48,157 nt of DNA from Burkholderiales bacterium (GTDB taxonomy: Bacteria; Pseudomonadota; Gammaproteobacteria; Burkholderiales; SG8-41): contig DASYSI010000078.1 in assembly GCA_036003485.1 (NCBI GenBank), positions 1 to 48,157 of the forward strand. Direction: 5' to 3'. The notes under the pieces were generated by a model. It was given only the letters and a program-made list of their open reading frames with translations. It had not been told where the DNA came from and searched no databases. A program made the position numbers and the translations under genes. Below are positions 1 to 48,157 of the stretch, piece by piece. How positions within the stretch are numbered: position 1 is the first letter of the stretch; every line of letters begins with the position of its first letter.

Positions 1-424
1 GCATGCGATGTTCCGCGTTGACCATGTCGCGGATGTTGAAGCGCGGGAATGACATGTTGAGCCCCGATCGCGTGGGCGAGGTCGTCGCGTTCGGATCGAG
101 CGACGCGACGCCGAGCGTATCGGGCTGAATGATGAAATAGCGGTCGGGATCGAAGGCTTTGCCGCGCCCGACCCAGTACGTCTGGCTGTTGCGGTTGCCC
201 TGCAGGCCGTGCAGCGAGAGGATCGCATTGCTCTTCTGCGCGTTCAGCGTACCGAACGTGATGTATGTCATGCGAAAGTCGCGGATGACCTCGCCGCTTT
301 CGAGCTTAAGATCTCCGAGCTGGCAGGTCTGAGCCGGCGGGTTTTGGCCGAGCGCGGGTGCGCCCGCCAGCGCCAACATCAGGAAAGCCGCGTGTACGAT
401 GCGCGGAGCGAATTTCAGCATCAT
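1..424 (-). CDS. alpha/beta-fold hydrolase, homoserine O-acetyltransferase (MetX)-like, secreted; partial (C-terminus outside window)
   Basis: Absent from the ORF track because it runs off the left edge. My own reverse-strand translation from ATG 424 gives MMLKFAPRIVHAAFLMLALAGAPALGQNPP..LESGEVIRDFRMTYITFGTLNAQKSNAILSLHGLQGNRN..YFIIQPDTLG. A signal-like N-terminus is followed by the N-terminal pattern of MetX-like hydrolases. The frame stays open to position 1. Confidence 0.5.
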   Translation of the reverse strand, partial: MMLKFAPRIVHAAFLMLALAGAPALGQNPPAQTCQLGDLKLESGEVIRDFRMTYITFGTLNAQKSNAILSLHGLQGNRNSQTYWVGRGKAFDPDRYFIIQPDTLGVASLDPNATTSPTRSGLNMSFPRFNIRDMVNAEHRM

Positions 425-435
425 CGGGTTTGGAG

Positions 436-1119
436 TTATTTCACTAGCATGCCGAAGACTGTTCGTGCCATGCCGGTTGCCGTTCCGAGTGGATCCTTGC
501 GAATCGCTTTCTCCTGCTCGGCGATCATGATAAAAAGTCCGTCCAGCGTTTTCTGCGTCACATAGTTTTCGATCTTCGCCTGCTTTGCGTCTACCAGGCC
601 CAGCCTCGCGCCCTGGCCGGCAATATTGTTATATTTCTCCGCAAGTCCGACATTGCTCGTGGCCTTGGTGACGATCGGCAGGAATTTCGCAGTGAGCTGG
701 TCGCTCGTCGTTCTGCGGAAATAGTCGGTTGCCGCGGTTTCCCCGCCGGTCAGTATTCCTTTGGCGTCCTGCCAGCTCATGTTCTTGATGGCAGCAATGA
801 GCAGCGGCTTGGCTTCGGGCACCGCCTGTTCGGCTGCATGGTTCATTGCAACCACGAGCTCGTCGGCCTGACGCTGCATGCCCATCAGTCGCAATCCGCT
901 CTCGACGCGCTTGAGGGCATCGGGCAAAGGAATCTTGACTTTATCGTTGTTAAGAAAACCGTTTTCCACACCGAGCTTGCCGACTGCGGCAGCAGAGCCC
1001 TGCGCCAGCGCATCCTTCAATCCGGATCCGGCGTCCTGGTTGCTGAGGCTCGCGAGCCCGGCCGCGAAAGACGGCACACTAACGATTAACCAGACGAGCA
1101 ATCCCAGAATGATTCGCAT
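436..1119 (-). CDS. DUF4197-family periplasmic protein
   Basis: ORF 436..1203 trimmed to the internal ATG at 1119 (MRIILGLLVWLIVSVPSFAAG is a signal peptide). The mature part LSNQDAGSGLKDALAQGSAAAVGKLGVENGFLNNDKVKIPLPDAL fits my memory of DUF4197. Confidence 0.7.
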   Translation of the reverse strand: MRIILGLLVWLIVSVPSFAAGLASLSNQDAGSGLKDALAQGSAAAVGKLGVENGFLNNDKVKIPLPDALKRVESGLRLMGMQRQADELVVAMNHAAEQAVPEAKPLLIAAIKNMSWQDAKGILTGGETAATDYFRRTTSDQLTAKFLPIVTKATSNVGLAEKYNNIAGQGARLGLVDAKQAKIENYVTQKTLDGLFIMIAEQEKAIRKDPLGTATGMARTVFGMLVK

Positions 1120-1239
1120 GGCGTCGCTCCTGTTGTGAAAAAAGTGATTATGCAACTTAGCGGCGCAAAACGACAGAAACTCCGTTAACGTTGCCGACTG
1201 CAATGCGCGGCATAGACCATTTCCCGCACGGCTCGAACT

Positions 1240-2262
1240 TCACTCCGCCTCGATGCCTGCGGCGCGGACAACCTTTGACCATCGGATCAATTCTTCTTTG
1301 ATGTAGTCGGCGAATTCCCGCGGCGTACCGCCAATCGGGTCGGCACCCTCTATCGCGAGGCGCCGGATTAACTCAGGACTCGCAAGTACCCGGTTCAGCA
1401 TGCGGTTAAGATAGTCGATGATTGCCTGCGGCGTGCGTGCGGGAGCCTGGATGCCGAACCACGTCCCGGTCACTAACCCCGGGACTCCGGACTCGATCAT
1501 CGTGGGCAGGTCCGGAGCCTGCGGCGTGCGCTTCGCGCTGGTAACTGCGAGCGCCTTCAATTTGCCGGCGCGTGCTTGGGGAAGGTAGCCGACGACGTTA
1601 CCGAACGCCATCTGAACCTGACCGCCGATGAGATCAGTCATGGCAGGCGTTCCCCCTTTATAGGGAATGTGAACAATGGAGGTTCCCGTCAGCATCTTGA
1701 ACCACTCACCGGTGAGATGGGGAGCACTGCCTTTTCCAGTCGATGCATAATTTAGCTGATTCGGCTTTGCCTTCGCGAGTGCGATCAACTCGCTCACCGA
1801 GCGTGCCGGCACCGAAGGATGAATCACGAGCACGTAAGGTGAGGACGCGAGCAGGATGACCGGCTCGAAGTCTTTGACCGCGTCGTAAGATAGTTTGCGA
1901 TGCGTGTACGGGTTGATACCAGTGGTCACCGTGGGCAGCAGCAAGGTGTAACCATCGGGTAGCGCGCTCGCAACGAGCTCGGTACCGATGATGGCGGCCG
2001 CGCCTGGACGATTGTCCACGATGACCTGTTTTCCTACTGCTTCTGTCAGCGCTTGCGCGAATGCCCTCCCGACGGTGTCCGCGCCACCGCCCGCAGGCCA
2101 GGGCACGACCAAGCGAATGGGGCGGGTCGGATAAGTAACGATCGACGAGGCCGGAGTTTGCGCAGCCGCGCATACTATGCTGCCAGAAATTCCCAATGCG
2201 ATGACGACGCAGTGCCATCCCCCGAACGCGCACGCGCGTGTCTGACGAAAATTCCGGTTCAT
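1240..2262 (-). CDS. Bug/TctC-family tripartite tricarboxylate transporter substrate-binding protein
   Basis: 340 aa. Signal-like N-terminus, then YPTRPIRLVVPWPAGGGADT and a C-terminal EFADYIKEELIRWSKVVRAAGIEAE. These are the hallmark ends of Bug proteins. Confidence 0.9.
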   Translation of the reverse strand: MNRNFRQTRACAFGGWHCVVIALGISGSIVCAAAQTPASSIVTYPTRPIRLVVPWPAGGGADTVGRAFAQALTEAVGKQVIVDNRPGAAAIIGTELVASALPDGYTLLLPTVTTGINPYTHRKLSYDAVKDFEPVILLASSPYVLVIHPSVPARSVSELIALAKAKPNQLNYASTGKGSAPHLTGEWFKMLTGTSIVHIPYKGGTPAMTDLIGGQVQMAFGNVVGYLPQARAGKLKALAVTSAKRTPQAPDLPTMIESGVPGLVTGTWFGIQAPARTPQAIIDYLNRMLNRVLASPELIRRLAIEGADPIGGTPREFADYIKEELIRWSKVVRAAGIEAE

Positions 2263-2531
2263 CGCTTTGTCCTAATCAAACGAGTATCATACCGCGTGCC
2301 AGAGCGGGGTCATGATCTTAAAATTGATCCCGCCTCGATTAGGGGCGCAACACTTTCGATTTACCTTCGCACCCATTCCCGGATCTGATGGTGGGCAGGA
2401 TGAGTGAGAGTTCTCTGCATTGATTGCTGCGGAGAGCGGCAAGTTTCGCGCGGTCATTCATCGCGCGGATCAATGCCGAACAATCCAAAATTGCGCTATT
2501 GCACCGTGGTACCCATGACAAGGAGAGATCA

Positions 2532-3422
2532 ATGCATAAGATTATCGACGTTCGCTGCCGCCTGACTACGCCCGAGGCCGGGAACTATTTCAGAGACCGC
2601 TTGAAGCGCCGTGGCCGCTACGACGCGATCGAGGCTTGGGCGGACGGCGGCACTGCAGAGGGTTACTTCAAGGAGATCGGAAAGTACGGGATTACAACCG
2701 CAGTATCGGTATCCGGGCAGTCGCCGGATCTCAAAATCGGCGGAAGACCGCAGGGCGCCCGCACCACCTCGAATGATGATATGGCGAAGTTTCAAAGCGA
2801 GAACTGGGGACGCTTCATCGGAGTAGCCGGCATCGACGTCGGCAACGTGCTGCACGACTCGATGCAGGAACTCGAGCGCAGCCACAAGCTCGGACTGCGC
2901 GCCGTCTTCATCGAGCCTGGACGCTCGCCCAAGTGCGATCTCGACGATCGCCGCCTGTGGCCCTTTTATGAGCGAGTCCAGCAACTCGACATGACCCTCA
3001 TTCCTCAGACATCGGGCCTCTGGGGCGGCATGTCGATCGACTTCGCCAATCCACGCCATTTAGAGCCCATCGCCGAGGATTTTCCCGACCTGCGCATACT
3101 CGCGGGTCACGCGTGCTATCCCTACGTGCGCGAGGCCATCATCGTTGCGGCGCGGCACCCGAATATCTGGCTTTCACCCGATATGTATCTGATCCAGATG
3201 GGCACAGAGGATTGGGTGAAGTCGGTGAACGGCAATTTCTTCGGGTTGCAGGACCAGTTCCTCTTCGGCACCGGTTATCCCGCGATTCCGCTGAAACCGT
3301 ACATCGATGAATTCTGGAAATTGCCGTGGAAGCCTGATGTGCTCCCGAAAATTCTCTACAAGAATGCGCTGCGCTGCTTCAAGCTCGAGGATGATCCAAA
3401 ATTTAAGGCGATGTACCCGTAG
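2532..3422 (+). CDS. amidohydrolase-2 family (TIM-barrel metal-dependent hydrolase/decarboxylase-like)
   Basis: ORF 2424..3422 trimmed to ATG 2532, which is preceded by AAGGAGAG (2519-2526). 296 aa with the AGIDVGN, LRAVFIEPG, AGHACYPYVRE and FGTGYP patterns typical of the family. Confidence 0.7.
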   Translation: MHKIIDVRCRLTTPEAGNYFRDRLKRRGRYDAIEAWADGGTAEGYFKEIGKYGITTAVSVSGQSPDLKIGGRPQGARTTSNDDMAKFQSENWGRFIGVAGIDVGNVLHDSMQELERSHKLGLRAVFIEPGRSPKCDLDDRRLWPFYERVQQLDMTLIPQTSGLWGGMSIDFANPRHLEPIAEDFPDLRILAGHACYPYVREAIIVAARHPNIWLSPDMYLIQMGTEDWVKSVNGNFFGLQDQFLFGTGYPAIPLKPYIDEFWKLPWKPDVLPKILYKNALRCFKLEDDPKFKAMYP

Positions 3423-3425
3423 AGG

Positions 3426-3971
3426 CTAACCGCGGAGTTCGCTCTCGATGGCCTGCTGCAAATGCTCGAGCCCGAACGAGACGTCGTGCATTACACCGTT
3501 GACGAAGAAAGTAGGCGTGGACCGGACTCCGCTCTTGTTCCCGCTTGCTAAATGTTCCTGCACGCGCTGCGTGTAAACGTGGTCATCCATTTCATAGTCA
3601 TAACGCTCGAGATCGAGCTCTGCCTTTGCCGCGTACTCCCTGAGGCTTTTTGCTTTTAAATGCATCTGGTTTTCGAACAGCAGGTCGTGCAGTTGCCAGA
3701 ATTTGTGCTGTGCGCCCGCCGCTTCTGCCGCCTCCGCCGCCAGCTCGGCATGGGGGTGCACTTCACGCTGCGGAAAATGCCGGAACACAAAGCGCACACG
3801 ATTCCCGAAATGCTTGAGCAGTATTTTCACCGCATGGTAAGCCTGACCGCATGATGGACATTCGAAATCGCCGTACTCAAGAAGGATGACCTTCGCCGAT
3901 TCCACACCCAGTATGTGATCAGTATGATTCAGCGGGACGGCGAGCGCGTTCGAGATTGCCTGTTGATTCAT
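3426..3971 (-). CDS. DsbA-family thioredoxin-fold protein, no signal peptide
   Basis: 181 aa with the active site FECPSCGQAY. The N-terminus MNQQAISNALAVPLNHTDH is not signal-like. Confidence 0.8.
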   Translation of the reverse strand: MNQQAISNALAVPLNHTDHILGVESAKVILLEYGDFECPSCGQAYHAVKILLKHFGNRVRFVFRHFPQREVHPHAELAAEAAEAAGAQHKFWQLHDLLFENQMHLKAKSLREYAAKAELDLERYDYEMDDHVYTQRVQEHLASGNKSGVRSTPTFFVNGVMHDVSFGLEHLQQAIESELRG

Positions 3972-4030
3972 TGCTGTTTCCTTTCAATATGTCCAGTTAG
4001 GTTTCAGCCAGCGTCTGCTCGAGTCTTCCA

Positions 4031-5833
4031 TTACGCCTTATTTGACAATTGCGCAGGTTGAGGTTCATGCGAAGCGAGCCACGCGTGCACTTGCGCAACG
4101 ACTGCTGCACCTTCCCCCACCGCAGCCGCCACACGCTTGGTCGAGCTGGCACGTGCATCGCCGATCGCGAATACTCCCGAGATGGCCGTCTCGAGCGATA
4201 GCGGATGGCGGTCGCGCTCCGATGGCACTGGCCGCACGTATTGATCGGGCGAAAGATCGAAGCCGGTACACACGAATCCCTTATCATTCACTTTCACTCC
4301 GCAGCCCGCGAGCCATTCGGTGTTCGGATCGGCGCCGACGAATAGGAACACGCGCCGGATCGGTTTGGTTTCCTCGACGCCGCGCGCACGATTGCGCCAG
4401 CGCACGCCGGCTACGCCTTCGTCACAACCTTCGAACGCGACGATCTCGGTCTCCGTATGCAGGGTGACGTTCGGCAGCGACGTGATGCGTTCGACCAGAT
4501 AGGCCGACATGCTTTTTGCGAGGTCACGCCCGCGTATTAGCAAATGCACGCGCGCAGCGTGACTCGCAAGGAACACTACCGCCTGCCCCGCCGAGTTACC
4601 GCCGCCGACGAGCACCACCTCTTCCTGCCGGCACAGTTTGGCCTCGATCGGTGAAGCCCAGTAATAGACGCCGCGGCCCTCATACCGTTCAAGCTCGGGG
4701 ATAGCGGGACGCCGGTATTTCGCGCCCGTGGCGATGACCACGGTTTTGGCTGATAGACGCGTGCCGCAATCGAGGTAGAGCGCGCGCGGCGAGACCGTGC
4801 AGTCGATCCGGGTTACCGCTACCGGCACCGCGACGTCCGCGCCGAATTTCTGCGCCTGCACGAATGCGCGTCCGGCGAGCGCCTGGCCCGAAATGCCCGT
4901 CGGAAAGCCGAGATAGTTCTCGATGCGCGAGCTCGCGCCCGCCTGGCCGCCGATCACGCGCGTGTCGAGCACCAGTACTGAAAGCCCTTCCGATGCGGCA
5001 TATACCGCCGCGGCGAGGCCGGCGGGACCCGCGCCGGCGATCGCAACGTCGTACACGTGATCAGTGCTTAATACAGGATACATGCCAAGGCGGCGCGCCA
5101 GCTCCTGCTCGGTCGGGCACTTCAAGACCGTTCCGTCGGGGCACACCACCAATGGCAGCTCGTCGAATCGCGGCGCGTGCAGCTTCATCACTTCGTCTGC
5201 GGCGTGATCGACCGCGGGATCCAGCACCGTGTGCGGATGGCCGTTGCGCGACAGAAATCCCTGCAGCCGCACCATGTCTGCGGCACCGGGGGTGCCGATC
5301 AATACCGGACCGCCGGCACCGGTTTCGATCAATCCCACGCGCCGCAGGATCAACGCGCGCATGATACGTTCGCCCAGCTCGGCCTCGGCCACCACCACTG
5401 CGCGCAGCGACGGGGGATCGATCACCAGCGCTTCGACGACATCGAGCGCGCGTGCGTCGACGAGGGCAGGACGACCGGAGAGCTGGCCGACCTCGGCCAT
5501 GAACTGGCCGGGCATGTGCTCGATGATGGGCGATTCCGCACCCAGGGCATTCTTGCGCGTGATCGCGACGCGTCCGCGCAGCAGCACGAGCATGCCCGGC
5601 CCCGGCTTGCCGGCTTCGTACAGCAATTCGCCCGGCTGCCAGGTCTTAACCGAGCCGAAGCGCCGCAGCCGATCGATCTCGGCAGGCGCGAGCTTCGGAA
5701 ACATCTGGTCGACGCGCGACGCAAGATTGGGGGGAAGCGCCACCTTGATTCTGCCCGGCGCGATGTGCAAGTCGGCGCCGTCATCCGGGTGACCGGGTTC
5801 CATCGACAGCGGCGTATCGGGTGTTTTGTTCAT
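4031..5833 (-). CDS. cyclic-nucleotide-binding-domain / thioredoxin-reductase-like FAD oxidoreductase fusion
   Basis: 600 aa. The N-terminal ~150 aa is cNMP-binding-like (..GELLYEAGKPGPGMLVLLRGRV..GQLSGRPALVDARA). It is followed by AIAGAGPAGLAAAVYAASEG (FAD), VVLVGGGNSAGQAVVFLA (NAD(P)H) and GVFAIGD. There is no CxxC anywhere in the protein. Confidence 0.85.
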   Translation of the reverse strand: MNKTPDTPLSMEPGHPDDGADLHIAPGRIKVALPPNLASRVDQMFPKLAPAEIDRLRRFGSVKTWQPGELLYEAGKPGPGMLVLLRGRVAITRKNALGAESPIIEHMPGQFMAEVGQLSGRPALVDARALDVVEALVIDPPSLRAVVVAEAELGERIMRALILRRVGLIETGAGGPVLIGTPGAADMVRLQGFLSRNGHPHTVLDPAVDHAADEVMKLHAPRFDELPLVVCPDGTVLKCPTEQELARRLGMYPVLSTDHVYDVAIAGAGPAGLAAAVYAASEGLSVLVLDTRVIGGQAGASSRIENYLGFPTGISGQALAGRAFVQAQKFGADVAVPVAVTRIDCTVSPRALYLDCGTRLSAKTVVIATGAKYRRPAIPELERYEGRGVYYWASPIEAKLCRQEEVVLVGGGNSAGQAVVFLASHAARVHLLIRGRDLAKSMSAYLVERITSLPNVTLHTETEIVAFEGCDEGVAGVRWRNRARGVEETKPIRRVFLFVGADPNTEWLAGCGVKVNDKGFVCTGFDLSPDQYVRPVPSERDRHPLSLETAISGVFAIGDARASSTKRVAAAVGEGAAVVAQVHAWLASHEPQPAQLSNKA

Positions 5834-5954
5834 ATTGGCCGTGTGCGTGATCTGCGAGAAATGCGGCGTTTAGACGTTCGCCGAAGGTGTACGGTATCGA
5901 AGCGCATATGAATCATAGCACCTCCGGATATCAATTCGGTTCAAGCGGTGCGCG

Positions 5955-6295
5955 TCATTTCGTACCCATTTGCGCTTCCGCTGTCCACGCCGCGGATGAT
6001 GATGACAGGCGATAGGCTGCAATCCCGTTTAGTGTGAGAAACGCTAACGTCAGCGCCAGAACAGCACTGACACCGGAGTGAAAAACGAGAAAAGCGCCGA
6101 TGGCCGCGCCCAGGAACATCGTGACTGTCGCCACTAGCCGACGGCCGGGGTGAGGATTGCTCCCGCCCGCCGAGTCGGCAGCGAACCCGGTCAGCGTCAA
6201 TGTCAGCACGGTCGTCGTCAGGTCGGGAACGCTGAGACGGCGCGCGGCGGCGTGACTCGGGCGGCATGTTGTTCACCGGCGATCTCAATAATCAT
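5955..6295 (-). pseudogene. DUF1275/YoaK-family membrane protein relic (5'-truncated, frameshifted)
   Basis: ORF 5955..6209 (GTG start) encodes only the C-terminal third. In-frame upstream codons read AAARRLSVPDLTTTVLTLTLTGFAADSAGG, the conserved mid-region of DUF1275. A TGA lies about 20 codons upstream, and an ATG at 6295 (MIIEIAGEQHAAR..) is in another frame. Confidence 0.4.
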
Positions 6296-6464
6296 GATTT
6301 TTTCCTTGCCCTAGCCGCCTCGAGCAGGCAAAGATTGCTGGCTCTGTTAAAACCGGATTCAATACCCATCTGAAGGGTGCAGCGCCCCTACGCATTCTTT
6401 AGACTGTGGACACTGGCTGTTCCCGGTTTCATACTGATTCACTTACATAGAAAGGACCCTAGCC

Positions 6465-7013
6465 ATGAAGAAATCAGCCGCAAAGAACGTGCAAGACCTT
6501 AAGCGCAGGCGGAAATCTCCGCTAGTGACTCCGACCGACCTCAAGGCAGCGGCGACGAAAGACATCGCAGGGGCCATGAACGCCATTCTTGCGGACGTGT
6601 TCGCGCTTTACCTGAAGACCAAGAATTTCCACTGGCACATGAGCGGGCCGCACTTCCGTGACTATCATCTGCTGCTGGACGAACAGGCCGACCAACTCTA
6701 CGCGATGACCGATCCGATCGCCGAACGCATCCGCAAAGTAGGCGCGTCCACGCTCAGGTCAATTGGCGACATCGCGCGCACTCAGCGCGTGCTGGACAAT
6801 GATGCCGACTACGTCGAGCCGCTGGACATGCTGGCCGAGCTGCGTGAGGACAACAAGACACTTGCCGCCCGCCTGCGCGAGGCACACAACGTATGCGACG
6901 AGCACCACGATATCGCGACCGCCAGCCTGATCGAAGTCTGGATCGACGAGACCGAGCGGCGCACCTGGTTCCTGTTCGAAGCAAGCCGCCACGGGGACGC
7001 CACGGGACATTGA
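6465..7013 (+). CDS. dps: Dps (DNA starvation/stationary-phase protection ferritin-like protein)
   Basis: 182 aa with LADVFALYLKTKNFHWHMSGPHFRDYHLLLDEQ, the classic Dps ferroxidase-site region. Confidence 0.9.
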   Translation: MKKSAAKNVQDLKRRRKSPLVTPTDLKAAATKDIAGAMNAILADVFALYLKTKNFHWHMSGPHFRDYHLLLDEQADQLYAMTDPIAERIRKVGASTLRSIGDIARTQRVLDNDADYVEPLDMLAELREDNKTLAARLREAHNVCDEHHDIATASLIEVWIDETERRTWFLFEASRHGDATGH

Positions 7014-7068
7014 GTAGTAGTCATTAGGACAACGAATTCCAAACGTCGCGACGCGCGTCGCGCGCGGA

Positions 7069-8694
7069 TCAGGATTCGCGGTCGGCGATCCAGTGCGAGG
7101 ATCGCGTCGATTCTCCCTGGACGAGAAACTGATTCGCGCGCTGCTGGATCGCGCGATCGGCGACACTGACACGTTCGTGCTGGCGCAGGTGCTCGATCCA
7201 CGATTCGTCCATAAAGCATTCCACGAAGCGCGCGGTGTCTGCCGAATCGTGAAAGAGCTCCCAGAAATACGCGCCATTGCGACGGCGCATTTCACGCACC
7301 GCGTGCATCGCGCTTACGAATTCGGCCCGCTTGCCGGGTTGCACCCGGTATTCGATCGTGACCATGACCGGTCCACGATCCGGTTCAGGAATCTCGGCAA
7401 GGACCGGTGCCGCCCAATCGAGCGACGGCTTGAAATCGAGCACTTCGTGATGACCAAGCTTGAATCTCCAGGTCAGTCCGATGGCGATCACCATTCCGAA
7501 GGCCGCCGTCGTCAACGCAGCCGGAATGCCGATCCAAGTTGCGACCTGTCCCCACAAAATGCTGCCGAGCGCCATTCCTCCCATGAAGACGACGACAAAG
7601 GCAGCCAGTCCACGTGCACGAACCCAGGCGGGTAACGTCATTTGGGCAGCGACCTGGAGTGCCGAAAGAATCGAGATCCAGGCGACGCCCGTCGCCAGCA
7701 TAGCCACGGCTAACAGACCAATATTCTGCAAATATGCAAGTGCGAGCGCGGCAAGCGCGTAGAGCGCGGTCGCGCCTGCGACAAGGACGTCGCGCGAAAT
7801 CTTCGCTCGCACTCGCGGCAGCAGCATGGCGCCGGCGACGGCACCTATGCCGATACAAGTAAGTAGCAAGCCATAGATTTCCGGGCCGCGCCCAAGCTCG
7901 CGCCGCACAATCAGTGGGAACAGCGACCAGGTTGCAGCAGCGAACACAAAAAAAGCGCTTCCGCGGATGAGCACAACCTGCAATGCGTAGCTATGCATAA
8001 CGAAGCGCAAGCCCACGCGTATCGCACTCAGAAAGCGCTCGGCAGGCAACGAGCTCTTGCGCTGCTCGCGCCGCCATCGCAGCAGCACCGCGAGAATACC
8101 GATGGATGACAGGGCATTGAGCACGAAAACGAGCCACGCTCCCACTGCTGCCACCAGAATACCTGCGATCGCCGGTCCGATCGCGCGCGACACATTGATC
8201 GCAATGCTGTTCAACGCGATGGCGGACGGCATCTGGTCAGTCGGGACGAGCTCCGGCACGATTGCCGCCCACGCCGGCATCACAATCGCCGCGCCGATGC
8301 CAAGCGCAAAGGTAAATCCGAGCAGGACCCAGGGGGTCGTCATCTCGAGCCACGTTAAGAGACCAAGCGCGCCGGCGATAACCAACAGATAGACTTGAGC
8401 GGCTATTAAAAGTCGCCGGCGATCGATGATGTCGGCGAGCGCGCCCGCCGGCAGTGCGAGCAACATCAACGGAATGCTGTCCGCAGCTTCGACGAGCGCC
8501 ACCATCGACGGTGACGAGGAAAGCGAGGTCATCAACCAGCCGGCCCCAACGTCCTGCATCCACGTGCCGACATTCGAGACGATGGTGGCGATCCACAAGT
8601 TGCGAAACAGCGTGTTTCGCAGTGGAAGCCACGGCGAATTTGCCGAGCCGGACGGCTGCGTCACTGAAGATGATGCAGACTGACCAGGCTTCAT
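7069..8694 (-). CDS. MFS transporter with C-terminal soluble alpha+beta (ABM/Dabb-like) domain
   Basis: 541 aa. About 12 hydrophobic helices after NTLFRNLWIATIVSNVGTWMQDVGAGWLM (EntS/MFS_3-like). The last 127 aa are hydrophilic. Confidence 0.85.
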   Translation of the reverse strand: MKPGQSASSSVTQPSGSANSPWLPLRNTLFRNLWIATIVSNVGTWMQDVGAGWLMTSLSSSPSMVALVEAADSIPLMLLALPAGALADIIDRRRLLIAAQVYLLVIAGALGLLTWLEMTTPWVLLGFTFALGIGAAIVMPAWAAIVPELVPTDQMPSAIALNSIAINVSRAIGPAIAGILVAAVGAWLVFVLNALSSIGILAVLLRWRREQRKSSLPAERFLSAIRVGLRFVMHSYALQVVLIRGSAFFVFAAATWSLFPLIVRRELGRGPEIYGLLLTCIGIGAVAGAMLLPRVRAKISRDVLVAGATALYALAALALAYLQNIGLLAVAMLATGVAWISILSALQVAAQMTLPAWVRARGLAAFVVVFMGGMALGSILWGQVATWIGIPAALTTAAFGMVIAIGLTWRFKLGHHEVLDFKPSLDWAAPVLAEIPEPDRGPVMVTIEYRVQPGKRAEFVSAMHAVREMRRRNGAYFWELFHDSADTARFVECFMDESWIEHLRQHERVSVADRAIQQRANQFLVQGESTRSSHWIADRES

Positions 8695-8750
8695 CGGGAT
8701 CTCTGGCCTGTTGAGAGCATAGCGATCGCACTTTGAACTTTTGTATTATG

Positions 8751-8876
8751 CTCGATCGACGTGCAGGTGGGACGCCTGCGGAAGAAAATCGAGCCCAAAG
8801 GGACGAACGTCGAATTCATCCACACCGAGCGGGGCGCAGGCTACATTTTCACCGAAGCCGTCGAAACCGTGCGCTG
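8751..8876 (+). pseudogene. relic of an OmpR-family response regulator (C-terminal winged-helix only)
   Basis: My own translation gives SIDVQVGRLRKKIEPKGTNVEFIHTERGAGYIFTEAVETVR*, the recognition-helix/wing end of OmpR/PhoB regulators. An in-frame TGA lies at 8733-8735, and there is no start codon or receiver domain. Confidence 0.5.
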
Positions 8877-8892
8877 AAAGTTTTTACATGCC

Positions 8893-10149
8893 TCACGGCT
8901 GCGCGGTTACAAGTCGCGGCGCAATACGAGCTTCGCGGATCGGCAGATTCACGAGCGCCGCGGCGCTCGCAAGAATGATATCCGCGTACCACATCCAGAG
9001 GTAATTGCCGTCGCGCTCGAGCGCAAGGCCCCCCAGCCACGCGCCCAGAAAGCCGCCGATCTGGTGCGATAGCAGCGTGAGCCCAAAGAGCGTGGCCAGA
9101 TAGCGCGTGCCGAACAGTTTACCCACCAATCCGGCGGTCGGCGGCACAGTCGCAAGCCAGGTAAAGCCGAGAGTTGCAGCGAAAACGTAAAAGGTAAGCG
9201 GTGTTTTCGGCGCGAGCAAATATACGATGATGATCAGCGCGCGACTTGCGTACATCAGCGCCAGAAGACTTTTCATGCGGAAGCGCTGCCCGAGCGCGCC
9301 GGCGGTGAGACTGCCCGCGATGTTGAAAAGACCGATCAGCGCCAGCGAGTTCGACGCCACGGTGGGCGGCAGACTGCAAAGCTGCACTTCACCCGGCAAG
9401 TGCGTGACGAGGAACGCGATATGAAATCCGCACGTGAAAAATCCCGCATTCAGCAAACGGTAACTCGGATCACGAAACGCGACGCGCAGCTGCTCGCGCA
9501 GCGTGATGCCGGGCGCGGCCGGCGCCGGTGAAGAGGATATCGGTGTTGCTTTCGGCGCGGCCATCGTGCGAGGCTTGCGCAGCGGCCAGGCCAGCGGAAT
9601 TGTCAGTAAGGTCGTGGCGGCCATCGTCAGCATCGCTGCAACCCACCCGGCCGCACCGATGATGAACTGCATTAACGGCGCGAACACGAACTGGCCTAAT
9701 GAGCCTCCTGCGTTAATGAAACCGGCTGCAAAGGAGCGCTTTGCGACAGGCAGGCGTTGCGCCGTGGCGCCGATCAGAATCGAGAAACTGCCCGCGCCGG
9801 CGCCGGCTGCGCTCAAGATTCCCATCGTCAACAGCAATCCCCACTGCGTATCCACGAAGGGCGTCAGCGCGGTGCCGAGTGCCAACAACACGCCGCCGGC
9901 GATGATGACTCGAAATGAGCCGTACTTATCCGAGATCGCGCCGAACACAGGCTGCGCGGCGCCCCATACGAATTGGCCGACTGCCACCGCAAAACTGATC
10001 GCCACGATGCCAAGGCCGGTGGACGTATTGATCGGCGATATGAATAACCCGGTGGTTTGACGCGCGCCCATCGTGATCATCAGGATGGCGGCCGCAGGGA
10101 GCATCAGCAGCCACACGTTATGCCTGGAAGTTTCGGTCGTGTTGTTCAA
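8893..10149 (-). CDS. MFS transporter (oxalate/formate antiporter-like)
   Basis: 418 aa with 12 predicted helices. N-terminus WLLMLPAAAILMITMGARQTTGLF. The start overlaps the upstream stop (ATGA at 10146-10149). Confidence 0.85.
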   Translation of the reverse strand: MNNTTETSRHNVWLLMLPAAAILMITMGARQTTGLFISPINTSTGLGIVAISFAVAVGQFVWGAAQPVFGAISDKYGSFRVIIAGGVLLALGTALTPFVDTQWGLLLTMGILSAAGAGAGSFSILIGATAQRLPVAKRSFAAGFINAGGSLGQFVFAPLMQFIIGAAGWVAAMLTMAATTLLTIPLAWPLRKPRTMAAPKATPISSSPAPAAPGITLREQLRVAFRDPSYRLLNAGFFTCGFHIAFLVTHLPGEVQLCSLPPTVASNSLALIGLFNIAGSLTAGALGQRFRMKSLLALMYASRALIIIVYLLAPKTPLTFYVFAATLGFTWLATVPPTAGLVGKLFGTRYLATLFGLTLLSHQIGGFLGAWLGGLALERDGNYLWMWYADIILASAAALVNLPIREARIAPRLVTAQP

Positions 10150-10622
10150 GTCGGCGCTCCCGAAGCTTGAACGTCGGCCGGGCGGCTCGGCACAATGAGA
10201 TTGCCGACAAAGATCTGTACCGGCTCCTCATTTTGATTCAGCGTCGTTATGCGCAGCTTGATCCACCCCTGGTTCGGACGCGACTTCGAAGGCCGGACTT
10301 CGAGAACTTCGCTCTCGACACGCAGCTCATCTCCGGGCCGCACCGGCCGCGGCCAGCGCAATTCGTCGAAGCCCGCGCCGATGATGCCGCCCGCGGGTTT
10401 GAACTCGCTTTCGACCAGCAGCCGCATGGTCAGCGCAGCGGTATGCCATCCGCTCGCGGCGAGTCCGCGGAACATCGTGCCGCGTGCCGCGTCCTCGTCA
10501 AGATGAAAAGGCTGCGGATCGAATTCGGCGGCGAAAGTCTTGATCCGCTCCTTCGCAATCCGAATCCGCCCGGAACCGAAAGTCTGTGCCACCGCAAAGT
10601 CTTCGAGATATCGCCCGGTCAT
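10146..10622 (-). CDS. MaoC-family (hot-dog fold) dehydratase
   Basis: 158 aa with FAAEFDPQPFHLDEDAA (the D-x-x-P-x-H-x-D hydratase motif). It has 4-nt ATGA overlaps with both neighbours. Confidence 0.85.
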   Translation of the reverse strand: MTGRYLEDFAVAQTFGSGRIRIAKERIKTFAAEFDPQPFHLDEDAARGTMFRGLAASGWHTAALTMRLLVESEFKPAGGIIGAGFDELRWPRPVRPGDELRVESEVLEVRPSKSRPNQGWIKLRITTLNQNEEPVQIFVGNLIVPSRPADVQASGAPT

Positions 10623-12073
10623 TCTAGAAATCTCCTCTGCAAATAATTTCGAGGCCGCGCCGTGTCAGGCCGATCCGGAGCGAACCACGCACCCCTCGCG
10701 ACCGCGATCGCGATAATCAGGCCGAAGGCCGCAAGCGCCACGCTCAGCGCGATAAAGACGTGAGACAGGTCGCCGCCCCATTGCAGCGCCAGCCAGCCGC
10801 CGCCTGCCGCAATCACCAGCCTTGTCAAGTTTGCGAGCAGCGGCCACAGCATCCGCCCGGCGCCCTGCGAGGCAAAATAGAGAGCCATGCCAAGCCCGAA
10901 CAACCCGTAAACGGGACCGACCGTTTGCAGATAGCGCGATCCTGCGGCAAGCATTGCGGCATCCGAACTGAACAACGAGAGCCAGGCGTGGGGAAACGCA
11001 GCCGCGCAAAGGCCTATCGTCTCGGTAGCACCGGCGGCCACGGCCGCGCCTATCCATGCCGTGCGCAAAGCGCGCTCGCGTTGCCCCGCGCCGACGTTGG
11101 TCGCGACCATCGCCACCAGCGGACCGCCCAGCCCGAAGACGAGCGGGATCAACAGGTATTCGAGACGCGAGCCGGTGCCATAGCCCGCGATCGCCGCGGG
11201 CCCGAACCGTCCGACGAAACCCGTTGCAATCGCGATCGTAAGATTGGTTTGAAGGGTAATCAGAGCGGCGACGGCGCCTACGCGCAGGATGTCGCGGAAG
11301 AGCGCCCAACGGAACTGAATGCCGTGGAAGTGCGGCCGGACTACACTTTTCCCCGACCAGAGATATGCCGCGAACGCCATGCTTCCCGACGCGTAGTACG
11401 CAACCACCGCCACGGCGCCGCCGGCTACGCCCAGCGCCGGAAATGGGCCCCACCCGAAGATCAGGCAGGGCGACAAAGGAATCAGCACCACGGCGCCGGC
11501 GCAGGTGACGATGGCGGGTACCGCCATGTTGCCCGTGCCGCGGATCGCGCTCGCCAGCGAGTTGAACAACCACACCAGAATCGCGCCGCCAAACACGACG
11601 TTGGAGTAGATCAGCGCGACATTGAGCGAAGCTCCGCTCCCGCCCATGCTGCTGTAGAGCCAGTGTCCGCCAGCCAGCACGAGTAACATGAAGACGCAGC
11701 CGAAAAGCACCGCAATCGCGAGCGCATGGTGCACCAGCGCGTTGGCGTCGGCGCGGCGGCCGGCACCGAGCGCGCGTGCGATCGCCGACGAGATCCCACC
11801 GCCCATGGCACCCGCCGACATCATCTGCATCAGCATCACCACGGGAAATACGAGTGACACACCGGCGAGCGCATCGGTCCCGAGCTTGCCGACAAAATAA
11901 ATCTCGATCAGTCCGACCGAAGACTGCACCACCATCACGAGCACGTTCGGCGCGGCGAGGCGCAGCAGGGTTCCAACGATCGGCCCCTCGAGCAGCACGC
12001 GCGTGCGCGGGTCGAGCCCGCCGCCGAGTGTGGAACCGGCGGCAGCGCGCTGCAGGTTATCCTTTAGAGGCAA
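10619..12073 (-). CDS. MATE-family efflux transporter
   Basis: ORF 10619..12241. Polytopic, with LLEGPIVGTLLRLAAPNVLVMV near the N-terminus, typical of NorM-like MATE. I prefer the TTG start at 12073 (GGAGA 5 nt upstream). The ATGs at 12148 and 12241 lie inside or upstream of the AT-rich promoter region predicted below. Confidence 0.8.
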   Translation of the reverse strand: MPLKDNLQRAAAGSTLGGGLDPRTRVLLEGPIVGTLLRLAAPNVLVMVVQSSVGLIEIYFVGKLGTDALAGVSLVFPVVMLMQMMSAGAMGGGISSAIARALGAGRRADANALVHHALAIAVLFGCVFMLLVLAGGHWLYSSMGGSGASLNVALIYSNVVFGGAILVWLFNSLASAIRGTGNMAVPAIVTCAGAVVLIPLSPCLIFGWGPFPALGVAGGAVAVVAYYASGSMAFAAYLWSGKSVVRPHFHGIQFRWALFRDILRVGAVAALITLQTNLTIAIATGFVGRFGPAAIAGYGTGSRLEYLLIPLVFGLGGPLVAMVATNVGAGQRERALRTAWIGAAVAAGATETIGLCAAAFPHAWLSLFSSDAAMLAAGSRYLQTVGPVYGLFGLGMALYFASQGAGRMLWPLLANLTRLVIAAGGGWLALQWGGDLSHVFIALSVALAAFGLIIAIAVARGAWFAPDRPDTARPRNYLQRRFLE

Positions 12074-12101
12074 AGCCGTCTCCGCCGAAACAAAAAGCCC
12101 G

Positions 12102-12130
12102 TTGACAATATGTGCATATGCGCATAATAT
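12102..12130 (+). promoter_or_regulatory. sigma70-type promoter for the MarR gene
   Basis: TTGACA (12102-12107), a 17-bp spacer, then TAATAT (12125-12130), 43 nt upstream of ATG 12173. Confidence 0.5.
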
Positions 12131-12139
12131 AGGCGCATA
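12117..12139. promoter_or_regulatory. candidate MarR operator (repeated TA-N-GCGCATA)
   Basis: A perfect 10-bp palindrome TATGCGCATA (12117-12126) and a second copy TAGGCGCATA (12130-12139) cover both -10 hexamers. Confidence 0.35.
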
Positions 12140-12154
12140 TACTCTCATCGTCAA
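12126..12154 (-). promoter_or_regulatory. sigma70-type promoter for the MATE-MaoC-MFS operon
   Basis: The reverse strand reads TTGACG (complement of 12149-12154), a 17-bp spacer, then TATATT (complement of 12126-12131). Its -10 overlaps the -10 of the divergent MarR promoter. Confidence 0.45.
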
Positions 12155-12172
12155 TCCGCGCGGAAATATCTT

Positions 12173-12637
12173 ATGCCCTCGAGTGGTCCAGCCCTGCCCA
12201 CGGCGTGCAGCTGCCTGGCGATGCGTCAGGCCGCGCGACACATCACCCAGTTTTACGACCAGTACCTGGCGCCCGCCGGTTTACGCACCACGCAGTTTTC
12301 GATCCTCGCGAAGCTCAAGCGTATGGGGCCGATCACGATCAATGCGCTTGCCCGAGAGCTCGTCATGGATCGAACCACGCTCGGACGCAACATTCTGCCG
12401 CTGGAACGTGACGGTCTGATCACGATCGAGAAAGGAGCGTCGGATGCGCGCAGCAAGGAGTTGCACCTGACAAAAGCGGGCGCCGAGCGGTTTCGCGCCG
12501 GAATCAAGAAATGGGCCGAGGCCCAGAAGCGCTTCGAGTCGACGTTCGGCAGCAAACGTTCGTCGGAGCTGCGCGCGCTGCTGCAGGCCGTCGTTACGAC
12601 CGATCTTGGCGCAGCGCGCGACGCCGCCTTAGACTGA
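12173..12637 (+). CDS. MarR-family transcriptional regulator
   Basis: 154 aa. LRTTQFSILAKLKRMGPITINALARELVMDRTTLGRNILPLERDGLI is the winged-helix core of MarR. Confidence 0.85.
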   Translation: MPSSGPALPTACSCLAMRQAARHITQFYDQYLAPAGLRTTQFSILAKLKRMGPITINALARELVMDRTTLGRNILPLERDGLITIEKGASDARSKELHLTKAGAERFRAGIKKWAEAQKRFESTFGSKRSSELRALLQAVVTTDLGAARDAALD

Positions 12638-12673
12638 AACGTAAATACCCTGGCGGATCGCAGCTTCATCTTT

Positions 12674-13345
12674 CTAAAGCGCGATGGATGAAAGCGCGGC
12701 AACGCTCGCAATAAGGTGGGTGTGCGGTTCTTTTTCCAGCTGGTCTTTTTTGTGCGCGCCCGTCAGCACGCCGACGACATGCCGCGCGCCGGCGTTGTGG
12801 CCCGCCTGCAGGTCGAGCACGGTGTCGCCAACACACATCACCCGGTGCACGCTGGTGACGCCGGTCTGCTCCATGGCCCTGAAGATGAGGTAAGGCGCGG
12901 GGCGTCCCTGCGCAACGTCGTCGCCGCAGACAACCGCATCGACCATCCCGTTCTGCCAGCCGACCGCTTCGATGATGAGGTCGGTCGTTACGCGATCGAA
13001 ACCGGTATTGAGCGCGACCCTGATGCCGCGCTCGCGCAGCAACTTGAATATTCCGACGGTGCCTGCAATCGGTTTGACGCCACCCGCTTTAAAGAGCCGT
13101 GCAAGGTAATCGCGAAAGTCGTTGAATATTGCGTCGGTCAGCACTTCGACTTCCGTAGTGTGATGCCTCGACACAAAATGCCTGATAGCGTCGCGCTTCG
13201 ACGCGCCGCGAACCGCGCGCAGCGCATCGTCGCTGATTTCGATGCCATGCTTGCGCAATACCATCGTGAAGGCCTCCGGGACCTGGCCTGAGTCTTCGAT
13301 AGTGGTGCCCGCCATGTCGAATACGACGAGTTCGGTGTCTGTCAT
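12674..13345 (-). CDS. HAD-superfamily hydrolase (phosphonatase-like/phosphatase subfamily)
   Basis: 223 aa. Nucleophile motif VVFDMAGTTIED and distal motif MCVGDTVLDLQAGHNAG. Confidence 0.8.
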   Translation of the reverse strand: MTDTELVVFDMAGTTIEDSGQVPEAFTMVLRKHGIEISDDALRAVRGASKRDAIRHFVSRHHTTEVEVLTDAIFNDFRDYLARLFKAGGVKPIAGTVGIFKLLRERGIRVALNTGFDRVTTDLIIEAVGWQNGMVDAVVCGDDVAQGRPAPYLIFRAMEQTGVTSVHRVMCVGDTVLDLQAGHNAGARHVVGVLTGAHKKDQLEKEPHTHLIASVAALSSIAL

Positions 13346-13398
13346 GCGTTATCTCGTAATCGACAAACTGAATGCCGACGTGCACACCTCTCGGCGCC

Positions 13399-13902
13399 TC
13401 AAACTGCTTTAGCCGCGAGATAGCCTTCGGCTTCGAGCAGCGGAAACAGACCACCTGCCTGCATCAGGCGCTTGAGCGTTTCGGGCAGCGGCTCTGCCGT
13501 GAGCACCGCGCCGCTGCGTTGATTGCGCACCGTGTAATCGTCGAACGACACTTCTGCAACTTCGCCTTCCTCGAAAGCCGCCTCGATGCCGCGGCACTCG
13601 AGCGCCGGGAAACCGAAATTCACGCTGTTGCGGAAAAAAAGCCCATTGATCGATTCCGCGACGAGGCAGCCGAGCTTCAGGTTACGCAGCGAGCGCGCCG
13701 CGGGCCGGCTCGATCCCATTCCGAAATTGCGCCCGCCGATCAGGATATCGCCGGGCTGCACCAAGTCCACCCAGCCGGGACGGTTGGCTGAAAATACGAA
13801 CTTCACCTGCTCCTCGGGCGTCAGGTAGAACGCGCGATTGGGCAGAATCAGATCGGTATTGATGTTGTCGGGAAACTTCCATACGCGCGCGGTGAATTTC
13901 AT
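13399..13902 (-). CDS. aconitase-family dehydratase small subunit (LeuD-like)
   Basis: 167 aa with GDILIGGRNFGMGSSRPAA, a variant of the LeuD GxNFGCGSSRE motif. It lies directly downstream of the large subunit. Confidence 0.85.
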   Translation of the reverse strand: MKFTARVWKFPDNINTDLILPNRAFYLTPEEQVKFVFSANRPGWVDLVQPGDILIGGRNFGMGSSRPAARSLRNLKLGCLVAESINGLFFRNSVNFGFPALECRGIEAAFEEGEVAEVSFDDYTVRNQRSGAVLTAEPLPETLKRLMQAGGLFPLLEAEGYLAAKAV

Positions 13903-13912
13903 GGCCGTTGGA

Positions 13913-15160
13913 TCAATTCAGGAATTTTCCAGGATGCGTAATCACACCCGTGACCGCTGACGCGGCAACTGTCGCGGGTGAAGCCATGTAAATGCGCGCG
14001 CTCGGGTCGCCCATGCGGCCCTTGAAATTGCGCGTGCTCGCGGTGATACAGACTTCGTCAGGTCCCAACACGCCCATGTGTCCGCCGCCGCACGCGCCGC
14101 ACGTCGGGTTGGTGATAACGGCACCCGCCTCGGCGAGCTTCGCGATAACGCCGGATCGTAACGCATGTAAATAAACCTGTTGCGACGCCGGGGTCACGAT
14201 GAGCCGCGTTTTCGACGACACTTTCCTGCCGGAAAGCACGCGCGCTGCGAGCTCGAGATCATCTAGCGTGCCGTTCGCGCACGAGCCGATGAACGCCTGA
14301 TCGATGCGCGTGCCGGCCACCTCGGAAATCGGGCGTGAATTCCCGAGCACCGAATCGGGCAGCGCGACCAGCGGCTCGAGCGTGTCGAGATCGATAGTAC
14401 GCACGCCGAAATAGTCCGCGTCCGCATCGGGATGGACCGCTGCGATTTCGCTTTTGCCGCAGGTGCGCAGGTAATCGGCCAGCGCTGTATCCGCTTCGAA
14501 GGTCGCGAATTCGCACGACAGCTCGGCCCCCATCGTTGCAAGCGTCTTGCGCGCACTGATGCTCAATCCCGCGAGCGCCGGCCCGCCGAATTCGATGTTC
14601 TGCGTCGCGTGTTCGCCGTAGCTGCCGGCGATATGCAGGAACACGTCCTTCGCCGTTACCCCGTTGCGCAGCGCGCCGGTAAGCTCGTAGCGCACGGTCG
14701 CGCCAACGCGAAACCACGTTTCGCCCTTGGTCGCCGCGTACATGACATCAGGCCCACCGACGCCGCGCGCGATGCAATTGAACGCGCCGGCGCTGCAGGT
14801 ATGCGAGTCGCTGCACACCAGCACCGTGCCGGGCAGCGCGTAGCCTTGATCGGCCACCACCTGATGGCAAATGCCCTGCGTTGCACCGACGTCGTGGAAA
14901 CGCGCGATGCCGAACTTCTCGACAAAACGGCGCGCGGTGCGGTGCGCGCCCGCGCTCTGGATCGTCGGCGCCGGCACGCGGTGGTCCATGATCACGACCA
15001 CGCGCTCGGGATGCTCGAGTTTGAGCACCTCCTGCCAGATACTGGGCATGAAGTTGTTGTCGAACAGCACCACCGTATCGACTTTGACCGTCACGAGATC
15101 GCCGGCCGCGACCCGCTCACGTCCGCTCGCGCGCGCGAGGATCTTTTCGGCGATTGTCAT
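13913..15160 (-). CDS. aconitase-family dehydratase large subunit (LeuC-like)
   Basis: ORF 13913..15208 trimmed to ATG 15160 (MTIAEKILARASG). Fe-S ligand contexts are VCSDSHT, IGSCANG and NPTCGACGG. Confidence 0.85.
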   Translation of the reverse strand: MTIAEKILARASGRERVAAGDLVTVKVDTVVLFDNNFMPSIWQEVLKLEHPERVVVIMDHRVPAPTIQSAGAHRTARRFVEKFGIARFHDVGATQGICHQVVADQGYALPGTVLVCSDSHTCSAGAFNCIARGVGGPDVMYAATKGETWFRVGATVRYELTGALRNGVTAKDVFLHIAGSYGEHATQNIEFGGPALAGLSISARKTLATMGAELSCEFATFEADTALADYLRTCGKSEIAAVHPDADADYFGVRTIDLDTLEPLVALPDSVLGNSRPISEVAGTRIDQAFIGSCANGTLDDLELAARVLSGRKVSSKTRLIVTPASQQVYLHALRSGVIAKLAEAGAVITNPTCGACGGGHMGVLGPDEVCITASTRNFKGRMGDPSARIYMASPATVAASAVTGVITHPGKFLN

Positions 15161-15176
15161 TCCCACGCGCCGTTTC

Positions 15177-16070
15177 CTATACGCTAAAACGCTTTTCGAG
15201 ATCGTCAAGCTGCGACATTCCCATCAAATCGTTGAGCTCATCAAAAGACGCCAGCAGATCGGGACGGTCGATCACGCGATTGTGCTGCACGATTTCGTCC
15301 TTGAACACGGCCATCGCGTTCATCATGCCCTTCAGCGCCGCTGTCGACAGCAGCCGTGGATAACTGACGCCGGCAACGCCCAGATCCTGCAATTGCTGCG
15401 GCGACATGAGCGGCGTTGTTTTGCGCGAGCGCATGCCGAGCCCCATATTGACGATGAGCGGCTTGGGCACGCCTTTCGCGACTTTGGCGATGTCCTCCTT
15501 CGATAGCAGTGCGTCCGCGTACATCACATCGGCGCCCGCTTCGGCGTAAAGATTGAGGCGGTGGATCGCTTCATCGACCCCGAGCGGCCCTGCCGCATCG
15601 GTGCGCGAAACGATCACGAAATCGGAGTCGCGCCGAGCATCGACAGCGGCCTTGACCTTCTGCACCATTTCTTCGGCGGGAATGCAGGACTTGCCGGCCA
15701 TGTGGCCACAGCGCTTGGGCCACACCTGATCTTCGAACATGAGTGCCGCCATGCCGGCTTTCTCGAAAGCACGAACGACGAAATGAACGGTCATCGCGTT
15801 GCCATAGCCCGTATCAGCATCGGCGCGCATCAACAGCTTGTCGGTGCAGTCTGCGAGCCGCCTTGCGTTGGCGAGATTTTCGTCGAACGTCATGACGCCG
15901 CGATCGACCCAGCCCATGCGGCTTTCGGAAACCCCCGCGCCTGAAATCGACGCCGCCTTGAAACCCGAGCGCTCGACCAGCCGCGCGGTGTACCCATCGT
16001 AGATACCCGGTTGGATGAGGATTTCGGGCGCGTTCATCAAATCTTTGAACTGGCGGCCTTTGCTAGCCAT
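15177..16070 (-). CDS. ICL/PEP-mutase-superfamily C-C lyase (methylisocitrate/dimethylmalate-lyase-like)
   Basis: ORF 15177..16097 trimmed to ATG 16070, with AGGAGA 6 nt upstream. 297 aa. The motif MFEDQVWPKRCGHMAGK carries the EDQ..KRCGH signature of the lyase branch. Confidence 0.85.
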   Translation of the reverse strand: MASKGRQFKDLMNAPEILIQPGIYDGYTARLVERSGFKAASISGAGVSESRMGWVDRGVMTFDENLANARRLADCTDKLLMRADADTGYGNAMTVHFVVRAFEKAGMAALMFEDQVWPKRCGHMAGKSCIPAEEMVQKVKAAVDARRDSDFVIVSRTDAAGPLGVDEAIHRLNLYAEAGADVMYADALLSKEDIAKVAKGVPKPLIVNMGLGMRSRKTTPLMSPQQLQDLGVAGVSYPRLLSTAALKGMMNAMAVFKDEIVQHNRVIDRPDLLASFDELNDLMGMSQLDDLEKRFSV

Positions 16071-16148
16071 GAATTTTCTCCTGAGTAAAGACGCCAAAGG
16101 CGCCCAAGTACATTGTTCGCTTCGGATTATTGCATATCACGCCGCGCG

Positions 16149-17159
16149 CTATCCCGCGGGTTCGGCTTTCAAGCCGATCGCCTTGATCAAGTTTCTCCAT
16201 TTCGCGAGATCCTCGCGCAGGCGCAGAGCGAATTCTCCCGGCGTGCCACCGACCACATCGCCTCCCAACGCGGCCAAGCGCTCGCGCGCGTCGGTATCGC
16301 TGATTCCCTTGACGATCGCTGAGTTGAGATGCGAGACGAGCGGGCGCGGGGTCGCTGCGGGCGCGAGCACGCCGAACCAGCCACTCGCCTCGTAACCCGC
16401 AACGCCCGACTCGGCGATCGTCGGCAGCTCCGGCGCCAGCGCCGAGCGCTTCGCGCCGCTGAGCGCGAGTGCGCGCAGCTTGCCCGCCTTGATCTGCGGC
16501 ATCAGCGTGCTTAAGTCACCCGACATCAGTTGCACCTGACCCGCGAGCAAATCGGACATCGCCGGCGCGACGCCTTTGTACGGAACGTGCACGATGTCCA
16601 CCTTGGCGAGCGCCTTGAAGAGCTCCATCGCGAGATGCGTGGTTGCGCCGCTGCCGGGCGAAGCGTAATTGAGCTGTCCGGGTTTCGCCCGGGCGAGTGC
16701 AACCAGGTCTTGCACGCTTTTCACCGCCAATGATGGATGGACCACGAGCACGAACGGCATGCTCGAAACCAGCGTGATCGGCGCAAAGTCGCGCACGGGA
16801 TCGTACGGCACCCGCTCCGCTACACCAGGCAGGATTGCGAGCGGCCCCGCACTGCCCATCAGCAGCGTGTAACCGTCGGGCGGGGCCTTAGCGGCAAGCT
16901 CGGTTCCGATCACGCCTGCGGCGCCCGCGCGATTGTCCGCAACCACAGGCTGGCCGTACGCTTCGCCGAGCTTCTGTGCGACAACGCGCGCCGTGAAATC
17001 AACTCCGCCGCCTGCGGCGAATGGCACAATCAAACGAATCGGCTTGGTCGGATAATTCTGCCCCGCGGCATGCGCTGCGAGAAAAAAAGCCGCGGCCATT
17101 GCGCATTGACCGATGATTGAGCGCATTGCTCGTCCACGCGGAAAATGGGAATTCATCAC
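16149..17159 (-). CDS. Bug/TctC-family substrate-binding protein
   Basis: 336 aa with a signal peptide, NYPTKPIRLIVPFAAGGGVD and a C-terminal EFALRLREDLAKWRNLIKAIGLKAE. An alternative start is ATG 17126. Confidence 0.9.
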   Translation of the reverse strand: MMNSHFPRGRAMRSIIGQCAMAAAFFLAAHAAGQNYPTKPIRLIVPFAAGGGVDFTARVVAQKLGEAYGQPVVADNRAGAAGVIGTELAAKAPPDGYTLLMGSAGPLAILPGVAERVPYDPVRDFAPITLVSSMPFVLVVHPSLAVKSVQDLVALARAKPGQLNYASPGSGATTHLAMELFKALAKVDIVHVPYKGVAPAMSDLLAGQVQLMSGDLSTLMPQIKAGKLRALALSGAKRSALAPELPTIAESGVAGYEASGWFGVLAPAATPRPLVSHLNSAIVKGISDTDARERLAALGGDVVGGTPGEFALRLREDLAKWRNLIKAIGLKAEPAG

Positions 17160-17411
17160 GCGTTTTGTTTAGAGTATTTCTCGTTAAGTTTGATTTGAAA
17201 GGTCGTGCGGCATAACTAATGACGTCCTAAACTCTCCGCACTGCGCGACGCACGATTCTACTCCCACAACTTGCGGGCGCCAATTTTGTACCCGCATGCG
17301 TGCGAGTTCAACACACTGGAAGTCTGCCCAAATGTTTTCGCGTTGCCGCTCGTTGCAATAGAATCCGGATTGCGCGTAGCTAAGGACAGATTGAAAGGTG
17401 AAGAAATAAAA

Positions 17412-18377
17412 ATGAATGGCAATAGCAAGGAAATTCTGATGGCTGTGCTGCTGTTGGCCAGCAGCGCAGTAGCGCAGGACTATCCTTCACGCCCGATCCG
17501 CATGATCGTGCCGACCACCGCCGGCGGCAGCGTCGATATGCTCGCACGTACCGTCGGACCCCGGCTCAACGAGCGCTGGGGACAGCAGGTCGTGATCGAT
17601 AACCGCTCGGGAGCAGGCGGCGTAATCGCCGCCGAACTCACGGCCAAAGCGCCGGCCGACGGCTACACGCTGATCATGGCGACCATTTCATCGATGGCGA
17701 CCAATGTGAGCCTGATGCGCAATCTGCCGTATGACCCCGTGCGCGATTTCGCGCCGGTTACGCAGGTCGCATCGCAGCACCTCATCCTGCTCGCGAATCC
17801 CGGATTCGCCGCGAAATCAGTTTCGGAGCTGATTCAGCTCGCAAAAGCGAAGCCCGGGCAGATCGCCTACTCCACGGCCGGCAGCGGCACCGGTGGCCAC
17901 CTTTCGGCCGAATTGCTGAAGCTGCTGGCGGGAATCGATCTGGTGCACGTTCCCTATAAAGGCGCTGCTCCCGCGCTGGTCGATGCGATCAGCGGTCAGG
18001 TCCCGCTCACGATGATCAGCATCATCACAGGTCTGCCGCAAATCAAATCCGGCAGGGTGCGCGCATTGGCGGTCAGCGGAACGCGCCGCTCACCCGCGCT
18101 GCCCGACGTGCCGACAATGATGGAAGCCGGAGTGCGCGGCTACGAGTCGAGCACCTGGTACGGCGTGCTCGCGCCCAAGGCAACGCCGCGGCCTATCGTG
18201 ATGAAACTCAATACCGAGATCGTGGCGATTCTCAAACTGCCGGAAGTCAGGGATCGGCTGCTTGCCGAAGGTGCCGAGCCGGTCGGCAATACGCCCGAAC
18301 AGTTCGGCGAATTCATCAAATCAGAAATCGCCAAGTGGGGCAAAGTGATCAAGGCGGCTGGAATACGCGCTGAATGA
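17412..18377 (+). CDS. Bug/TctC-family substrate-binding protein
   Basis: ORF 17271..18377 trimmed to ATG 17412 (MNGNSKEILMAVLLLASSAVAQDYPSRPIRMIVPTTAGGSVD). Confidence 0.9.
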   Translation: MNGNSKEILMAVLLLASSAVAQDYPSRPIRMIVPTTAGGSVDMLARTVGPRLNERWGQQVVIDNRSGAGGVIAAELTAKAPADGYTLIMATISSMATNVSLMRNLPYDPVRDFAPVTQVASQHLILLANPGFAAKSVSELIQLAKAKPGQIAYSTAGSGTGGHLSAELLKLLAGIDLVHVPYKGAAPALVDAISGQVPLTMISIITGLPQIKSGRVRALAVSGTRRSPALPDVPTMMEAGVRGYESSTWYGVLAPKATPRPIVMKLNTEIVAILKLPEVRDRLLAEGAEPVGNTPEQFGEFIKSEIAKWGKVIKAAGIRAE

Positions 18378-18413
18378 CGATGCGGCAGCGAATACCAGCG
18401 CCGCTTCACACTC

Positions 18414-19190
18414 TCACCACGCGACCGTGCCGCCGTCGACCGGGATGATCGCCCCTGTGATGAAATTCGAAGCATCCGACGCAAGCAATACTACGATGCC
18501 TTTGAGATCGTTATCCGTGCCGGTGCGGCCAAGTGGAATTTCGCGGTCGATGCTGTCCTTGTTTTTCTCGTAGAGCTTCTGGTTGAGCGGAGTCACAAAG
18601 AACCCCGGGCAGATCGCATTCACCTGGATGTTGTGCTGCGCCCACTTGACCGCGAGATCACGCGTGAAATTGACGAGCGCGCCTTTGCTCGCGCCGTAGG
18701 CGATCGAATTGTAGGCTTTGGGATTACGTCCGACGAGGCCGGCGATCGATGCGATATTCACGATCTTGCCGCGTTTGATCTTGATCATCTCGCGGCCGAG
18801 CACTTGCGAGCACAAAAATGGCGCGGTGATATTGAGGTCGAGCACCTGCTGCCAGCGCTCGAGCGGCAGGTCCTCCGGCGGTGCGACCCATGCGCGGCCT
18901 GCGTTGTTGACGAGGACATCGACACGCCCGAATTTCCTGAGCGTTGCGTCTTTCATTGCCTCGACCTGGTCCGCCTTGGTCACGTCGCAGCCGATGGCGA
19001 GCGTCCTGACGCCGAGCTTCCCGACTTCGTGCGCTGCGTGCTCGCAATTCTCGAGCTTGCGCGAGCAGATCACCACGTCCGATCCCGCTTCGGCAAGTGC
19101 TGTCGCCATTTGCAATCCAAGTCCAGTCGCGCCTCCGGTGACGACGCTGACGCGCCCTTCAAGTTTCATCAATTGTTGTACGGTTGTCAT
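18414..19190 (-). CDS. SDR-family oxidoreductase
   Basis: 258 aa with VSVVTGGATGLG (Rossmann), NNAG and YGASKGAL (YxxxK). Confidence 0.9.
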   Translation of the reverse strand: MTTVQQLMKLEGRVSVVTGGATGLGLQMATALAEAGSDVVICSRKLENCEHAAHEVGKLGVRTLAIGCDVTKADQVEAMKDATLRKFGRVDVLVNNAGRAWVAPPEDLPLERWQQVLDLNITAPFLCSQVLGREMIKIKRGKIVNIASIAGLVGRNPKAYNSIAYGASKGALVNFTRDLAVKWAQHNIQVNAICPGFFVTPLNQKLYEKNKDSIDREIPLGRTGTDNDLKGIVVLLASDASNFITGAIIPVDGGTVAW

Positions 19191-19279
19191 CCATTACCTT
19201 TCACTCGTACTGCCGCAGCGCACTCCTGCAAATTTCCCTTGGTGTCCTCCACGTCCTTTGCGGCAAAGCTTTTTTTCTC

Positions 19280-20422
19280 TTAATCTTTCAGCAACTGCGC
19301 CGCGATGATGTTGCGCTGAATTTCGGACGTGCCTTCATAGATGCGCGTGATGCGCGCATCGCGGTAAACCGTTTCGATTCCCACCTCGCGCATGTAACCC
19401 ATGCCGCCGTGTATCTGCACCGCGGCGTCGGCGACTTTGCCCAAAGCTTCCGTCGCGTAGAGTTTGGCGACTGCCGCCTCGAGCGTACCGCGCTCGCCGC
19501 GGAGCAGCGTTTCGATGCCGCGTGCGACCAGGCCGCGTGCCGCGTCGCGCTGCACCGCCATGTCGGCGAGCATCCACTGCAGGCCCTGGTACTCGGCAAG
19601 CTTTTTCCCACCCTGACTGCGCATCTTCAGGTAGGCCGCGCTTTTGTCGATCAGCTTGTCCATCATTCCGACGCAACGTGATGCGACCGTCACGCGGCCC
19701 TGCGTCAGCGTCTTCAGCGCCTGCACGTAACCCATGCCTTCGGGGCCGAGCAGGTTTTCGGCCGGCACTTCGCAGTCGCTGAACGCAACTGGCGCCGTAG
19801 TGCAACCGTGCATGCCCATCTTGAGTTCGTTGCGGCCGACCGCGAGCCCCTTGAAGCCGCGTTCGACGATGAAAGCGGAAATCCCTTTGATGCCTTTCGC
19901 TTTGTCGGTGACCGCCATCACAGTGAAAACGCTGGCGAGCGGCGCGTTGGTAATAAAGATTTTCTCGCCGTTCAAAGCGTAGCCGCTGCCCTTTCTCGCC
20001 GCGGAAGTGCGCAGTGCGCTCGGATCGGACCCGGCCTGCGCCTCGGTCAGCGCGAAACAGCCGATCCATTCGCCGCTCGCCATGCGCGGCAGGTATTTTT
20101 GCTTTTGCTGTTCGCTGCCGAGCGCGACGATTCCGGTCGAACTGATGCCGGTATGGTTGCCGATCAGTGTGGCGAAACCGTAATTGGTCTGGCCCATCAC
20201 TTCCTCGATCGCGCATTTGCCGGCGAGATCAAGACCGATGCCGCCGTACTGCTCGGGTATCGTCAAACCGAACAGCCCCAGTTCGCGGGCTTTCTGCACC
20301 AGCTCTGGGGGAATCTCGTCGTGCTCCTCGATCCAGCGCGAACGCGGCTCGACTTCCTTCTCGATGAAGCGCCGCAATTCGGCGCACAGCTGCGTGACTT
20401 CCGGCGTAAGTTGCATTGTCAT
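19280..20422 (-). CDS. acyl-CoA dehydrogenase
   Basis: 380 aa with CFALTEAQAGSD and a C-terminal RITRIYEGTSEIQRNIIA. Confidence 0.9.
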   Translation of the reverse strand: MTMQLTPEVTQLCAELRRFIEKEVEPRSRWIEEHDEIPPELVQKARELGLFGLTIPEQYGGIGLDLAGKCAIEEVMGQTNYGFATLIGNHTGISSTGIVALGSEQQKQKYLPRMASGEWIGCFALTEAQAGSDPSALRTSAARKGSGYALNGEKIFITNAPLASVFTVMAVTDKAKGIKGISAFIVERGFKGLAVGRNELKMGMHGCTTAPVAFSDCEVPAENLLGPEGMGYVQALKTLTQGRVTVASRCVGMMDKLIDKSAAYLKMRSQGGKKLAEYQGLQWMLADMAVQRDAARGLVARGIETLLRGERGTLEAAVAKLYATEALGKVADAAVQIHGGMGYMREVGIETVYRDARITRIYEGTSEIQRNIIAAQLLKD

Positions 20423-20424
20423 CC

Positions 20425-22554
20425 TCAGTTGCGCACCAGCGGCTTGATCAGCGCGTCGCCGGCCTTGACGCCTTTACCTTCGGCAAACACGAACAACGGA
20501 TTGATGTCGATCTCGGCAACGTAATCCTTGAGATCGATTGCGAGCGCGGAGAGCCTGGCGATCGCATCGGCAAGCGCGTCGATGTCGGCGTGGGCCGCGC
20601 CGCGCGCGCCGGTCAGCACCGCATAACCTTTGATTTCGGCGATCATCTCGAGCGCCGCGGATTTCGTCACCGGTGCGATACGAAACGCAACGTCCTTCAA
20701 CACTTCGGCGAAAATACCGCCGAGCCCGAACATCACCGCCGGCCCGAAAAGCTTATCGTTGGTGACACCGAGGATGGCCTCGATCGCGCCCGTCACTCTT
20801 TCCTGAACCAGCACGCCTTCGATGCGCGCGCCGGCCTGGTACCCCTTTGCGTTGCGCAAAATCTCATCATACGCCAGAGCGACATCGGCATCCGAAGCGA
20901 GACCCACGCGCACGGCCTTGGCTTCGGTTTTGTGCGGGATATCCGGTGACTGCACCTTGAGCACGACCGGGTAGCCGATACGCCGCGCGATGGCGAGCGC
21001 GCTCTCCCGGCTCGTTGCAAGCTCCTCCGCGGTAATGCCGATGCCGTATTCGCGCAGCACCTGCTTCGCCGCATATTCGCAGAGATCGTCACGCCTGCCG
21101 TTAAGCTGCTTGCGCGCTTGGCTGCCGGAGATTGCAAGCGGCTTCTCGGCGCTCTGCGTCTCGCCGCGGCGCAGCGCTTGCGCGTACCAAGACAGCGCCG
21201 CAAGCGCGCGCCCGCAGCGCACCGGCGACTTGTAGTGCGGGATTTTGACCGCGTCGAGTGTCGCGTACGCTTCGCGCGCAAGGATGTCGCGTGCGCTCCA
21301 CGCGAGGAAAATCGGTTTGGTGGTCTCTCTCGAGATCGCGGCGATTTCGGTCGCGATTTTGGCCGCGAGCTCCCCCTGCAGCGACGCGTTGATCATCGCG
21401 ATCGCATCGACGTTCGGATCATCGAGGATCGCCGTGAGCGTGCGGTGGATCAGGGTGAGATCGTTGAAGATCGCCGCCGTTACGTCGATCGGATTGTTAA
21501 GCGAGCCGAACGATGGAATGAACGTGCGCAGCTTCTCGGTGGTCGCAGGCGCGAGCTGCGGCACCTGCATGCCGCGGCCGACGCACTCGTCGGTCATCAG
21601 GATGCCTGCGCCGCCGGAAATCGTGATGATTGCGACGCGGTTGCCTGACGGCAGCTTGCCGCAGCGGAAAGCGCGGCAGTAATCGACCACGTCCTGGATG
21701 TCGTCGACCTGGATGATGCCGGTCTGGCGGAATGCCGCCTGGTAGAGCGCAATCGCGCCGCCGAGGTTCGCGGTGTGCGAGGCGGCCGCTTTCTGTCCCT
21801 GCTCGGTATTGCCGACTTTCCACGCCAGAACCGGCTTTTTTTTCCGCAACGCGTGCGTGCCGACTTCGAGCAACCGGTGCGCGTCCTTCAAGCCCTCGAT
21901 ATAGCCGACAATGATGTCGGTCTGCGGATCGTCGACGAAGTAGTCGATAAAATCGAGCGTGCTGACGCCGATCTCATTGCCGGTGGTTACGATCTGGCGG
22001 AAGTTGAGCCCGCCCTCTTTGGACGCGAGATTCATGACCGAGAAACCGAAACCGCCGCTTTGCGACACCATGCTGATGCTGCCGGCATCGTAGTCGGTGA
22101 AGAATACCGAACCGAAGCCGGCGTAGACACGGTCGGCGACATTGATCATTCCCTGGCAGTTGGGGCCGATGATGACAATGCCATAGTCGTTCGCGATCGC
22201 CGCGAGCTCGCGCTGCATCGCGACGCCTTCACCGCCAACCTCTGAATAGCCGGAGCTGAAGACGATCGCGTACGGCACGCCCCGCCTGCCGCATTGGCGC
22301 AGCAAATCGGCGACGCGCGACGCGTTGATCAGCACCAGCACCAGATCCGGCGTTTCCGGCAGCGCGTCAAGCGACGGATAGCATGTGACGCCTAAGATTT
22401 CGGTGTACTTGGGATTGACCGGGTAGAGCTTGCCGCGATACCCGTGAGACTGCAAATGCTGAAGCGGCTGACCGCTGATGGTGATCAGGTCCTGCGACGC
22501 GCCGACGATCGCTATCGAACGCGGGTTGAAAAATCGTTCCAGATCCTTGCGCAT
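20425..22554 (-). CDS. ADP-forming acetyl/acyl-CoA synthetase (fused CoA-binding + ATP-grasp)
   Basis: ORF 20425..22641 trimmed to ATG 22554 (MRKDLERFFNPRSIAIVGASQD, the usual N-terminus of this family). The C-terminal half is ATP-grasp-like (EYAAKQVLREYGI..). Confidence 0.85.
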   Translation of the reverse strand: MRKDLERFFNPRSIAIVGASQDLITISGQPLQHLQSHGYRGKLYPVNPKYTEILGVTCYPSLDALPETPDLVLVLINASRVADLLRQCGRRGVPYAIVFSSGYSEVGGEGVAMQRELAAIANDYGIVIIGPNCQGMINVADRVYAGFGSVFFTDYDAGSISMVSQSGGFGFSVMNLASKEGGLNFRQIVTTGNEIGVSTLDFIDYFVDDPQTDIIVGYIEGLKDAHRLLEVGTHALRKKKPVLAWKVGNTEQGQKAAASHTANLGGAIALYQAAFRQTGIIQVDDIQDVVDYCRAFRCGKLPSGNRVAIITISGGAGILMTDECVGRGMQVPQLAPATTEKLRTFIPSFGSLNNPIDVTAAIFNDLTLIHRTLTAILDDPNVDAIAMINASLQGELAAKIATEIAAISRETTKPIFLAWSARDILAREAYATLDAVKIPHYKSPVRCGRALAALSWYAQALRRGETQSAEKPLAISGSQARKQLNGRRDDLCEYAAKQVLREYGIGITAEELATSRESALAIARRIGYPVVLKVQSPDIPHKTEAKAVRVGLASDADVALAYDEILRNAKGYQAGARIEGVLVQERVTGAIEAILGVTNDKLFGPAVMFGLGGIFAEVLKDVAFRIAPVTKSAALEMIAEIKGYAVLTGARGAAHADIDALADAIARLSALAIDLKDYVAEIDINPLFVFAEGKGVKAGDALIKPLVRN

Positions 22555-22699
22555 GCTGCGGCATTCCCGTGATTTCGTGCCGCCTGCGAACGGCAAAAAA
22601 ATCATAATGCTACGGTTTAACCGCGATGCAGGCAAACTCATGGCGAGTTATCATTCGCTTTTACTCTGAAGTAAAAATCAAAGCGTGGAGAAAAAGATC

Positions 22700-23140
22700 A
22701 TGGCGCTCAAGGGAATCAGTCATATCAATATCGGCTGCAGGCTGCGTGATCTGCCCGCGATCGAGAAATTTTACGGCGCGGCGCTCGGCCTGACGGTTGG
22801 ATATCGCCCGGCGTTCCCCAACGACGGCTTGTGGCTGTACAGCGGCGATCGTGCATTGGTGCACGTCGTCGCGCGATTTCCTGACAACTGGCCCGGAAGC
22901 GACGAGACCCGGAGCGGCTTTGACCATATCGCGTTCGACGTAACCGGCGCTGACGAATTCCGCCAGCGCCTGATCGGTCTGGGCGTCGAGTTCGACGAGC
23001 AGAACGTCCCGACCGCGGGATTTCAAATGTTCGTGCGCGATCCGGTCGGCAACAAAGTCGAGCTCAACTTTCCCAACGACGAAGCGCCGCAGTCAGTCGC
23101 AACGGGCACGCTGTCGAAAATGCAGTTTCCAATGCTATGA
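22700..23140 (+). CDS. VOC-family (glyoxalase/dioxygenase fold) protein
   Basis: The track ORF starts at GTG 22685. ATG 22700 follows GGAG (22687-22690). Contains GISHINIGCRL..FDHIAFDV..VRDPVGNKVEL. Confidence 0.8.
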   Translation: MALKGISHINIGCRLRDLPAIEKFYGAALGLTVGYRPAFPNDGLWLYSGDRALVHVVARFPDNWPGSDETRSGFDHIAFDVTGADEFRQRLIGLGVEFDEQNVPTAGFQMFVRDPVGNKVELNFPNDEAPQSVATGTLSKMQFPML

Positions 23141-23176
23141 TTGCGCTTTGAAACCCGTCCCGCACCATAATCCCGC

Positions 23177-24430
23177 ATGAACACCGCCACCGCATCGAGC
23201 GCAGCCGCGCCGCAATCGTTCAGGGCCGTATGGCTGATTTCAGCCGGCCACGGGCTCACTCACTGGTATACCGCGACTTTTTATTTGCTGCTGCCGTTGA
23301 TCGGCAAAGAACTTGGCCTGTCGTATACCGAGATCGGCCTGATCATGACGGTGCAGCATCTCGCGGGCGCGATTTCGAACATACCCGGCGGGTTCGTTGT
23401 CGACACGGTCGGTAAAAAAGGCTATCTGATGGCGACCTCGCTGTTCTGGGTCGGCTTTCCGTACGCGTTGATGAGCCTTACTCACAGCTTCTGGATGCTG
23501 CTCGTGTGCGTGACGCTCGTCGGCATCGGCAATAATCTTTGGCACCCCGCGGCAATCTCGACGCTCGCTCACCGCTATCCCGACCGCAAAGGGCTGACGC
23601 TGTCGTTTCACGGCATGGGCGGCAATCTCGGTGAAGCGATCGCGCCATTCGTCATCGGCGCGCTGCTCGCCTGGTACGGATGGCGCACGGTGGTCATATT
23701 GAATGTCGTTCCCGGACTCGTGATGTCGGTGCTGATCCTGGTTCTGCTTGGCGCTTTATCGACATCCAAAGTCAAGGACGAAAACGCCATCAACGCGCGC
23801 GGAGAAAAGCGCGGCGTCAAGAGTTATCTCCACGATTTTGCGAGCCTGCTCAAAAACAGGGCCTTGATGCTGATCTCGATTGCGTCCGCTTTTCGCACCA
23901 TGACGCAAGCCGGATTGCTCACGTTTTTGCCGGTTTATCTCGCCTACGAGCTCCACTACTCGCCGTTCGTGGTCGGCATCTGCATTACCGTGCTGCAGGT
24001 CGCTGGCTTTGTGGCTTCTCCCATCGGCGGTCATCTCTCCGATACGATGGGGCGCAAGCGCGTGATCACCGCAAGCATGGTGCTGACCGCGGTCATGATC
24101 GTCGGCATGGCGTTCGCCGGCAAGAGCGTTTTATTTGTGGTATTCATCGCGCTGGTCGGTTTCTTTCTCTACGCGATGCGCTCGGTGCTGCAGGCGTGGG
24201 CCATCGAGTCCGTTCCCAAAAATCTTGCCGGCACCGGGGTCGGCCTCCAGTTCGGAATTACGGGCCTTGGCGCCGCTGTCTCGCCCACGATCTTCGGAAT
24301 GATCGCGGATGCTTACGATATCTATACCGGCTTCTACTTCCTTGCCGGTACCATCGCGGTCGCCAACGTGCTGATCTTTTTCATGCCCAACGGCAAGGCC
24401 AAGCAAGCCAAGCTCGTCACGGCAAACTGA
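23177..24430 (+). CDS. MFS transporter
   Basis: 417 aa with 12 helices and the loop motif LSDTMGRKRVI. Confidence 0.85.
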   Translation: MNTATASSAAAPQSFRAVWLISAGHGLTHWYTATFYLLLPLIGKELGLSYTEIGLIMTVQHLAGAISNIPGGFVVDTVGKKGYLMATSLFWVGFPYALMSLTHSFWMLLVCVTLVGIGNNLWHPAAISTLAHRYPDRKGLTLSFHGMGGNLGEAIAPFVIGALLAWYGWRTVVILNVVPGLVMSVLILVLLGALSTSKVKDENAINARGEKRGVKSYLHDFASLLKNRALMLISIASAFRTMTQAGLLTFLPVYLAYELHYSPFVVGICITVLQVAGFVASPIGGHLSDTMGRKRVITASMVLTAVMIVGMAFAGKSVLFVVFIALVGFFLYAMRSVLQAWAIESVPKNLAGTGVGLQFGITGLGAAVSPTIFGMIADAYDIYTGFYFLAGTIAVANVLIFFMPNGKAKQAKLVTAN

Positions 24431-24440
24431 AGCAACAGTT

Positions 24441-24983
24441 CTATCGGCTGGCGGGGCCGCAGCTGCCGCTGTCGATCCACAAAGCCAAATTGAAATACGT
24501 GTAGGGCGCGCCGCCGATATGTGGAAGCGGTACCCACCACAGCCACCAGTCTTCTCTGGATTCTTCGATTGAGACTGGCACGCGATCGATCGTGCAATGA
24601 GCAAGGTTCACACTGGCGAACCGCACTTGTCGTGCCCATGTCACAAACCACCGCGACTTCGTTTCATAACACTTTTGCCACGCGGCCATGCCTTCGCGGC
24701 TGGAAGACGCTTCCTGCTCTATTTTGCGGCAATCACCGCTGTCGGGATGATAGATTGACGCAGTGCCCAAAGGCTTGTCAGCTCTTGCCTTCGCAAGGAT
24801 CGTCCCGGCCGCATTTGTAAAAGCCAGGTCAGCGCTGACAACGTTTCCATAGGCCTGTCTGTCATTCTTGAGTGATACGTCGTAAATCGAAACATTCAGA
24901 TTTGCGTGAGTAGAAACGTGATAGTAACCCCAGCCTAGAACGACTATCGTTAGCCCGGCGAATAAGAAGAGTGCTTTCCACAT
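24441..24983 (-). CDS. hypothetical membrane-anchored protein (single N-terminal helix, 4-Cys extracytoplasmic domain)
   Basis: 180 aa. MWKALFLFAGLTIVVLGWGYY is followed by a ~150-aa soluble domain. I recognise no family. GC is lower than in the flanks. Confidence 0.55.
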   Translation of the reverse strand: MWKALFLFAGLTIVVLGWGYYHVSTHANLNVSIYDVSLKNDRQAYGNVVSADLAFTNAAGTILAKARADKPLGTASIYHPDSGDCRKIEQEASSSREGMAAWQKCYETKSRWFVTWARQVRFASVNLAHCTIDRVPVSIEESREDWWLWWVPLPHIGGAPYTYFNLALWIDSGSCGPASR

Positions 24984-25009
24984 CTAAGATTGCGGCGGGT
25001 ATGCCCAAG

Positions 25010-25633
25010 CTAACCGGCACCGGGCGGTCGGTTCGCGGGCGGTGCCTGCGCGGCATCGGGATTCAGCGCAAGACCAGAGAACATCCCTCTTCGAGTGGCG
25101 AGCCACGCGAATCCAACGAACAGGACAATCAGCAAGACCAGTGCCGCGCCGGTCAGCCATATCGTGAGAGGGCGGACGGGCCCGCTTGGCCACAACATCA
25201 TGGCAATGATAGGAACGCAGACTAACGCTGCAACCACCGGAGCATGACGTTGGAAGACCAACACCAACGGAGCGCCAACTACGAGTGTAAGCAGCGCTGC
25301 CGCAAGCAAAGACCTTGTGAGAATCAGCGTTGCAGTCAACGTGACTTCGTGGCCAGCAAGGGGAATGAGCGAGTCGGTAAACTTTGTCGCGGCCGCATAG
25401 ATGACGACGGATGCCCAAGCGAAGGTAGGCAGAAAAAGAACACGCGTTAGCATAGAAAACTGAAAGTATCCGGGGGCACGCCAGGCGGCGAGGAAGGTCA
25501 ACACCGCGAACAGCGCCACGGCGACAGCAAACCACTGACCCAGCCAGCGCAACGAGTAGCCGGTGTAATCGATGGCAACAATGGCAAGCCAGACTATGGC
25601 GAGAATAAGTGGAGCAATCTCGGAGCGGCGCAT
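25010..25633 (-). CDS. hypothetical polytopic membrane protein (~6 helices)
   Basis: 207 aa, strongly hydrophobic, lying 26 nt upstream of the previous gene. I recognise no family. Confidence 0.55.
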   Translation of the reverse strand: MRRSEIAPLILAIVWLAIVAIDYTGYSLRWLGQWFAVAVALFAVLTFLAAWRAPGYFQFSMLTRVLFLPTFAWASVVIYAAATKFTDSLIPLAGHEVTLTATLILTRSLLAAALLTLVVGAPLVLVFQRHAPVVAALVCVPIIAMMLWPSGPVRPLTIWLTGAALVLLIVLFVGFAWLATRRGMFSGLALNPDAAQAPPANRPPGAG

Positions 25634-25713
25634 GATGTCAGCGATCCTCTCTAATGTGAAGCAGGTGAAAAGACAAGTGACAATTTAGTTGGAAGATCCA
25701 CAGATATTGATGT

Positions 25714-25735
25714 GTAGTGGTCGCGCGACTACTAC
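25714..25735. repeat. 22-bp near-perfect palindrome GTAGTGGTCGC|GCGACTACTAC
   Basis: 10 of 11 positions are self-complementary by direct reading. It is located about 80-100 bp upstream of start 25633. Confidence 0.6.
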
Positions 25736-26180
25736 AAATTAGTGCTCCCTACTTTGACGCTCAACGTAGTGTTAGACGGCTGAGCGCTCGATAACAGTGT
25801 CTTGCGCCGATGACGAGCCATTATGCTTGATAACAGAGCAGCCCTGCTAGATAACGTAGCCGTGCGGAATAACATCGCATGGTCATATTTCGTTCGTTAA
25901 TGCCTATTCTCCTCCCGTTCTTCTAGAGCGGGACCGCGAACGGCCGCACTCCTCGTCCGTTATCTGACAATGTCTGCCAAATCAACTCCCGAATCGAATG
26001 CGGTCATTGCGGTGAGCTTGGGTCGAAGCCCAAGTTATTCAAAATCGATAGTGGATTCACATCCTCGACCGTCAAGGAAGAGTGCAGGTATCTGGGCAAC
26101 GGATGCGACTGAGACGCTTGCAAACGCACTCATGGGTGCCCGTGCGGGGATTTGTTCGAAGAATGCTCGCGTTACTTTAG

Positions 26181-26438
26181 CCGTCTAAGTGCAAATGTGC
26201 AGCCGATTCTTTCGCCGGGAAGCTGCGTGGCGTAATGACGGGTTTCAAGGCTGCGGGTTTGACACAGCGAGCGATGGTGACCGAGTTGACGACGCTGGGG
26301 ATTCGCACCCCGAACGGCGCCCCCGTATGGTCACTGATCCAGGTTCAGCGTGTGCTCACGCGGGGGACAGATCCGCGCCCCCCTTTCGAACTGCAGTTGC
26401 CTCACCGTAGTGAACTGCGGTTTTCTGGAAATGACTGA
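26181..26438 (+). pseudogene. serine recombinase (resolvase/invertase family) C-terminal relic
   Basis: An in-frame stretch after TAG 26178 reads ..ADSFAGKLRGVMTGFKAAGLTQRAMVTELTTLGIRTPNGAPVWSLIQVQRVLTR. This fits the C-terminal DNA-binding tail of small resolvases (..AG..S.R.IA.ELN..GI.T..G..W....V...L.R). No catalytic domain is readable upstream. Confidence 0.45.
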
Positions 26439-26539
26439 CTGCTATCGAAAGCCGCGACCTTCCACTATTGGACCCAAACCGGTCGGTATCGAATCTCGAA
26501 ACCGAACGCTCGGCTCATTGGCGTGCGCAAACAAACCCC

Positions 26540-27025
26540 TTAACGGGATGGAGCAACTGTCGGAGCTGCAGCGGGTGGCTTTGGCGTCGGCGAGTTGTGA
26601 AACTGGACAATAAGCCACTTGTCACCGCGTTTTTGCATCACGGCCGTGACTCGTGATGGTCCGGCTGTGATCATCTTTCCATCAAGAGTTCTTTCTGATT
26701 GCCATTTTCCTGAGATTACCACTACGCTGTCTGAAAGCAGCAAAGCCTTGTTCTCAAAAGGTCTCGCCGTAACCTCCCCACGAGTTCCAGACAAGGCTCC
26801 CGTGAAATACGCGATTACGCCTTCTGGGGTGGTGACAACTTCGGCAGAACCAGTGCCATAGAACAAAGCATCTGGAGCAAATAGCGCGGCCAACTGATTT
26901 TGGTTGCCAGTGGTGAACAACGTGAAGAATTTATCGTATGCAGCAAGCGCATCTTCTTTGGGACCGGCCTGAACTAATGTTGACCAAGCAAGCACAATCA
27001 AAAACAAACTAAATCGATTCGTCAT
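26540..27025 (-). CDS. secreted NTF2-like (SnoaL/DUF4440-type) protein
   Basis: ORF 26540..27046 trimmed to ATG 27025 (MTNRFSLFLIVLAWSTLVQA signal). AAYDKFFTLFTTGNQNQLAALFAPDALFYGT is typical of DUF4440/SgcJ-like proteins. There is a Pro/Ala-rich tail. Confidence 0.6.
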   Translation of the reverse strand: MTNRFSLFLIVLAWSTLVQAGPKEDALAAYDKFFTLFTTGNQNQLAALFAPDALFYGTGSAEVVTTPEGVIAYFTGALSGTRGEVTARPFENKALLLSDSVVVISGKWQSERTLDGKMITAGPSRVTAVMQKRGDKWLIVQFHNSPTPKPPAAAPTVAPSR

Positions 27026-27104
27026 TACGGCCTCCCAAACGGTCAACTTTATAGGTATTTTGAATTAGTCTCAGTTCCTCGAACGCGTGCGCAGCGGAGT
27101 ATAA

Positions 27105-28075
27105 CGCACTAAACGGACTCGTAAGCTCGCCAATCAAACGCACGTGAGCAAGACCGATCCACAAGCGACTCTGGTTTCCCGCAAGAATGGCCCAAGAAAG
27201 CTGTGCTACAAAGCTCACTTCGCCATCGATGCGGGTAGCCGGATGGTCACTGATTGCCATGCGACTACCGGATCCCGGCATGAATGCCCAATCTTGCCCG
27301 AGCGAGTCGCATTCATCCGAGAGCGCCTGGGGTTAACGATCCAGGAAGTCATTGCTGATCGAGGATACGGACGGGGACCGACCTACTCGGATTTACGAGC
27401 ACAAGGCATTCGTCATTACATTCCGCTCCACGATCCGAGAACCGGTCATGGCAAATTAACGCCTGGCGAGTTCAAATACGATCGGCGCAATGACCGATAC
27501 CAATGTCCCGAGGGGCATCATTTATATCCCTACGAGAGGCTCGACAATGGCATCAAGCGCTATCGCATTCTTGGCGGACATTGCAGAAATTGCCCGATAA
27601 AGGACAAGTGCCTGCCGGACACGGCGCAAGATCGCGCGCGCTTCGTGTATCGTGGACTGCATCAAGACGAGATCGAGGCGGTTCGACGTCGCCAGCATAC
27701 GAAGACGTTCGTACGACGGCTTATTGAGCGAAAGTGGAAGATTGAAGGCATCTTCGGAGAGGCGAAGGTTAACCATGCCCTGAGGCGGGCCCGCTATCGT
27801 GGCTTACCGAAAGTGCAGATTCAGTTCTTCATGATTGCCATCGCGCGGAACTGCAAGCGGGCAGTTCTGGGCCGATTGGGCTATTTATTGCGCCTGTTAC
27901 TGCTACTTACGCTTGAAAGAAAGGTCCTAGCACCGAGAAAGACAACATTCTGGATAAACGACAAAATCTGCGGCACAGGAAATGCGATCGAAAAATCCCT
28001 CGAAAAAGCGTTGACGTTCGCTGTCTAGATAAGAAAACAAGGGTTGTTCAACACGCCGTTGCGACTACTACAATT
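27105..28075 (+). mobile_element. IS5/IS1182-family insertion sequence remnant with 5'-truncated DDE transposase (27105..28028)
   Basis: KTDPQATLVSRKNGPRKLCYKAHFAIDAG, ADRGYG, C-x2-C..C-x2-C (YQCPEGH..CRNCPIKDKC) and GIFGEAKVNHALRRARYRGLPKVQIQF are the catalytic and C-terminal parts of IS1182-type transposases. The frame opens only after TAA 27102, so the N-terminal ~150-200 aa are missing. The right end is only a guess, near GGGTTGTTCAACACGCC (28041-28057). Confidence 0.7.
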
Positions 28076-28263
28076 GACGCCATATTCTGCACTTGCCATC
28101 GTCATTGCTCAATACCGATGCGTAATGGGAAAATTCTGTCTTTCTATGCGGCTTCCTTGCACGGACCACACCCTCGTCAAGGGAAATGCTACGCTTGTCC
28201 ATAAGAGACTTCATCCACAATTTGGATGCCAGACGTGCTTTTTTATTTTCTGCGAGGAACGAT

Positions 28264-28566
28264 ATGCCAGTCGGAGAAGAGGTTTTGATCAAGACCGAGA
28301 ACGCCCTCGTCCGCGTCGTCGAGCTTGGACCGGGCGAAGTGGCGAGGTGGCACTCGCACAATGAGGTGACCGACAACATTTTCTGCCTGACCGGCAGGAT
28401 GTATGTGCGGATGAAGGATCCGGACGAGGAAGCCTTTTTAATGCCGGGCCAGAGGTGCACGGTCATACAAGGCCGCATCCATCAGGTCGTCAATGCCGAT
28501 CCGGCGAAGATGACTTACCTGCTGGTGCAGGGCGGCGGGCGCTACGACTTCAACGTGCGGGGATAA
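28264..28566 (+). CDS. cupin-domain protein
   Basis: ORF 28186..28566 trimmed to ATG 28264 (GAGGA upstream). 100 aa with the two-motif cupin pattern GEVARWHSHNEVTDNIF and RIHQVVN. Confidence 0.7.
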   Translation: MPVGEEVLIKTENALVRVVELGPGEVARWHSHNEVTDNIFCLTGRMYVRMKDPDEEAFLMPGQRCTVIQGRIHQVVNADPAKMTYLLVQGGGRYDFNVRG

Positions 28567-28632
28567 TGAAAAGCAGGATCGATGCCTCTGGCTTGGTTAT
28601 TGACTGCGTAGTAACGCGCCGCCGCGACGACA

Positions 28633-29670
28633 CTATCTGGCCATCCCGAGCTCAGACAGCGCCGCGCGGAACTGCTCGTACTCGGTCTTCATGTAGCGCT
28701 CGGTCGCGGCGCTATCGAGGTACGTATTCTCGAACACGTTCGCCTCGAGGTCCTTTTTCCATTCGTCGGTCTGGGTGAGCTTAGCCAGCACGCGATCCCA
28801 AAAAGCGATTTGCGCGGCGCTCATGCCCTTCGGACCCGCCACCATGCGCCAGTTCGTGACGAGCGCGTTGACGCCCTGCTCTTTCCACGTCGGAACACTG
28901 GAGAGCACGCCACCCAGGCGGCGCGCAGCGGCGACTCCCAGCACGCGCAACTTTCCGGCTTCCAAATGCGGCACGACGTTGTTCGCCGCGGACGAATTCA
29001 CGTCGACGTGTCCGCCGAGCAGCGCGGTGATGGCTTCACCGCCGCCCTGAAATACGACTGTCCTGAGTTTTCTCGCGTCGCCGCCCGCGCTCTTCGCGAT
29101 CAGCGCCATCGCGATATGGTTGGTGCTGCCGAGACTGCTGCCGACCGCGACACTGACCGACGCTGAATCTTTTTTCAATCGCTCGAGCAGGTCTTTTCCG
29201 GTTTTCAGCGGCGAGGCCGGCAGCACAGATATCGCGACCGATTCGCTGAGCAATATCGCCAGCGGCGTGATGTGGGTGTAATTGATCGGGCTGCGCCCGA
29301 CGATGTGATTGGTCAGCAGCGTCGGATTGCCGACGTAGATGATATTTCCTTCGCCGGCATGCTGATTGAGATAAGTCCACCCGACCGCGCCGCCGCCGCC
29401 CGGTTTGTTGACGACGGTGACTGCGACATCGACGAGATGCTTTTCCACCAGCAGTCGGTTCAGCGTGCGCGCCGTTTTGTCCTGGCCTCCGCCGGGCCCG
29501 GTACCAACGATGATTTCGATGCTCTTGTCCGGTTTCCATGGCGCGGTAGCGGCGTAAACCTCCGCCGTGCCTGCCATTCCCATGGCAACGAGCAACAGCA
29601 CCGCCAATACAGTGCTACCCACGCTGCGCGTATCGGCATCTGTCTTTGATCGCTTCATTCTTGCATCCAA
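28633..29670 (-). CDS. Bug/TctC-family substrate-binding protein (TctC-proper-like subgroup)
   Basis: 345 aa with a signal peptide, then WKPDKSIEIIVGTGPGGGQDKTAR. An alternative start is ATG 29658. Confidence 0.9.
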   Translation of the reverse strand: MDARMKRSKTDADTRSVGSTVLAVLLLVAMGMAGTAEVYAATAPWKPDKSIEIIVGTGPGGGQDKTARTLNRLLVEKHLVDVAVTVVNKPGGGGAVGWTYLNQHAGEGNIIYVGNPTLLTNHIVGRSPINYTHITPLAILLSESVAISVLPASPLKTGKDLLERLKKDSASVSVAVGSSLGSTNHIAMALIAKSAGGDARKLRTVVFQGGGEAITALLGGHVDVNSSAANNVVPHLEAGKLRVLGVAAARRLGGVLSSVPTWKEQGVNALVTNWRMVAGPKGMSAAQIAFWDRVLAKLTQTDEWKKDLEANVFENTYLDSAATERYMKTEYEQFRAALSELGMAR

Positions 29671-29702
29671 TGTTGAAATTTCTACCGATTTTAAATCGAG
29701 TT

Positions 29703-30788
29703 TCAGGCCGCGAGCGGCAGCGTAACGGGACCGCCGGTGCGGAGCGAACGCTCGATCGCGAGCGTGATTTCGAGCGTGCGGCGCGCGTCATCGGCGGTCG
29801 CGAGCACGCACGCGCGGCCCATCGACAGATGGTCGAGCCAGGCACGGGTTTCGGACGCGACCGGTCCGTGGAAATCGCCGAGCGCCCAATCCCCCGGCGT
29901 GCCGCTGCCGAGAAACGCCATATTGACGTTGTGATCAGGAATATAGACGTGCGGCGCCGTGTGTTCGCTGTACATGAGCTGATCGGTATGGTCGTCGTCG
30001 ATGATCAACACCCCGTCGGTGCCGAGCAGCTCGACCCGCGCCGCGTGACCCAGCGACGGGTAGTGCTGCGGCAGCGCGTAGCACACGCCGAAATTCACCA
30101 CCGCGCCGTCGCTGCAGGTGACGATGACCCACGTCACGTCGTTGGTGTTGCTGTAGCCGGAACCCTTGATGAATCCGCTCTGTCCGCGCGCGAAGACCTC
30201 GACCGCGGGATTGCCCGCGAGCAGCCAGTTCATCAGATCGATGTAATAAACGAGACCCGAAACGGAGCCGGTGTCGGCCGGCAGGCGCTTTAACGTCTGC
30301 ATGGCCTGTGAGCGCGAGTTGTAGACGCGCGCCGCGCCGCTCGTGATGCGGCCGAGCCGGCCGTTGACGATCTGTTCCTTGGCGAGCAGATAACGTTTCT
30401 TGAAACGGCGGCTGTAGCCGACTCGAAGCTCGACGCCGGATTGGGCGGCTGCCGCGATGATGCGGTCGGCTTCGGCGAAATCAAACGCGAGCGGTTTTTC
30501 AACCAGCACCGGCTTTCCGAGCTCGAGCGCCTGCAGGATGGGCAGCGTGTGCTCGACCTCGATCGTAGACACGACCACCGCGTTGACCTCGGGTCGCGAC
30601 ATCACCTCGAGATTGTTACCCGAATGAAACTGAGCCCCGACCTTTTCCGCGAGCTTGCGCGCGCGTTCGGGATCACGGTCTGCGACCGCAAGGAAATGTA
30701 CCGCAGGATGCTGCGCTGCGAGCGTCGCGCGCAATGTGCCGATGCGACCCGATCCAATAACCGCTATACCCAGCTCTTTGCGTTGCAA
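29703..30788 (-). CDS. Gfo/Idh/MocA-family NAD(P)-dependent oxidoreductase
   Basis: 361 aa with GIAVIGSGRIGTLR (Rossmann) and VLVEKPLA. Confidence 0.9.
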   Translation of the reverse strand: MQRKELGIAVIGSGRIGTLRATLAAQHPAVHFLAVADRDPERARKLAEKVGAQFHSGNNLEVMSRPEVNAVVVSTIEVEHTLPILQALELGKPVLVEKPLAFDFAEADRIIAAAAQSGVELRVGYSRRFKKRYLLAKEQIVNGRLGRITSGAARVYNSRSQAMQTLKRLPADTGSVSGLVYYIDLMNWLLAGNPAVEVFARGQSGFIKGSGYSNTNDVTWVIVTCSDGAVVNFGVCYALPQHYPSLGHAARVELLGTDGVLIIDDDHTDQLMYSEHTAPHVYIPDHNVNMAFLGSGTPGDWALGDFHGPVASETRAWLDHLSMGRACVLATADDARRTLEITLAIERSLRTGGPVTLPLAA

Positions 30789-30812
30789 AATTTCTCCCTT
30801 GCGTCGACGGTA

Positions 30813-31778
30813 TCAATCGACGCGCGCGCCCGAATCCTTGACCACTTTCGCCCATTTTACAATTTCTGATTTGATGTACGCCGCAAAATCCGCGGCGGTG
30901 CCGGGATCCGGATCCGCCCCTTGGCCGCTCAGGTAACTCGCGACTGCGGGTGTGCGCAGAATTTTCACGAACTCCGCATTGAGCTTATCGACGACGGCCG
31001 AGGGCATGCCTGCGGGCCCGGCGAGACCATTCCAGCCCGCCGCCTCGTAACCCGGCACGCCCGCTTCGGCGATCGTCGGCACCTGCGGCAACGCCGCGAT
31101 GCGTTTTAATGTGCTTACACCGAGCGCGCGCAATTGTCCCGCCTTGACGTACGGGACCGCCGACGGCGCGGTCGCAAACGTCAATGCCACATGGCCCGCG
31201 AGCAGGTCGATCATCGCAGGCGGCGCGCCTTTGTATGGCACATGCACGATGCTGATACCGGTCATCGTCTTGAACATTTCAGCCGAGAGGTGCGGCTGAC
31301 TCCCGCTGCCCGCCGAACTGTACAGCAGTTCGCCGGGATGTTTCTTCGCGAAAGCGATGAAATCTCTGACGGTTTTCACCGGCACCGAGTTGTGCACGAC
31401 CAGCACCTGCGAAGTCGAAACGAGCATGGTAATCGGCGTGAAGTCCCTGACCGTGTCGTACGCGAGCTTGCTATACAGACTCGGATTGATGGTGTGTGCG
31501 GTCGACAGGATCAACAGCGAGTACCCATCGGGTGCAGACTTGGCGACATTCTCGGCGCCGATGTTTGCCCCCGCCCCCGCGCGGTTATCGACGACGACCT
31601 GCTGTCCCCAATCCTCGGTCAGCTTTTGCCCCAGCGTGCGCGCGAGTATGTCCGACGTGCCGCCGGGCGGAAAAGGCACAACGATGCGTATTGGTTTGGA
31701 CGGATACGCCTGCGCCAATGCACCGGACGCGAGGCCTGCCGCTGCCGCGCCGAGACATAACACGCCGAAACATTTCAT
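30813..31778 (-). CDS. Bug/TctC-family substrate-binding protein
   Basis: ORF 30813..32012 trimmed to ATG 31778 (MKCFGVLCLGAAAAGLASGALAQAYPSKPIRIVVPFPPGGTSD). Confidence 0.9.
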   Translation of the reverse strand: MKCFGVLCLGAAAAGLASGALAQAYPSKPIRIVVPFPPGGTSDILARTLGQKLTEDWGQQVVVDNRAGAGANIGAENVAKSAPDGYSLLILSTAHTINPSLYSKLAYDTVRDFTPITMLVSTSQVLVVHNSVPVKTVRDFIAFAKKHPGELLYSSAGSGSQPHLSAEMFKTMTGISIVHVPYKGAPPAMIDLLAGHVALTFATAPSAVPYVKAGQLRALGVSTLKRIAALPQVPTIAEAGVPGYEAAGWNGLAGPAGMPSAVVDKLNAEFVKILRTPAVASYLSGQGADPDPGTAADFAAYIKSEIVKWAKVVKDSGARVD

Positions 31779-31948
31779 CGCGCGTCCTGATTGCACTTTG
31801 TCCCCTCTTGAATTCGATAAACATCCGGCCAGCGGCAAATTTCCGCAGTCGCGGGTGATAATATCAAACGTTTCTTGCAATAATCGATTATAGAGCGACA
31901 TTTGATTACGTCGCGGGGACAAATTTTGATTTTGAAACGAGCTCCGGC

Positions 31949-32875
31949 ATGAGCAACGCGCGCAGCGCGTGGCACCCACAACGTGAAATCGCAATCGTCG
32001 CGGGTACGCCACCCGGCGGCGGTTTGGATCGCTCGGCGCGCGCGCTGATGAAAGTCATCGAGTCGCAGAAATTGCTCGACGTTCCAGTCAAGGTAACCAA
32101 TGTCGCGGGCGACGGCGGCCGCAAAGCCTGGACTTATCTCGACCGCTACAGCGGCGATCCGCATGTGCTGTCGATCAGCTCGCCTAACCTGACGACCGAT
32201 AACCTGACCGGCAAGACCACTTTCGATCATGATTCGTACACGCCGCTCGCGACGCTCTACAACGAATACATCGCATTCGTCGCGCGCGCCGACTCGGCGC
32301 TCAAATGCGGCGCCGATCTCATCGAGCGGCTAGGCGCAAAATCGGCATCGGTGAAATTTGCGCTGTCGACCTCGCTCGGAAATCCCAACCATATCGCGCT
32401 TGCAAAGGTTGTGCGACATGCGGGAGGCGACGCGCGCGCCCTCAAACTCAGAGTGTTCGATTCCGCGCGCGATGCGGTCGGCGACGTCATGGCGGGAAAT
32501 GCCGATGTCTGCGCAGTCACCGCTGCGAGCGCAGTGCCGGAGCTGGCAGCCGGCACGATGCGCACGCTGGCTGTGTCCGCGCCTGAACGTCTTTCCGGGC
32601 TTTTCGAGCGCGCGCCAATTTGGATGGAACAAGGGATCGACTGCGTGATCGGCGCGTGGCGCGGCGTCAACGGCGCAAGCGGGCTCGCGCCCGAGCAGAT
32701 TGCATACTGGGACGGCATTCTTTTGGCCGCCACTTCAAGCGCCGAATGGAATGCGCAACTCGCGCAATATTATTGGACCCGCATGTACCGCAGCGGCGCG
32801 GGCCTGCGCGAGTACCTGCAGCGCGAACGCGCACAGCTGAGCGCCGGACTGGCGGAACTCGGCATGCTTCAATAG
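31949..32875 (+). CDS. TctC-like protein lacking a signal peptide
   Basis: 308 aa and a paralogue of 28633..29670. MSNARSAWHPQREIAIVAGTPPGGGLD aligns to the mature start WKPDKSIEIIVGTGPGGGQD. The upstream in-frame stop is TAA 31859-31861, with no alternative start encoding a leader. Confidence 0.75.
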   Translation: MSNARSAWHPQREIAIVAGTPPGGGLDRSARALMKVIESQKLLDVPVKVTNVAGDGGRKAWTYLDRYSGDPHVLSISSPNLTTDNLTGKTTFDHDSYTPLATLYNEYIAFVARADSALKCGADLIERLGAKSASVKFALSTSLGNPNHIALAKVVRHAGGDARALKLRVFDSARDAVGDVMAGNADVCAVTAASAVPELAAGTMRTLAVSAPERLSGLFERAPIWMEQGIDCVIGAWRGVNGASGLAPEQIAYWDGILLAATSSAEWNAQLAQYYWTRMYRSGAGLREYLQRERAQLSAGLAELGMLQ

Positions 32876-32956
32876 GAATCCTCCTTACGCCTTACGGCTT
32901 CACTGTGCTATGCTTTTCGCCCCGCGTGTTGCGCGCAGTCGAATTGGAGTCTTAAC

Positions 32957-33511
32957 ATGCGAATGGAAGTCCATGTCCACGGTACCGCGTTCCTGTGCAA
33001 GGGCGTGCATCTGACGCAGGTCGAGCACGCGCTGCGGCCGTGGCTCGATTATCTCGAAGTCGACGCAATCGCAAAAGCGGTAAGCCTCGAGCGCGAGGAA
33101 CCCGGCATCCGTTTCGATACCAAGGAGCAAGCGCTCGACATGTGCTGGACCGGCGAGGTCGGCCGCAGCTTCCACGGCCGTTTGCAGGATGCATTCCAGG
33201 CGCTCGGCCCGCTCACGGAATACGCATCCGAAATTACGGTGACGAGTTATCACGATAACGGCAAGGAAGAATTCCAGCAGATTTTCATCGGCCCGAGCGC
33301 CGAGGCGATCCACGAAATCCGCCGCCAATGCGTTGAAGAAGATCTCGCCGCGTTGCTGTCCCCGCACTTCGAAAAAGGCCGAGTCGATCAGGTGACGGCG
33401 ATCGTCAACCAGATGTTCGATGAAGACTGGAAAAACCGTCCCGCGGTCGAAGAGCCCTCGATATCGACACCGGTATTGCAGCCTCATCCACGCAACCGGC
33501 ATTTGCATTAG
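32957..33511 (+). CDS. hypothetical protein
   Basis: 184 aa and acidic, with GGAG 7 nt upstream of the ATG. I cannot assign a family. Confidence 0.6.
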   Translation: MRMEVHVHGTAFLCKGVHLTQVEHALRPWLDYLEVDAIAKAVSLEREEPGIRFDTKEQALDMCWTGEVGRSFHGRLQDAFQALGPLTEYASEITVTSYHDNGKEEFQQIFIGPSAEAIHEIRRQCVEEDLAALLSPHFEKGRVDQVTAIVNQMFDEDWKNRPAVEEPSISTPVLQPHPRNRHLH

Positions 33512-33567
33512 ATCCGCTTGCGCGAAGAAGCGCTTGGACCGCCGGCTACACTTCCGACGGACGATGT

Positions 33568-34182
33568 ATGGATGACATCGTCAAGGACGCGATGGCCAAA
33601 TGGCCGAACGTCCCCGAAGTCTATGGCTGGCTGCGCCTGGACCGCCGCGGCGAGTGGCTGATCAAGGGCGATCGCATCTCGAATCCGATGGTCGCAGGCT
33701 TTATCAACCGCAATTACGAGCATGACGATACCGGCCGCTGGTTTTTCCAGAACGGGCCGCAACGTGTATACGTCGCGCTAACGTACACGCCATTCATTTA
33801 TCGCATCGAGAATGACCCCGGCGCGGATGCGCCAATGCGCATCGAGACGCACTCCGGAAAGATCGCCAGCCGATTGAACACCGCGTGGATCGACGAGGCT
33901 GGGGTTGTTCTGCTTGTTACCGAATACGGTGTCGGCATGGTAGATGACCGCGATCTGGGCCGCCTGCTGCCATACTTTACCGACGATTCCGGCGCGCCGC
34001 TGACGGAAGAAGCAGTTGCCGAAGCAATCGAGCGTCGGCCCTCGGGAGATATCTACGGTTTGCACATTCGCCATCGCGATCAAACCGTGCCGGTGCGTGC
34101 CATCGCTGCGGACAAGGTCGCGTCACAATTCGGTTTTGTGCAGAGCCCGCAGCAGCCGGTCGGCGCGAAAGAATGCTCCTAA
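33568..34182 (+). CDS. conserved hypothetical protein
   Basis: 204 aa. WPNVPEVYGWLRLDRRGEWLIKGDRISNPMVAGFINRNYEHDDTGRWFFQNGPQRVYV looks like a recurrent proteobacterial DUF, but I cannot name it reliably. Confidence 0.6.
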   Translation: MDDIVKDAMAKWPNVPEVYGWLRLDRRGEWLIKGDRISNPMVAGFINRNYEHDDTGRWFFQNGPQRVYVALTYTPFIYRIENDPGADAPMRIETHSGKIASRLNTAWIDEAGVVLLVTEYGVGMVDDRDLGRLLPYFTDDSGAPLTEEAVAEAIERRPSGDIYGLHIRHRDQTVPVRAIAADKVASQFGFVQSPQQPVGAKECS

Positions 34183-34234
34183 CACAGCGCAGATCTTATC
34201 GCGCGCACAATCAACTCATGCAAGGTCTCTAGCG

Positions 34235-34918
34235 ATGACCGTTCCCGATACGCTGATCAGCACGATCCTCAAAGCGTGGCGTTTTCTCTACAAGCGCGGT
34301 TTCATCGAAGGCTTCGGCCATATCAGCGCGCGTCTGCCTGACCCGGAGCAATTTCTGCTCGCGCGCCATTCGCTCGGTCCCAATGCGAATCCGGAAGATT
34401 TTCTGGTAATGGACATGGAGGGCCGCAAGCTCGCAGGCACCGGAGAGGCGCCGGGCGAGTATCCGATACATCTCGACATATTGAGAGCGCGACCCGATGT
34501 CGGCAGCGTCATCCACTACCACGGAATGTATTCGACGGCCTTCACCACGAGCGAGCACATTCTGCGGCCGATACATCTGATGGGCACGCTGTTTCACGAC
34601 GGCGTGCCGACTTATCCCGACGTCCGGCTGGTGAGCAACCGGCAGCGCGGGCAGGCGCTCGCCCAATCGCTCGGGACGCACCGCGCAGTTCTGCTGCGCG
34701 CGCACGGCGCAGCGATCACCGGCGCCACGATCGAAGAAGCAGTCGGCGGCGCATTCCTGTTTGAGCAGAACGCGCATCGTGCATGCTTAGCCGCCGGGCT
34801 CGGCAAACCGATCTGGATCGACGAGGCGACGGCCGCCGATGCCGGCAGCGAGCTCCTCAAAAGCCGTGGGCCGTTCCGCCGCGTGTGGGCGTTGGTCGAA
34901 AGCGACAACGCGCAATGA
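34235..34918 (+). CDS. class II aldolase/adducin-family protein
   Basis: ORF 34016..34918 trimmed to ATG 34235. FIEGFGHISARLPD, EYPIHLDILRARPDVGSVIHYHG and AVLLRAHGAAITG form the family pattern with metal-binding His residues. Confidence 0.85.
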   Translation: MTVPDTLISTILKAWRFLYKRGFIEGFGHISARLPDPEQFLLARHSLGPNANPEDFLVMDMEGRKLAGTGEAPGEYPIHLDILRARPDVGSVIHYHGMYSTAFTTSEHILRPIHLMGTLFHDGVPTYPDVRLVSNRQRGQALAQSLGTHRAVLLRAHGAAITGATIEEAVGGAFLFEQNAHRACLAAGLGKPIWIDEATAADAGSELLKSRGPFRRVWALVESDNAQ

Positions 34919-34943
34919 AGCGACTCACGGTGATCAACGCCGA

Positions 34944-35918
34944 ATGAAGTTAGACCCGCCTCGTCGCATAACTACCGCGCTGCTCTGCGCTTTGCTTGCG
35001 ATGAGCGCGCAGTCTGCGCTCGCACAGAGCTATCCCGCCAAACCGATACGCATCCTGCTGCCGTTCGCGGGCGGCACCGATGTCGTCGGACGCTTGCTCG
35101 CGGCGAAGCTTTCTCCCGCGATCGGCCAGCAAGTGGTACCCGACCCGCGTCTGGGCGCCGGCGGCAATATCGCCCACGAGGCGGCTGCCAAAGCCGCTCC
35201 GGACGGTTACACGCTGTTGATGGCGGCTCCGCCAGTGGTCATCAATCCGCTGCTCAATCCCAAAGTCGGCTTTGACCCGCTGCGCGATTTTGCGCCGATT
35301 GCGCTGCTCGGCGCGATTCCGAACGCGCTGGTGGTTCATCCCTCGGTGCCGGCGAAAAGTTTGCGCGAGCTTGTGCAGCTCGCGCGCAGCCATCCGGGAA
35401 AACTTTCGTACGGTTCAGGCGGAGTCGGTTCGGCAAATCACCTTGCGGCCGAGCTCTTGAAATCGCTCACCCAGATCAACATTCTGCATGTGCCGTACAA
35501 GAGCGCGACGATCGCGCTCGTCGGCGCGATGAGCGGCGAGGTCGATATCGTCTTCGTCGCTACGTCGAGCATTGTGTCGTACGTCAAAGAAGGCAGGATG
35601 CGTCCATTGGCGGTACTCGACGTGAAGCGCGTCGGCTCGCTGCCGCAGGTGCCGACCTCAGCCGAGGCCGGGATACCGCAACTCACGGCCGTCAACTGGT
35701 ATGTGCTGCTCGCTCCTGCCGGCACGCCGCGCGAGATCGTCGAACGGCTCAATGCCGAGTCGGTGAAGGCGATGACTGCGTCCGATACGCGCGAGCGCCT
35801 CGCTGCGATGGGTGGCGAGCCGGCGTCGGGGACGCCGGCGCAGGCCGCCGATTTCCTGCGCACGGAATTCGAACGGTGGGGCAAAGTTATCCGCGACGCG
35901 GGAATCAAGGCCGAGTGA
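34944..35918 (+). CDS. Bug/TctC-family substrate-binding protein
   Basis: ORF 34839..35918 trimmed to ATG 34944 (MKLDPPRRITTALLCALLAMSAQSALAQSYPAKPIRILLPF). Confidence 0.9.
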   Translation: MKLDPPRRITTALLCALLAMSAQSALAQSYPAKPIRILLPFAGGTDVVGRLLAAKLSPAIGQQVVPDPRLGAGGNIAHEAAAKAAPDGYTLLMAAPPVVINPLLNPKVGFDPLRDFAPIALLGAIPNALVVHPSVPAKSLRELVQLARSHPGKLSYGSGGVGSANHLAAELLKSLTQINILHVPYKSATIALVGAMSGEVDIVFVATSSIVSYVKEGRMRPLAVLDVKRVGSLPQVPTSAEAGIPQLTAVNWYVLLAPAGTPREIVERLNAESVKAMTASDTRERLAAMGGEPASGTPAQAADFLRTEFERWGKVIRDAGIKAE

Positions 35919-35928
35919 GCCGGCGCAT

Positions 35929-35944
35929 GAATCGCATGCGATTC
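35929..35944. repeat. perfect 16-bp palindrome GAATCGCATGCGATTC
   Basis: Read directly. It lies 11 nt after stop codon 35916-35918 and 4 nt before the left inverted repeat of the element below. Confidence 0.7.
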
Positions 35945-35948
35945 GGAT

Positions 35949-36324
35949 CTAGCAGGCTGATGCAGAACCCGCTGGGAGCCGCGTTTGCACGAAAAGTGCT
36001 CAGATGCAAGGCGCGCGACGAAGGTCGAATGCTCGCTCTATTCGACGAGGCGCGCAACGCCGCAGCTGGGCACTTTTCGTGCAAACCCTTCGGGGCGGTG
36101 CTTGGCGGGGCCCGCCGCAGCGTCCGCGCCAAGGCAACGGCGCAGCGCAGGCGGGCCATCGATCGCGCTCCCCGGCCTTGCTTCGCTCCGTCTACGGCTC
36201 GCGCGATCATCTGCTTTGTTGCGAACCTTGCGAATAGTCGGGCTATTCGTCTGCGGCTCGCGTCGCGCATCTCACCCCGCCAAGCACCGCCGCGGCCCCA
36301 TGGGGTTCTGCATCAGCCTGCTAG
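35949..36324. repeat. 376-bp element bounded by perfect 22-bp terminal inverted repeats (MITE-like, invertible-segment-like, or structured RNA)
   Basis: Left arm CTAGCAGGCTGATGCAGAACCC (35949-35970). The right arm at 36303-36324 is its exact reverse complement. Nested perfect complementary pairs are 35983-35999/36070-36086 (17 bp), 36097-36110/36275-36288 (14 bp), 36161-36168/36201-36208 (8 bp) and 36231-36237/36243-36249 (7 bp). Confidence 0.65.
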
Positions 36325-37289
36325 GCTTGTCAGGCAAATGGTTGCTCGTCTTCGCACCATGCCTGCTTTGCAGCGTGGCGGCCGCCCAAAATTATCCGGC
36401 GAAACCGGTACGGCTCATCGTCGCCTTCACTGCCGGCGGCGGCAACGACGTGCTCGCGCGCGTGATCGCGCAGAAATTGGCGCTTGCACTGGGCCAGCAG
36501 TTCATCGTTGACAACCGGCCCGGCGCGGGTGGAACGCTCGGCGCCGAGCTCGCGGCCAAGGCAGCGCCCGATGGCTACACGTTGTTTCTGGCGGGCGTGG
36601 CAACACATGCGATCAATCCGAACCTGCAGAAAAACCTTCCCTACGATCCGGTACGGGATTTCGATGCGGTGAGCCTCATCGCTACCGCTCCGCTGCTGCT
36701 CGCGGTCCACCCGTCACTTCCTGCCCGCTCAGTGCGCGAGCTCATTTCCTTGGCCAGAGCGAAGCCCGGCGCAATCAATTTCGCGTCAAGCGGCGTGGGT
36801 AGCTCGGCACAACTCGCAGCCGAACTGTTCAAGTCGATGACGCGCACCCGCATGCAGCATGTTCCGTATAAGGGCATCTCACAGGGATTAACCGATCTCA
36901 TGAGCGGTCAGGTGCAAGTCATCTTCAATGCCGCGGCCGCACTGCTTACCCACGTGAAATCCGACCGGCTGCGGGCGCTCGCGGTCACCACGCTGCAGAG
37001 GATTCCCGCGCTCGCGGACATCCCCACGATTGCCGAATCCGGAGTTCCCGGCTATCAGGCAGGATCGTGGTACGGAATCGTGGCGCCGGCTGGAACTCCG
37101 CGCGCCATCATCGACAGGCTGAGCCGCGAAACCGCGAGTGCCGTCAAGTCGCCCGAAGTCTCCGCGCGCCTCAACGCCGAGGCGGTGCTTGGCGTCGGCA
37201 GCTCCCCCGAGCAATTCGCCATCCACATCAGGGACGAGCTCGCGCGCATCGGCAAGGTCATCAGAGAGGCAGGTATCACACTCGAGTAA
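36300..37289 (+). CDS. Bug/TctC-family substrate-binding protein
   Basis: ORF 35985..37289 trimmed to ATG 36300 (MGFCISLLGLSGKWLLVFAPCLLCSVAAAQNYPAKPVRLIVAFTAGGGND). The first 8 codons lie inside the right inverted repeat. Confidence 0.85.
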   Translation: MGFCISLLGLSGKWLLVFAPCLLCSVAAAQNYPAKPVRLIVAFTAGGGNDVLARVIAQKLALALGQQFIVDNRPGAGGTLGAELAAKAAPDGYTLFLAGVATHAINPNLQKNLPYDPVRDFDAVSLIATAPLLLAVHPSLPARSVRELISLARAKPGAINFASSGVGSSAQLAAELFKSMTRTRMQHVPYKGISQGLTDLMSGQVQVIFNAAAALLTHVKSDRLRALAVTTLQRIPALADIPTIAESGVPGYQAGSWYGIVAPAGTPRAIIDRLSRETASAVKSPEVSARLNAEAVLGVGSSPEQFAIHIRDELARIGKVIREAGITLE

Positions 37290-37378
37290 TGCATCAAATC
37301 CGGAACGTCCCGCGCTAATGCCGGACGGAATGGAATGCCTGACAATCTCTGAGTTACAGGCCAGCCGCGTCTAGCAGG

Positions 37379-37804
37379 CTAAACCGCGCGGGTTTGAGTG
37401 CCGCGCTCTTCGAGCTCGACCAGCGCGCCGAGAAAATCCTTCGGATGCACGAACGCAATGCGTTCGCCATGCACGTTCGATTGCAGCGTGCCTTCGCCGA
37501 GCACGCGCACGCCTTTGGCGCGCGCGGCGGCGGCTGTCGCTTCGACATCGTCGACGTTGAGACAAAAATGATGAATCCCGCCGTGCGGATTGCGTTCGAG
37601 AAATTTTGCCACCGGCGAATCGGCGCGCGCGGGCTCCATCAATTCGATTTTCGCATTGCCGAGATCGACGTAGGCAAGGCGCACACCCTGCTGCTCGTTG
37701 GTTCTGATCGCGCCGATTTCAAGTCCGTATTTCTGCCTGATCTCGCGCGCCGCGGCTTCGAGGCTGGGAACAACGATCGAAACATGGCTTAAGCCGGTGA
37801 ACAT
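37379..37804 (-). CDS. methylmalonyl-CoA epimerase-like VOC-family protein
   Basis: 141 aa with LSHVSIVVPSLEAA, AKIELMEP, GGIHHFCLNVDD and LVELEE, the MCE pattern. Confidence 0.8.
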   Translation of the reverse strand: MFTGLSHVSIVVPSLEAAAREIRQKYGLEIGAIRTNEQQGVRLAYVDLGNAKIELMEPARADSPVAKFLERNPHGGIHHFCLNVDDVEATAAAARAKGVRVLGEGTLQSNVHGERIAFVHPKDFLGALVELEERGTQTRAV

Positions 37805-37822
37805 GGGTTGCCTCGCGTCATT

Positions 37823-39028
37823 TCAAATCACATTGTCTTGGCGCAATGCGGCGATACGCGCATCGTCGTACCCCAGCTCGTGCTGCAAGATCTCGTCGGT
37901 GTGCTGGCCCAGCGTCGGAGGTGCGCGCCGCACTGAGGTCGGCGTGGCGCTGAACTTGAACGGCGTGCCGATCACCTTAAGCGGCCCCAGCGCCGGATGT
38001 TCGACCGTCTCGATCATTCTGCGCGCTGCGGTCTGCGGATCGTCGAACGCCTGCTTGACCGAATTGATGCGTCCGCACGGCACTCCGGCCTCTTTCAGCT
38101 TTTCGATCCACGCGTTCGCGGTGTTGGTCTTCAACGTGTCGGCGATCATGGCGTCGAGCACTTCGCGGTGCGCGACACGATCTTTGTTCTGCTTGAAGCG
38201 CGCGTCGCCTGCCCATTCGGCGCGCCCGATCGCGTGCGCGAATTTCGCAAACTGCGCATCGTTGCCGACCGCCACCGCCATCATGCCGTCGGCCGTCGGA
38301 TAGGTCGTATACGGCACGATGCTTGGGTGGCCGTTGCCGTAGCGTCCGCTTTCGCGTCCTGCGGCGAGATAATTGGCCGCGACGTTGGCGAGCATGAATA
38401 AACTTGTTTCATAAAGCGAGACTTCGAGATGCTGGCCGCGGCCGCTGCGGCCGCGCGCTGCGAGCGCTGCGAGTATCGAGCTCGACGCGAGCATGCCCGT
38501 GCATATATCGACGAGCGCCACGCCGTGCTTGGTCGGCGGCCCGTCCCTGGGCCCGGTGATACTCATCAGACCCGACTCCGCCTGCAGAATGAAATCGTAG
38601 CCGGGTAGTCCGCCTTTGGGGCCGTCCGCGCCGTAGCCTGTGATCGAGCAGCGGATCACCTGCGGCGCATTGGCTTCGAGCCAGTCATTGGAAAAACCCC
38701 ATTTCTCGAGTGTGCCGACCTTGAAGTTCTCGACCAGTACATCGCTCGAGCGGATCAACCCGGCAAGAATCGCCTGTCCTGGTTTACACGCCATGTTAAG
38801 CGTCATCGAACGCTTGTTGCGGTTAAGCCCGAGAAAATATGCTGCTTCGCCTCCGACGAAAGGCGGGCCCCAGGTACGCGTATCGTCGCCGCCCGGCGGC
38901 TCGACTTTGATCACATCGGCGCCCATGTCACCGAGCATCATCGTGCACAACGGACCGGCAAGTATGCGCGTCAGATCGAGTACGCGCAGGCCCGTCAGGG
39001 CCCCTTCATCAGACTGCGCCACACTCAC
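37823..39028 (-). CDS. CaiB/BaiF-family (class III) CoA-transferase
   Basis: ORF 37823..39352 trimmed to GTG 39028, which overlaps the upstream stop as GTGA and gives 401 aa. LTGLRVLDLTRILAGPLCTMMLGDMGADVIKVEPPGGDDTR is the family N-terminus. Confidence 0.85.
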   Translation of the reverse strand: MSVAQSDEGALTGLRVLDLTRILAGPLCTMMLGDMGADVIKVEPPGGDDTRTWGPPFVGGEAAYFLGLNRNKRSMTLNMACKPGQAILAGLIRSSDVLVENFKVGTLEKWGFSNDWLEANAPQVIRCSITGYGADGPKGGLPGYDFILQAESGLMSITGPRDGPPTKHGVALVDICTGMLASSSILAALAARGRSGRGQHLEVSLYETSLFMLANVAANYLAAGRESGRYGNGHPSIVPYTTYPTADGMMAVAVGNDAQFAKFAHAIGRAEWAGDARFKQNKDRVAHREVLDAMIADTLKTNTANAWIEKLKEAGVPCGRINSVKQAFDDPQTAARRMIETVEHPALGPLKVIGTPFKFSATPTSVRRAPPTLGQHTDEILQHELGYDDARIAALRQDNVI

Positions 39029-39924
39029 TTTCTTTTTCTGCGCATCGAAGGCGGCGCGTTGAGGTCGCGCGCGCAGCCATCGAGATAGCGCGCAAGTTCG
39101 CGCTTGTCGCGCAGACGGAACTGGTTGAAGTCCGGCCTGCGTCCCTCGATGAATGCGCCCATGCCTTCGTTCGCTTCGGGCGATCCCCACACGTGTGCGA
39201 GCAACTCCATACCGTGCTGCCACGACGCATACAACTGGTCCGACTCGAAATTGAGCGAGCGCTTGGTCATGCGCAGTGTGAGCGCGCTGTGGCCCTTGAT
39301 GGTCTCGCACCACTTGAGCGTTTCTGTAACGAGGTCCTTCTGCGGCACGCATTTGTTGATGAGGCCGACCGTAACCGCCTCTTGCGCGGTGAAACGGCGT
39401 GCGCAGAAAATCATCTCACGCGCGAGCCGCTCGCCGATGATGCGCGGCAGATACTGCGTTGCACCCACCGTCGGGCACGCGCCGACCTTGGCGCCGGTTT
39501 GTCCAAGCACCGCATTTTCAGACGCGATCACCACATCGCACCACAGCGCAAGCTCGTGCCCGCCGCCCATGCACCAGCCGTTGACCATCGCAATGACCGG
39601 AATCGGCAGGCCGCGGATCGTCATCGCCAAGCCGAGCATGCGGTCGTTCCACATGCAGGCGTTGGTGAAGTTGAGACGTTTCATCGCGTAAAAATCGCCG
39701 CCCGCCGAGAACGACTTGTCGCCCGCTCCGGTCACCACCGCGCACGCGATCGACGGATCTTCGCGCGTCGACTTGAACGCATCGATCATCTCGTCCAGCG
39801 ACTGCTCGCGAAACGAGTTGAGCACGCGCGGCCGGTTGATCGTGATCCACGCAACCTGATCTTTCACCTCATAAATAATGTCGGTGTACTTGCGCCTGGC
39901 GCTTTTTTTGGATTTTGCTGCCAT
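39025..39924 (-). CDS. enoyl-CoA hydratase/isomerase (crotonase) family protein
   Basis: 299 aa with VAWITINRPRVLNSF and VVTGAGDKSFSAGGD. Confidence 0.9.
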   Translation of the reverse strand: MAAKSKKSARRKYTDIIYEVKDQVAWITINRPRVLNSFREQSLDEMIDAFKSTREDPSIACAVVTGAGDKSFSAGGDFYAMKRLNFTNACMWNDRMLGLAMTIRGLPIPVIAMVNGWCMGGGHELALWCDVVIASENAVLGQTGAKVGACPTVGATQYLPRIIGERLAREMIFCARRFTAQEAVTVGLINKCVPQKDLVTETLKWCETIKGHSALTLRMTKRSLNFESDQLYASWQHGMELLAHVWGSPEANEGMGAFIEGRRPDFNQFRLRDKRELARYLDGCARDLNAPPSMRRKRK

Positions 39925-40031
39925 GTTCTTGCCCTCTGATTGAACCTGCAGAATATCGCGCGACCTTCGGCGGCAAGTTTACCAGAATGCCGCGGCGACC
40001 CGGCGGCGTGATGCGGCGCAGTTCTGGAGCG

Positions 40032-40061
40032 TTGACAGCAAACGCCTTCCTCCACTATCTT
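40032..40061 (+). promoter_or_regulatory. possible sigma70 promoter of the Bug-hydrolase operon
   Basis: TTGACA (40032-40037), an 18-bp spacer, then TATCTT (40056-40061). The -10 is weak. Confidence 0.3.
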
Positions 40062-40119
40062 CACAGGGCGCGAGAGGAACATACACCCATACATTCGCCC
40101 CGCGCTCTCGAGAAAACCC

Positions 40120-41097
40120 ATGGCCACGATTTCAAACCGCTTGCCCGCAGTGCTCGCTTTTGGCGCGTGCTTGGTCGCGTGCAATTGCTGGGCACAGAAT
40201 TATCCGGTGCGGGCGATACGGATTATTGTACCCTTCGTCCCGGGCGGCCCGACCGACATCCAGGCACGCTGGGCCGCGCAGCACTTGAACACCGCATTCG
40301 GACAGCCGGTCATCGTCGAGAATCGCGGCGGCGCCGGAGGTGTGCCCGGCAGCGAGGCTGTCGTCAAGAGTGCGCCCGACGGCTACACGCTGCTCGCCGG
40401 CAATCCGGGACCGCTGACGATTGCGCCGAGCGTGCGCGCGCAAATGCCGTACGACACGCTGCGCGACCTGGCGCCGATCGTGCTTATCGCGCGCAGCGCG
40501 AGCTGTCTTTGCGTGCATCCCAGCGTGCCGGCTAAAGGCGTCAAAGATTTCATTGCGCTCGCCAAGAGCCGTCCGGGCAAAATCAATTACGGCTCGCCGG
40601 GCGTGGGCACGGTCGGCCATCTCGCCACTGAACTATTCGCAAGCCAGGCGGGCATCAAGCTCAATCACATCCCGTACAAGGGTGCGGCTCAATACACGAT
40701 CGATCTGATCGCCGGCCACATCGAGCTTGCCATCATTCAGTTCGCCGGCTGCGCGCCGCTCGCGAAACAGGGAAAAGTACGCGCCCTCGGCGCAACCTCG
40801 CTCAAGCGCACGCCGATTTTGCCAAACCTGCCGACAATCGCCGAGCAGGGACTCGCCGGGTTCGAAAGCTATAACTGGAACGGCGTGCTGGCGCCGGCGG
40901 GAACGCCGAGGGCGATCATCGTGCGCATCCACGAGATACTCGCCAGACAGCTCGCGACACCAGAAGGCAGGGAGCTGTTTGTGAGCCAGGGACACGAGCC
41001 CGGCGGCGACGGACCGGACGAATATGCCGCTTTCATCCGCGCCGAAATTGAAAAGTGGTCGAAGGTTGCCAAGGCCGCCGGAATTCAGGCGCAATAG
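40120..41097 (+). CDS. Bug/TctC-family substrate-binding protein
   Basis: 325 aa. MATISNRLPAVLAFGACLVACNCWAQNYPVRAIRIIVPFVPGGPTD. Confidence 0.9.
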   Translation: MATISNRLPAVLAFGACLVACNCWAQNYPVRAIRIIVPFVPGGPTDIQARWAAQHLNTAFGQPVIVENRGGAGGVPGSEAVVKSAPDGYTLLAGNPGPLTIAPSVRAQMPYDTLRDLAPIVLIARSASCLCVHPSVPAKGVKDFIALAKSRPGKINYGSPGVGTVGHLATELFASQAGIKLNHIPYKGAAQYTIDLIAGHIELAIIQFAGCAPLAKQGKVRALGATSLKRTPILPNLPTIAEQGLAGFESYNWNGVLAPAGTPRAIIVRIHEILARQLATPEGRELFVSQGHEPGGDGPDEYAAFIRAEIEKWSKVAKAAGIQAQ

Positions 41098-41165
41098 TCC
41101 GCGCCGCCGAACAAGAATTGGCAGCAGATCCCCGATTCCATTAACCCGGACGAAAGAGCGACGTC

Positions 41166-42338
41166 ATGGCTGAAAAAAAAGACCCTCCGTACTTCATGTA
41201 TTTTCCCGGTAACTACCGCTGGTCAGCGGCTTTCATCAACATGCTGGGCTCGGCGCCCTACGGTGGTTCCGAAATCGGCGAACTGCATAAGATCGGAGCT
41301 TTACTCAAAGGCAAGGCGCCCGAAGACGACGAAGCGTGGTTCGATGCGTGCCTGAAAGTCGCGGACGGAGTGCGCGGCTACGCCGACCGCTTCGATAAGG
41401 GCGGACACCGTCACGCCGCGTCGCACGCTTATCTGCGCGCGTGCAATTACTACCAGATGGCGGAACGCTTTCGCACCCCGAAAGACAAGAAAGCGCTCAG
41501 CGCCTTCAAAAACGGCGTCGACTGTTTTCACCGCTTTGCGAAGCTCACCGATGTCAAAATCGAAATCGTCGAAGTGCCGTTTAAAGACGGCAGCCTTCCC
41601 GGCTATTTCGTGCACGCGCAGAACGTCAAATCGAAACCCGCGCCGTGCGTGGTTTTTTTCGACGGCCTCGACGTGACCAAGGAAATTCAATACGTGCGCG
41701 GCGTTCCCGATCTCATCAAGCGCGGTATCTCGGTGCTGGTCATGGACGGGCCCGGCACCGGCGAGGCGATTCGCTTCCGCGGGCACTACTTGCGGCACGA
41801 TTATGAAGTCGCCGGCAGCGCGTGCATCGATTACCTCGAAAAACGCGACGACGTCGACGCCAAGAAAATCGGCATCGTCGCGATCAGCCTCGGCGGCTAC
41901 TACTCGCCGCGCTGCGCTGCAATGGAGCCGCGCTACGCCGCGTGTATCGCATGGGGCGCGCAGTGGGATTATCACGCCACCTGGAAAAAACGCATCGAAG
42001 CGTCGTTCAAAACGTCGCTGTCGGTGCCCGGCCATCACATCAACTGGATACTCGGCGTCGATACACTCGATCAGGCTTTGAAAAAACTCGAGCCCTTCAA
42101 GCTCGACGGCGTGATGCAGAAAATGCACTGCCCATTCCTGCTCGTGCATGGCGCGGAAGACGAGCAGATTCCTCTCGCCGACGCGCAAAAGCAGTTCGAT
42201 GCGTGCGGCTCGAAGGACAAGACGTTCCGCGTCTACACTGCCGAGGAAGGCGGATCCCAGCATTGCCAGCGCGATTACCTGACGCTCGTCGTCGCCGACA
42301 TGTGGAACTGGTTCGAAGAAAAGCTCGTGCGCGCTTAG
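41166..42338 (+). CDS. alpha/beta hydrolase (FrsA / 2,6-dihydroxypseudooxynicotine-hydrolase-like)
   Basis: 390 aa. A helical N-terminal region precedes the nucleophile elbow VAISLGGYY. Later come LLVHGAEDEQIP and GGSQHCQ (the His region). The subfamily is assigned from memory only. Confidence 0.75.
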   Translation: MAEKKDPPYFMYFPGNYRWSAAFINMLGSAPYGGSEIGELHKIGALLKGKAPEDDEAWFDACLKVADGVRGYADRFDKGGHRHAASHAYLRACNYYQMAERFRTPKDKKALSAFKNGVDCFHRFAKLTDVKIEIVEVPFKDGSLPGYFVHAQNVKSKPAPCVVFFDGLDVTKEIQYVRGVPDLIKRGISVLVMDGPGTGEAIRFRGHYLRHDYEVAGSACIDYLEKRDDVDAKKIGIVAISLGGYYSPRCAAMEPRYAACIAWGAQWDYHATWKKRIEASFKTSLSVPGHHINWILGVDTLDQALKKLEPFKLDGVMQKMHCPFLLVHGAEDEQIPLADAQKQFDACGSKDKTFRVYTAEEGGSQHCQRDYLTLVVADMWNWFEEKLVRA

Positions 42339-42359
42339 CGTGCACCCGAAAGATGCACG

Positions 42360-44108
42360 ATGAGTGAATACAAAAGCGAGATTCGCGACGGCATGCGCAT
42401 CGACTGGGACGTGCCGGTCAGGATGGACGACGGAATCGTGCTGCGCGCGGACGTATTCCGGCCGGTCAATCCGGGCCGCTATCCGGCGCTTGTCAGCTAT
42501 GGCCCGTATGGCAAGGGCCTCGCGTTTCAGGATGGTTACAAGACTGCGTGGGAAATCATGTCCAAGCAGAATCCCGACGCGGTGGCCGGCACGAGCAATA
42601 AATATCAGAACTGGGAAGTCGTCGATCCCGAGAAATGGGTTCCGGACGGCTACGCGATCGTGCGCGTCGATTCGCGCGGCGCGGGCCGTTCGCCGGGCCG
42701 CCTCGCCCACAACAACGCGCGCGAAAACCGCGATTTTCACGACTGCATCGAGTGGACGGCGGCGCGATCGTGGTGCAGCGGCAAAGTGGGACTCAACGGA
42801 ATTTCCTATTATGCGAGCAGCCAGTGGCGCGCGGCGGCGACGCAGCCGCCGCATCTCGCCGCGATCTGCGTGTGGGAAGGCTGGGTCGACAACTATCGCG
42901 ATTCGACCCACCACGGCGGCATTATCTGCGTGTTCCGCAAGAACTGGCAGGATATGCAGGTGAAAACCGTGCAACACGGAGTCGGCGAGCGGGGTGCCAA
43001 GAGCCGCCTCACCGGCGAGCTCGTGTGCGGACCCGAAACACTCCCCGAGGAAACGCTCGCGCAAAACCGCGAAGACATGTGGGCGGATCTGCTCGCGCAT
43101 CCGCTCGACGGGCCGTATTACCGCGAGCGCAGCGGCGACTTGTCGAAAGTCACCGTGCCGCTGCTATCGGCCGCCAACTGGGGCGGTCAGGGACTGCACC
43201 CGCGCGGGAACTTCGAAGGCTATGTGCACGCGGCGTCCCAGCAAAAATGGCTCGAAGTCCACGGCGGCTCGCATTGGGCGCCTTTCTACACCGATTACGG
43301 CGTGAAACTGCAGAAGCGTTTCTTCGATCATTTTTTGAAAGGTGCAGCCAACGGCTGGGATCAGCAGCCGCGCGTGCAGCTCCAGGTGCGTTACCCCGGC
43401 GAGAAGTTCGTCGAGCGCTTTGAAAACGAATGGCCGCTCGCGCGCACGCAGTGGACGCATTTTTACCTCGATCCCAAAGCCATGCGTCTTGCGCGCGCGC
43501 CCGACACCGGCGCGGCCGCGCAGACCCTTACGTACGACGCGATGGGCGAAGGCGTGACGTTCGCGACGCCGCCGCTCGACCACGACACCGAGATCACGGG
43601 CCCGTCCGCGCTCAAGCTCTTTATCTCGTCGTCGACAAACGACGCTGATTTATTCGTCGTGCTGCGCGTGTTCGACCCGCACGCGAAGGAAGTCGTGTTC
43701 CAGGGCGCGCTCGATCCGCACACGCCGATTGGCCAGGGCTGGTTGAGAGCATCGCAGCGCAAGCTCGACGCACAGCGCTCGCTGCCGTACCGGCCGTATC
43801 ACGCGCACGATGAACGTCAGCCGCTCACGCCGAGGCAGATCTACGAGCTCGACATCGAAATCTGGCCCACCTGTATCGTCGTGCCGAAAGGCTACCGCAT
43901 TGCAATTACCGTTCGCGGCAAGGACTACGAGTACGAGGGCGCAGCGACGACATTGTCGAACATGAAAAATCCGATGCGCGGCTGCGGCCCTTTCATGCAC
44001 GACGATCCCAACGACCGGCCGCCGGAAGTGTTCGGCGGTAAAGTCACGCTGCACTTCGGTCCCGGCTTTGAGGCAGGCGTGCTGCTGCCGGTCATACCCG
44101 CGAAATAA
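42360..44108 (+). CDS. CocE/NonD-family (S15) serine hydrolase
   Basis: 582 aa with VRVDSRGAGRSPG, nucleophile LNGISYYAS and a C-terminal jelly-roll region WLRASQRKLD..LPYRPYHAHD. Confidence 0.9.
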   Translation: MSEYKSEIRDGMRIDWDVPVRMDDGIVLRADVFRPVNPGRYPALVSYGPYGKGLAFQDGYKTAWEIMSKQNPDAVAGTSNKYQNWEVVDPEKWVPDGYAIVRVDSRGAGRSPGRLAHNNARENRDFHDCIEWTAARSWCSGKVGLNGISYYASSQWRAAATQPPHLAAICVWEGWVDNYRDSTHHGGIICVFRKNWQDMQVKTVQHGVGERGAKSRLTGELVCGPETLPEETLAQNREDMWADLLAHPLDGPYYRERSGDLSKVTVPLLSAANWGGQGLHPRGNFEGYVHAASQQKWLEVHGGSHWAPFYTDYGVKLQKRFFDHFLKGAANGWDQQPRVQLQVRYPGEKFVERFENEWPLARTQWTHFYLDPKAMRLARAPDTGAAAQTLTYDAMGEGVTFATPPLDHDTEITGPSALKLFISSSTNDADLFVVLRVFDPHAKEVVFQGALDPHTPIGQGWLRASQRKLDAQRSLPYRPYHAHDERQPLTPRQIYELDIEIWPTCIVVPKGYRIAITVRGKDYEYEGAATTLSNMKNPMRGCGPFMHDDPNDRPPEVFGGKVTLHFGPGFEAGVLLPVIPAK

Positions 44109-44145
44109 CATCGCGGCTCGATCACGCATCCGGAGAAAAAAGGCA

Positions 44146-45810
44146 ATGGCCGAAAAAACCGCCGCCGTATCGCAGCCGCGCGATTATGAGCTGATCGTCG
44201 AGAAGGACGTGAAGATCCCGCTGCGCGACGGGACGTTCCTCTACGGCGACATCTACCGGCCCGACGGCAAAGACGAACGTTTCCCCGTCATTATCAACAC
44301 CGGCCCGTACCAGAAAGACAAGGTATGGGTGCCGCCCGAGGGTGTAGAGGAAGAGCCCAATCCTTATATGAACTGGGAAACCGCCAACCCGCTGTGGTGG
44401 TGTCCGCGCGGCTATGCGCTGCTGCGCGTCGACAGCCGCGGCGCGGGAAAATCGCCGGGGCAATCGGAGCCAAGCTCGTACCAGGAAGCGGTCGATACCT
44501 ACGACTGCATCGAGTGGGTTGCGCGCCTGCCGTGGTGCAGCGGCAGCGTCGGCGCGCTCGGTATTTCATATCACGCGAATTTTCAATGGCGCGTGGCCGG
44601 ACTGCAGCCGCCGTCGTTAAAGGCAATCGTTCCGTGGGAAGGCCGCGCCGATCTGTATCGCGACCAGGCTTATCATGGCGGAATCTTCGCGATGGGCTTT
44701 ATCGCGAACTGGCATAACGCACAAACCGCTCACCACCTACTCGGCAGACCGCGCAGCTACAACCCCGATGCATTCCACAACGATCTGTTGTGGCAATACA
44801 TGAGCCACGATCTCGATTCAGAGTTCTGGCGCATGTGCAGCGCGCGCTGGGACAAGATCACGGTGCCGATGTACAGCGTCGGCAATTGGGGCGGGTTCTC
44901 GCTGCATCTGCGCGGCAACACCGAAGGCTATATGTGCGCAGCTTCCAAACACAAAAAACTGCGCATCCACAGCGGTTCGCACTTCCATCCGTTTCACTCC
45001 AACGAAGGGCGCCTCGATCAGTTGCGCTTCTTGGATTACTGGCTCAAGGATATCGACACCGGAATCATGGACGAGCCGCCGGTCAAGCTCGAAATCCGCA
45101 CCGGCGGCAGCACCAAGCCGTATCCGTTCCGCTTCGAGGACGAATGGCCGATCGCGCGCACGCAGTGGACCAAGCTGTATCTCAAGATCGAGCGCGAACC
45201 ATTGGGCAACGACGCAGCTTCCGAGGGCGAACTCACGCGCGCGAACCCTCCCAACACGGGCAAGCTCAACTACCCGGCGAGCAGCGGCCACGCGCAATCA
45301 GCGCGCAGCGGCGTATCTTTCGAAACCGCGCCGATGGCGAAGGATATGGAAGTGACGGGACCGCTCGTGCTTAACCTGTGGGTCTCGAGCACGAGTGAGG
45401 ACATGGACATCTTCGCCACCATTCGCAACATCGGACCTGACGGGAAAGACCTCTGCGAAGTCGGCCAGCGCGGCGACCCCGTCGCATGCGTGACCAAAGG
45501 CTGGCTGCGCGCGTCGCACCGCAAACTCGATCCCGAACGCTCGCTGCCATACCGCCCTTACCACGCTCACAATGAACGGCAGTGGCTGAAGCCCGGCGAG
45601 ATCGTCGAATGCCGCGTCGAAATCTGGCCGACCAGCATGGTATTCAAGCAAGGACATAAGCTTCGCCTCGACATTACACCGCGCGACGGCGTGGGCACGG
45701 CACACTTCACGCACTATCAGGCCGATTACAACGCCGGCGCCGACAACGCGATATACGCCGGAGGCGACAAAGCTTCGTATCTGTTGCTGCCGATTATTCC
45801 GCCCAAGTAG
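44146..45810 (+). CDS. CocE/NonD-family (S15) serine hydrolase, paralogue of the preceding gene
   Basis: ORF 44068..45810 trimmed to ATG 44146 (GGAG at 44131-44134). Contains LRVDSRGAGKSPG, ALGISYHAN and WLRASHRKLD..LPYRPYHAHN. Confidence 0.9.
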   Translation: MAEKTAAVSQPRDYELIVEKDVKIPLRDGTFLYGDIYRPDGKDERFPVIINTGPYQKDKVWVPPEGVEEEPNPYMNWETANPLWWCPRGYALLRVDSRGAGKSPGQSEPSSYQEAVDTYDCIEWVARLPWCSGSVGALGISYHANFQWRVAGLQPPSLKAIVPWEGRADLYRDQAYHGGIFAMGFIANWHNAQTAHHLLGRPRSYNPDAFHNDLLWQYMSHDLDSEFWRMCSARWDKITVPMYSVGNWGGFSLHLRGNTEGYMCAASKHKKLRIHSGSHFHPFHSNEGRLDQLRFLDYWLKDIDTGIMDEPPVKLEIRTGGSTKPYPFRFEDEWPIARTQWTKLYLKIEREPLGNDAASEGELTRANPPNTGKLNYPASSGHAQSARSGVSFETAPMAKDMEVTGPLVLNLWVSSTSEDMDIFATIRNIGPDGKDLCEVGQRGDPVACVTKGWLRASHRKLDPERSLPYRPYHAHNERQWLKPGEIVECRVEIWPTSMVFKQGHKLRLDITPRDGVGTAHFTHYQADYNAGADNAIYAGGDKASYLLLPIIPPK

Positions 45811-45845
45811 CACCCTCATTTTGAAGGCGTGTCTTTAATAGAATC

Positions 45846-47030
45846 ATGACCCAAAAGAAAAAACTCAAACGCGACACCGTCACTACGCGTACCGGACGCG
45901 ATTCACAACGCTATGCGGGTCTCGTCAACACGCCGGTTTTTCGCGGGTCGACCGTGTTATTCCCCGATTGCCGCTCGTACGAGGCGCGCGATCCCGACAA
46001 CTTCAAGGCGATGCGTTACGGGACGCACGGTACGCCGACGACGTTCGCGCTCGAGGAAGCAGTGGCCGAGCTCGAGGGCGGTCACGCCGCGGTTGCGCTG
46101 CCGTCCGGGATCGCCGCCATCGTCGTCGCGCTCGCCGCATTCGTAAAAACGGGCGATCACATCCTCGTCGTCGATTCGGTCTACGGACCGACGCGCAACT
46201 TCTGCGACAGGCGGCTGAAGCCTTTCGGCGTCGAGGTCGAATACTACGACCCGCTGATCGCGCGCGGCATCGCCGCGTTGATCCGGCCGAACACAACCGT
46301 CGTGTTCTGCGAAGCGCCGGGATCGCTGACCTTCGAGATGCAGGACATTCCCGCAATCGCCGCGGCCGCGCACGCCAAGGGCATTCCGGTGCTCGCCGAC
46401 AATACATGGGGCACACCGTATTTTTTCAATTCGTTTCAGCACGGCGTCGACGTCTCGATACACGCAGCGACCAAGTACATCGCGGGTCATTCGGACGCGC
46501 TGGTTGGGGTCATCGTTACCAACGAGCAATACTGGCTCAAGGTGCGCAGGACCGTCGCCGATTACGGCTACTGCGTCAGCCCCGACGACTGCTATCTCGC
46601 GCTGCGCGGCCTGCGCACGATCGGCGTGCGCATGAAGCACCAGCAGCAAAGCGCGCTCAAGGTTGCGCACTGGCTGCAGTCACGTCCGCAAGTCATGCGC
46701 GTGTTGTATCCCGCGCTCGAGAGCGATCCGGGGCACGCGCTGTGGAAGCGCGATTTCACGGGCGGGGCGTCGCTGTTCGGCGTCGTATTGCGCCCGGTGC
46801 CGTGGGAAGCGGTCGGAACCATGATCGACGCGCTCGAACTCTTTGGCATCGGCTCGAGCTGGGGCGGCTATGAGAGCCTTGCGATCCGCGTCGATGTGAG
46901 CAAAGGCCGCACCGCGACGAAATGGAATCCCGGCGGGCCGCTCATCCGGCTGCACATCGGACTCGAAGACCCGGACGACCTGATCGCCGATCTCGAGCGC
47001 GCGTTCGCGCGCCTGGAGCAGGCAGCATGA
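45846..47030 (+). CDS. metC: cystathionine beta-lyase-like PLP-dependent C-S lyase
   Basis: 394 aa with LVNTPVFRGSTVLF and the PLP-lysine context HAATKYIAGHSD of the Cys/Met-metabolism PLP family (MetC-type). Confidence 0.8.
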   Translation: MTQKKKLKRDTVTTRTGRDSQRYAGLVNTPVFRGSTVLFPDCRSYEARDPDNFKAMRYGTHGTPTTFALEEAVAELEGGHAAVALPSGIAAIVVALAAFVKTGDHILVVDSVYGPTRNFCDRRLKPFGVEVEYYDPLIARGIAALIRPNTTVVFCEAPGSLTFEMQDIPAIAAAAHAKGIPVLADNTWGTPYFFNSFQHGVDVSIHAATKYIAGHSDALVGVIVTNEQYWLKVRRTVADYGYCVSPDDCYLALRGLRTIGVRMKHQQQSALKVAHWLQSRPQVMRVLYPALESDPGHALWKRDFTGGASLFGVVLRPVPWEAVGTMIDALELFGIGSSWGGYESLAIRVDVSKGRTATKWNPGGPLIRLHIGLEDPDDLIADLERAFARLEQAA

Positions 47031-47557
47031 ATGCGCCGGACGCGAAACAATCGGAACAAGCGCGCTTCGGATTACTGATCGTTGCGCTGCTGATCTCAGG
47101 CGCGGCGCTGTTGCGCGAAGGCCCACATTTCGACAACGTGCTCGAAGGCTGGCAATTTTTTACCATCACGTTCTTTGCGGGCGCGCTCGTCGGCTATTTG
47201 GGGTGGACACGCGCGTTCGGTTTCACGCCGATGTTCAGGTTCGGAGGCGCCAACCGCCATCCGTGGATGGCAGCGCTGGCGCTTGGACTCGCGTCCGCAA
47301 CCGCCGCCTCCTATTTCAACCGGAGCCTGGCCTCACCCGCCTATCGTTCGTTCACGGCTGCGATCGACTCGGTCAAGGAAGGCAAGGGAGACCGCTGGCA
47401 TCTCACGGCGCAATTGCCGAATGGCCAAACTCAGCGCTATCTGGTTACACGCGACGTCGCGGCGGCACTGAAAAACGAGCAGTCCGTGCGCCTGAGCGTC
47501 GCGCGCGGCGCACTGGGTTTCGACTATATTGCGCGATTTGAGCCGGTAAACCGATGA
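47027..47557 (+). CDS. hypothetical membrane protein (3 helices + C-terminal soluble domain)
   Basis: ORF 46922..47557 trimmed to ATG 47027, which overlaps the metC stop as ATGA. MNAPDAKQSEQARFGLLIVALLISGAALL. Confidence 0.55.
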   Translation: MNAPDAKQSEQARFGLLIVALLISGAALLREGPHFDNVLEGWQFFTITFFAGALVGYLGWTRAFGFTPMFRFGGANRHPWMAALALGLASATAASYFNRSLASPAYRSFTAAIDSVKEGKGDRWHLTAQLPNGQTQRYLVTRDVAAALKNEQSVRLSVARGALGFDYIARFEPVNR

Positions 47558-48000
47558 GCGTTGCGCTTCGGATGCGCGGTGCCACGCGCAACTGCATCGG
47601 CTGTCTCGATACGATGAGATCCCGCATCTGCACGCTGTTGAGGCTGCTAGCCGGATTTGTCCTCGCCATCGCGGCGCTCAATGCGCTAGCCGCCGGTGCG
47701 CCGGAAAAAACTTTCAACATGAATATCGTCCACGGCGCTCTGGCTGCGGATGAGCGGGTGCTGCGCGTCGACAAAGGCGACGCGGTACGCGTGCGCGTGA
47801 CGAGCGACACTCCGGGCGAGCTTCATCTGCACGGCTATAGACTTGAAGCGAAGCTCACGCCGGGTGCGCGCACCGAACTCGCTTTCATCGCATACGCCAC
47901 TGGCCGCTACCCGTTCGAGTGGCATAGCGCGGATCGCGGCGGTCAAACCGGATCACATCACGGTCCGGCATTTGCCGCGCTTGAAGTGCGTCCGAAGTGA
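47554..48000 (+). CDS. exported cupredoxin-like small protein
   Basis: Its ATG overlaps the previous stop (ATGA). The likely signal peptide starts at the alternative ATG 47614 (MRSRICTLLRLLAGFVLAIAALNALAAG). The mature ~100 aa is a beta-rich domain with GELHLHGY. Confidence 0.55.
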   Translation: MSVALRMRGATRNCIGCLDTMRSRICTLLRLLAGFVLAIAALNALAAGAPEKTFNMNIVHGALAADERVLRVDKGDAVRVRVTSDTPGELHLHGYRLEAKLTPGARTELAFIAYATGRYPFEWHSADRGGQTGSHHGPAFAALEVRPK

Positions 48001-48157
48001 GTGCTATTCGCCGGCGGCGCGCGCGTTGTGCAGCCGCGGCAGTGTGCCTGCCGGCGACGGCATGGCCGCATGCTTTCGACGACCGCTACGATCTGCCGGC
48101 GCCGCTGTCGTACTTTGTGGCCGGCGCGGCAGCCGCGGTCGCGTTGTCTTTTGTCGT
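47997..48157 (+). CDS. hypothetical exported/membrane protein, partial (continues beyond window)
   Basis: GTG 47997 overlaps stop 47998-48000 (GTGA). My own translation is VSAIRRRRARCAAAAVCLPATAWPHAFDDRYDLPAPLSYFVAGAAAAVALSFVV, open to the window end. Confidence 0.45.
   Translation, partial: MSAIRRRRARCAAAAVCLPATAWPHAFDDRYDLPAPLSYFVAGAAAAVALSFV

Follow-up and report, generated by a model that had tools for sequence, protein, structure and literature searches.

The question raised by this locus is what kind of element separates two neighbouring receptor genes in the 48,157-nt stretch of Burkholderiales DNA analysed here (hereafter the window). A preliminary description had noted a 376-bp segment that is bounded by inverted repeats and filled with nested stems, and had left three readings open for it: a MITE-like mobile element, an invertible segment (inverton), and a structured leader or non-coding RNA. 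Our analysis indicates that the segment is very probably one copy of a dispersed non-autonomous MITE, typically about 280 bp in length, of Casimicrobiaceae-like Burkholderiales. The first reading was favoured by a multi-copy family with conserved terminal inverted repeats, by TA flanks and by the absence of the element from close relatives. The element is an ordinary one in an instructive position, and it leaves the current understanding of MITEs unchanged.

Anatomy of the 376-bp segment

The 22-mer CTAGCAGGCTGATGCAGAACCC at 35949-35970 is matched only once more in the 48-kb window, without any mismatch, by 36303-36324 of the minus strand. The two terminal repeats are therefore exact reverse complements of each other over 22 of 22 nt, as had been described. 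For the second match, 0 occurrences were expected according to 100 dinucleotide-preserving shuffles, and the repeat pair is thus beyond chance. The terminal inverted repeat reaches 28 nt at a complementarity of 93% (35949-35976 with 36297-36324), and the pairing of the left repeat runs on to about 35983. Two nested inverted repeats were found inside the segment, one of 25 nt with 92% complementarity (35983-36007 with 36062-36086) and one of 20 nt with 95% (36091-36110 with 36275-36294). The strong folding suggested by these stems was also observed: the RNA fold of the 376-bp segment has a predicted energy of -240.5 kcal/mol, compared with -177 +/- 5.6 kcal/mol for shuffled sequences (z = -11.3), and the DNA fold gave a z of -10.3. 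The genes on both sides are indeed members of the TctC/Bug family. The features of the locus are summarised in Table 1, in which the upstream gene is named Bug1, the downstream gene Bug2 and the truncated gene between them BugX.

Table 1. Features of the element and its flanking genes in the window
Feature	Position	Strand	Remarks
Whole 376-bp element	35949..36324	+	Family profile match in two parts; collinear with other copies in alignments
MITE proper	35952-36321		Flanks C-TA (35949-35951) and TA-G (36322-36324)
Left terminal inverted repeat core, GCAGGCTGATGCAGAACCC	35952..35970	+	Columns invariant or nearly so in 23 copies
Right terminal inverted repeat core	36303..36321	-	Exact reverse complement of left core
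Left flanking TA, presumed target dinucleotide	35950..35951	.	Right partner 36322-36323
Internal hairpin 1 (family helices 2-5)	35983..36086	+	Arm sequence differs from other subfamilies, complementarity kept
Internal hairpin 2 (family helices 7-10)	36091..36294	+	Encloses private insert
99-nt private insert, 76% G+C	36110..36208	+	Gap between two profile matches; insertion in alignments
Upstream Bug/TctC gene, Bug1	34944..35918	+	Pfam TctC, E 5.9e-67
BugX relic, first 8 codons (MNRMRFGS) of a third Bug gene	35927..35950	+	Cut at left MITE end
Downstream Bug/TctC gene, Bug2	36327..37289	+	From ancestral TTG start; alternative in-frame ATG 36300, MITE-borne

A dispersed repeat family and the window copy

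To determine the copy number, which the preliminary description had named as a check on a mobile element, one genome per species was scanned with the 19-mer GCAGGCTGATGCAGAACCC. The scan returned 36 loci, nearly all of them in Casimicrobiaceae or in uncultured betaproteobacterial MAGs, with several copies per genome and at most 4 loci per MAG. The window itself holds one copy only, since no further copy was found within its 48 kb by a search allowing up to 3 mismatches, by repeat finding or with the family profile. Paired inverted ends were present at 25 of the 36 loci, where they enclose elements of 248-421 bp, mostly of 280 bp. The 19-nt terminal core is conserved in 26 copies, and the units align over their full length, the window element being collinear with them. 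The copies are separated by indels of about 10-14, 99 and 141 nt; therefore, the family has no conserved reading frame and no coding capacity.

A family profile was built from 22 copies, the window copy being excluded, and was then compared with the window. The left half of the segment (35950-36109) matched profile positions 2-162 with an E value of 4.7e-22, and the right half (36209-36324) matched positions 165-280 with an E value of 1.2e-12. From this two-part match we took the window copy to belong to the family and to carry a private insert of 99 nt, and this insert (36110-36208) is the reason why the copy measures 376 bp and not about 280 bp. The insert is absent from the other family copies and is present in two contigs of the same locus, L037 and L038. 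The nearest relatives of the window copy are the copies at L024 and L029, with roughly 72-81% identity, and the window copy belongs to a divergent subfamily.

The MITE family is previously undescribed; it adds a new family to a well-known type of element, the TA-targeting bacterial MITE. No paper was returned by a literature search for the terminal repeat sequence. The Rfam scan of 35000-37500 at a permissive threshold gave only a chance-level match to Ysr224 (19.9 bits, where the gathering score is 70). When a typical copy and the window copy were aligned by BLAST against a plasmid collection there was no real match, and the scan of viral contigs likewise gave no match to the element. The 19-mer matches in Klebsiella, Polaromonas and a few others have only about 20 nt in common with the family and are probably due to chance or are relics. 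With this description a repeat family of a poorly studied soil lineage (Casimicrobiaceae and relatives) gains an anatomy and a name.

Several variants of the unit were observed among the copies. One subfamily, exemplified by L006, L010, L019 and L020, carries a 13-nt palindromic insert, CATTTG(T/C)CAAATG, in hairpin 1 (columns 130-142 of alignment A1), and a 12-nt TTAGTTGGCAAATT-like insert occurs in hairpin 2 of the same subfamily (columns 335-346); the two inserts often co-occur and give rise to copies of 304 bp. A separate insert of 141 nt brings the copy at L021 to 421 bp, and 44 nt are deleted from the copy at L017. Reduced to a terminal repeat plus 0-60 nt, solo or severely truncated copies were seen in L034 (about 4725-4762), L036 (1482-1523), L014 (2779-2801), L001 (5597-5660) and L007 (4695-4751), which suggests that internal deletion or decay is frequent in the family. 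The ends of three contigs (L037, L042 and L046) fall at the element or within it, as is expected because repeats break short-read assemblies. The family is a source of broken assemblies and also misleads gene callers, which in the window set a false or alternative N-terminus of 9 codons.

Target site and candidate mobilising enzyme

The search for a target-site duplication, another check named earlier, was answered by the ends of the family copies. Just outside the 19-nt core, TA was found at 22 of 32 left ends and at 25 of 31 right ends, that is at 47 of 63 ends in total (about 75%), compared with a background TA frequency of 1.4% in the family loci. The next base outward is C or T on the left (30 of 32) and G or A on the right (28 of 31), which corresponds to a YTAR context, mostly CTAG. 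The outermost 3 bases of the 22-mer differ between copies and the adjoining G/C is invariant. No direct repeats longer than TA were found flanking the copies, and within single copies (for example L006, L020 and L031) a TTAG on the left is accompanied by a CTAG on the right. Since the outer bases differ within single copies and the G/C beside the TA is invariant, the duplication is a 2-nt TA and not a 4-nt CTAG. The window copy has TA on both sides, but its two flanks come from different ancestral loci, so that it is uninformative by itself.

Insertion at a TA within YTAR/CTAG is the signature of IS630/Tc1-mariner elements. The mobilising transposase is most likely of the IS630/Tc1-mariner type, judged by the TA/CTAG target only; on the same TA-target basis the element RUP has been linked to IS630-Spn1 (PMC2229807). 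In the mechanism that we propose, a TA-specific DDE transposase supplied in trans would bind the terminal repeats (GCAGGCTGATGCAGAACCC), excise the element and paste it into a TA within YTAR/CTAG, and the TA would be duplicated. A full-length parent or a transposase gene with matching terminal repeats was found neither in the 36 loci nor in the plasmid collection or the viral contigs. No transposase was recognised beside the solo or truncated repeats in L001, L004, L007, L014, L015, L018, L023, L032, L034 and L036, and none of the copies yielded a clean empty site (flank-TA-flank).

An IS5-family (DDE_Tnp_1) element with a YTAR target, in place of an IS630/Tc1-mariner element, is unlikely as the parent and mobiliser of the MITE. 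The YTAR target is typical of IS5-group elements too (ISfinder family descriptions), and the insertions do lie in this context. The 4-mers on the two sides, however, often have unlike outer bases, which gives a duplication of 2 nt and not 4, and an IS5-family parent is therefore less likely than one of the IS630 type. The fragment of a DDE_Tnp_1 transposase gene that is present in the window at 27144-28028 would also fit an IS5 parent, but its ends are unrelated to the MITE repeats; for this reason, and because the gene is truncated, the fragment was rejected as the mobiliser.

The element lies exactly on a gene-order breakpoint

Comparison with relatives that lack the element showed that the left- and right-flank sequences of the window are not contiguous in them, and the element sits exactly on this synteny breakpoint. 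On the left side, contigs L042/L045 and L044 are 98.7% identical to the window over 32987-35950, and L042 has the identical 324-aa product called for Bug1. Past the 'ggatct' these contigs contain no element and continue into an intact Bug paralogue of 327 aa (MNRMRFGSAGIATALLCA...), the BugX gene, which is followed by a HAD-type hydrolase and then by a threonine-aldolase-like gene. The window contains neither the rest of BugX nor these two genes. On the right side, contigs L039 (94% DNA identity) and L040 (89%) are homologous to the window from 36325 onward; both lack the element, and the TTG of the downstream Bug gene is preceded there by divergently transcribed PrpF and Ldh_2 genes, both of which are absent from the window.

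The junction sequence of the relatives is 'ggatcTGccgg' for the left flank and 'ctgcGCTTG' for the right flank. A TA is present at this point in neither of them, so the arrangement is not a simple insertion. If the right junction is taken as a simple insertion into a CTAA located 17 nt upstream of the orthologous TTG, an extra 11-nt deletion and a substitution are needed. We infer that the two loci may have been joined by recombination between two MITE copies or by a transposase-mediated adjacent deletion. Alternatively, a deletion could have created a CTAG by chance, into which the element was then inserted.

The locus provides a concrete case of a MITE placed exactly at a gene-order breakpoint within a cluster of paralogous Bug receptors, with one Bug gene cut short by it and the 5' end of a second one rewired. 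Such events prune and rearrange the repertoires of Bug receptors.

Three further observations were made at this junction. A perfect 16-nt palindrome, GAATCGCATGCGATTC, lies to the left of the MITE at 35929-35944, over codons 1-6 of BugX, and is also found in the intact BugX of L042 and L044. An ORF at 35876-36511 (+), which includes the relic ATG at 35927, stays open across the entire MITE and terminates within Bug2 in another frame; if the relic start were still used, ribosomes would translate across the element. Contig L038 is 98% identical to the window downstream and has the same MITE-Bug2 junction, with hairpin 1 missing (from window 35981-35985 to the region of 36085). Its left side, at positions 330-400 of the contig, consists of the 3' end of an uppS/prenyltransferase gene and an odd fragment, GCAGGCTG-CATCAGCCCGC, that directly adjoins the left repeat. 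Either short-read assembly produced a chimera here, or the same MITE was the site of a second rearrangement; the contig was treated as possibly chimeric and left out of the evidence.

Start and expression of the downstream Bug gene

Gene callers start Bug2 at ATG 36300 and give a product of 329 aa, codons 2-8 of which lie in the right repeat core. Exactly this product is found in the JGI contigs L037, L038 and L046, of which L037 and L046 begin inside the element, and the Bug2 coding sequence in L037 and L038 is identical to that of the window. The orthologues of Bug2 (96-74% identity) are 320 aa in length and begin with MSGKW, which corresponds to TTG 36327 in the window, 2 nt outside the element. 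In L039 and L040 a Shine-Dalgarno sequence, AAGGAG, is located 8 nt upstream of the orthologous TTG. Judged by its orthologues, the native start of Bug2 is TTG 36327 and not ATG 36300. The preliminary description had stated that the element overlaps the start codon of the downstream gene; this is true for the called ATG 36300, but not for the ancestral TTG 36327, which lies just outside.

The native Shine-Dalgarno sequence and the upstream neighbours of Bug2, both present in the relatives, are missing from the window, where the element has taken the place of the ribosome-binding region. The gene is predicted to have lost its own promoter region as well. Direct reading of the sequence revealed no purine-rich stretch at Shine-Dalgarno distance from either ATG 36300 or TTG 36327. 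The former is within the 28-bp terminal stem, and the latter is 3 nt past the end of this stem. Because of the position of the terminal stem and the lack of a Shine-Dalgarno sequence at both starts, we predict that the translation of Bug2 is probably reduced or altered. Bug2 is co-oriented with the upstream DUF6806-DUF2946-aldolase-Bug operon, and read-through from this operon across the element is therefore the likely source of the Bug2 transcript, on which its expression would probably depend. Neither a sigma-70-like promoter nor an intrinsic terminator was predicted in the element by a consensus scan.

In most family copies an ATG close to the end (ATGA[C/G]GGGTTCTGC...) opens a frame that runs on into the target site's TAG. 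Being shorter by 1 nt at this point (ATG-GGGTTC), the window copy has its ATG in frame with the Bug ORF. The in-frame ATG could result from chance or from adaptive repair, and the MITE-derived N-terminus of 9 codons is probably a by-product of gene calling.

A conserved fold and its possible roles

To see whether the fold is conserved, which had been proposed earlier as a check by covariation, we derived a consensus structure from 23 copies with RNAalifold. The consensus has the shape of a Y and consists of 89 pairs, with a terminal stem of 25 pairs and two long internal hairpins, and 97.4% of the consensus cells are paired. Two-sided changes were observed at 27 pairs, compared with 7.8 +/- 1.9 after shuffling of columns and 3-8 when the partners were slid by 1-3 columns. 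The fold is thus kept by compensatory changes across subfamilies. The arm sequences of the window copy, of L024/L029 and of the main subfamily are quite different, with complementarity kept; examples are gtttgcacgaaaagtgc/gcacttttcgtgcaaac in the window versus gtttcggacgag/ctcgtcgaaac in the main subfamily, and the set cgaatag/ctattcg versus cgtgtgc/gcacacg versus ccaatgg/ccattgg. The fold of a typical copy, L003, gave a z of -12.2.

The copies contain 43 G-U and 27 A-C cells, which is no clear strand bias, as 17 of the U-G cells come from one inherited column. DNA hairpins, recognition by the transposase or transcripts of either strand may therefore be the target of the constraint. In the model that we propose, single strands of the element would fold into the Y, with the two ends forming the terminal stem beside the two long internal hairpins, and this shape would have been preserved by compensatory substitutions while the subfamilies diverged. 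It should be considered that compensatory changes could also arise without selection, through template-switch correction within palindromes. The covariation in a TA-targeting MITE poses the question whether this fold is needed for transposition or for an effect at the RNA level.

It is quite unlikely that the family acts in the host, either as a portable module for RNA processing or translation occlusion or as a recombination hotspot that reshuffles the very large set of Bug/TctC receptors in these bacteria, with the three-way fold selected for this reason and the ATG of the window copy being an adaptive repair that restores the translation of Bug2 after the loss of the Shine-Dalgarno sequence.

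Very unlikely, too, is a structured RNA that serves the host in its own right (as a leader, a processing site for RNase III or RNase E, or an attenuator), with its structure selected at the RNA level and its mobility secondary. The very stable fold, conserved with compensatory changes, would suit such an RNA; the element lies between two co-oriented genes and is probably transcribed, and Correia and ERIC elements act in this way (PMC10969869; PMC2229807). This explanation is opposed by the occurrence of copies in both orientations at unrelated loci, by the absence of an Rfam match and of a terminator-like site, and by the lack of a clear bias between G-U and A-C cells when one inherited column is set aside. 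As to the earlier reading of the segment as a structured leader or non-coding RNA, the conserved fold with its covariation was substantiated, but it is a property of the whole transposon family and not of a Bug2 leader. By analogy with Correia elements, an RNA-level side effect of the MITE such as cleavage by RNase III is possible.

The inverton reading, in which the 332 bp enclosed by the 22-bp repeats would be turned round by a site-specific recombinase, with a changed 5' end of Bug2 as the result, is suggested by the perfect repeat pair and by the called start codon inside the right repeat, but is hardly credible and was rejected, because the same repeats and interior occur, flanked by TA, at at least 25 unrelated loci in many genomes, because Pfam scans of the ORFs over roughly 13 kb upstream and 5 kb downstream detected no invertase or recombinase, and because the three independent metagenome contigs L037, L038 and L046 all have the orientation of the window, a comparison of low power as it is made on contigs only. 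No sigma-70-like promoter was found inside the element. These scans agree with the earlier statement that no intact recombinase lies nearby, the only hit to an enzyme of this sort being the truncated DDE transposase 8 kb away, whose ends are unrelated.

Comparison with known systems

RUP is 107 bp in length with 9-bp repeats, inserts at TA and is thought to be moved by IS630-Spn1 (PMC2229807). Like RUP, the present family is non-coding and multi-copy, with terminal inverted repeats, TA insertion and long stem-loops. RUP differs in its Gram-positive host and in having a known candidate parent IS, and its sequence is unrelated; the present family has units of 280-376 bp, 19-bp repeats (up to 34 bp with bulges) and two extra internal hairpins, resides in Burkholderiales MAGs, and showed no parent in the loci, plasmids and viral contigs searched.

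Correia elements of Neisseria are 107 or 155 bp in length, with terminal repeats of 24-26 bp and TA termini (PMC2229807), and the stem formed by their terminal repeats is cleaved by RNase III (PMC10969869). The present family resembles Correia/NEMIS in its betaproteobacterial host, long terminal inverted repeats, terminal TA, size variants arising from an internal segment and effects on neighbouring genes, which are predicted here. It is unrelated to them in sequence, two to three times longer and G+C-rich, and has a three-way structure instead of a single hairpin. Identity with Correia/NEMIS was rejected, as units of 280-376 bp in Casimicrobiaceae-type MAGs stand against 107/155 bp in Neisseria. 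Neither an IHF site nor outward promoters were detected in the window element.

In Yersinia, one end of the MITE YPAL/RU-2 at YPO1552 forms the N-terminal part of the signal peptide predicted for an exported protein (PMC2229807). Similarly, ATG 36300 together with 8 MITE codons (MGFCISLLG) is in frame with the Bug signal peptide. Unlike at YPO1552, the fusion here is probably a by-product of gene calling, as the orthologues start at TTG 36327 and neither start has a Shine-Dalgarno sequence.

REPINs, which are paired REP sequences moved by RAYT, share with the present family a palindromic, multi-copy and intergenic nature and hairpins with compensatory changes. TA target duplication and long terminal repeats like those found here are missing from REPINs, and the TA flanks of the present family argue against a REPIN/REP identity. 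The family is larger and more elaborately folded than RUP, Correia and ERIC elements.

Other features of the window

A richness in TctC/Bug receptors is typical of Burkholderiales. Six TctC/Bug paralogues were recognised in the window by Pfam (28633-29670, 30813-32012, 31949-32875, 34944-35918, 36327-37289 and 40120-41097), and two more by tblastn similarity (16149-17159 and 17271-18377). The match of 31949-32875 is weak, and this may be a spurious or degraded ORF.

The transposase fragment mentioned above is a 294-aa ORF (27144-28028, +) with DDE_Tnp_1 and DDE_Tnp_1_6 domains and is apparently truncated at its N-terminus. It lies within a stretch (24600-28600) with a G+C content of 48-55%, compared with about 60% for the window, and no terminal inverted repeats were found around it. 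We regard the ORF as the probable relic of an IS within a foreign island.

Direct repeats with 73-81% identity were observed between 43737-43879 and 45499-45641 and between 43416-43469 and 45130-45183. The repeats lie about 1.7 kb apart and point to two tandem paralogous genes (ORFs 42360-44108 and 44068-45810).
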